A DNA stretch of 64,000 nucleotides from Diadema antillarum (lineage: Eukaryota). Positions 1 to 64,000 of the stretch are shown piece after piece (the stretch's first letter is position 1; every line of letters starts with the position of its first letter). A program made the translations under genes and the position numbers. The stretch is from NCBI RefSeq assembly GCF_040938485.1, contig NW_027272560.1, forward strand, positions 62,001-126,000, in the 5' to 3' direction. The notes under the pieces were generated by a model, which saw only the letters and a program-made list of their open reading frames with translations, made no database searches and was not told the DNA's origin.

Positions 1-10820: not shown

Positions 10821-12164
10821 ATGGGGTCAGAGGGAACTTCAGTTGCAACAAGCACGTTGTCGATGCCAACAGGCCCCCAGTTGTTCGAGTTCAACGACTA
10901 CACCCAGCGAATCATCATCGCGGTCGTTGTTGGTGTGGTATTCCTTCTCGGCACCTCGGGCAACGGTCTCGTCATCCTCGCCGTCCTGCTCTCCAGAAAG
11001 TTGCAATCGTCGACCAACTGGTTCGTCGTCAACCTCGCTTGCGCAGACCTGTTCACATGCCTCTGCTTGCCTTTCAACATAGTGGCCTTGCTGAGCCGCG
11101 ACGGATGGCCACTTCCCGACTGGATATGCGCCGCAGCTTCGGCCGTGACTCTTACGTGCCTCGGCGCTAGCGTTATGACCCTGGCGTTAATTGCCTACAA
11201 TCGATGGTATCTTCTCACGCAACCAGCGGCAAAGTTCCAGAAACTGTACACAAAGGGCAAGATAATTGTGATGGTGATCGCTGCATGGATGTACCCCTTT
11301 CTTCTCGTGATAGTTCCGCATTTTGCTGGGCTCGGAAAGCTTGGTTACTCTAATGAGTACAAAACATGCACACAGGATACATCCTTGCCTACATCAGAGT
11401 TCTACAGCCTGCTAGCCGGTGTTATGGCCATCATACCCGTATTCCTCGCCGTGGTGATCATCTACGTAAGAATCTACCGCTTCGTCACGAAGCAGATGAA
11501 ACACATGGCTACGTTGAGGGAGACTGGTCCCGCGAGTTCGGGGACGCGGTCGGCTGTTGCTGTGGAAATGAATTCCTCAGAAGTTACTTCAGACGATGCA
11601 AGTACGACGACGACAACCAAAGCACCCTCAAGTAAAAGTCTCGCCACACTGAATAGCGATCTCGACTCTTCTCAACTCAGCCTTCCTCCACCACCAGATG
11701 AAACTCTGAACGAGGCAGCTGTGGAACCGAGGCCAGATGATACCAACGGTCCTGATCAAAGCTCAAGGAGAAGTACTGAAGGGAATTCTAACCCTTCAAA
11801 CTCCGCGGCAGCCGATCAGACGCCGCCACCCAAACAGGATAAGCGATCGTCAGTAGGAAATCCGAAGGCGTCAAGCAAACCAGCATCCTCTAAACTAGAT
11901 CGTCACCATGTCCGTGTAACCAAGAGACTTGCAGTCGTTGTAGTTGCCTTCTTCATCTGCCTATTACCTTTCGGGGTTAGCGTCGCTGTTCCGCCGAGCG
12001 ACCCAGGAATTCCCTGGACAGGTCTGCTTGTTTCGTTTAACAGCTGCATCAATCCCATGATATACGCAAGGACCATGCCCGATTTTCGAAAAGTGATGGG
12101 GTGCATCGTTCGCTGCTCCTGTAGGAGTATTCCTCAACCTGTAAGCTGCATAAGACGGCATTAG
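10821..12164 (+). CDS. Orphan class A (rhodopsin-like) GPCR 'A1', 447 aa, single coding exon, GPR84/Tre1/Moody-like
   Basis: Seven hydrophobic segments with class A landmarks: TM1 GTSGN, TM2 NLACAD, TM3 C103 plus NRW at the DRY position, TM4 W156, ECL2 C183, TM5 P206, TM6 FFICLLP, TM7 NPMIY. ~140 aa Ser/Thr-rich ICL3. No Asp3.32 (not aminergic) and no Lys7.43 (not opsin). Family assignment is from recalled similarity, not a search. Confidence 0.95.
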   Translation: MGSEGTSVATSTLSMPTGPQLFEFNDYTQRIIIAVVVGVVFLLGTSGNGLVILAVLLSRKLQSSTNWFVVNLACADLFTCLCLPFNIVALLSRDGWPLPDWICAAASAVTLTCLGASVMTLALIAYNRWYLLTQPAAKFQKLYTKGKIIVMVIAAWMYPFLLVIVPHFAGLGKLGYSNEYKTCTQDTSLPTSEFYSLLAGVMAIIPVFLAVVIIYVRIYRFVTKQMKHMATLRETGPASSGTRSAVAVEMNSSEVTSDDASTTTTTKAPSSKSLATLNSDLDSSQLSLPPPPDETLNEAAVEPRPDDTNGPDQSSRRSTEGNSNPSNSAAADQTPPPKQDKRSSVGNPKASSKPASSKLDRHHVRVTKRLAVVVVAFFICLLPFGVSVAVPPSDPGIPWTGLLVSFNSCINPMIYARTMPDFRKVMGCIVRCSCRSIPQPVSCIRRH

Positions 12165-13042
12165 CATCGAACTTTAGTGCTAGAAACGTTCACTGTTCAC
12201 GAAAGAGGGCAAGACGACGCCTGATATTTCTTACATATTTTTCGAGTCTTCTCGTGCGACATTGATAAATCTAGAAATGCCTATCATACGCTTACATAAT
12301 ACTTGTCACACTCACATCGATTCAGAAGATAACTGATTTTATGCGGAGTATTAGATCAAGGTTATATCAACAGAAACAAAGAAATATTACTTTACAATAC
12401 ATCTTTGGTGAATGCAGTTTGTTTGGTGTTATGTACACGTGGTATTTACATGTACACATGTATAATAAGATCAGAGAATCTGGAACATGGTAAACATTTT
12501 ATCATCATACATCGTGTATATTCCATATATATCACAGGCTGTAGTACACGTTATACCAATAAAACCTCTATCTTTGAAGTGAGATCAATGCATTTACGTC
12601 GTTAGAACGCGTCAACCTGAAAGAAATGTCACTCAATTGTAAATACAAAAATTGCATGAGACCTTTATGAAGGCTTTATATGATCAAGTTCTGGAACAGA
12701 ACAATGCTATATATCTCTTGGTGTCTAGACTGGATGTTTTTCATTCCCTTTTAATTCAACTGCTATAGGAAAAGTAAATGGTTCATGTTGTGATAAATTA
12801 TATTCTTAGCACATAATGTACATTAAACGCAGTGCCGTATTGATTATCTTCATACACGGTACTGATTTTCAAAAAGTAGGGACTATAATTAAATGCGCAC
12901 AAGCACGCCCTCATTAATATGCACGAATGAAAATACGTAGACTTTGTCATCATCACAAACAAGGTAGAAAACCCATGATAACCTTTCTCATAGCAAAATA
13001 TCTATTTAGAGATAGTTGGCTAGCAAGTCCACGGTTGCACGT

Positions 13043-13288
13043 CACGAGACCGACACCCACGAGTCATACAGCCCATGAGTTCGTCACTAAGCAAATAAGG
13101 CCCGTGAGTTCGACAGTAGGTAAAAGCATCTCACGAGTTCGACATTACAACACGGGACTTAATGTGTCGGTCTCGTGGACCTTGTTTGCTTAGTGTTGAA
13201 CTCATGGGCTGTAGGACTCGTGGGCTGTATACCTCGTGGGTTGTATGACTCATGATAGGCTGTATGACTCGTGGGTGTCGGTCTCGTG
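13043..13288. mobile_element. Foldback element with CACGAGACCGACACCC TIRs, ~15-bp internal subrepeats and ACGT flanks (unit 1 copy)
   Basis: Long inverted arms; ACGT at 13039-13042 and 13289-13292; present in both units. Confidence 0.75.
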
Positions 13289-15229
13289 ACGTCTCGTAGA
13301 ATGACTCCCTTAGAATTACCGATAAGAAAGCACTTTTTCTTTTGTGTATGAGTTATGCAAAGTGTATTAAAGAATATCAAATTATAAGTGAATGTCACCT
13401 GACTTGCTTACGTGAATCACCTATGTCCATATTTGGCCTTGTTTGGTCTGTTTGTTTGCATGTTATCCAGAACCTCTATGACTCGAATAGAATGAAAGCT
13501 GCTTGACCGTCGTTAATGAGAAAAAGTTTGGAGAGAATTTCGCAAGGAAAACGACGCTGTGGCACAGCGTGGCTTCCGGATAGGATCTCTGTAGACTCTG
13601 TGCATGGACCGTAATGACGCTCTCTTAATTCCTGCACTTTTCCGTCGAGTTCGTTGTGACGTAAACAGCAGGGAATAGCCAGGGGATTTTTTTTTTCAAA
13701 CTTCCTTGTCTGTCTGATGAGAAAGCTCATAAAAGAATATTTCCAACTCGAGGGATAACATTTGAAAATTCGATGGACCCTATACTGACAACTAGCAGTT
13801 GGCCCGACATTTGGTGATCTATAAGGTAGGTTAGGATTTATAATGTTACCTCATAGCGAGTTCATTTCTGTCTTCGTACGACGTGGATGAGCATGACGAG
13901 TGACCAGTGAAGTAAACCTGTACACTTTCCGGGCTCATATAATATCTCTCTCTAAGTTGTCATGTCAGGGGTAGACTCTTCCACCTATCATTATCGTAGA
14001 CTTTGGGTTAACTTACAGCTTATTTCAATCCGTTGGATAATGAACACGTCAACTGACTATGTTCTTTTTATTTCCTTCCGTACTGTGAAGTCCGTCAAAA
14101 TCTTCAGAATCGTAAATGATCCTTAGGACGGGACCATGTTCTGCATAATTATGTCATTTAGTGTTTTATATCATGATAATGATACATCCATCGTTTAAAC
14201 TTTGAGCGAGATATTGTTGCAATTCAGAAAATGACATGCAGAACATCTCTATGTACCATGTTCGTAAATTACATACACGTTTGTTTGATCGTCATACTAG
14301 TTTGATCGTCTCTCCCACGAGATAAGCTAAAATGTGTTGCATACTTTCCGGTCAAGATTTAGGAGAGTTGAACTATTGCGCAGGAAGAGCTCTTCCGCGT
14401 AAGGAGTTGCTGCAAGTATTAAAGTCGAGGGTGACATGTTCTCATTCAGGATATATTGGATTTTACTGGATATGTGAGAAGGTAATACAGCACTGCTGTA
14501 GCGAGGAATATTCTGTCATGCCGTTAGAGCTAAAGGGACGTTGTGTTTGACACATGCTGGCAGATTTGAAAAGTAACTTTTGCCATATCCTGCTACGTCT
14601 TTATCTACCAGTTTCGTTTGGGTCTGAGTAATCACCACATAGTGGTACGTAACATGTCTCATGTGAGCTTTACATAGGCATATTCTAACACAATGTCATG
14701 GCGGATTATGCTAACGGTACAGAGTTGCTAAATACAAGAAAGACATATGGCAGAACGCGACAAAAACAGAGTTTTAACAGTAAATCAATTACCTCTCTGT
14801 TTTGAATACTGGTGTTGCTTTGATACTATTGCTGGACACAATTATATAATTAGTAAACATTGATCAAACTCTACGTTGTGCGATTGATAATTGCATGAGA
14901 TTACTTGATGTGCAAATCGCAACAATTATTCCAATCAGTATAGGTGTGTAGCTTACAACAATGTACTGTTCTGAACCCTATTGGCAAAATTTTGCATGTT
15001 ATAGCTCTAATAGAATAGTGCTACACCCTTTGAAACATTTCAGTTCAGTTCAGTTTGATTTCATTTCTGTATTTTTCCACGGAAATCATACATGAAAATT
15101 ACGACACGTGTATCTGACAACAACAACAACAACAAAAATATTGCAATTAGTTTCTAGAATCATTTTCCGTTCTAACAAATTTGTATTAATTTCCCCAGCT
15201 TCCCAAATATGGAACTGTCAAAAGGAAAC

Positions 15230-16501
15230 ATGGCAACAAATGAAACCGAAGATAGCAACGGGCTCTTCGTCTTTGATGACTACAACCAACGAATCGTCAT
15301 GGCTGCCTGCATGATCGCCGTCGCCGTCACGGGCACCGTCGGCAACAGCCTCGTCATCCTCGCCGTCGCACTCTCAAGGAAACTCCAGTCGGCGACGAAC
15401 TGTTTCGTCGTCAACCTGGCCTTCGCTGACCTCATCACGTGCCTCTCTCTCCCGTTCGGCACCGTTGCCCTTCTCAGCAAGGGCGGATGGCCACTCCCCG
15501 GATGGATATGCGCGGTTACTGCTGCGATAGGCTTCATCTGCTTGGGCGCGAGCGTCATGACCCTGGCACTTATAGCATACAACAGGTGGTATCTCCTCAC
15601 AAAGCTTAAAAGCGACTTCCAAAGAGTTTATACCAAGAGGAATATCATCCTCATGGTCATCATGGCTTGGCTGTATCCCTTCATCCTGGTAGTCGTGCCA
15701 CACTTTGCTGGTCTAGGAAAGCTTGGCTACTCCAAGGAGTACAAGACGTGCACTCAAGATACTTCTCTTCCCACCTCCGAACTCTACAGCCTCTTTGCGG
15801 GGGTGTTTGCTATCATACCCGTGTTCACAGCTATCGTAATCATCTACATTCGCATATTCAGATTCGTTACTCAGCAGAGCAAGAAGATGTCCGCAGTGAT
15901 GACGGCAACACCGGCATGCTCTAGCAGACCTGTCCATGTGACAATCGAGACGAGCTCGTCAAGCGGAACTCCACTCACAGAGGGTACGTCGACAGGTGAC
16001 TCGAGTAGAGAATGCAAGTCACACTCCGATCAAGCGGAGGCTGACACAGATATCCAACACCATCAAGTTACAACGTGCTCAACGACTGAGGGCGCTTCAA
16101 ATGAGTCAAAGACATCAGTCAATGATATAAGTGGTACAGGAAGAACAACATCCCAGAGAATTCCTGAATCAAAAGGAGGTAAAACCAACACCAAGCAACA
16201 AAGGTCAGTGACAAAGTCTCCTAGACAACTAAATAGGTATCACGTGACAGTAACCAAGAGGTTGTCTGTCGTAGTTCTGGCGTTCTTCGTCTGTCTCCTA
16301 CCCTTCGGCATCAGTGTCTGTATCCCTCCGAGTGATCCCGGCATCCCTTGGACCGGGCTCCTGTTGACAGTCAATAGCTGCGTGAATCCCCTCATCTACG
16401 CACGAACCATGCCCATGTTCAGGGACGTTATGGCCTGCCTCCTCCGCTGTCGGTTCAGGCAGATTCCGGAGCCAGTCGGGTTCATAAGACGTAGGATTTA
16501 A
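15230..16501 (+). CDS. Orphan class A GPCR 'B1', 423 aa from the Met shared with B2 (430 aa if the in-frame ATG at 15209 is used)
   Basis: GTVGN, NLAFAD, C94/NRW, W147, C174, P197, FFVCLLP and NPLIY motifs; N-terminal NET sequon; clear paralogue of A1 outside ICL3. Confidence 0.95.
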   Translation: MATNETEDSNGLFVFDDYNQRIVMAACMIAVAVTGTVGNSLVILAVALSRKLQSATNCFVVNLAFADLITCLSLPFGTVALLSKGGWPLPGWICAVTAAIGFICLGASVMTLALIAYNRWYLLTKLKSDFQRVYTKRNIILMVIMAWLYPFILVVVPHFAGLGKLGYSKEYKTCTQDTSLPTSELYSLFAGVFAIIPVFTAIVIIYIRIFRFVTQQSKKMSAVMTATPACSSRPVHVTIETSSSSGTPLTEGTSTGDSSRECKSHSDQAEADTDIQHHQVTTCSTTEGASNESKTSVNDISGTGRTTSQRIPESKGGKTNTKQQRSVTKSPRQLNRYHVTVTKRLSVVVLAFFVCLLPFGISVCIPPSDPGIPWTGLLLTVNSCVNPLIYARTMPMFRDVMACLLRCRFRQIPEPVGFIRRRI

Positions 16502-17909
16502 GGGTCAGCTTTCGTTTGAGTTTGATTTATTTTCATATTTCTCAAAGATGATTACTTTAACAAAAGACGAAATTGTCGAATCTCTCAAACTGTCAAAAGT
16601 AATACTCAATACAAGTGTCGTAAAATGGTGATATTATGTAGATATTGTAGATGTATAAAAAGAGCAGAGAAGAACATGAAGGAAACCTACGAAAAGCTGA
16701 AGTTTATAGGACTTGCATGTTCAAGAAAATATAAGCTCCTGTCATCAACACCTGGAGATCAGGATTGATAAAAGATTGACCAAACGAATATCTCTATATA
16801 TTATTATACATTCATTGCAAACATCCATATGGATTCATACACGCTCAGCTTAATTTCTATAATCATTTTGGCAGAACCATGAGGTAGAGCAGATAGCTAT
16901 CTTTTCGGCTTTGTATTATAATCTGCTCATTTTTGTGACAAGCATTGTCTTCGTTGTGGCAAAACAGAATAGTGGACTGGAATGCGCATTTTTATGGTAT
17001 AATCGCATACACACATCATGATATTATACACGCATGTGTGTGTGTATATACTGCTATATGCAGTTCATTGAGAGGGAACTTAATTGTCTTTCTGTTTGCA
17101 TGGGATCGCTTCGTCTTTGTTTTAGTTTTTACTTCTCTCATGTGTGTAAGTAGGAGGATCCGCATGGAAACAGATGTAAAGATCCATAGAATGCGATATA
17201 ATGTATTTAGCTGTTCTTTCAACAGCGTTTATTTTGTTCATAAATTTACCGTTTGTATCTATACGGTTGGTTAGAAAACGGCTTCAGAACCGTATTCGCG
17301 GTACACAGATTATAGTATGAATAATATAATGAAAAACGATGTCTATTAATATTCGACTGCCTTCGTGGAGCTTTACCAATGAAATGTTCGCAAGAACGAG
17401 ATGAACTATTTTTTTTGAGGGGAGGGGTAAAATATACAGGTAATATAATGTATTGGGAGGTAGCGATCATCAAAAGCAATATAATTATCTGTTTTGTTGC
17501 AAGATCATTGGAAGGTATACATTTGTTATATATCTGCGAACTTCTCTATTTTTCGTTGTGAGTGCCAGCTGATTTCAAAGTTTGTTCGAATTGCTTATGA
17601 AGTATGACCAAATGGCATTCTTTGTGAAACTTCCATGTTTCCCACTGTGTTGCTCGCACGGTTGTTACCTCAGATTTACAATGTGATCAAATATTGCGCC
17701 TGCTTGGAGTGCGAATTCGTTTCTGCAGTGTGAGCGTCAAATTAAGATATTTCACGCCATTTTCTCACTTTATCTCTTTATGGCAAAATACGGTTCGTGA
17801 ACTCGACGATTGAATATTACCTATATGGTAGTTGTGAGTTGGATATTTGATCATGTGTATGTACTTATAGTACTTATGAATAAACACCAACAGACAGGTT
17901 TACATAGGC

Positions 17910-18037
17910 NNNNNNNNNNNNNNNNNNNNNNNNNNNNNNNNNNNNNNNNNNNNNNNNNNNNNNNNNNNNNNNNNNNNNNNNNNNNNNNNNNNNNNNNNNN
18001 NNNNNNNNNNNNNNNNNNNNNNNNNNNNNNNNNNNNN
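17910..18037. other. Assembly gap (128 N)
   Basis: Run of N; both flanks align to unit 2 either side of 37462-37623. Confidence 1.
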
Positions 18038-19260
18038 TGAAGGGGGAAAGCCTTCTCAATTTTTAGATTTTTGATATTATCTGAAAGAGGATTTTTTTTC
18101 TTCAATATAATTCTAAAATTTGGGATCGTAAAACGAATGGAAAATAATCTTGTTGCATTTTTATACTAGTATTCTGGAACTCTTTGATTCGGTCTGACGT
18201 ATAAGGCTTTCTCAGATTTACGGATTCGGAAGACCAGAGACCCTTCAAACACTTATCACTTTTTACCCTCATGGATTTTGAAAGAATAATGCTATTGCTT
18301 CGTATGTTAGTATCGGTCACGAATATAATGTAGACCTATGTAATGATGTGAAAACTTTCAGTTTAGTGTGATAATCCTTTCATAGTGGTTGCCAGGGAGC
18401 TTTATCCTGTTCTTTGTTTCATTCATTGCATAAAGCACCGCAGGATGATACGCACTTGACTAGACCCTAAACTTCAAGGACTCTTTTTTTCCAGAGCGTG
18501 TACTTATTTGCCATTAATTGCATGGGCTTCGAAAGTCCCTTTGTATTAAAGTATATTTATGTCATTTTATATTTTAGCGTCTGGTCCTCCAGAATCCGCC
18601 CTTACCTGAAAATCCACGTCAGGTGACATTTTGGTGGTTTTAAAGGAATCGTATCGGTTGAGACCTAACTTGAGGTTTGTAACATTTTTGGTGACATTAT
18701 GAGAGATCTTTCATGAAATATTGAAGAACTCAACACTTATTTGATGAAAATTGGTTTTGAAATGGCTGAATTATCCAAATACAGAGCGATCCTAATTATA
18801 AAAGGTGGAACCATCTTATGTTACGATCGCTTTGTTTTGCTGCGTTTTGGATGCCTCAGCCATTCCAACTAACGATTTTCATCAAATAAACTTTGAATTC
18901 CTCTAAGACGTACAGCTACAGCAAATACACCTACCTTCCCGTTGCAAGATTTGTTGCCTATAAAAATACTAGTATACCTACCTGTATTATGATAATACGA
19001 TGGACGTGTGAGTGCATTTTTTTGAGTGCATTAGAAAAGCGCTTTTTATAGCCTGTTTATAACCTCTTTGCCATTTTAGCTGGACAAGAGATGGATTTTA
19101 GATGGACAAGGACAAGAGATAGAGATAGTAAATATATAAACGGTGAAGTCAGTCTTTCTCTGTTTGACAAACCCATGAGCTCCACTGAGATAGCCTATAT
19201 ACATGTCACGATACGACGAAAACAAGACTGGGCAATGATGACGTCACTACTCTGTGTTAA

Positions 19261-19833
19261 CGGACAAGTTCACCTTCATATAAGACATGTGGATTGAGTG
19301 AATGCAGCAATATTACTGGAACACATCAGTGAGGGTTTGAGGAAAATTGGACAACACGTTCAAAAGTTATGAATTTTTGAAGTTTCTGCTCAATCACGGC
19401 TGGATGAGAAGACTACTACACTTCGTGATGTCACATGTGTACATTGAAACGATATAAAGAAAACATAAAGAAGATTCAACATTTTCTTTTTTTCACTTTT
19501 CTCGCATAATGAAAAAACGCTTGACTTCCCTCTTTTAGAAGGCAGGCGGAATAATATTACCCGTTTAACATACGTCAGCGACAAGTCGAGGATTTTTTTA
19601 AGAAATAAAATTTTGTGAAATACTGAGTACTCTTTATATTTTCCTTATATCATTGTACGCATGTGACATCATACAAGTAGTAGTCTTCTCATCCAGCATA
19701 TACTGCGCAGATACTTTAAAGATTCATAACTTTTGAATGGATTGTCCGATTTTCCCCAAGCTTCACTGATGTGTTCTGATTGTTGCATTCACTCAATCCA
19801 CATGAAGGGCCTATATGAAGGTGAAATTGTTCT
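19261..19833. mobile_element. Long-TIR MITE with TTAA TSD (Kolobok-like), unit 1 only
   Basis: TTAA (c)GGACAAGTTCACC...GGTGAAATTGTTCT TTAA with ~200-bp imperfect arms; unit 2 empty site ctgtgTTAAatctccg at ~39722. Confidence 0.85.
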
Positions 19834-21475
19834 TTAAATCTCCGAGTTTGATTATAATGTGAGTAACTTAGTAATTCATTTCCAATCACCAGACTGGTTC
19901 CGACGTGTACAAAGGCGCGAAGATCAAATTTGCAATATACGCTCGGTGGACGAGGAAGTATAAGTATGGATACTGCTCCGAAACCCGCGGGCATGACTTG
20001 TTTGCGTCGACGGCTTGAATTCAATTGGTCGAGACCAAACAAAGTACCTAGATATATATAATTAATGACTCAGAGCTAAGTAAAACACCGATAAGGCCCT
20101 CTTACTTAGTTTCAACATTTATTTTTCAAAGCTTTTGCTAACTTGACTTTTTTTTCCATTAGGCCCTATATAAACATGAGCATGGCCTACTTTTTCTAGA
20201 TCGACTGTGTACGCTTTATTTAAATGATGGGCCTATTTACACAATACAACAAATGTGAGCAAAGCGGTCTTAAAGTGGGTCTGCACTAGAATGAAACATG
20301 TCTAGCGCCATCACAAGGTTCAGTTTTCTCTGTGGTGCCCAGCAGTACTCCCATAATGCCGAGCGGCGTGCAGCAATTAACCCGTTCCATACTGAATTCT
20401 GATATCCCCATAGACTTAACACACAGACCACCAGGTTCCCGTAGGGGATGGCTAAGCATCTCCTTGGGGATGGCTAAGCACCTCCTTGGGTACTATACTG
20501 TACCCAAGGAGGTATACCATGGTACCATTATACGGTGTACGTTGTCACTTATCACTTCGCGATCTGTTCGGTGCTTTCAAACACTGTCTTCAACACTCGT
20601 TTATTCTGATAGTTGTGTCGAACTTCAATCTGCGATTATGTCGCGGATACGACTTGGTAAATGCTGGATCCAGTGGGAGGAGATGCGAGCTGTTTATCGG
20701 CAAGAAATTAACAAGATAAACGTTGCCCTTCACGGCCCATCAAGCCATTCAACACAGGATGACTTTGCTGGGTACAAATTCAGAATCGGCAATATGCACC
20801 TGCCTACTGGCCTAACTAAGTCCTATGTGGTCTGATCCTTCTGGAGATGTGTGTTCGGCAATAGATAAAGAGTAATAAAACTGAATCTCCTATCTCGGTA
20901 TAAAAATACCTAAAACGTTGTTCCTGGTGCGATGCTTTCATAAGTTATTCAACTGAAAACATTTTCTGTGTAAACCTTCAATTTCGCTGGATATAATTTA
21001 CATGGTCCCAAGGACTCCTTCATAATGAGTTTCTATACAAACCTCTCACTTGCTTCTTTCGGACATTTTCTATATCATTTGGTAGCCTTTGCTTCGCAAA
21101 TTTCAAGATGTTTGTTTTTAACAGGGAGATGGAATCAACCTCTCTGGTTTTATGTATATTGCAGAGTTGCCATTTCAAAAATACTTGTCCATTAGATATT
21201 TTATTCTGCGATGAGACTAATTAAGAGCATTTTGCAGATTGGATTTCGACGCTTCATGAAGTAATTTATCATTATCATTATTACTGTATCATTATTATTA
21301 TTATTGTCACTACTATACTACTCCTTCTGCTAATACTATTACTTGTACTACACATACTACTATTCTTATTCTTCTTATTATTATCACCATTACCATCCTC
21401 ATTGTTACTATTATCATTAGCATCATTATTATATGGACCTACTATTTTCAACCACCTACTATCGACAATCTTCAG

Positions 21476-23964
21476 CATGGGCGTCACCAGGGGGGTTGCG
21501 TTGGTTGCGGACGCACCCCCCTTCAGACAAAAAAAAAAAAAAAAAAATCACCACTTCTGTCTGCGAGCGACCTCAATGCCTGACGCTAAATAATTATTCT
21601 AGTTTTTTTTAAATACTTTTCTTTCACTTTTTTTTTATTTTGCACAGGGACAACAAAATCGTGGGCAAAAACAATTCTCATCCTGGGCTCTGTCAGCACT
21701 GATTTTATAAATATATACTAGTATTCTACAGTGTTTACTATTTATCGACCGTATGTACTGTACATCCGTACGGTACGGAGCACGTACACGTTTGCATGTA
21801 CGTGCGCTACTTACAAGTACTATGTAGGGTCTATGTAGAGCACGTTACTTCTGACCAATCCATATTGATAATGCGAGCCCAAGTGCGAGCCTTAAAAAAA
21901 AAAATTGGAGGGGCAAGTATATAATTTTGCCCATCCCTTACAATTTCCCAGAAAAAAAAGTTTACCCCCATAAAAACATTGGAAGGACAAACATATTATA
22001 ATTTTGCCCCCCCCCCCATAATTAATATTTAGTGAGATGAGAAGATTTTCTTGCTTTTTGATAGAATAAAAAAGTTGCCTCCATAAAATGTTCGAGGGGC
22101 AAGTGCACCATATCTGCCCCACTCCACATAAAAATAATTCCAGAGATGAAAAGATTTTCTTGCTTTTTTACTTAAAAATCTGTCCAATTATTTCACCCAT
22201 AGTGTGCACCAGATGGCAGGTTGCTGAATTTCAATTCTAAAAAAGCAAAGTCTCTCTCGTGTGGGAGGGGGCTACCTCTTTTCACACCTTCCCCCGTTCG
22301 GTCTATTTTCCATGGACTTAATACACATATAGATTGACAGATTTACAAATGTTTCATTGAAAATGTGCACCAAATCTGTCACTTTACTTAATAAAAAAAT
22401 GCAAAAGTTCCGTCGTGGGGGAGGGGATATTATCTCCTTTCAATTACCAATTAACCCTTTCCCAATGGCGTAGCAAAGGGGGGGGGGGGAGGGCGATCGC
22501 CCTCCCCCCCCCCCCCCCAGATTTTTACCAGGGATTTGGAAGGCGGAAAAAATATAATCGAATATGGGAGAGGTATCTTACCACCCTCCCATTTTCTTGT
22601 CCCTTCTATAGACTTAGACACTATGGGGAATTACAATTTCCAGATTTTCCACAAAAAGTGTGCTTCAGATCGCTTTATTTCAATTCTAAAAACTCAAAAG
22701 CTCCGTCGAGCGGGAGGGGGTATCCCCCTCCCACATCCTCCCCCTATTAGCTCTACCTCACTATACTTTGTATATACACAGAGATGATGCACACTCGGAA
22801 TAAGAGCCATTAACATTTCATCGAAAAAAAAAAACTATTTGTTTAGATTATACAAAATCATCTTCGTTTGGGAGGAGAAATGTCCCTTATGTACACCCTC
22901 GTGTGCATGTTTTTTTTTCTGTTTGATTGCTTAACAGACAGCGTTCATAATATTCAGTGTAAGAATTAATACAAGAAGTTTATCTAAATTACACCATTTT
23001 ATTTAAAGCAAATTGTTTAATAATGATTTAAATCAAAATGTACTGCTACCTTCGTGGGACTGTTCAAGGAGATAAAACAAGCTAAAACATGCATCAAATT
23101 GCACCATTTAAAACATCAAAATGCAATTTCAGTTCTCACCGTGCTAGGGGGGACGACCCCCTCCCACCCCCTCCCACACCCTCCCCCCCCCCCCCCCCCC
23201 CCCCCCCGCTCGCTCCGCTTGCTCGGGCTCGGTCGCGTTCATGACATCAGTGTAAGAATTAATACAAGAAGTTTATTTAAATGATATCATTTATAGGCAC
23301 ATTGTTCAATAACAATTTACATCAAAATGTACTGCTACCTTAAACAAGTGGGGCTGTTTTAAGTCGATAAAACACGCAAAAACCTGCATCAAACTGCACC
23401 ATTTACAACATCAAATTGAAAAAAAGTTCTCACCGTGGGAGGGAGGAACCACCTCCCACACCCTCCCCCTTGCCCCCCCCCCCCCCTTGCCCCCCTCCCT
23501 CCGCTCGCTCTTGCTTGGTCGCGTTAATGATATTCAGTGTAAATATTAAAACAGGAAGTTTATTTGGAAGATACTATTTCATAGGCAAATTGTTCAATAA
23601 TAATCGACATCAAAATATACTGCTATAGATACCTTAAACAAGTGGGACTGTTTCAAGTCGATAAACAAGCAAGGACATGCATCAAATTGCACCATTTACA
23701 ACATCAAAATGCAAAAAGTTCTCACCGTGGGAGGGGTCGCTTCGCTCCCTCGCATACTAACAGCCCCCCCCCCCCCAAAAAAAAAAATGAAATCCTAGCC
23801 ACGCCGGTGCCCTTTCCCCGCTTGGTTTCCCTTAAAAAAAAAAAAAAACTAAAGTCTTGGCTGGGGATTGAGAGCTTCCTGAATTCCAAATGTCTGTCCA
23901 AAAAATCTCGATACATTTAGTGTCAAAACGCACCCCCCTTGAAAAAAAGCTGGTGACGCCCCTG
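21476..23964. mobile_element. Composite non-autonomous element in the inter-unit spacer (outer TIR CA(T/G)GGGCGTCACCAG)
   Basis: 15-bp inverted termini with 1 mismatch; no TSD found, so the two ends may belong to different insertions. Confidence 0.5.
22463..23809. mobile_element. Nested hAT-like element with 8-bp TSD CCCTTTCC and three ~290-bp internal tandem units
   Basis: TIR caatggcgtagc versus reverse complement caccggcgtggc; CCCTTTCC at 22455-22462 and 23810-23817; tandem units begin near 22950, 23246 and 23531. Confidence 0.75.
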
Positions 23965-24894
23965 AGAAGCTTTACCCTTCTGGACGCATTGGGATTGTAA
24001 TCCTGTCCCAAGGCAGAACCATCCGGAATTCTGTGATTATCGGGAGATAATCTTACACATTTCCAGCATTTTGCTAGACTCACGAACGAGCAAACCGTCG
24101 GTTCGTGCGCCATCTTTCTAGCCCATTATGGAAGGCCGAAAATCACACTAATATATATTGCGCGCGCGCATACATTTAACACACAATCACCGCCACATAT
24201 GATGCGCTAATACTAGCCTACGTATGAGAAGCCGAAATTGCAAAAACAATTCAGCGCGAACAGCACAAGCACAAGATGAGCACGTCAGTGGAGGTATGTA
24301 TAAGGGGCAGTAATACCCACCTTGACAAACCTTTATTTGCATTCATTTATTTTTTTCATTTCCAACAGAATCATACAGGAATAGAATGCACACATTATGA
24401 CACCGTATACAATAAACGATATTTACACTCTTGCAAGACATTTTAAGTAAGCAGGGCCGGCGGAACAGGGGATGGGGGGGGGGGGGCTCGGCCACTCCCC
24501 ACTTTTTTTTCACCATAATACATAAGGTGTCACCCACTTTGGGACCCCCAATTTCTTTTCTTTTTTAACCCCGGAAGTGCGTAAGTGGCACTAGAAAGGC
24601 TTTGATTTCCGCTGACTTTTTTGTTTGGTTTGTTTTGTTGTTGTTGGTGGTGGTGGTTTTGTTTTGTTTTGTTTTGTTTTTTTGCTTTTCCACCACACCT
24701 TTCTTTATAAAAATGCTTGCGCGTTCAAGATGGTTGAGATCGAACAGAAATAAGAACGATGTGCTGTTATAATGCAGCCTCCATCTTTATCACTGTTATC
24801 TTTTTAAGGTGGCGTCATTCGCAAAACATCGTAATCGTCTCTTTCCAAATATCAGAATAAGATCATTCCAACCGTGTGTCACTGTCTATAGGCA

Positions 24895-25315
24895 CACAGT
24901 AAGAAATACGGGTTCAAATTTGAACCCCCAAATTATCGCTATACAACCACCCTATAGGGTGCAACTTTGCACCCCAATAAGCAATTTGCACCCTTGGAGG
25001 TGCAATAAGCTGAATTTTTAACCTAAAGGGGTGCGAATTTGCACCCTCAGTTTCGTGCTAATCGAGGGTGCAAACATGCGCCATAAACATTAATACACCG
25101 TGAATTGAAAATTTGGACCACGAGTACCAAGGTTTTACTCGTAAGATCAAACTTACATGCACTCTGATGGATATGTCTGCATCTTTGTAGGTACGAATAT
25201 GAATATCAAGATATTCAATTTTCTACTTGCATAATAAAAGGTGCAAATGTGCACCCCAGGGTGCTGCTATCGGGACAAATAGGGTGCAAATTTGAACCTT
25301 CATTTTTTTAGTGTG
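24895..25315. mobile_element. CACAG/CACAC-terminal MITE with GCACCC/GGGTGC subrepeats, 2-bp TSD (CA/TA), unit 2 only
   Basis: CACAGTAAGAAA...TTTTTTTAGTGTG with subterminal ggttcaaattt/aaatttgaacc; unit 1 empty site ctataggCAtagtgtg at ~7346. Confidence 0.85.
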
Positions 25316-26136
25316 TATAGTGTGTGAAATTAGTGCACATTTGACTTATTGGCACTGAAAGGGTTAAACAGGGGCATAACATTACAGCTATATAACAAAG
25401 AGTGGCAGACAAAACTCGAATCAATCAAACCTGAGAAACAAACGCTTATAATTTTGGATCGATTGAAGCCTATTTAAAACAAGCAAGACGGGAAAAAGTC
25501 TTTGAATGTGTGTCAGGCACAGAAATAGGCCGCTAAAATGCTTCACTTCTTTAATCCTTATCAAAAGTATATAATGCACCCTGATTACTTATGCTGACAT
25601 CTCTTTCCCTTTATTAACATTATGTATATATACCAGTATGCTGTACTGATTATGTAGAAATGGAGAAAAGTTATTGAACTTGAACCTTGAACAAAATGAA
25701 TGATGTGGAGGAAACGCATCAACAGTTATCATAATGTCGCCGTAGGATTGAATCCAAGTGATCAAAAATAGTTTCCCTTACGCTGCAAGGTCTGAAAATA
25801 TATGTAACATAAGCACAGTCTCCCTTACTGCTAATATATACTGAAGCTACTGAAAATCGTAAGAAGTCGAACATTTTCATGCACACATCCTACCTCAAGA
25901 CTGAATGCAATGTTTAGCATTCCCCATACCGAACAATGCCGAATTTGACGACAATTAAAAAAGCGCACCAAAGATTCCAGCTCCTTTTCCACGTACTTTT
26001 CCGCTATTTGCAGAGCTTGGAATCTTGTAATCATAACAGTCCACCGAATCAGTTGATCTGGCATGGTTGTGAATTGTACTACAAATTGTAAAATTTCAGT
26101 TGTTGATTTCGTTGCTCGTGGAAACCAGAGAGACTC

Positions 26137-26230
26137 AATTTAATTCAACTCAATTCATCTTTATTTTCATTTCCATTAAATAAACAAGGAAAATTATATA
26201 CAATGCATTAACAGAACATACCTGTGTAGA
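26137..26230 (-). mobile_element. ~95-bp reverse-oriented LINE tail, unit 2 only
   Basis: Homologous to 62-116 plus 282-297; agact occurs on both sides; absent at unit 1 ~9107. Confidence 0.55.
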
Positions 26231-27546
26231 CTGCGTAGGAGTACCTATAATGAGGGAAAACCAATGCGTAGGCCTATTGACTGGACTACAAGCACTGAAA
26301 TACATCTAGTCGAAGCAGATCCATAATGGATAAGAGGCCTTCAGAAAAAAAAAATCTTATCAAAATGCATTGATAGCTTTGTCTGGTTTTCCTCATAACT
26401 CCCAACAACAACAACAATTGCTTATAAAAGAAATATGACAACACTTGATATTTCATTCTTGTGACGTATGCATCTTCTCGTATTCATGACTGGATTCGTA
26501 ACTGTGAAAAGTTCTGCCCATTTATACCAGGTTATGAGGACAGCGTTGCATAGTTTATCCAAGGTTACCACTGATTTGACTAATAAAGATATACAGGCAC
26601 GTAGGATCAAAATTGACATGCAGATATTTATTTGGAGTTTTGAAAGTCATCGAATGCATTTGGGGATCTCATGTCTCCTCAAGGAATAGAATGATCTGGT
26701 TAAGCTAGTTTGATTCTCTTTTGGTGTAAATTTTCTCGTACTTATTAATGACTAGATTTGTAACTGTGTAAGGTTGTGCCTGTCGTACCAGAAACTGGTA
26801 AAGCGCTTTATTTCCCACCCTTCATTTGTTATTAAAGAAATCGAAATGTATGATACATCATGATATTTTGGATTCATTGAAGACTAGGGATTCCTTTGAG
26901 GAAGTTGAGATAACCATGTACCTCTTTTACATTATTTGCAAATAGGCGCGTGCAAATATGGGTAGCCATGCAGTACTACTTTTGTGCGAGCATTTTTTTA
27001 TTCTTGCTCAGCCTATATTTGTTACTTGCTTTGTGAATATTGACCCATTACGCCCTCCCTCAATACACTCACCTTTTGACTCTGGCAGGCCATAAAACCA
27101 ACCCGGATCTTTCTCCCACTATTTACAAGCGATTTGTTAATGTTATTCATGATTACGAAATGTCGAATATAGGGTATCACGGTGCGATACGTTCAGTTCT
27201 TAGGAATACATGTGCTGTCCTTCATCAAATATCTAAAGCTAATCTATCTATGACGAATTGTCCATCTTGCATTACACCAGTTCGTATTCAATCAAATTTC
27301 ATCACACAGTCAATGACAGTGTCAAAACAGTTGGATAATTTAAAAGTCATAAGTGTAATGCCAATAATGCCAATATCTATTAAATTTCAATGCAATTCAA
27401 ATTATTCTATTTCCATACAAAGTAATGCAAGATAATATACATAACGCTCTCATGAGTAAGGAATTTCAAATCACATAAATTCCAATAGTATATAATGCAA
27501 TCATGGTAATTTTGTCTTTATATTTCGATAAATGAAATAAGTAAGC

Positions 27547-27992
27547 CAGGGCTCGACACTAACGGTGGCCCGGTGGCCCGGGGCCACCAAAAATGAAAGT
27601 CGGGCCACCAAATTTAAAAAAAAGGGAAAATTTGGTGGCCCGCCTCGGGCCACCAAATTTTTTTGAAAAGTATGTCAATAAATTCGTAACTTTTTGCGCC
27701 GGAAATTAGCAGTTAAATTTGTTTAAAGGATGAAAAGGACTGAATGAGTGCCTGAGAGTGAGTGTTGCAAGTTTGTTGAAGTCTATTTATGAGTAGATAA
27801 TTATGTCCAACTTCTAATTCTTACTATCATAAAACTTAAATATTTGACTCATTAAAAAAAAAGGATTTTTAATGTTTTTTATTGTTTCTTTTCGGGACAC
27901 CAAATTCTTCTCTCGGGCCACCAAAAATTTGAAATGTAGGATTTTGGTGGCCCCATCGGGCCACCAAACAAAAAAGTTAGTGTCGAGCCATG
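27547..27992. mobile_element. Longer member of the same CAGGGCTCGACACTAA MITE family, 7-bp TSD (AGTAAGC), unit 2 only
   Basis: AGTAAGC at 27540-27546 and 27993-27999; unit 1 empty site ctaAGTAAGCgattaaaat near 10455; 364 bp upstream of the A2 ATG. Confidence 0.92.
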
Positions 27993-28356
27993 AGTAAGCG
28001 ATTAAAATTATATTGTACATTTGTATAACTGTATATGGAAAAAGAGAAATCCACAAGAAAATCAAAGCTTGTAAATTTTGTGAATTACTAGTTGAAGATA
28101 ATGGCATCTCAAGATCAACCAAGGACTCCATGTATGAAAATCTTAACATCATGACGTCAGAGAAAGGAAAGAGAAAAAAAGATTATAACAAGGACAAGGA
28201 CGAAAACAAGGACATACAGCATATGCCAAGGAAATACAGCATACTAGACACTCGTATTTGATATGGTATTTGTAATGATGTCCTTTCCCACGATTTGTTG
28301 AGTGCTGTTGTATCATCTTTGCAGATAAAGCCGACGGCTGAGAACATCATCTCCCG

Positions 28357-29700
28357 ATGGGGTCAGAGGGAATTTCAGTTGCAACAAGCACGTTGTCGAT
28401 GCCAACGGGCCCCCAGTTGTTCGAGTTCAACGACTACACCCAGCGAATCATCATCGCGGTCGTTGTTGGTGTGGTATTCCTTCTCGGCACCTCGGGCAAC
28501 GGTCTCGTCATCCTCGCCGTCCTGCTCTCCAGAAAGTTGCAATCGTCGACCAACTGGTTCGTTGTCAACCTCGCTTGCGCAGACCTGTTCACATGCCTCT
28601 GCTTGCCTTTCAACATAGTGGCCTTGCTGAGCCGCGACGGATGGCCACTTCCCGACTGGATATGCGCCGCAGCTTCGGCCGTGACTCTTACGTGCCTCGG
28701 CGCTAGCGTTATGACCCTGGCGTTAATTGCCTTCAATCGATGGTATCTTCTCACGCAACCAGCGGCAAAGTTCCAGAAACTGTACACAAAGGGCAAGATA
28801 ATTGTGATGGTGATCGCTGCATGGATGTACCCCTTTCTTCTCGTGATAGTTCCGCATTTTGCTGGGCTCGGAAAGCTTGGTTACTCCAATGAGTACAAAA
28901 CATGCACGCAGGATACATCCTTACCTACATCAGAGTTCTACAGCCTGCTAGCCGGTGTCATGGCCATCATACCCGTATTCCTCGCCGTGGTGATCATCTA
29001 CGTAAGAATCTACCGCTTCGTCACGAAGCAGATGAAACACATGGCTACGTTGAGGGAGACTGGTCCCGCGAGTTCGGGGACGCGGTCCGCTATTGCTGTG
29101 GAAATGATTTCCTCAGAAGTTACTTCAGACGATGCAAGTACAACGACGACAACCAAAGCACCCTCAAGTAAGAGTCTCGCCACATTGAATAGCGATCTCG
29201 ACTCTTCTCAACTCAGCCTTCCTCCACCACCAGATGAAACTCTGAACGAGGCAGCTGTGGAACCGAGGCCAGATGATACCAACGGTCCTGATCAAAGCTC
29301 AAGGAGAATTACTGAAGGGAATTCTAACCCTTCAAACTCCGCAGCAGCAGATCAGACGCCGCCACCCAAACAGGATAAGCGATCGTCAGTAGGAAATGCG
29401 AAGGCGTCAAGCAAACCAGCATCCTCTAAACTAGATCGTCACCATGTCCGTGTAACCAAGAGACTTGCAGTCGTTGTAGTTGCCTTCTTCATCTGCCTAT
29501 TACCTTTCGGGGTTAGCGTCGCTGTTCCGCCGAGCGACCCAGGAATTCCCTGGACAGGTCTGCTTGTTTCGTTTAACAGCTGCATCAATCCCATGATATA
29601 CGCAAGGACCATGCCCGATTTTCGAAAAGTGATGGGGTGCATCGTTCGCTGCTCCTGTAGGAGTATTCCTCAACCTGTAAGCTGCATAAGACGGCATTAG
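28357..29700 (+). CDS. Orphan class A GPCR 'A2', 447 aa, duplicate of A1
   Basis: Intact ORF; 6 amino-acid differences from A1 (T6I, Y126F, V246I, N251I, S318I, P348A) and ~12 synonymous differences by hand count. Confidence 0.95.
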   Translation: MGSEGISVATSTLSMPTGPQLFEFNDYTQRIIIAVVVGVVFLLGTSGNGLVILAVLLSRKLQSSTNWFVVNLACADLFTCLCLPFNIVALLSRDGWPLPDWICAAASAVTLTCLGASVMTLALIAFNRWYLLTQPAAKFQKLYTKGKIIVMVIAAWMYPFLLVIVPHFAGLGKLGYSNEYKTCTQDTSLPTSEFYSLLAGVMAIIPVFLAVVIIYVRIYRFVTKQMKHMATLRETGPASSGTRSAIAVEMISSEVTSDDASTTTTTKAPSSKSLATLNSDLDSSQLSLPPPPDETLNEAAVEPRPDDTNGPDQSSRRITEGNSNPSNSAAADQTPPPKQDKRSSVGNAKASSKPASSKLDRHHVRVTKRLAVVVVAFFICLLPFGVSVAVPPSDPGIPWTGLLVSFNSCINPMIYARTMPDFRKVMGCIVRCSCRSIPQPVSCIRRH

Positions 29701-30499
29701 AATCGAACTTTAGTGTTAGACACGTTAGAAACGTTCGCTGTTCATGAAAGAGTGCAAGACGACGTCTGCGATATTTCTGACATTTTTTCGAGTCTTCTCG
29801 TGCGACTTTGATAAATCTATAAATGCCTATCATACGCTTACATAATACTTGTCACACTCACATCGATTCAGAAGAGAACTGATTTTATGCTAGAGTATTA
29901 CATCAAGGTAATATCAACAAAAACGTATAAATATTGCTTTCCAATACATCTTTTGTGCATGCAGTTTGTTTTGGTGTTATGTACCTGGTATTTACATGTA
30001 CGTATGTATAATAAGATCAGAGAATCTGGAACATGGTAAACATTTTACCATCATACATCGTGTATATTTCAAATATATTACAGGCTGTAGTTTACATTTA
30101 AACCAATAAAGCCTCAGTTTTTAAAGTGATATCAATGCATTTACGTCGTCAGAAAGCTTCTACCTGAAATGAATTTCTCTCAATTGTAAATAGAAAACCA
30201 ACCAATTGCACGAGACCATTATGAGGGCTTTTTATGATTAAGTTCACTAATAACAGAACAGTGCTATATATTTCTAGGTGTCTAGACTGGATGTTTTTCA
30301 CTCCCTTTTAATTCTGCTGTAGGAAAAGTGAATGATTCATGTTGTGACATATTCCTAACATATATACATTAAATGCAGTGCCGTATATCTTTTATACGGC
30401 TCTAATTAAACGTATAGGGACATCAATTCATTGCGCAAAACCACGCCCTCATTAGCATGCACGAATACAAATACGTACACCAAGTCCACGGGTGCACGT

Positions 30500-30762
30500 C
30501 ATGAGACCGACGCCCACGAGCCATACAGCCCAAGAGTCATACAGCCCATGAGTCAGACAGCCCACGAGTCATACAACCCATGAGTTCGTCACTAAGCAAA
30601 TAAGGCCCATGAGTTCGACATTACAACACGGGACTTCCAATGTGTCGGTCTCGTGGACCTTGTTTGCTTAATGTGGAACTCATGGGCTGTAGGACTCGTG
30701 GACTGTATACCTCGTGGGTTGTTTGACTCATAGGCTGTCGACTCGTGGGTGTCGGTCTCGTG
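30500..30762. mobile_element. Unit 2 copy of the same foldback element, with more subrepeats in the left arm
   Basis: gagtcatacagcccat-type unit repeated about 4-5 times on the left; ACGT flanks at 30496 and 30763. Confidence 0.75.
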
Positions 30763-30962
30763 ACGTCTCGTGGAATGACCCTCTTAGATTACCGATATGA
30801 TTGAACTTTTTCTTTTGTGTATGAGTTATGCAGAGTATATTAAAGAATATCAAATTATAAGAGAATGTCACCTGACTTGCTTACATGAATCACCTATGTC
30901 TATGTTTGGCCTTGTTTGGTCTGTTTGTTTGCATGTTATCCAGAAATTTTATGACTCGAATA

Positions 30963-31052
30963 TCCTTTTGTAAAATGTCAAATGTTTAATGAATTGGTTA
31001 AATAAACTTGAAACTTGAAACTTGAAACTTGAAACTTGAAACTTGAAACTTG
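30963..31052 (+). mobile_element. Very short LINE 3'-tail insertion with (AAACTTG)7, unit 2 only
   Basis: aataaa followed by seven heptamer copies at 31004-31052; absent at unit 1 ~13490-13505. Confidence 0.6.
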
Positions 31053-32704
31053 ACCGTCGTTAATGAGGAAACTTTAGAGGGAATTTCGCAAGAAATACGA
31101 TGCTGTGGCACAGATTGGCTTCCCGTTAGGACCTCTGCGCATGGACCGTAATGACGCTCTCTTAATCCCTACACTTATCCGTCGAGTTCATTGTCACGTA
31201 AACAGCAGGGATAGCCAGGGGATTTATTTTTTCAAACTTCCTTGTTTGCCTGATGAGAAAGTTCATAAAAGAATCTTTCCAACTCGAGTGATAACATATG
31301 AAAATTCGATGGACCCTACTGACAACTAGCAGTTGGCCCGACATTTGGTGATCTATAAGGTAGGTTAGGATTTATAATGTTACCTCATAGCGAGTTCATA
31401 TCTGTCTTCGTACAACGTGGATAAGCATGAAGAGTGATCAGTGAAGTAGACCTGTACACTTTCTTGGCTTCGATACTATCTCTTAAAGTCTGTAGAAAAT
31501 TATTAGGGATAGACTCCTTCATCTATCATTATTGTAGACTTTGGGTTAACGTACATCTCCTTTCAATCCATTGGATAATGAAATGTAAAATGATTATGTT
31601 CTTCCTGGTATTTGCTTTCACACAGGAAAGCCAATCAAAATAGTCAGAATCACTAATTATTCCTGCGACAGAATAATGTTCTGACTGTGTTATTTAGTGT
31701 TTTATATCATGGTGATGAATTACATCCACCGTTTAAGCATTGAGCTATAAAATGTTGCAAATCAGAAAATGACATGTTGAACATCTCTATGTACCATGTT
31801 CGTAAATTACATACAGGTATGTATGTCTGTCTGTAGACTACTTTGATCGTCTCTCCCATGAGATAAGCTAAAATGTGTTGCATACTTTCCCGTCAAGATT
31901 TAGGAGAGCTGAACTATTGCGCAGGAAGAGCTTTTCCGGTTAAGGAGTTGCTACAAGTATTAAAGTCGAGGGTGACACGTTCTCATTCAGGATATATTGG
32001 ATTTTACTGGATATGTGAGAAGGTAATACAGCACTGCTGTAGCGAGGAATATTCTGTCATGCCGTTAGAGCTAAAGGGACGTTGTGTTTGACACACGCTG
32101 GCAGATTTGAAAAGTGACTGTTGCCATATCCTGCTACGTCTTTATCTACCAGTTCCGTTTGGGTCTGAGTAATCACCACATAGTGGCACGCAACATGTCT
32201 CCTGTGTGCTTTACATAGGCATATTCCGACACAATTGTCATGGCGGATTGTGCTAACGACACAGAGTTGCTAAATACATTAAAGGCATATGGAAGAACAT
32301 GGCAAACACGGAATTCTAACAGTAGACCAATTACCCTTTCTGTTTTGAATGAATGCTGGCGCTGCAAAGTTTCACTTTTATTATTTCATGGAGTGGAGGG
32401 GTCGTAGGTTGAAATCATTTTTGAATACTATTACTGGACCCAATCATATTAGTCAATATTGATCAAATTTTATATCGCGCAATGGGTAATTGCAGGAGAT
32501 TACTTGTGCAAATCGTAACAATTATTCCAATCAGTAGGCAGCGGTAGACCTATATCTTACAGTAATGCATAGTTCTCAACCCATTTGGCAACAATTTGTT
32601 GCTCTAATAATTTATAGTGCTACGCCCTTTGGAAATATTTCAATTCAGTTCAATTTAGGTTGATTTTATTTCTGCATTTTTCTACGGATATCATACATGA
32701 AAAT

Positions 32705-33216
32705 GATAAATTGTTGCCAACTGGGTTGCCCAATGAAATTCGTAACGCATCAACTTTAAGATCTTTTCAAATGTCATTATCTGATTATCTACATAGAGCA
32801 TTATGGTAAAACAAGGACTCAATGGAGTACCAAATGTAACAGCCACTTCTTTTTTCTCTTTTTTTCTCTTTTTTTGAGGGGGGTATATGAGTCTTGCCTT
32901 TTCTTTTGTAAATTTGTTCTCCTCCTCTTATTTTCTTTTTCTTGCTCTGCTTTTCTCTACCTATCTCTGATTATTGTTGACTCTCACTGTACCAGTTCGA
33001 TATATGATTCTCATTATTTTTTCTTTTGTTTTGTATATACAGTGTATTATTCTTGCATTGTAAATTTGGGACCCTGTGGAAGAACAGACATATTTTGAAA
33101 ATATGACTGAACAGGCAATCCCCCGTTTCTTCTGTACGTATATGCAATGCATAACTTGTAATGTGTGTATTCTTTATATGAAGATGGAAATAAAACAAAC
33201 AATAACAAACATACAA
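32705..33216 (+). mobile_element. ~510-bp unit-2-only insertion ending in a LINE-like 3' tail, ~115 bp upstream of the B2 ATG
   Basis: Absent between catgaaaat and acacgtgtatctg in unit 1 (~15100); gggaccctgtggaagaacag motif, aataaa and (caaa)-type tail. Boundaries approximate. Confidence 0.6.
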
Positions 33217-33330
33217 ACACGTGTATCTGACAACAACAACAACAACAACAAAAATATTTCATTTAATCTTAAAAACCGTTTTCCGTCCCAACTCTAATTT
33301 ATGTTAATTTTAGAACGGTTAGAAGGAAAG

Positions 33331-34602
33331 ATGGCGGCAAATGACACCGAAGACAGCAACGGGCTCTTCGTATTTGATGACTACAACCAACGAATCGTCA
33401 TGGCTGTCTGCATGCTTGCCGTCGCCGTTACCGGCACCGTGGGCAACAGCCTCGTCATCCTCGCCGTCGCACTCTCAAGGAAACTCCAGTCGGCGACGAA
33501 CTGTTTCGTGCTCAACCTGGCCTTCGCTGATCTCATCACGTGCCTCTTTCTCCCGTTCGGCATCGTGGCCCTTCTCAGCAAGGGTGGATGGCCACTCCCC
33601 GGATGGATATGCGCGGTTGCAGCTGCGATGGGCCTCATCTGCTTGGGCGCGAGCGTCATGACCCTGGCACTTATAGCGTACAACAGGTGGTATCTTCTCA
33701 CAAAGCTTAAAAGCGACTTCCAGAGAGTCTATACCAAGAGGAATATCATCCTTATGATCATCATAGCTTGGCTGTATCCCTTCGTCCTGGTAGTCGTGCC
33801 ACACTTTGCTGGTCTAGGAAAGCTTGGCTACTCCAATGAGTACAAGATGTGCACTCAAGATACTTCTCTTCCCACCTCCGAACTATACAGCCTCTTTGCG
33901 GGGGCGTTTGCTATCATACCCGTGTTCACAGCCATCGTCATCATCTACATTCGCATATTCAGATTCGTTACTCAGCAGAGCAAGAAGATGTCCGCAGTGA
34001 TGACGGCAACACCGGCATGCTCTAGCAGACCTGTCCATGTGACAATCGAGACGAGCTCGTCAAGCGGAACTCCACTCACAGAGGTTACGTCGACAGGTGA
34101 CTCGAGTACAGAAAGCAAGTCACACTACGATCAAGCGGAGGCTGACACAGATATCCAACACCATCAAGTTACAACGAGCTCAACGACTGAGGGCGCTTCA
34201 GTTGAGTCAAAGACATCAGTCAATAATGTAAGTGGTACAGAAAGAAAAACATCCCAGAGAATTCCTGAATCAAAAGGAGGTAAAACCAACACCAAGCAAC
34301 AAAGGTCAGGGACAAAGTCTCCTAGACAACTAAATAGGTATCACGTGACAGTCACCAAGAGGTTGTCTGTCGTAGTTCTGGCGTTCTTCGTCTGTCTCCT
34401 ACCCTTCGGCATCAGTGTCTGTATCCCTCCGAGTGATCCCGGCATCCCTTGGACCGGGCTCCTAATGACAGTCAACAGCTGCGTGAATCCCCTCATCTAC
34501 GCACGAACCATGCCCGTGTTCAGGGACGTTATGGCCTGCCTCCTCCGCTGTCGGTTCAGGCAGATTCCGGAACCAGTTGGGTTCATAAGACGTAGGATTT
34601 AA
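33331..34602 (+). CDS. Orphan class A GPCR 'B2', 423 aa, duplicate of B1
   Basis: Intact ORF; 29 amino-acid and ~25 synonymous differences from B1 by hand count. The ATG at 33331 aligns with B1 15230. The longer track start at 33301 lies in pyrimidine-rich, acceptor-like sequence not shared with B1. Confidence 0.93.
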   Translation: MAANDTEDSNGLFVFDDYNQRIVMAVCMLAVAVTGTVGNSLVILAVALSRKLQSATNCFVLNLAFADLITCLFLPFGIVALLSKGGWPLPGWICAVAAAMGLICLGASVMTLALIAYNRWYLLTKLKSDFQRVYTKRNIILMIIIAWLYPFVLVVVPHFAGLGKLGYSNEYKMCTQDTSLPTSELYSLFAGAFAIIPVFTAIVIIYIRIFRFVTQQSKKMSAVMTATPACSSRPVHVTIETSSSSGTPLTEVTSTGDSSTESKSHYDQAEADTDIQHHQVTTSSTTEGASVESKTSVNNVSGTERKTSQRIPESKGGKTNTKQQRSGTKSPRQLNRYHVTVTKRLSVVVLAFFVCLLPFGISVCIPPSDPGIPWTGLLMTVNSCVNPLIYARTMPVFRDVMACLLRCRFRQIPEPVGFIRRRI

Positions 34603-34661
34603 GGGTCAGCTTTCGTTTGAGTTTGATATATTTTCATATTTCTCAAAGATGATGACTTTAA

Positions 34662-35045
34662 AGGGATGGTACAGTATTGGTAGAGATGAGAATTGGGCTT
34701 TTAACTTTTTGCGAGATACCAAGAAAACACTTATGATATAGTACAGAGCATACTATTTTAAGAGGAATTCAAAGTTTATTTGATGAAAATCGGGTGTGGA
34801 ATGACTGAAACATCAAAAAACAAAGTAAAACAAAGCGATCGTAATAAAGTGTGGGTCCCACACTTTTTTAGAATCGCTCTTTTTTGGATATCTCAGCCAT
34901 TTCAAAACCAATTTTCATCAAATAAATGTTGAATTCCTCATAGAATTACATGCCCTTTCATATTCATAAGAGGTTCCTCATTATCTCACAAAAAAAAAAT
35001 GTTAGAAACCTGAAATTAGGTCTTAACCAAAACTGTACGATTCCT
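34662..35045. mobile_element. AGGGATGGTACAGT-family MITE, TTAA TSD (Kolobok-like), unit 2 only, 59 bp after the B2 stop codon
   Basis: TTAA at 34658 and 35046; unit 1 empty site actTTAAcaaaagacg at ~16557. Related internal sequence at ~18640-18930, ~39130-39420 and ~42030-42404. Confidence 0.88.
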
Positions 35046-35332
35046 TTAACAAAAGACGAAATTGTCGAATCTCTCAAACTGTCAAAAGTAATACTCAATA
35101 CAAGTGTCGTAAAATGGTCATATTATGTAGATATTGTAGATGTATAAAAAGAGCAGAGAAGAACATGAAGGAAACCTACGAAAAGCTGAAGTTTATAGGA
35201 CTTGCATTTTCAAGAAAATATAAGCTCCTATCATCAACACCTGGAGATCAGGATTGATAAAATATTGACCAAACGAATATCTGTATATATTATTGTATAT
35301 TCATTGCAAACATCCACATGGATTCATACACA

Positions 35333-35368
<36 letters not shown>

Positions 35369-36111
35369 GGTAATTTCTATTTTGGCAGAACCATGAGGTA
35401 GAGCAGATAGCCATCTTTTCGGCTTTGTATTATAATCTGCTCATTTTTGTGACAAGCATTGCCTTCGTTGGGGCAAAACAGAATAGTGGACTGGTATGTG
35501 CATTTTCATGGTATAATCGCATACACACATTATGATATTATACACGCATGTGTGTGTGTATATTCAGTTCATTGAGAGGGAACTTAATTGTCTTTCTGTT
35601 TGCGTGGGATCGCTATGTCTTTGTTTTAGTTTTTACTTCTCTCATGTGTGGAAGAAGGAGGATCCGCTGAGAAACAGATGTAAAGATCAAGAGAGTGCAA
35701 CATCATGTATTTAGCTGTTCTTTTAACAGCGTTTATTTTGTTCATAAATGTATTGTTTGTTACGGTTTGTTGGAGAACGGCTCAGGGACCGTATTCGCTG
35801 ATACGCAGATTAGGATGAACTGACACACTCCATGTATATATGTTAATAATTGACGGCCTTCGTGGAGCTTTATGAAGTCACTGCACACTGGGAAGGCGAT
35901 GAGCAAGTTATCATAAAATATACGCGAAATAGAATGTAGCGGAAGCAGTTACCAGCATACACAATATATCTGTTTGGTTTTTCTGCAAATTTCCCTATTT
36001 TTTGCTGTGAGTTCTGATTTCAAGGTTTGTTGGAAGTTAGATGACCACATGGAGAATCATTGTGAATCGTTTATGATTATTTATTATAAATAATAATAAA
36101 TAATAATAATA

Positions 36112-37201
36112 TTTTCCGGTCTGCGGAAAATATTTCAAAGGCATTCTGTTCGGTATCATCTATATGCAGACGACATACAAGTTTTTGTATCTTTTCCACC
36201 ACATCAAATCCAAGCATCTCATGCACTGCGCTGTCTAGAAAATTGCATCATTGATATTGATGCTTGGATGAGGTCTAACTCATTGTTTCTAAACCACAGC
36301 AAGTGTGAATTTATCCTTTTTGGTTCTAAATCTCACTTGAATAAGTTGGATATTAATTGTATTTCGATTGTAGGTAATGATATTCCTCTGTCAAAGTCAT
36401 GTCGCAATCTGGGTGTTATGTTTGACTCTCACATGGCTATGTCCGATCAAATCACCAACATTTCTAAATCAGTCCGTTATCAATTGCGCAATATTGGTTT
36501 TATTCGCAAGTATTTGACTCGCTCTGCCACGGAAAAACTTGTTCATGCACTTATTTCTTCACGCCTTGATTTCGGTAATGGTTTGTTTTTCAATCTACCA
36601 AACTCGCAAATTGCCCAATTACAAAAGCTACAAAATGCCGCTGCACGTATTGTTTCTTTGTCAAGTAAACGCAGTCATATCACACCTATCCTGAAGAGTC
36701 TTCATTGGTTGCCTGTACAGGAGCGTATTCGGTTTAAGATACTTCTTTTGGTTTATCATGTTATTGAGGGAACAGCTCCTGATTACAATGTTTGTTTGTT
36801 TCGTCAATACCAACCTTCACGAACTCTTCGATCCTCAACTTCAGGTCTCTTACATATTCCGTTTTCTAGGAAATCTTGGGGGGAACGAGCTTTCGCTCAC
36901 GCTGGACCAACACTGTGGAATTCACTTCCTCGTGAGCTGAAAGACTCGAGCTCTATAACATCTTTCAGGAGTAATTTAAAATCCTATCTGTTTAGCAGTG
37001 CATTTTGAAGACCAGTGTCTTTTGAAGACAGACTTTCATGTCTTTTTTTTTTTCTGCTTCTTCATCCTTCTTCTATTACTGTGATGTACTTGTATTTTCA
37101 ATCTGTTTGCTTTGATGTACAATTGTAAAGCGCCTTGAGCATTTAATCAAAGTGGAGAACGGCGCTATAGAAATTGTATGTATTATTATTATTATTATTA
37201 T
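36112..37201 (+). mobile_element. 5'-truncated L2/CR1-group LINE (RT C-terminus), unit 2 only
   Basis: The frame extends upstream of the track ORF to YHLYADD (36163); contains LHWLP, YQPSRTLRS, GERAFAHAGPTLWNSLP; 3' gtaaagcgcc...ggcgctatag hairpin and (TAT)n tail; absent at unit 1 ~17640. Confidence 0.92.
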
Positions 37202-37481
37202 TTTTACTGTGTCGCTGGAACAGTTGTCACCTCAGCTTTATAATGTGATCAAATATTGCCCTGCTTGCAGTACAAATTCGTTTTCTGTAGTGTGAGCGTC
37301 AAATTAAAATATTTCACGCCATTTTCTCACTTTATGGAGAAATACGGTTGGGGAACTCGACGATTAAGTATTACCTATATATGCGTTGGATATTTGATAA
37401 TGTGTATGTTCTTACAGTAGGCCTACTTATGAATAAACACAAGCAGACAGGTTTACATAGGACTACATACCACACACACAC

Positions 37482-37548
<67 letters not shown>

Positions 37549-37754
37549 CAATTATACATGTATATATAAATCATGTAAGAGTATCAGCATATAATGTGTA
37601 TATTGTGGACTGTAAACAGATAAAAGGGAAAAGCCTTCTCAATTTTTAGTTTTTGATATTTCTGAAAGAGGATTTTTTTCTTCAATATGATTCTAAAATT
37701 TGGGATCGTAAAACTAATGAAAATATCTTGTTGCATTTTTTTTTCTAGAACTCT

Positions 37755-38711
37755 GTATTGTATGGGCAACTTCAAAAAGCCACATTGATAGTATATTAAT
37801 TTTGCAAAAGAAAGCTATACGTATATGCACCAACTCAGGTTATCGAGACCATTCAGATCCTTTACTCGCAGAATTAAGAACACTTAAGGTAAATGACATT
37901 AATTTTTTGCAAAACTCACTTTTTATGCTTCGCTTACATAATGGTCAGTTGCCATCTTCTTTTTACTCACTATTTCAATTAAACAAGGAAATACATTCTT
38001 ATCCAACAAGACAATCTGATAAGTTTCACTTGTATAATCCCAAAACAGTGATGGCTCTGAAATCTGTCAGACACACCGGACCCGATGTTTGGAATTCTCT
38101 TCCTTCTGAAATTCGAAGTTTAAAGTCCATGTATTCTTTTAGGAAGGCTGTAAAAACAATGTTGTTATCTGAATATCAGTAATTCCATTGTCATTGTTAA
38201 TGTATTATACACGAAATTCTTTCGTAGAAATATCGACGCAATTAATTTATTATGTAAGAATGATTATGTAACCGACCATGACCTGTATCAACTGTCCACC
38301 TGTACCTAGGTTAGGAAATATTTTGTCATGTCTTGCCAATCAGTGATACAGGTGACTTTACTTTGTATAAACCTTTAGTGAAAGCAGACAAACCTCTCCT
38401 TTCCCTTTCTCCTTTCAACTATCCTATTTCTATGCAAGTCATCCCTCCCTCCTATTCTCCTTCCGGTGTATATTATAATATTATGTTATGCTACGGGGCT
38501 GCACGCAAATCAAGCTACGCTTATGCTGTAGCCCCTCTGTATCATTCATTGTTGTATGTTTTGTTGTACTTTTGCTGTACATTGTACACAGGCAATGAAC
38601 AAGAAAATACTTATATATATTATTATATTTATGTTTGTACATGAATGTGTATATGTACAATGATGATACAGAAACCAATAAATCAAATCAAATCAAATCA
38701 AATCAAATCAA
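37755..38711 (+). mobile_element. 5'-truncated CR1-like LINE fragment, 6-bp TSD AACTCT, unit 2 only
   Basis: ILQKKAIRIC...HSYPTRQ...GPDVWNSLP; (AAATC)n tail; AACTCT at 37749 and 38712; unit 1 single site ctggAACTCTttg at ~18178. Confidence 0.9.
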
Positions 38712-39771
38712 AACTCTTTGATTCGGTCCGACGTATATAGGCTTTCTCAGATTTACGGATTCGGACGACCAGAAACCCTTCAAACACTTATCACTTTCAA
38801 CCCTTATATCTTTTGAAAGGATGACGCCATTACTTCGTAAGGTAGTATCGGTCATGCATAAAATAATATAGGCCTACGTAATGATGTGCAAACTTTCAGT
38901 TTAGTTTGATAATCCCTTCATAGTGGTTGCCATGGAGCTTTATCCTGGTCTTTGTTTCACTTATTGCATAAGGCACCGCAGGATGACAAGCACTTGACTA
39001 GACCCTAAACTTCAAAGCCTTTTTTCCCCAGAGCGTGTACTTATTTTCCATCAATTACATGGGCTTCGAAAGTCCCTTTGCATTAAAGTATGTGTCATTT
39101 TAAATTCTAGCGTCTGCTCTTTCAGAAATCGCCCTTACCTGAAAATCCACGCCCGGTGACATTTTGGTGGTTTTAAATTTTGGTTGAGACCTAACTTGAG
39201 GTTTTCTTTTATGAAATATGGAAGAACATGTAATTCCAAGAGAAATTAAACATTTATTCGATGACAATTGATTTTGAAATGGCTGAGATATCCAAAACAG
39301 AGCGATCCTAGTAAAAGGTGGACCAACCTTATATCACGATCACTTTGTTTTGCTGTGTTTTGGATGTCTCAGCTATTCTAAAGCTGATTTTCATCAATAA
39401 TTTTGAATTCCTCTAAGACATACAGCTACAGCAACACGTACAGATACGTCCCCGATGCAAGATTTGTTGCCTATATACATACTTGTACATGTAAATAATA
39501 ATACGATGGGCGTGTGTGTGCATGTTTTCAGTGCATTCGAAATTGCGCTGTAACCTCTTTACCCTTTTGAATAAGGACAAGAGATAGAGATAGCAAATAT
39601 CTAAACGGGGAAGTCTGTCTTTCTCTATTTGACAAACCCATGAGCTCCACTGAGATAGCCTATATACATGTCACGATACGACGAAAACAAGACTGGGCAA
39701 TGATGACATCACTGCTCTGTGTTAAATCTCCGAGTTTGATTATGATATGAGTACTAAGTAACTGAGTGTTC

Positions 39772-40401
39772 TCTATCAGCAACTATCTCCTGGCACAAGT
39801 CAGTGAATTCACATATTTAGGATAAAATGTTTATGAAGATGGGAAGAATGGTGGAGAAATTCGGAGAAGAATTTGAATGGCTAAAACTAAGTTTACCCAA
39901 ATGAGTAAAGTGTTAACAGCAAGGAAGATATCTACTGCAACCAAGCTCAGACTAGTAAAATGTTACGTGCATTCAACTCTCTTGTACTGTTGTGAAACAT
40001 GGACATTGTACGTGGATGATATGAAAAGGCTGGCTGCATTTGAGATGTGGATATTCAGACACCTGGGCCGCATATCATGGTCAGACAGGAAAACAAATCA
40101 GTATGTTCTAGGTCATCTGAATGTCACAAAAACCTTGATGAAAGACATTAAATCAAGAAAACTCAAATATTTTGGCCATGTTAAAAGACATCAGAACATC
40201 CAACAAAAGTGTACTGGAAGGGATTATAGAAGGCAGGAGATGCAGAGGAACGCCAGCGCAGTTTGTGGTGTAACAACATAAAGGAGTGGACAGGAAAGAG
40301 AGCGGCCGCATGTAGTAAGGCGGCCATGAACAGAACAGAATGGAAGTCCATGTTCGCCAACCTTCGGACTGAAGACGGCATTTAGGAAGAAGAAGAAGAA
40401 G
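39772..40401 (+). mobile_element. 5'-truncated RTE-clade LINE fragment, 12-bp TSD AACTGAGTGTTC, unit 2 only
   Basis: KCYVHSTLLYCCETW...FEMWIFR...RKLKYFGHVKR with a frameshift near 40200; (AGA)n tail; TSD at 39760 and 40402. Confidence 0.9.
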
Positions 40402-42959
40402 AACTGAGTGTTCATTTCCGGCCATCAGACTGGTTCCGATGTCTACACAAGTGCGAAGATCAAATTTGCAATGGAATACGCCCGATGCATGGACAAGGAA
40501 ATATAAGTGTGGATACTGCTCCGAAACTTGCGGGCATGACTTGTTTGTGTCGACGGCTTGAATTTAATTGGTCGAGACCAAACAAAAAGCCTAGATATCT
40601 TTGATTCATGACTCAGAGCTAAGTTAAACATCGATAAGACCCGCTTACTTAGTTTAAACATTTATTTTTTTAAGCTTTTGCTATCTTGTGTTTTTTTTCA
40701 TTAGGATCTAAACATGAACATGGCCTACTTTTTCTAGATGGACTGTGTAGGCCTTCCATCGGACAGTTTGATACCGCTTGATCTAGATGGTACATAATAA
40801 AACAAATATGAGCAAAGCGGTCTTAAGTGTGAAAAAACTTGCAGATTTCATATTCTTCATAATTATTAATGATCAGATGCAACCAGTTTTTGTCAATTCC
40901 CTCACAGGTATTCCTTTGAAAAATGTAAATGACAGCATAAGCCGGTCGGAAATATGAAATTAATTCGAATGTAAAAACAAGCAACGGCGTTTTCAATCAC
41001 ACTATAGATTAAGAACTCAGCATTTATTAAAATTTCCAGGTCTCTGCTTGCCTTTAAAGACTCAGAATTTTATGTGGCTGGGCCTTGGCTGTTACAAATT
41101 ACAAATGTTTTGAACATCGCATTACACGTAAACATCTAATTAGACACTGAAGAAGGGATGACATACGGCCTGTCTTGGAAGGGCAGCCAAATATCGTAAC
41201 AGGATGTGGCTATATTGAGCAGTGATTATGCAGAGACATCGAGCGTACCTTTTGGCACACTCTTTCGGGGTTTTTTTTTTTCTCATTTTTTTACATTATT
41301 GATTCGGGGAAAGAAAACTTAAATCTGACAACAATCACTGTAGAACGACAGGGCGGATGACATGGATGGCAAACCAAAACAAAACATGCCCTTGAACACG
41401 TGTTGAATCGAAAAGGACAGGAAACTAGATTACTCTATTATTTGCAATCGGAAACTGATAAACCATGGTAAGTTCCTGACTTTAATCGGCATGCTTTTTG
41501 CAGCTGTTGAAGGTAGAAGATTCTTTAAGGTGCTGTTAAAAGTGTCAAATTTTCCATCTTATAGTACATGGACGGTACACACTCGATTGTAGGCCTACTA
41601 TTACCTATGGAAAAGAATTTATTCCTTTTTTGTTGTTTTGGCTTAAGATATTTGGATAAATAGTCCACGAAATATTGTTTTCGTTTCAGACAAGATGGAT
41701 TATCCAGAACTTGTAATAACTCATTTCGTAATCCTGTGCGCTTATCCATCAAACTCTATGTCCAAAAAACCACATGCCTGTGGTGGGCGCTGTATCTTTT
41801 TCTTTCATCATGATTCGTGTTTTTCATACTTGGAACCTTTGATGCGGAATTGAAAAAGATAAGTACAGTGTGTATTTTCCATTTCAGCATTATTCTGGGA
41901 AATCACTCGTGTTCACAGGTTGCAGAATAACCAAAAGACTCTAAATCGCAAAATCTATAATTGATCCTGAAGTTGGCAATATGGCCTACATTTTAAGAGA
42001 CCAACGATAAAAGGATTGCATAGTTTTGGTTGAGATATAGGGGATTCAGATTTTAACCTTTTTTTTTTTGCGAGATGATTAGAAACCATTTACGAAATAT
42101 TAAAGAGTGTACACGTCTACAAGAGGAGTTAAAATATTTTTTTCTGATGAACATCGGTTCTAATATGGATGAGTTATCTCAAAGCAAAGTAGAACAAAGT
42201 ACCTTTTATCAGGACCTCTTTGTTTTTGTTTTTTGGATATCTCAGCCATTTCAAAACCAATTTTCATCAAATAAACTTTGAATCACTCTAAGAATTATAT
42301 GCTTTCTCATATTTTATACAAGAGCTTCTCTCATTATTTAAAAAATATCATTGGAAAAACGTTTGAAACCTTAGGTCGTATCTCAACCGAACTGTACCAT
42401 CCCTTTAAATGAATTCAACAAGTTGCAGCAAAATTGATTTGCCATATTAGTAAGAAACAAGATGATTTATTTGGTAAAATTATTCCATGACTTCAAAGTT
42501 GAAACGCAATTCATTATGTTTGTATGTTGTTTGCGTTGAAGGATATCGATCCGTTTCATTTTTAATTTCAATTTCAATTTCAATGTATTTTTCTCTTTTT
42601 TATTTTCATTTTTTTTTTCAGAAATACAATACACAAACGAAAATACAGTAATATAGGAATTTTTGTTAAAATTAAGTTTTCTAAGAAAATTTCAATTTTA
42701 CAAATGTTAAGTGCTGTAAGGGCCGTCACAATGAACACATGTAATGCTTGATGAGATGATAGCCCATTTCTTATGACCAAACAGTCAAAAAATGTTCTCT
42801 AGGATTTACACATAAAAGAAGGGAAAAGGGTGCAAGTAGGGGGGGGATGATTCACGAATGGCCTGGTTTGATTGTACCTAAAAAGAGAATAACTATGATA
42901 ACTGATTAATTTCTGAAGGATGTTCACAAGAATTTACTGTTACAACATGGTGGGGATGT

Positions 42960-43106
42960 GGAGACACACACACACACACACACAAAAAAAACCTCGCGGA
43001 AGGAACTTCTTGTGGGTATATGGCACTGTATGTGTGAGTTTGAACGTGTGTATACGTATTTCGTCTTCTCGTTTATGTGTATATTTGTGGATGTGTTTGC
43101 GTGTGT

Positions 43107-43143
<37 letters not shown>

Positions 43144-43144
43144 T

Positions 43145-43186
<42 letters not shown>
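42960..43186. repeat. (CA)n and long (GT)n microsatellites
   Basis: Direct reading. Confidence 0.95.
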
Positions 43187-43187
<1 letters not shown>

Positions 43188-44577
43188 ATGTTTAAACAAG
43201 TGATATCAAGTCGAACGGAAGAAATAACATCCTGTGAGTGATATAAGCTCATCTATATTTGACATTAAAACGTAGGCTGATATGTAGTTATATTAGGACA
43301 GCAGATGAGCCTGTTGCACGACTGCAAAATGACTTCAGTTGAACAGTGAAAATCACGGCACTACTCCATAGAGTGTAATAGTACATAGGTGTTGTTTGGG
43401 GTTTAACAAGCAATTTCTGTTTAGGCCTACTTAGAAAATACATTGTACCAACATACGTATGGGGGAAAAGCAATTTGCGCACAATAGCAAAACCGGATCA
43501 GATGAAAGCGAAGCGATATTATATAAGATATTTCCTTATTAGAGGTGAGGTATACACTTGACCCCGCTTAAGTTATTTTTCCCCAAACACGCAGCGCTGA
43601 GGAAAAATATTGTCTCTATTATAGGGGAAAATATAATTATCGTCCAAGAGATTCTCAATTTGATAGTTTTATCACAACGATATAAAAAGGCAATATTAAT
43701 CGTATATGATCTATTACAAATCACTTCATTCTAGTCCTGTCGGCAGCCATTTAAATTCTGGAATTGTACGTAACCTGCACGTGTCGTCATTGCTCGCAAT
43801 ATAACGATTTCAATCCTCATCGTACTAGTCACGTGATCACATTGTGACCAATCACTGGCAAGTGTTAAAACACATCATTTTACATAAATCTTAATTCATA
43901 CAAAAATCACGATTACCTATGCATAATATCTGTCAGACCATAAGCACACAAACACGCACGTGTCAATATCTTGTCTCCTTGAAAGATGACAGAATATCTT
44001 CCTCTTCAATGAAAAAAAAAAGTTACGGTTAAGGCACGGAAGTGATTTAGATTTCTCACAGTTCTTCTGTTTTCTCCCAGTTATATTTATTGTTCAAGTC
44101 AGACACGACTAATACAGGTATCTCTAAACACGTACGCATCCAACACCAAAGTTTTAACACAAATACACTGTACATTCAAAGAATTCTTCAGTTCGTTGCT
44201 ACTACTTGCGAGTAAATGTGTAACTGTCCTCATTTAATTGTGTCATGATTTAAAAGAACCATGGTGAAAATAATTTATAGTCATATGAAAAAAACCGGAC
44301 AGTTGCCGTTACCGTGATTGATGTGCGAAGGCGTTTAGTCCGATAAACAAAATATTAAGAAAAGGTCAAATAAAAATCACACATCTTATAGACAACTATT
44401 GTTAATAAGAAGATTGTCATAATCAAAGTATAGGCTAATAAGCCATGCTTTTCTTTTTCTTCACAGAATTGAATAACTTCTATGACAAACATATTTCAAT
44501 GACTGGAAAGTGGCAGATCCCTTGACATGCAGTGGGGGAGAAAATAATCACGCTCATATCTACTGATACATCGTAGT

Positions 44578-44697
44578 CAGTGGCGGATCCGGGGGTGGCC
44601 ATGGGGGGGGGGGGGGGGACTGCTCTCCCTTTAATTTTTGTTCTTTATCTTTTTAAGATACCATCCTTGCAGCTGATCTATTGCGCTTGAGTCTTGT

Positions 44698-44734
<37 letters not shown>

Positions 44735-44813
44735 GCTTGTCAGCTGATTAAACGCGTAAGAGTTAAATAAACTGCTTTGCGCCCCTTTTGCGGAATTCCT
44801 GGATCCGCCCTTG
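44578..44813. mobile_element. CAGTGGCGGATCC-family MITE with apparent 5-bp TSD GTAGT, 25 bp past the SMB receptor stop codon
   Basis: TIR CAGTGGCGGATCC / GGATCCGCCCTTG; GTAGT at 44573-44577 and 44814-44818. Confidence 0.75.
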
Positions 44814-44838
44814 GTAGTACAAATTTTCACATAGCGCT

Positions 44839-45201
44839 TCAGATTCCGTTTCCTTCAATTGCGCACGGCTCAATGAACGTCGACATCCTGGAATCGTGTT
44901 CAGTTGAGTGAATGTACGATATTCGCTGTTCGGACGGATTGGACGTCGTTCCGCTCATCATCGTCATCGTCGTCGACTTCCTGTCCGAATAGGTGCGTCC
45001 TCGAAGCGACGTTCTGCCAACTTTCTTGCCTTGCATCTTGGCCACCCACAAGTCGAGGACTGTCCTATTGGCAGTGAAAGCAAGGAATATGTAGAGTCCC
45101 TGGAGGGAGTTTAAGACAATGAACACGTACCAAAGGGCGCCAACGCGAGCATACGCTGCAACAAAGCCAAAGAGCCACGTGAACCCAAGCAACGTCGAGA
45201 T
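44839..45201 (-). CDS. Exon 3 of the SMB-domain receptor: TM6, TM7 and C-tail
   Basis: Acceptor tttttctgttttccag|ATC. The join gives LRIYLK|ISTLLGFTWLFGF...FIVLNSLQGLYIF, typical class B TM6/TM7 motifs. Total model 97+2552+363 nt = 1003 aa plus stop. Confidence 0.9.
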   Translation of the reverse strand: MSTLLGFTWLFGFVAAYARVGALWYVFIVLNSLQGLYIFLAFTANRTVLDLWVAKMQGKKVGRTSLRGRTYSDRKSTTMTMMSGTTSNPSEQRISYIHSTEHDSRMSTFIEPCAIEGNGI

Positions 45202-45491
45202 CTGGAAAACAGAAAAATGGGACAAAATGCGAAATTAAAAGAAAAGGAACTTTACATAAATTACAATAGATACGTACATTACAGAAATTACTTTGTGAGA
45301 TAATTTTTTTTGTTTTGTTCTAATGTTACCGTTATCCTAGTGTTAATTAATATAATTTAATAATAATAGAAAACAAACTGAAAAGTTAACATGTATTGCA
45401 TCATTCATAATAGTTCCGGTTATCACTACCGAGAAGCAATTTTATCTTGTCATATCATTTGTTTTACAGATTTCAACACGTTTCAAATCAA

Positions 45492-45559
45492 AGGGATGGT
45501 ACAGTTTCGGTTGAGATGGGATTTGAGGTTTCCAAGCTTTTTTGATGATGCTGACAATG

Positions 45560-45606
<47 letters not shown>

Positions 45607-45945
45607 GACAAACCTGTTATGAAATATGAAGCATAAAGCTACTTCTGAGGAGAATTCAAAGTTTATTTGATGAAATTGGTTTTGAAATGACTGAGATGCC
45701 CAAAACAAAGCAATCCAATTAAAAGGTTGGACCCACCTTTTTATTCGGATCGCTTTTGTTTTCTACTTTGGGGTGGGGTTTTTTTGACATCTCAGCCATT
45801 TCAAAACCGATTTTCATCAAATAAACTTTCAATTCCCCTTTAGAATTGTATGCTTTTTAACACACTTTCATCAAGCGTTTTCTAAGTATCTCGCAGAGAG
45901 TTCAAAGGTGAATTCTCACCTCAACATAATACTATACCATCCTTT
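45492..45945. mobile_element. AGGGATGGTACAGT-family MITE in intron 2 of the SMB receptor, with an internal (TA)n expansion
   Basis: Same TIRs as 34662-35045; tcaa/ttaa flanks; (TA)n at ~45564-45603. Confidence 0.8.
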
Positions 45946-45956
45946 TTAAAAATTAC

Positions 45957-48508
45957 CTTTAAGTATATCCTTAGCTCGTTTCCCTTCTCCTGGAGGCTGC
46001 TGGTCTGTTGTAACAGTCTGCTCCTCATTCGAGCGGCGTATCTTATTCCCCGCACAGTGTGCAAGAACAACAACGCATTTAAGAGAAGGCACCCACCTAA
46101 AGGGCATCCAAATGCTATCAGATTTGCTTTATTATCGACGACCCAACACAGCCTATCGCTCCCATAGGAAAAGTTCAATTCTTCCCCAATGGTAAAATGC
46201 ATCGAGATACAGGTGACAACAACAGCACAAGGAAAAGCTACTGCAAAAGCTAAGTACCAAAGAAAGACTTTAGAGCTCTCAGCCGACAGTGCAAAGGTGT
46301 CTCGATCCCCAAATGTCTTGTTTAATTCAATCGCAAGAGCACTCGTTAGCGAAAATACGAGAAGCCAAAGAAAGTGTCCCAAAATGGCAACGCCCATACA
46401 GACGTCTCGGTTAACTGTCCCGAAGCCATTGAGCAATTGCAGGAGTTGAGCCGCGAAGAGCACGACGCAGAACGCCATTATCAACTTGTTGCTGACACAC
46501 TGGCGAAGGGCAGGGAAGGCGCTATAAGTCAGAAAAGTAAAAGAAAGCGCCACCATCGAGATACAGACGCCTACGTAGCTAAGGATCACTTGGGCGTGGT
46601 CGTACCGGTACACCGTTTCGACAACGGTCCGATTGATTGTTACGTTTTGCTCGAATTCATCTGGAACGCAAATCTGCACGTTCCCAAGCGCAGTCACCAT
46701 GTACTCGTGTGGACCTAGAACTACATCATTTATCGTGTCTAGGAGAAACCCTGATGTCCCATTAAGAAGCTTGAAGGAACTTGCATTTCGAGAGATCGTG
46801 GGGCACAAGAGGAATGATCCTTTGTCGCAAACCCTTACAGAAAGCTCCTTGGAGTATCCCCTACGCGTGCCCATCCACCTGTATTCTGCTGTTAACAACG
46901 TTTCATAAGGGTGATACAATATGCCCGTCGATTCAGCCTTAGCAAATGATGTGCCATTGATTTCCTGAAAGGTTACGTTGGAAATCCTCGCCATGACGGT
47001 AGGACAGAGCTGCAAGCCTTGAACGGCATCACACTTCTGATACATCACTATTTCCTTAATCGGGCACTGGGCATGTATACCTTTAGTTCTGATCGCGTTA
47101 TCCACAGTATCTTCCAGTTGAGCATAGCTAAATAGGTCAGAGTAAACGCGAAATTTCATAACCACAAAATCCTGTTCAGCTTCGACGTTGCAATCTGTTG
47201 TATTTGTATGTGAATAATTGCCATGGTAAGTGGGAAGTGTTGCGATAGGACTGAAATATTCATGGGAAAGAGACAGCGTTGACAAAACACATGATGCCAC
47301 GTTTGCAAATGTTTCACCATCCACACAAGATGGAGCAAGACTTGTTGCCACTTTTGTCTCCAACATCACCTCAAGGTCACTATTGTTGTATCCACAAGTA
47401 AGATTTCTTGGTAGGGCATCTCTGGTGCAGTGCTCGTCTTGCAGGGTGTAACCAGGCGCGCACGTAACGGCCACACAAGTATCCAGCAAAAAGTTGTACA
47501 CTTCTCCGAGTTGGCAAGAAATAGCTGTTTCAACCACTCTGCTCCGTGAGTAGGAAATTGATACACCACTATTGCCAGTAAAATCAACAAGCACAGATAT
47601 GGGAGTAAGTCCTCCTCCTCCTCCTCCTCCTCCTTCTTCTCCCTCTCCTCCTCCGGTAGTTGACTCCTCCGGCAGTGAACAGATTCTATCAACAGTGTTG
47701 TCTTGCTCGACCTGCGTCCAGACTTGGTTTCGGACGTCTGCGTTGCACAGCTTGCAATACGGGTTCCTGTAGTACACCTTCGAGTTATGTTTGAAGACTG
47801 CACTGAAAAGGTTACATTTTTCCACAAGGACCTTCTGCGCATCTCGGGGACACGTGTCGATGTAGTTGACATCCGTGCACGCGCGGACGACCGAAGATGA
47901 CGCATTTGCGGGTGGAGCGATTTCCAATTTGCACACCCCAGATACCAACAACTTTCTAACAAGCCTATCATCCTGCTCAAGTGCTGTTGCGTACGTTGGG
48001 GGACAGGATAATTGTAGAGTCCACGGTTGTAGCTCTTCGCCCAATTCGACACCATTACATATTGCGCAATATACATTTCTGTACGTGATCGACTGAAAAG
48101 ACATAACTGGAATGGCGCCAACGTCAGGGATTACCTGAGACTTTGCGACGTCACACTTAGACCTGACATTTTCGTCGGTCCATCCTGAGGGACACGACAC
48201 AACCATCAAATACGCTCTTCTGGTTTCTCTGAGATGTACGCACGACAGCTGATCACGTGATAGTCCTTCCACCGACTGACGAAAGCGAATGTCCTCCTCA
48301 GGCTCCCCGCTGAATGCGGAGCTATCCGCGGAAGTGCATTCCTCGAAGTAGTCTGCGCAGCAGTCGTTGAAGAAGTAGCAGGCGTAGTCGCAGTGGCAAG
48401 GGATTGGGTTGCCTTCGACCTTTCGGCATCCAGAGGTTCTGCAGAGGCTGTCAGTACAAACTTGCACACTCTGATTTGCCATCAGAACCGTCTGTGAGGC
48501 GGGCTCAC
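45957..48508 (-). CDS. Exon 2 (2552 nt) of the SMB-domain receptor: somatomedin B domain, two Cys-rich YRNxxCxxCN repeats, EGF-like Cys cluster, TM1-TM5
   Basis: Acceptor ttctcctcag|GT GAG; SMB signature CHCDYACYFFNDCCADYFEEC; class B / Methuselah-type TM1 ILSYVGVCISMVALSFTFLTY, TM3 CMGVAILGHFLWL and ECL2 YGSDRLCWV; phase-0 donor AAG|GTAATT after LRIYLK. The track ORF tail VIFKKDGIVLC is intron read-through. Confidence 0.88.
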
Positions 48509-48667
48509 CTGAGGAGAAGTACGGACAATGAACATTGTGTGAAATATAGTTTTCAGGGAAGTGTATATTACAGAGACAAGGATTGGTTCCAGTCTTCCTT
48601 CATCTTTATTCACTCAGGGCCTCACCAACTCATATACGTCTTATTTCTGGTCTCGTCCATATATATG

Positions 48668-48702
<35 letters not shown>

Positions 48703-48949
48703 TAATACATGACATATACGTATTATGGCATGTTTACCTTGGAGAAAGTATTCCTATTTATTGTATTATTTATTTCCATATAGTAGCCATTTAGTCAAGT
48801 GACATGAAAATACATTAAAAACAACAACACATAAACACTAAGGCAAACACACATACACACGAATATACATATATATATACACTTTATATACAATATTTAT
48901 TATACATATATATACGTACATTCATATTTTGATATACATGTAGATGTAA

Positions 48950-48980
<31 letters not shown>

Positions 48981-49061
48981 ATGTATATATATATACATCT
49001 GTTGCATATTCAAAAAAAAAAATGTGGTGAGAACAGTAATGTAAACCCTGACGGAACGTAC

Positions 49062-49158
49062 CTGATGTACATAATCGAGGCTTGAGAAATGCAGACGCCG
49101 CGATGAGGAAAATGTAAAAGATACTTCCGTGATTTCCCATGATACCAGTCCACGTCAT
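49062..49158 (-). CDS. Exon 1 (signal peptide) of the SMB-domain class-B-type 7TM receptor
   Basis: MTWTGIMGNHGSIFYIFLIAASAFLKPRLCTS-G has a hydrophobic core. It ends at a phase-1 donor CAG|GTACGT matching the phase-1 acceptor at 48509. The start could be M1 (49158) or M7 (49140). Confidence 0.72.
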
Positions 49159-51251
49159 ACGTCACGGATAGCTGGATGTAAAGGTTTTAAACGGTTGATG
49201 AATATATCATTCCGTGACTGGATTCATTATGAAATATAATGCTATTCCAGCACGTTCAAGCTGATTTTCAAAGAATGATATAAGGACGAATGATAGCATG
49301 ATATTAACAAAAATTAATGATGCAGTGCCATTTATACACCTTGACATCAAAATAATGACAGAAGCAGGTAATTTTGCAGTCACGAATCAGGGATGTATGT
49401 CTAAAATAATATTTTGCAAACTAGGTGGGCGATGGTGTTATTGCTTATCAGTTATGTTTCGTTTTCATCTTAAACCAAAAAATGGATATAAGAATCATTG
49501 TTCTTGCTTGATGATATCTCAACTACTTCCACTACCTACTCAACTACCCTTCCACTAGAAGCAATTTTGTTGAAAATGCAGACGTGAATTTATTCTTCGA
49601 ATAATCTTTACCTTCAGTATGTCAACCGTATTGATTCCCGACAATCCGAAGCCTAAATTTGAAAGGTGACAAGTACTGTTTTGTCATTTACTCTATATTT
49701 TTGACTCTACAGTTTAAAAAAAGTGTGTATTAACGTAGTTTTATTTCACCTGTGGACTCTTGAATCAAGAAAAAAACTGTGAAACCTATGAAATCCTCTT
49801 TGCCCACTCTTTCAAATATTCCTTCGATCTCGACAGTCTATTATAGGGGTACAGTGTTACAAGTTCTACCGTGCCAAGCCTGTTATGACGTTGATGAGCC
49901 TGTTTGTAAAACTACATGTATATGTAACAATTTTATTATCATATCGAGACTCTCGAAATTACCAGCAACCGACCTCGAAAAGCTCCCGAAAGTATCACCA
50001 AACTTCAGATAACGTTTGACATGCCAAATATCTTCATCAACAGTTTGACCTGTTCACGGTCCGTACAGATGCTTTATGCCTTCTCAAGCGAAAATGAGTC
50101 CCAACTGATGGATGGTTTAGCGTGATGCAAAAAATAAAAAAAACAACAACAACAGCAATCAAACCAACAAAACACTTAATTTCTGTGTCATTTAACGCTG
50201 CCAAATACATACATCTTCAACCTTTAAACATGTGTTATGGCTGATTGACTTAGACAGGATATGCTTGACGCCAGCGGGTATCTTGGAAAGATTCGATCTC
50301 CTGCGAATTTCGCCACTAGATGTTCATCCCATAAACATGCGGCATACAGTGGGCACACAAGTGCCACACATTATATGCACTTTCGCGGGAGCAGCGAATA
50401 ATGTGCATTCAGGCTTGAGGTCAATGCCAGTTACTGATATCGTATGTTTTATCTTCTCAGTGTTTCCCAGCTCCATGAGAAAAGCGTTCAGTTGGACTTA
50501 AGAGGAGGAATTCTCACGATATTGAAGGACGTAAATAAGTTCCGTATCCTAATTATACAAGTAAATCATGCATGGGAACGTTCCAAAGGGTGTAGTACGT
50601 ATGTTATCCCTAATAAAGGAAAATCTACACATTTGTCAGTATGCAAGCGTATATCGTTATAAATGTTCTGAAACAATTTCACACGAGTACATTGGTAGTA
50701 GTTTTCCGAGCACTGTGGAACATCACTCAATGAAGTGGTGAGTTTTGTATCAGTTCCTTAAAGTTAAGTATGACGATAAAGCAACAGTATCCACGTAATC
50801 ACAAAGAAAAAAAAATGCAATATTGTATGAACTATTTTCATAATACGCCATTTTATCACAAAAGGAGCACATTATAAGGCAACCCCAGATCGAAGATATC
50901 CAGGTACCACGTGCAATGATGCACAGGTCATGATCATCATTGAATATTAACTTACCAGTATTACAATTTTATTATCATGATGTAATTAGCATACACCTTT
51001 AGGAAACTATAAGAGGAGCATGACGTGCAATGTCCTTTATCGTGTATATGGCATAATGCACTGTTGGTTTTATGCTACACAGGCCCCTGTGGCTTTTCCT
51101 GTTTATCAATTGAATTTGTTTGCATTTGTATATTTGCTTCATGACATTTCACCTTGTTGTACAAATCGATTATACTACTTTGCAGTTATTTTGTATCATT
51201 TGGATATGAAAGCAAATAAATGAAATGAAATAAAATCTACTTTAGATAATT

Positions 51252-51752
51252 GAAGACCTGAATATAAGAACGACCCAAGTCCAATTTTTTGGCCAAATTC
51301 AGTTTGACATGGGAAATTGTAGCTTATGCATGGACTCATCTTGTGTATAAATGATAAATCCAAATTACCCCCGGAAGTGCCAGAAATGAATGAGTTAAAT
51401 ATTATATTAATGTAAGAATGAAGGACTTGGGTCATTCTTACATTCATATTATAGCGCCCTCTCTCATCCTTCTCTCATCTCTGTAGCAGAATATCATGTA
51501 TATGAATCAGAGAACGACCCAAGTCCATATGATTCAAAGAACGACCCAGGTCCATCACACAAAATGGCCTCTCCACAATTAATGTAATGTTAATTGTCAT
51601 AATGATATACGTTCTAATTTGTATATACAATGTTGCCTTCCCGTCAGAGTTAAATAGAATATTATTGGACAAATAAAAAAGATATGAAGTTTTTTTAAGT
51701 TTACTCGAAATGGTCTTACATGGACTTGCGTCGTTCTTATATTCAGATACTC
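51252..51752. mobile_element. MITE with ~33-bp TIRs, AATT flanks and repeated AGAACGACCCAAGTCCA motif (Sola-like)
   Basis: gaagacctgaatataagaacgacccaagtcca versus tggacttgcgtcgttcttatattcagatactc; AATT at 51248 and 51753; motif occurs about 5 times in both orientations. Confidence 0.65.
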
Positions 51753-53623
51753 AATTATTCAGCAGCAATAACACCCCGGACCAATTGCTCACTCTTCAAA
51801 ACCCGAAATGAATCCTTGTTTGCCGATTGCTATATGTTTCTACTTTCCACCTGATGGTTGTTCGTATTCTTTCTCATTCTGCGATTGTCGTCTCTAAATG
51901 AAAATAAAACAAAAAGTGACGACAGTGGTGTGGTGAAGTGGATAAAACCCTAAACGTCAAGACCAGAGATCCGTGATTCCAAACGACTTTCCCCACGTGC
52001 ATTATAGGTACCCGGTAACTCATGGTGTAACAATAATGAGAAAGATAGTGACAGAGCCGTCATGGAGAACAGTAAATATACAAAATCGTTATTGATGTTA
52101 TTGATATCGAATTAAAGCAATACCAATGATGATTATAACGAAAATGATAATAAGGTGCTGGTATGGCGTCTGGCTACATGGAAGAGGCTACTCCAGCTTA
52201 AACAAAAATACCATGCTATGGGACACGTGATTTCTTCAAGTACCCAGAGCAATATAATTGCAAATCAATGTTAATGCATCAATGTATTACACCAAACACT
52301 TTTAGCTAATGCGATGAAAGGTCACTATGGTTACAATACTTACAACATCAAAGATGCCCAATTCTCGGATGTGCTGTATGAAACCAAGTCATTCGATTTA
52401 TCCTCGTCAAAAGAAATGTCGATCTATCGACTAGCGTCAGCTTCAATCATTTCTAAAGAAACTATAGTGAATGTTAAAACACTTTTTTCTGGCGGGAGAG
52501 AGTTCAGTAAAGGCGCTAGCGAAGAGCTTTATCCGCTAAATTTTGATCCATCCCACACATGCGGCTAAAGCTATGGTTAAACATAACAAGCGATCGCGGG
52601 AGCAAAGTGTTATAGTGCATTTGAGACCACGCTTCCTCGCCTGTACCACGTGACCTATCCGCGAAATGCGAAGATAACACCAAGGTGGTCCTAAATTAAC
52701 ATCATATTATCTGCAGCACCGGACATATTGACGAGCTTAGAGGTGTGTTAGTTAAACTGGTAGACCTTCATTTTCTCCTGGAAACAAAATAAATGTCTTA
52801 TCGTTTTTTAAATAGGGGTTTGATTTTATGACACTTTAGGAAATTAGCCCTGCCGCCTTTATTTGGATTCAAGGACCGAACGAGATTATTTGAATATGTC
52901 AGACCGAGAGAACTAGTTCCTTATGATACCGACGTAATATCTGCCATTTGACTTCTGTGTAAATATTAAACTGTAATATTGACATTTCTAATTACCGCGG
53001 AATCAACCAATCAGACAACATGCCCCAGAAGTAATAATGATGTTAATAGCATAGGCAAAGACCTCCAAGTCGTCATACATTCACTTTCAACAAGATCTAA
53101 ACAGATTTGTGTGTGTGTGTGTGTGTGTGTGTGCGTTTTGAATCAATAAGACTTACTATAGCATTAGTTGTTGTTGTTGTTTTTGTTGTTTTTAAAAATA
53201 ACAGAAAAAAGAGAGAAAAAAATGAGACCCTTAAAAAAATAATTTGCCCCAGACAATACTGACTTAAAATCAGACCATAATAGATCTTAAACAAATAAAA
53301 CATTATTATTAGATATACAATACAATGTCTCCACGAGAGAGCTCAAAATGAATGTCACCACTATACCAATGGACCATGGAACTACTTATAGTAGCTCTAT
53401 GATAAGACGACGTCAGTCTTGACAAACGCGAGGACATCGAGGGATTGAGCTTCCGGGGTCTATTCAGCGCAAAGCTTTCGATTTTCCATATCCCAGTCAC
53501 CTTCGGTCAGTGAAGAGAACCGACTGTTAATTAGTTTGACGCTATGGATTAGGCGTTTAGTGTGTGTTCGAATAGAGCCTGAGAACATAGAAAAAAAATC
53601 ATAATGTCTGTCAATCATTTCAG

Positions 53624-53625
<2 letters not shown>

Positions 53626-53701
<76 letters not shown>
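53626..53701. repeat. (CA)n microsatellite, ~76 bp
   Basis: Direct reading. Confidence 0.95.
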
Positions 53702-53705
<4 letters not shown>

Positions 53706-54889
53706 CCACAACATAGAGCTAATAGTCTATTCATTAGCTCCATGCTCATACGCGAAAAACAAGTACGTACATACTGAAGATATATATAAATTTCTCTTTA
53801 ATCACTTTTTCGTGATCTAAGTTCAATTTCGGTTCACACATCTTCAATCTGAATACAGATTTGATTTAATTTGATTCTGTTTCTGAATTTCTTTCAGATG
53901 CTTGTTTCTTTCAGATGCTTGTTACTACATTAATTGTGTTTGTCAACTTTATAATTCAGTTGCAACTGATTGACAAATTGCCCTACATCGACGTAAATAA
54001 CGTCGATGTAGGACACTTTGTCAGTCAGTTGCAATTAAAACATCACGACGGAAGAATTTCATGAATTTGAATAATTACCCAGTACCCGCTGCATGCTATA
54101 ATGAAGGATAGAGCCAACACTTGCTATCGGGCGGAAGCTCGGTGGTCTAGTAAAGATGACGCCTGTCCGGAGATTAGAATCTTGCTCGAGTGTGTACGCC
54201 CATGATTTCTTTTATCATGGCTACTACTGAAAACACTGATCAATTCAGTGCTCATTTACGTCGATGTAGGGCAATTTGTCAATCAGTTGCAATGAAAACA
54301 TCTCGACGGAAGAAATTCATGAATTTGTGTATAATTCAGCTTTTTCTTTTTACCATTTCCAGAAAATAATATGTTCCTTGTTTATGAGCATTATAAGGCA
54401 ATGAATTATATTATATTTAGGAGGTTTTATACGGTTGAATTTATGCACAAAGTATACCAGTTCTATTAATGGTGTTACCAACATGGTATCTCAACGTTGT
54501 AATATGGGTCGTGTAATATGATAGAATACCGCAATATTCCAGGACGAATGCCGGCGATCAAAGGCAGATAAATCTCTTCACTATGGATAGGGCGCCATCT
54601 ATTGACTCCCTTTCCTCTCGAGTTGTACCTGATATCGTATCCGTCTTTCTCTGTTTTGTCCATGGTATTATAAAACGGTTTACATTTATAGTTATCCTAC
54701 ACTACCATGCTTTCAATGATTCCAGAAGTCTGACAGGTCTGTTATGTTATGCTTCATTAACACAAGAGGATAATGTTTGCAGCGGAACATGCGTGTCAGT
54801 TCAGTTTATGAATAAAAAATATTATGGCAACTTACACCCATCAATGTCAAACCGCGAGTACATTAAAGCCAGAGAGATAAAGGGAAAGT

Positions 54890-55873
54890 ATGAATTATCG
54901 TATTATTTGCAATGGATCGTGGAGAAGTCATACTGATGTGTTATTTCATGAAAACAAAATTTTAAAGGTAAAGGATTTGTATTTTTTACACCTAGGACAA
55001 TTTATGTACAAACTTAATAACAATTCTCTCCCATTTGTGTTTGAGTCCATGTTCACTAAAAATAGATATGTTCATCTTTATCCTACCCGGCAATCCCACT
55101 CATTTCATTTGCCATTAACTAGGACTATGTTTGCTAAATCTATATTTTCTTTTACTGGCCCCAAATTTTGGAACTCTCTCGATAATAGTATGAAACAAGT
55201 TTTAAGTTTAAACACATTCACATTTAAACTGAAGAAGTTGTTCATAAATTCTTATATAGTTGAATGAGTTATATTTTGATTAGCCTTAATTTTGGGCTTT
55301 CTTTTTTATTCGTTATGCTCATTATTTTCTTTTATCTATTCCTTTCCTACATTATGTACATACATCTCGGTGATCCATCGCACCATGTGCCTCGCGTGTG
55401 CTGGTATAGACCCTTCGTCTCTTCTCCTTTCTCGCCTTTTTCCTGTCCTCTTGTCTCTTTCTGTTTCTTCTTTCAAAATAATTTCCTCTTTTCCTCTTTT
55501 TCCTTCACTGTTTTGTTTTTCTTTCTCTATCTTTCTCTTTACAAGAGAGGTTGCTTGTGTTTGTTTGTCCGTCTGTTTGTTTGTTTGTTTGTATAGGTCG
55601 GTATTTGTTGTGCACTTTTTATAATTATGTCTAGCTGAATATTTTTATTTTTTAGTCTTTTTGTCCACGAGGAGACTGCAAAATACAAGCTTAGCTTTTT
55701 AGCATGTCTCCTCCATTTCCTGCAACTTTAGTTTTAATTCAATTTTCATTTGCTTTTGTAATGCGTAGTATTGTTAACGTCACGTATTTTTCTTTGTTAC
55801 TACATTGTATTGATGTTGTGTTATTTTGTGTATGAAAATATTATTGGAAATGAAATAAATGAAATGAAATGAA

Positions 55874-55875
<2 letters not shown>
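54890..55875 (+). mobile_element. 5'-truncated CR1-like LINE fragment with 3' UTR
   Basis: SHTDVLF...HLYPTRQS...FTGPKFWNSL, same clade signature as 37755-38711; stem-loop at 55669-55713; (AAATG)n tail. Confidence 0.85.

Positions 55876-55916
<41 letters not shown>
55876..55916. repeat. (GATA)n microsatellite abutting the CR1 tail
   Basis: Direct reading. Confidence 0.9.
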
Positions 55917-55917
<1 letters not shown>

Positions 55918-56716
55918 GAGAGAAGAGTATGGTGCTTGTATATATAGCATTAGAAAGAATATTTTTCGAGAAGTTCTTTCCCAACTAAAGAGTGTTATAT
56001 GTGTGTTTTTCTTTTCTATATGTCTTTGCCTTCAGGATACCGTGTATTCTCCTCAACAGCCGTCTTTATAAACCCACCTATAATGTAAATGTACAGTTTC
56101 TTCATCTAGGTTTGCAGGCAAAGTTTTATTATGGGAAAGGGACTGTTGCCAGAGACTGATCACCGGGCGTGGCACAAGAAGCAGGCCATCTTAAATCCTG
56201 TGTTCAAACGACGGTTAGTCGAATACAAATTGTGCGTCTTTTGCACCATGTAAAAGTGCGAACCGATGTGTGCTCCAGGACATGGCCAAAATCCCTTGTG
56301 GAGATGGGTAAGAGTATTATATCACCTAAATAGATATATCTCCCACTAAATAACATATCTCCCACTGTATCAATAGGAATAGATAATGCTTTAGCTGGAT
56401 GCTCTACACTGTTGCAGGCAATCGGGAGTTAATATTGTTAAAAAGGCCAAGTTGTTGTAAAGAACAACAACAAAAAAGACATTATTACACCCTCGCAATT
56501 ATGTGTGGTACCGGACGATTGTATTTGAAACTTGTAGGTGCCACCAGGAATGACTGCTGATTATTCCTCTCCTTTTGTATACCACACTACACAACAAAGC
56601 CAGATGTCTCTCCCTCTGCTTTGATTGATGGAATTAGGAGGCGCTGTTCACAACTTCTCGTGGCGACATGACTTTGCAGTGATTTCATGGCACTATACAT
56701 GCACGGAGACCCATTC

Positions 56717-56876
56717 CTGGGCGGATCGGGGGGGGGGGGGGGCACCGGGCGCGCGCCCTATCTTTATCTTTATTTAAAACAAAAGAAATAAAAGGAAAAA
56801 GTGGGGGAGGGTGCGTGCGCCCCCTTTAATCTTGTAAAGGCGCCTCCCCTTTACTGAATTCCTGGATCCGCCCCTT
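56717..56876. mobile_element. Second GGCGGATC-family MITE with apparent 5-bp TSD CATTC
   Basis: ctgggcggatc / ggatccgcccctt; CATTC at 56712-56716 and 56877-56881; poly-G tract. Confidence 0.6.
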
Positions 56877-58986
56877 CATTCACTTCAGGAACCACCTTTT
56901 TTAATTGTTTCATGCTTGATCTCAAGATATTGGATAGTTTTTTAAGTGAATTGTCACCCTATATATACCGATAAGCGTCATTTGTTCAGGCGGTAAATCC
57001 CGGCGCTGAATTCAGACGAAATTTGAATTTGACCGAAAGAGAAGAGTTTCCTCTCCAGCTGCGTGATTGAAAAAAAAAATAGATTACACTGATATTTCTT
57101 GATTTGTTTGCTTGTGTTATTTGTTTATTGTATCGATTTGTTTGAATGTTTCCAACTCGTATCCAACTTGTATCCCCAAGTTACCAGCACTCGAACCGAC
57201 AGAATTCCTCTTACGAGACATCGCAGTGAAGAGGACCCCCCCCCCCCCCAAAAAAAAGGAGAAGGTTATTTCGTGTACATAAATACGATAGATCTAAAAA
57301 AGAAAAAGTTTCAAAGCCCACGCTCTTCACACGAAAATCTGGATAAAGTGATAAGTAACGCGTGTTAATTGCTGTAATGTGTAAATGTAATTATATCTTG
57401 ACGACGTTGAGGACGAGTACCGAGTATACTCGGGCAAACGTCTATGGAAAATGCGTATTGTAGCAAAATCAAACCGTCCTCAACGGGTTAATCCCACAGC
57501 TCGAGTCGTCGTGAAGATGTTCTACAACTTTGATTGTAGAAATTACGATTAACAAAATTACCCCATCCTCGATGAAGTTCAGCTACAATATCAAAGTATG
57601 GGTTATGAGTTGTCTTCAATTTGTCTCCACCTATTCAAAATGAAATTTGTAAGACTGCATAACTGCTGATCTACGCTTTAATAAACATGTCGCAAAAAAG
57701 GAACAAAGGGGAATAGAACCTGTAATCTACTACTTTCCGGGCAGCGACACCACCACCATGCAGACTCACCCTGGCTGCAGGCAGCGCCAAGATGAACTTG
57801 GAATAAATACCCAAGGTCCGAAATTCCGACATTACTATGTTAATAGACCAGTTCGTAATTCCACTTTGCGCATGAGCAGAAAAAGGTCATTTGTACCAAC
57901 AGGCATTCTGATTTGTAAATTCACTGAGATAAGCATCTACGATGTGATGATTATTCATGTATTCTTATCTAAATCGCGCTTGCCAGCATATCCACCTGAC
58001 AGCAAGAATGGTATTTCGCAGTATAAAAGGAAATGGGCTGTAATTGCATTCAATACAAAACAATGAAATGGATGCCAGCTAAATTGTCAACTGATGTAGT
58101 ATTCTGATCACCTTGTCTCAACGCAAGTTCATTCTTTGTTTGAACATGAATTCCATAAATTGTTACGTCGGGCAAGCTTATGCATTATGCCGCTTTGAAA
58201 AAGAGAGAAGTGCTTAACCAACTGAAAAAAAAACAGAGAAAGGTCGATCATTTGTACCAATGTGTACATGAGCTAATTACGAACTGGCTTATTGTCCAAG
58301 GCGGACAAGGCATATCAAATGAAAGCAAGAGATTATCAAAGCAGAGGGGTGAAGATACGGAGAGAGAGTTCTCTTCAATTTGTCTGCCCTCGGCACAAAT
58401 GAAATATGTAAGACCGCAACTGCTTATCTACATTTTTAACAAACATGTCGAAAAAAAAAGGGATAACTCTCCTGTTTCCAACATGTTTGAATTTTCATTG
58501 TGCAAATAATTTAGTGATATCACAGTGGTTCTCTAAGGGTTGAAGGGGCAAGCTCCTATACGCATCCGCTACGCACCCTGTATGCTGTGGTACGCAGTAG
58601 GGGAAACACCGTTTGTACAGGGGGGAAAGAATGACGTCATTGCTTAAATAAGGAAACTCAATTTTCGACTCGATAAACTCGATTAAGGTTGTAGACGAGT
58701 TGGTCTGCATCAAACCCTGGTTTAGGACAATGATTTACCTAGTAAGAAGCATTTCCCTTTGGATATCGTAACTGGCGTGTTTTTACAATACAGTACTAAA
58801 ATGGTTACAATTGATATACCGAAGATTCTTTATTCAGCAGGTTCAACTATCTGAAAAGGAATAGATTCGTAGATCCAATAATGAAGAAGAGTTCGGTACT
58901 CTGAAAATTAGATGAAATACTTTAAATTCGAAACAGTGTGAAGTAATGAAAAAATAACAAGGTATACTTGAAAAGCATTTATATAG

Positions 58987-59026
<40 letters not shown>

Positions 59027-59095
59027 CATATACGTATAATTTCATTATATATGATTATTTTTATAATATTCATGTACATATAATCATATACATAT

Positions 59096-59152
<57 letters not shown>

Positions 59153-59506
59153 CATTTAGAAAGAGAGGGATGGAGGGTATATCATTTCTCGCACATATAA
59201 TATGTCCATAATAAAGAGAGAGAAATAGATGAATATACTCTTCGCAGCGTTTAGACATTATTTTTGCACTCTCATATTGTGCAATAGGGCGGGGGGGGGG
59301 GGGGAACTTCAATATGGCGCGGTAGACATAATTGATCGAGGTACAAAGTTACGCCAGACCACTTCTTTGTTGGTTGTCTCCCAACCCTCTGGCCGTGACT
59401 GCTGCGGTACTGGCGGATGGACGAATCTAACTTGAGGTTTCCTTTCTTTTTTTTTTGGAAAACCTTTTGGTTTTGTTTTATTTTAGGTAGATTGGCTTCT
59501 TTGTAT

Positions 59507-59537
<31 letters not shown>

Positions 59538-60699
59538 CGCATATGCTGTTGTCTTTTAGAACGCATTTGGAATTTTTTACTACACTGTCTTAATTTCGGA
59601 ACAACAAGGCCTGTAATGTGGAGATAAATGTAGATACCATGTACTAAATTAGTAAATATCTCTATGACCTCCCTACCAAATTATCACGAAGTTAGGTGGC
59701 CTCATCAATTATTATGTCCTTTCTTTCAAAATCTCGTCAAACAGAAATCAGTGGTCCTTTGAAATCGTTTTCCAGTATCAAACGCAACGCCTGAATGTCA
59801 AACAGGTGCTCTATGTATATTTAGCGCTTACTCTATTGATATTGCATTGGTACAAGTTCGGTTAATGACTTCGCATCTGTGCATGAGTTTTGAAACGATA
59901 TGATACGATTTTTTTTTAATCTTACGATTAAACTTTTCATATTGTCTGCACTTTCAGGAGGTAGGCCAACGAATTCATCTCGTCAGGACACTTTGTTTTG
60001 TTTTTGATCTTTTTTTTTAATTACTGTGAACAGTTCTAGTTATCAATTTATAATTACAAGAGAAAACAGTAATTCTTCAAACTATGTCATGATTGATAAA
60101 TTTGTTGTTTGATGTAATTTGCTTGAAAAAAATTGACATATCTATGTAGATTTTTATGTATGTCTTCTAGTTTGTTTTGGTATATTTCGCTTCTTTATTT
60201 TGCATTGCTAATACACGATGCATATTGTTCTCTACACCATGGCTGTTGTAATTTTATTTATCGAATTTTTGTGTCATGAAAGAGTTGAAGAAATAAAATG
60301 AAATGAATGAATGAAAAAATGGAAATGGTAATGTCTGTTATGGGTGGTTTACCCAGCATTTCGAGGTACGGTAACTATACATTTTAAGATCCTTCTCACA
60401 TATTCTAATCTTAGGCCCTTTTATCATTGGCAGGACAAAGATGTACAACATCACACAAAACAAGGTCATTGCTACGTTCAGCGTCCTCCACTCTAAATTC
60501 TAACCCTTTTCCTCATAATCTTTGAGGACAGGCACGAATTAACACGGCTGATACTTGCGCTTCGACCTCTTTGCCACACACGCTAGTTTTGGCTTACTTC
60601 AATCCCACAGAAATACCCTCTTCCCGCCTTCGCCTTCTCGAGTTAAGGACCTTCCCCTGTAAAATTGTGCAGAAGCCGCGCCAAGCTCTTAACCGCACT

Positions 60700-60777
60700 C
60701 TTTTTGAGGAAGTGACGTCTTGTACTCAGTAAAGTAGGGGGGAAATCAGAGGCCGCGGGAGAGGAATTAAGGTAGGA
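60700..60777 (+). promoter_or_regulatory. Candidate promoter and first non-coding exon of the PH gene
   Basis: CpG-richer patch with an ETS-CRE-like GGAAGTGACGTC (60708-60719), Inr-like TCAGT (~60726-60730), donor AAG|GTAGGA at 60771/2, and an acceptor tatttaag| at 61223 upstream of the ATG. Confidence 0.35.
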
Positions 60778-61246
60778 GGGGGTTACGTTACTTCTCTGTG
60801 TGACTTTCTGTACACAAACGAATACGGGACGCGCGGAACCCGCGCAAAAACTTTCTGCGAATCACGGGTTAATAATAGACGCAAGGAAAGAAAACGCGAG
60901 CGCCATTACGGAAACACACTGCAATAGAGAGAGAAGTTGTAGACCCACACTTCAGGATCTCACATCGGTCCTGTCTCGGCCGTGTACAGCTAGCTGCACT
61001 GGAATGATATTGGATATTACACTGTGTGCTCTTCTTGTTTACCTGAACAGCGCTAGCGTCCTACACGTGATTTAATCTTTACCAGGAAGAAGCTGATTAA
61101 CTTAAATCTTTATTTACGATGTAATTACAAGCAAGTTAACCCAAAATATGAGTTCTACAGGAGCTGGGTTAATCTAACAGAAGTAAGCCTTCATATTTCT
61201 GTCCGTGCTGAATACTATTTAAGGAGTGAAACACTTTATAGACAAA

Positions 61247-61772
61247 ATGAGCAAGAAAAGGCCAGTTTCTCGGACCAGCAGCAGCAGCGTCACCGCCGCT
61301 TTATTCCCGGGCGTTAACCTGGAAAGTGCCGAGAAGGACACTGTGCTGAAGGAAGGTACCATAGACAAGGAGTCCTCCAGTCTCTTCTATCCCTGGAGAC
61401 CCAAGTTCTGCGTCCTCACGCCAGAAAACCTCACCATCTTCCGTTGGCACTCCAAGAAGAAAGCGTCTCAAGAGAAAGTGAGGAACATCCTGTATCGCAT
61501 GCCCTTGGACGATGTCACCGCCATAGCAAACATCGCCAAGGGCAAGAGACACATCCACTTTACCATGGTTACCAAAGACGGCACTCTGGACCTACGCGTG
61601 GGACTGAACCACCGCGAGTGGCTGACGCAGATTCAGATGGCCGTCTTGGCGCGAAAGAATCGGCGGGATTTCGTGAAGGAGCTGAAGTCGCGATCGTCTG
61701 TCGTGGCAAACAAGTTCAGACGGAAAACGATGAGGAGGCGCTCATTTAACAAAGATCCGGAGTACGGAGACG
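61247..61772 (+). CDS. Pleckstrin-homology (PH) domain coding exon with polybasic tail
   Basis: VLKEGTIDK (beta1), WRPKFCVL (beta2) and C-terminal helix REWLTQIQMAV; GC-rich codon-like composition; ends at phase-1 donor GAC G|GTAAGA. The track ORF past 61772 is probably intron. Confidence 0.8.
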
Positions 61773-63875
61773 GTAAGATTTCGTTTTCAGCGCATGGTTG
61801 TTTTCTTGCTATGCCTTCATGTGATGACTTGCCAACATGAAACTTTCCAAAGGGTAGGTCTGATATTAGGTTCATTACGTCAGGGGAATCCCATCTTTGG
61901 CAAGTTCTTTTGAGGTGAAATCTTCTATCATCTAGATTAGGCCTACGGTTTAAAGTTTCTGTGTTTATGGTATGAATGTTGGCTTTAGAGTCTGTTACGC
62001 AGTGATTCTTCGAACTTGTTATCATACAGGGTCAATATGACGGTGCAAACATTTTAAGTTTTCAAAGTTTCCTTAAGAACTAAGAATGCACTCATTCAAT
62101 AAGGATGGACGTGAAATCTCTGGGAAGTCTTTGCTGGTTGAGAGCAACACAATATCCGTCTATGTTGCTGAATATTTTATATATTTTTTTTTTTTACTGG
62201 AAGGCTGCACAGATACGACGTTTTGCCGAACATCTAACACTTATGTCAGAATTATTAGTCGGTCAAACTATTAACCAAGAGTTTTATCGGCTTTGCCGTG
62301 GGAGATGGAGGAAGCTGGTTGCGTAATCGCCCCTTGGAAGATGATCTACAAACGTGGTTCATGCACGAAATTATTGCAGGTTTCACAAAGTTTGCTTCGC
62401 CAAGAAAGCGCGGCAGCTAGTTGACTTCATAACTTGGACCCCCTCTCCTTTAGTCTCTGTCGTTGGATGTACCTTTGCCTAGAGTTTACAGCATATTGGG
62501 CACGAAGCCGAGCAGACGACAGGACGTGTTGATGGTATCACGCCATCTGTTTTCCGGTTTAACAGTATCATGGGATAATTGTAGAAGACTTGGTAGGAAA
62601 ATGACCAATATACTGAGAGCTGGAACGTAAAAAGCACGTAACCAAATTCAGAAAAGTTTGAATCATAGTCGGTGAGCGAACCTGAGTACACACATGATTA
62701 GGATTTGTTTGTTTCTGTGATCGGTTTCGTCGACCCGATGTCTCGTCTTGGGGTGCTCGAGTGTTGTGGTACCTGTCAGAGTTATTATAGCCTATCAAAA
62801 AATACCTGATATATGAAATTAATTGGGGTGGTGGATAGCCTTTGTTTCTTTCCTCCGATTGGAATTGGCGCACAAGAGTGCAATGTGACGAAGTTGCACG
62901 CTAGCAGGTGCATGTGTCGACCGTATACGACATGGGATCGAGAATCCATTTGTCATCGCCATGTCGCCAACGCGCCACCAACGGTTCAACCCGACCAGCT
63001 CAAACCTCTCGCCTAACCCACTTCTTTTCTAACGGATTACTTTGGCAGATTGGGGATTCCTTGACCCGTGAATAAATCAATAAGGAGGGCGTGGTGGCCG
63101 TCACACAAAGAGATTTAAATCGTCTAGCGCTGACGGATATGTGACAAAAATAATATTAACCTTACCTTCATGATTCATCTTCGCTACCACAGCCTGATGT
63201 GGTATATTCGTTGTCCCTCTCGAACTGAATTCGTCAGAATAAATGAATTAATTGATAGACTGAATACATCCATTCCTTTGTCATCCCGTCTATTTATTCA
63301 CTTATGTATAATTTCATTATATCGATTGACTGATTCGTGGTCTTACTTATCAGTGATCTATACATTGAGACCTTCACTTTGACATCCTGGCACTTGCAAC
63401 TGATTGATTATTATCAATATCGAGCTCGTAATTAGTGATGCTAATCAGCTGATAATAGCAGTTTGATAGTGAAATAGATCGGAAAGCAGTGATATGTAGC
63501 TGCTAATACTGCTATTGAATGAGAATATTAGCAGCTAGCAGCAGCAGTAGTAGCAGAAGCAGCAGTAGTAGAATGCCCTATATGTTGTATACTCCAGTAT
63601 CATTGTCAAAATAGTTATTTTGACATTGACTTTTGAAAAATGTTAACACGTCCGATGAGAGACCTTCTTAGGCCACTTCCCACCGAGGAGGGACGGTGAG
63701 GAAAGATGCTGCTGTCACGCGGTGACAAGTGCGGCCAAAATTTGGGGCGCAGTTACGCGGACAATGGACCTGTCATTAACTGATAGACTTCATTATCTCG
63801 GAGACCTAACGGCTCGTCAACTAACAGTCACATGGAAATGATGTCGGACAAGTCCCTAATCACAACTTCCCCCAG

Positions 63876-63949
63876 GTCTGGTACGTCCCCAAGCACGTGT
63901 GAGAAAGCTGAGACGCGCCTGTTCGATGGGACGACGTGCTCCCGTGTAG
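63876..63949 (+). CDS. Candidate terminal exon of the PH gene (G-LVRPQARVRKLRRACSMGRRAPV*)
   Basis: Acceptor cacaacttcccccag|GT is phase-compatible with the 61772 donor and continues the basic tail. No independent support. Confidence 0.3.
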
Positions 63950-64000
63950 AACGCCACGGAGGACCAGAGAGTCTGGCTCGTTATTACAGGCCACGCGCGC

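What the first reader, a model, noticed from the sequence alone, without database searches (positions are those of the whole stretch)
11316..16363. Receptors A and B have frozen extracellular loops but unalignable third intracellular loops: a possible 'same ligand, different wiring' pair
Seen: ECL2 PHFAGLGKLGYS(N/K)EYKTCTQDTSLPTSE (A1 11316-11399, B1 15698-15781) is 27/28 identical, yet 17 of the 28 codons differ synonymously. ECL3/TM7 PPSDPGIPWTGLL (A1 11991-12029, B1 16325-16363) is 13/13 identical with 11 synonymous codon differences. This pattern fits strong purifying selection across an old split rather than gene conversion. The ~125-140 aa ICL3s cannot be aligned. Established: ECL2 is usually among the most variable parts of class A paralogues and shapes ligand access, while ICL3 shapes G-protein, GRK and arrestin engagement. 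Inference: A and B may sense the same or a very similar ligand but signal differently, or act as a heteromer, and are kept together as a module.
Basis: partly seen in the sequence, partly recalled or inferred. Interest (0 to 1): 0.75.

Follow-up and report, generated by a model that had tools for sequence, protein, structure and literature searches.

The report
Sea urchin orphan receptor pair, conserved cap
Two neighbouring single-exon receptor genes of a Diadema sea urchin do share almost identical outer loops, but those loops are the trademark of a whole echinoderm-only family of orphan, putatively chemosensory receptors, so they do not show that the two genes sense the same ligand.

Summary
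A1 and B1 share 27/28 residues in ECL2 with 17 synonymous codon differences, and 13/13 in ECL3 with 11. Non-synonymous divergence in the two loops is 0.022 against 0.208 in the rest of the 7TM core. Synonymous sites are saturated, so gene conversion is not the cause. The central third intracellular loops cannot be aligned.

- The same ECL2 and ECL3 motifs occur in about 120 echinoderm homologues, from sea urchins to starfish. These include Acanthaster ApOR17-19, already catalogued as putative olfactory receptors.
- A and B differ at pocket positions 2.60, 2.61, 3.28, 3.29, 3.32, 3.33, 5.38, 5.42 and 5.46. This argues against an identical ligand in the canonical pocket.
- The membrane-proximal ends of ICL3 are conserved. 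The disordered centres are both rich in serine and threonine. Between Diadema orthologues they evolve under weak constraint in A and nearly neutrally in B.
- Even so, A-B loop identity exceeds the family baseline, with the largest residual of 276 pairs. Some extra shared constraint is real.

The A-B unit is duplicated about 17.5 kb downstream, and D. setosum shares this arrangement. No RNA data could be found. I rate this a new member of a known kind, of modest interest.

The parts
10821..12164 (+). Receptor A1: single-exon class-A GPCR, 447 aa
   Evidence: ORF. Pfam 7tm_1 E 2e-46. Identical to a public protein model on this contig.
11316..11399 (+). A1 ECL2 (residues 166-193): beta-hairpin holding the disulfide Cys183
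   Evidence: Translation. AF2 strands 173-177/182-186 with pLDDT above 90. Family-wide motif.
11526..11885 (+). A1 disordered centre of ICL3 (residues 236-355), 31% Ser+Thr and 12% Pro
   Evidence: AF2 shows no secondary structure here and pLDDT of about 42-60. Composition. pN/pS about 0.3 against the D. setosum orthologue.
11991..12029 (+). A1 ECL3 and the top of TM7 (residues 391-403)
   Evidence: Family motif P-x-S-D-P-x-I-P-W/Y-T.
15209..16501 (+). Receptor B1: single-exon class-A GPCR. The ORF is 430 aa; public models start at 15230 (423 aa).
15698..15781 (+). B1 ECL2
15896..16225 (+). B1 disordered centre of ICL3 (110 aa), 36% Ser+Thr
16325..16363 (+). B1 ECL3 and the top of TM7
28357..29700 (+). 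Receptor A2, the copy of A1 in the second duplication unit (441/447 aa identical, dS 0.038)
33301..34602 (+). Receptor B2, the copy of B1 in the second unit (394/423 aa identical, dS 0.088). Its ECL2 differs from B1 at two residues (K to N and T to M).
4064..17312 (.). Duplication unit 1, colinear with 24261-35812 at 87-98% identity
   Evidence: blastn of the window against itself. The same two units exist in D. setosum.
24261..35812 (.). Duplication unit 2

Best explanation
A and B are two old paralogues, and the only two found in Diadema, of one subclade of an orphan rhodopsin-type GPCR family found here only in echinoderms. They are intronless and tandemly arrayed. Starfish members of the family have been catalogued as putative olfactory receptors.

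The whole extracellular face is a conserved architectural cap across this family. It comprises the juxtamembrane N-terminus (F-x-D-Y-x-Q-R), ECL1 (G-W-P-L-P-x-W-x-C), the disulfide-anchored ECL2 beta-hairpin and ECL3. The 'frozen' loops therefore mostly reflect family-wide structural or access constraint.

Diversification between paralogues, including A versus B, sits in the upper TM2/TM3/TM5 wall of the pocket and in the disordered centre of ICL3, which is rich in serine and threonine. That centre is most likely a phosphorylation and regulation spacer in which length and composition, not sequence, are maintained.

Shown: the conservation pattern, the family distribution, the pocket differences, and the selection regime on ICL3.
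Inferred: that the cap acts as a lid, as ECL2 does in melatonin receptors and GPR84; that ligands differ between A and B; and the chemosensory role.
For: - Family distribution. 75 word-indexed homologues reach E 1e-10 or better, and all 72 above E 1e-38 are echinoderm or unnamed. 213 cluster representatives score below 1e-30. Every named protein in a sample of ten was an echinoderm protein.
- Loop motifs are present from Diadema, Strongylocentrotus and Lytechinus to Asterias, Patiria and Acanthaster.
- Over 120 homologues, ECL2 has a majority-residue frequency of 0.50. This compares with 0.51-0.56 for TM1, TM3 and TM6, 0.42-0.44 for TM4 and TM5, and 0.11 for ICL3. The best-kept ECL2 residues are Pro, Gly, Tyr and Cys.
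- Family-wide, pocket positions are less conserved than other TM positions (0.43 vs 0.56, Mann-Whitney p 0.009). Positions 3.32, 3.33, 3.28, 5.38 and 7.43 are the most variable.
- A and B differ at 2.60, 2.61, 3.28, 3.29, 3.32, 3.33, 5.38, 5.42, 5.46, 7.42 and 7.43. They are identical at all listed TM6 and upper TM7 positions.
- Family hallmarks: N3.49 in 101 of 122 sequences, no Trp at 6.48 in any, and NPxxY kept.
- The AF2 model is confident (pLDDT 81, pTM 0.76) and shows an ECL2 hairpin.
- Closest solved relatives by profile are GPR50 (E 2e-51), aminergic receptors, GPR84 and MT1. GPR84 is top by VIA-align with Z 29.1, but this is effectively tied with many others.
- ICL3: unalignable centre; pN/pS about 0.3 in A and 0.6-1.3 in B against 0.08-0.3 in the core; the length of 110 aa is unchanged in all five B sequences.
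- ApOR17, 18 and 19 of Acanthaster carry the same motifs (PMC5442662, supplementary files 2 and 3). ApOR18 was detected by in situ hybridisation in tube feet and sensory tentacles.
Against: - A-B loop identity (0.96 and 1.00) is well above what equally diverged family pairs show. A family-wide structural constraint alone does not explain all of it.
- The model coordinates could not be inspected, so contact between ECL2 and the pocket is not demonstrated.
- Overall, A and B are identical at 23 of 34 pocket positions against 114 of 153 other TM positions, which is not a significant difference (p 0.40). 'Different pocket' therefore rests on where the changes lie, not on their number.
- No expression data exist for Diadema.
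- The pocket position list and the lid analogy come from general GPCR knowledge, not from this protein.
Confidence: 0.6

Rival explanations
1. One reading: A and B bind the same or a very similar ligand through identical ECL2 and ECL3, and differ in G-protein, GRK or arrestin engagement through divergent ICL3s, or act as a heteromer.
For: Loop pN is 0.022 against 0.208 in the core, with saturated pS. A1-B1 has the largest positive ECL2 residual of 276 family pairs. All listed TM6 and upper TM7 pocket positions are identical. The A-B adjacency is conserved in D. setosum and was duplicated as a unit. ICL3 in A is under some constraint (pN/pS about 0.3) and differs from B in proline content (12% vs 5%) and in length.
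Against: The loops are a family signature. Nine upper-pocket residues on TM2, TM3 and TM5 differ, including 3.32 and 3.33. The membrane-proximal parts of ICL3, helix 8 and the NRW motif are conserved, though only about half of ICL2 is. ICL3 in B drifts almost neutrally. In D. setosum, A2 is disrupted next to an intact B2. There are no expression or interaction data.
Confidence: 0.17
2. The conserved extracellular face is the docking site for a conserved echinoderm peptide or protein ligand, or for an accessory subunit, that is shared by the whole family. The variable pocket wall tunes efficacy or a second, small ligand.
For: All four extracellular elements are conserved across sea urchins and starfish, including polar surface residues (K-T-C-T-Q-D-T-S), not only Gly, Pro and Cys.
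Against: No candidate partner is known. Polar loop residues become variable in the more distant sea cucumber and brittle star members. Nothing here tests binding.
Confidence: 0.13
3. Self-activating receptors: the invariant ECL2 hairpin occupies the orthosteric site as a built-in agonist, as reported for GPR52 and GPR21, so no diffusible ligand is needed.
For: ECL2 is frozen. The family lacks the W6.48 toggle and has N3.49 instead of D3.49. GPR21, GPR52, GPR161 and GPR101 appear among the structural matches at Z 26-27. Papers on ECL2-mediated self-activation exist (PMC9839698, PMC12444479).
Against: Those matches are not separable from about 50 other class-A receptors within 4 Z units. Variable pocket residues are hard to reconcile with one fixed internal agonist.
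Confidence: 0.08
4. Loop identity is a residue of gene conversion between A and B.
For: Conversion does seem to act in this cluster between the A copies. A1, A2 and A3 differ by 0.3-1.3% although the two units predate the split of the two Diadema species.
Against: Between A and B, synonymous divergence in the loops is saturated and higher than in the core (pS 0.91 vs 0.72).
Confidence: 0.02

Closest known systems
Acanthaster planci putative olfactory receptors ApOR17, ApOR18 and ApOR19 (Roberts et al. 2017, PMC5442662) and, more broadly, the sea urchin 'surreal-GPCR' / echinoderm OR-like expansions
   Same: Same protein family. The ApOR17-19 sequences in the paper's supplementary FASTA carry the same ECL2 motif (G-Y-S-E-K-Y-K-T-C-T-Q-D-T-S) and ECL3 motif (P-P-S-D-P-x-I-P-W-T). 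They correspond to my hits P0039 and P0056. Like A and B they are rhodopsin-type, orphan and tandemly arrayed, with a variable ICL3.
   Different: Roberts et al. describe high substitution rates in the extracellular loops of the ApOR set they aligned. This subfamily shows the opposite. The starfish members have a much shorter ICL3 (375-400 aa proteins). Assignment of A and B to a named surreal-GPCR group (A-F) could not be tested, because no surreal reference sequences were available.
Melatonin receptor group (MT1, MT2, GPR50)
   Same: GPR50 is the best solved-structure hit for the family profile (E 1.9e-51). Both have Asn at 3.49 (N-R-Y in melatonin receptors, from my own knowledge; N-R-W/L/Y/F here). 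Both have an ECL2 beta-hairpin. In MT1 and MT2 it closes the pocket, and that is also from my own knowledge.
   Different: Identity is only about 25%. TM7 here has N-P-x-x-Y, whereas I recall melatonin receptors having N-A-x-x-Y. Position 4.60 is Pro here. The extracellular motifs are unique to echinoderms. A and B are not members of this group.
GPR84 (medium-chain fatty-acid receptor)
   Same: Top structural match (Z 29.1, rmsd 2.8 over 281 residues, 24% identity) and a profile hit at E 9e-45. Both have a long ICL3, an ECL2 hairpin and no D3.32. One sea urchin homologue is auto-named 'GPR84-like'.
   Different: The Z score is effectively tied with opioid, somatostatin, opsin and adrenergic receptors, so there is no specific relationship.
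Aminergic receptors (beta-adrenergic, 5-HT1, muscarinic)
   Same: Best single-sequence PDB hits (beta2AR E 7e-24). Automatic annotation uses their names for family members. They also have a long disordered ICL3, as in M2 and alpha2 receptors.
   Different: D3.32, which defines amine binding, is Thr in A and Gly in B and is variable across the family. The TM5 serines and W6.48 are absent, and DRY is replaced by NRW.

Membership tests
Rhodopsin-type (class A) GPCR | 7tm_1 profile match, plus N1.50, D2.50, R3.50, W4.50, P6.50, NPxxY and the C3.25-ECL2 disulfide pair | tested here: met
   Pfam PF00001 E 2e-46 and 4e-45. All anchor residues are present in A and B and in at least 116 of 122 homologues. 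The AF2 model is a 7TM bundle with pTM 0.76.
Echinoderm OR-like GPCR subfamily containing ApOR17-19 | Shared diagnostic ECL2 and ECL3 motifs, plus N3.49-R-aromatic/Leu and no W6.48 | tested here: met
   Motifs are present in A, B, sea urchin and starfish homologues and in the ApOR17-19 supplementary sequences.
Echinoderm OR-like GPCR subfamily containing ApOR17-19 | Expression in chemosensory organs (tube feet, tentacles, pedicellariae) | not testable with these tools
   No RNA run holds the locus. The three runs found cover genes and spacers alike, so they behave as DNA. Only ApOR18 in Acanthaster has in situ data.
[quoted passage not shown] | Intronless, tandemly clustered, lineage-specific expansion within echinoids | tested here: met
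   Single ORFs. Tandem A-B-A-B arrangement. Separate Diadema and camarodont expansions in the tree.
[quoted passage not shown] | Placement inside one of the named groups A-F of Raible et al. 2006 | not tested
The S. purpuratus accession numbers of homologues were not found in the paper library.
Biogenic-amine receptors | Asp at 3.32, plus TM5 Ser and W6.48 | tested here: not met
   Position 3.32 is Thr in A and Gly in B. Positions 5.42, 5.43 and 5.46 are L/A/M in A and F/A/F in B. Position 6.48 is Leu.
Melatonin receptors | N-R-Y at 3.49-3.51 together with N-A-x-x-Y in TM7 (feature list recalled from memory) | tested here: not met
   N-R-W at 3.49-3.51, but N-P-M/L-I-Y in TM7. Only about 25% identity to GPR50 and MT1.

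The most novel reading that the evidence does not exclude
This family, found here only in echinoderms, has kept its whole extracellular face nearly unchanged since sea urchins and starfish diverged, while varying the canonical ligand-contact residues 3.32, 3.33 and 5.38 and lacking the W6.48 toggle. It may use an unusual activation logic: a fixed cap that either acts as a built-in agonist or docks a conserved echinoderm-specific partner, with the variable pocket acting as a modulatory site. In that case the Diadema A/B pair, whose caps differ at only one residue despite about 32% divergence in the core, would be two differently tuned and differently regulated readers of one extracellular signal.
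Probability: 0.15. Interest if true: 0.6.

Novelty: new member of a known kind. Interest (0 to 1): 0.35.

Why it matters
Echinoderm 'olfactory-like' GPCRs are all orphans, and they are usually described as having fast-evolving extracellular loops. This subfamily is an exception. Its extracellular cap is as conserved as its helices from sea urchins to starfish, while its pocket wall varies.

That makes it a tractable entry point for deorphanisation. The constant cap could be used as a handle for antibodies, or for chimeras that swap only the pocket wall. It also offers a test of whether conserved ECL2 lids mark lateral or gated ligand entry, or self-activation, outside vertebrates.

For the specific A/B claim, the result is mainly a correction. 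Identical loops in two paralogues cannot be read as 'same ligand' until the family background is known.

Tried and rejected
- Assembly artefact or retained haplotype as the cause of the A-B-A-B array: rejected. The N gap (17910-18037) does not coincide with a unit boundary. D. setosum has the same two units, and the two B types are older than the species split.
- Gene conversion as the cause of loop identity: rejected on synonymous saturation.
- RNA evidence for co-expression: no RNA run holds the locus. The three runs laid down cover genes and spacers at similar depth and carry 2-5% differences, so they are DNA of related individuals.
- Fold searches: Foldseek and VIA-align both return generic class-A matches within a few Z units of each other, so no specific relative emerges.
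- Surreal-GPCR group assignment: neither the accession numbers nor reference sequences could be found. The holothurian paper's supplements lack the motifs.
- Positive selection on ICL3 in B: there are 17 codons with amino-acid changes against 4 synonymous-only codons. The low synonymous count is consistent with ICL3's lower GC3 (0.42 vs 0.68) and lower CpG content. The pN/pS ratio of about 1.3 was not tested against 1.
- The ungapped codon count for the A copies is invalid, because dsA1 carries indels. I used the gapped codon alignment instead.
The N run was not filled. No spliced or joined models were needed, because all the genes are single-exon.
Full report
**What is there**

The window carries four uninterrupted + strand ORFs that encode rhodopsin-type GPCRs (Pfam 7tm_1 E 2e-46 and 4e-45):
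- A1, 10821-12164, 447 aa
- B1, 15209-16501, 430 aa
- A2, 28357-29700
- B2, 33301-34602

The nearest public proteins are from Diadema. A is 94% identical to a D. setosum protein. The cluster members identical to A1, A2, B1 and B2 lie on a 514,773-bp contig that is unnamed in the look-up. Another contig of the D. antillarum assembly carries one further A-B pair. Public gene models treat both genes as single-exon, and B starts at its eighth codon (423 aa).

**Checking the observation**

ECL2 is 27/28 identical with 17 synonymous codon differences, and ECL3 with the top of TM7 is 13/13 with 11.

An AlphaFold2 model built on 122 homologues (mean pLDDT 81, pTM 0.76) confirms the topology:
- TM4 at 145-168
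- a confident ECL2 beta-hairpin at 173-177/182-186
- TM5 at 192-235
- no structure at 236-355
- TM6 at 356-389
- TM7 at 394-418

Nei-Gojobori counts for A1 vs B1:

| Region | pN | pS |
|---|---|---|
| ECL2 + ECL3 | 0.022 | 0.91 |
| Rest of the 7TM core | 0.208 | 0.72 |

Fisher's test on the non-synonymous counts gives p about 1e-6. Because the loops were chosen by eye, I also ran a scan test. A 28-residue window with 27 or more identities arises in 301 of 5000 shuffles of the core identity vector. ECL2 alone is therefore only marginal (p about 0.06), and the case rests on ECL2 and ECL3 together.

Synonymous sites are saturated along the whole gene (pS 0.77). The central ICL3s (126 and 110 aa) are not alignable: Smith-Waterman z = 1.4, with 42 of 500 shuffles scoring as high.

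**The loops are a family signature**

A word-indexed search found 75 homologues at E 1e-10 or better. All 72 above E 1e-38 are echinoderm or unnamed, and the next hits are insect and crustacean receptors at 1e-18 or weaker. An exhaustive search found 213 cluster representatives below 1e-30. Of ten sampled, every named one came from a brittle star, a sea cucumber or a starfish.

Sea urchin paralogues carry G-L-G-K/R-L-G-Y-S-x-x-Y-K-T/A/S-C-T/S-Q-D-T-S-L-P-x-S and P-P-S-D-P-G-I/V-P-W-T-G. Starfish carry G-I-G-K-W-G-Y-S-D/E-K-Y-K-T-C-T-Q-D-T-S and P-P-S-D-P-V-I-P-W-T-G.

Majority-residue frequency over 120 homologues, some only about 30% identical to A1:

| Region | Majority-residue frequency |
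|---|---|
| ECL2 | 0.50 |
| TM1, TM3, TM6 | 0.51-0.56 |
| TM4, TM5 | 0.42-0.44 |
| ICL3 | 0.11 |

The most invariant ECL2 residues are P166, G170, G172, G175, Y176, Y180 and C183, which form a structural skeleton. The polar surface K-T-C-T-Q-D-T-S is kept within the sea urchin and starfish subfamily. The consensus also shows conserved F-x-D-Y-x-Q-R just before TM1 and G-W-P-L-P-x-W-x-C in ECL1. The whole extracellular face is therefore conserved.

**What remains special about A and B**

In a maximum-likelihood tree, four groups form an unresolved set (support 93): the A clade, the B clade, an unnamed sea urchin clade and a camarodont clade of ten Strongylocentrotus and Lytechinus proteins. The A-B path length is about 1.06 substitutions per site. 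The split is therefore about as old as the divergence of Diadema from camarodont sea urchins.

For pairs with 0.60-0.80 core identity, ECL2 identity usually lies between 0.5 and 0.89. A1-B1 has 0.96, and 1.00 in ECL3, at a core identity of 0.68. This is the largest positive residual among 276 pairs. The pairs are not independent, so this is not a probability.

**Evidence against 'same ligand'**

I numbered the helices from their invariant anchors (N48, D76, R128, W156, P206, P383, P412) and compared 34 canonical ligand-contact positions. The list of positions comes from general GPCR knowledge.
- A and B differ at 2.60, 2.61, 3.28, 3.29, 3.32 (Thr vs Gly), 3.33 (Leu vs Phe), 5.38, 5.42, 5.46, 7.42 and 7.43.
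- They are identical at every listed TM6 and upper TM7 position.
- The three TM5 differences fall at i, i+4 and i+8, which is one helical face.
- In number, the pocket is not more diverged than other TM positions (23/34 vs 114/153 identical, p 0.40). The argument rests on where the changes lie.
- Family-wide, pocket positions are significantly less conserved than other TM positions (0.43 vs 0.56, p 0.009). Positions 3.32, 3.33, 3.28, 5.38 and 7.43 are the most variable.

The pattern is a constant cap over a variable pocket wall.

**Evidence against 'different wiring'**

The parts of a class-A receptor that contact G proteins are largely conserved between A and B. These are the cytoplasmic ends of TM3 (A-Y-N-R-W-Y-L-L-T is identical), TM5 and TM6 (H-V-x-V-T-K-R-L) and helix 8. 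ICL2 is the exception, at 47% identity. What cannot be aligned is the disordered centre.
- Both centres are rich in Ser and Thr (31% and 36%), poor in hydrophobic residues (10-11%) and similarly charged. A is richer in proline (12% vs 5%).
- Against D. setosum orthologues, the ICL3 of A has pN/pS about 0.3, compared with 0.11 in its core.
- The ICL3 of B has ratios of 0.6-1.0, or cannot be computed because there are no synonymous changes.
- Over five B sequences, ICL3 shows 17 codons with amino-acid changes and 4 with synonymous changes only. The core shows 25 and 38 (Fisher p 0.002). ICL3 length stays at 110 aa.

This is what a spacer or phospho-regulatory loop selected for composition would look like. 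It does not demonstrate distinct coupling, and it does not exclude it either.

**Evidence on the 'module' idea**

Window 4064-17312 is colinear with 24261-35812 at 87-98% identity, which makes this a segmental duplication of about 17.5 kb containing A and B. D. setosum chromosome OZ188201.1 has the same two units.
- Unit 1 has intact A and B in the same orientation, about 3.1 kb apart.
- Unit 2 has an intact B, but its A copy has lost 49 bp at CDS positions 173-221, which shifts the frame.
- B1 is closer to the D. setosum B1-type gene (2.9% nucleotide difference) than to B2 (4.3%). The duplication therefore predates the species split.

Adjacency is conserved within Diadema. However, an intact B next to a broken A shows that the pairing is not obligatory in cis. 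Deeper synteny cannot be traced, because the camarodont genes are co-orthologous to both A and B.

**Relation to known families**

- Single-sequence PDB searches hit beta-adrenergic receptors best (E 7e-24).
- The family profile hits GPR50 best (2e-51), then aminergic receptors, GPR84 and MT1.
- Structure searches give GPR84 at Z 29.1, with opioid, somatostatin, opsin, GPR21, GPR52 and GPR161 within about 3 Z units. This gives no specific assignment.
- The family has N3.49 (101/122) in place of the DRY aspartate, no Trp at 6.48 (Leu, Ile, Phe or Val instead), and an intact NPxxY.
- It is not aminergic, because D3.32 is absent. It is not a melatonin receptor either.

The family has been met before. 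The supplementary FASTA of Roberts et al. 2017 (PMC5442662) lists ApOR17, 18 and 19 of Acanthaster planci with the same motifs, and predicts Gi/o coupling for them. ApOR18 was localised by in situ hybridisation to tube-foot epidermis and myomesothelium and to a few sensory-tentacle cells. That paper, however, reports high substitution in the extracellular loops of the ApOR set it aligned. The conserved cap of this subfamily does not seem to have been pointed out.

**Limits**

- No RNA run was found. The three runs laid down behave as genomic DNA, so co-expression is untested.
- The model coordinates could not be inspected.
- The assignment of pocket positions assumes helices without gaps.

**Verdict**

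The functional reading overreaches. The loops mark a family of orphan, putatively chemosensory GPCRs that is restricted to echinoderms as far as these searches show. A and B differ where class-A ligands usually bind. The ICL3 difference is ordinary drift of a disordered loop.

The excess A-B cap identity is real but unexplained. I rate this a new member of a known kind, with interest 0.35.

Noticed in passing
window 4064-17312 vs 24261-35812; L001, L002 (D. setosum OZ188201.1); L003 (D. antillarum JBFRCO010001352.1): The A-B unit is a segmental duplication of about 17.5 kb shared with D. setosum. A second D. antillarum contig (L003) carries a single-unit form: unit-1 upstream sequence and an A1-like gene joined to a B2-like gene and unit-2 downstream sequence. 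This looks like a copy-number haplotype made by unequal recombination.
   Followed up: partly
L002:5062-6353: In D. setosum the second A copy lacks 49 bp, corresponding to A1 CDS positions 173-221 (TM1-ICL1-TM2). This shifts the frame. The remainder is still 95-96% identical at the protein level, so the disruption is recent, or it is an assembly error.
   Followed up: partly
window 10821-12164, 28357-29700; L003:10001-11344: The three D. antillarum A copies differ by only 0.3-1.3% in nucleotides, although the duplication predates the species split (the B types differ by 4.3%). All three are closer to D. setosum's broken A2 (3.2%) than to its A1 (5.2%). This suggests concerted evolution or gene conversion among the A copies only.
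   Followed up: partly
Across five B sequences the synonymous rate in ICL3 is about a third of that in the core. This coincides with lower GC3 (0.42 vs 0.68) and fewer CpGs. The pN/pS ratio is about 1.3; whether it exceeds 1 was not tested.
   Followed up: partly
window 12867-13457: A very high-copy repeat lies in the A1-B1 spacer. Summed contig depth exceeds 50,000 in all three public runs, against about 20-60 in the flanks, and there are many rearranged junctions.
   Followed up: no
window 36083-37195: An insertion of about 1.1 kb is present here but absent from the matching places of L002 and L003. It holds a 246-aa ORF (36268-37008) with no Pfam match, probably a fragment of a mobile element.
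   Followed up: no
window 45921-48482 (-): An 853-aa ORF has an N-terminal somatomedin-B-like domain (below the Pfam cutoff) and a secretin/adhesion-type 7tm_2 domain that covers only the first about 184 of 250 profile positions. The gene probably continues in another exon.
   Followed up: no
window 61226-61840 (+): A 204-aa ORF has a weak PH-domain match (E 0.0035, below the Pfam cutoff). It is probably one exon of a larger gene.
   Followed up: no
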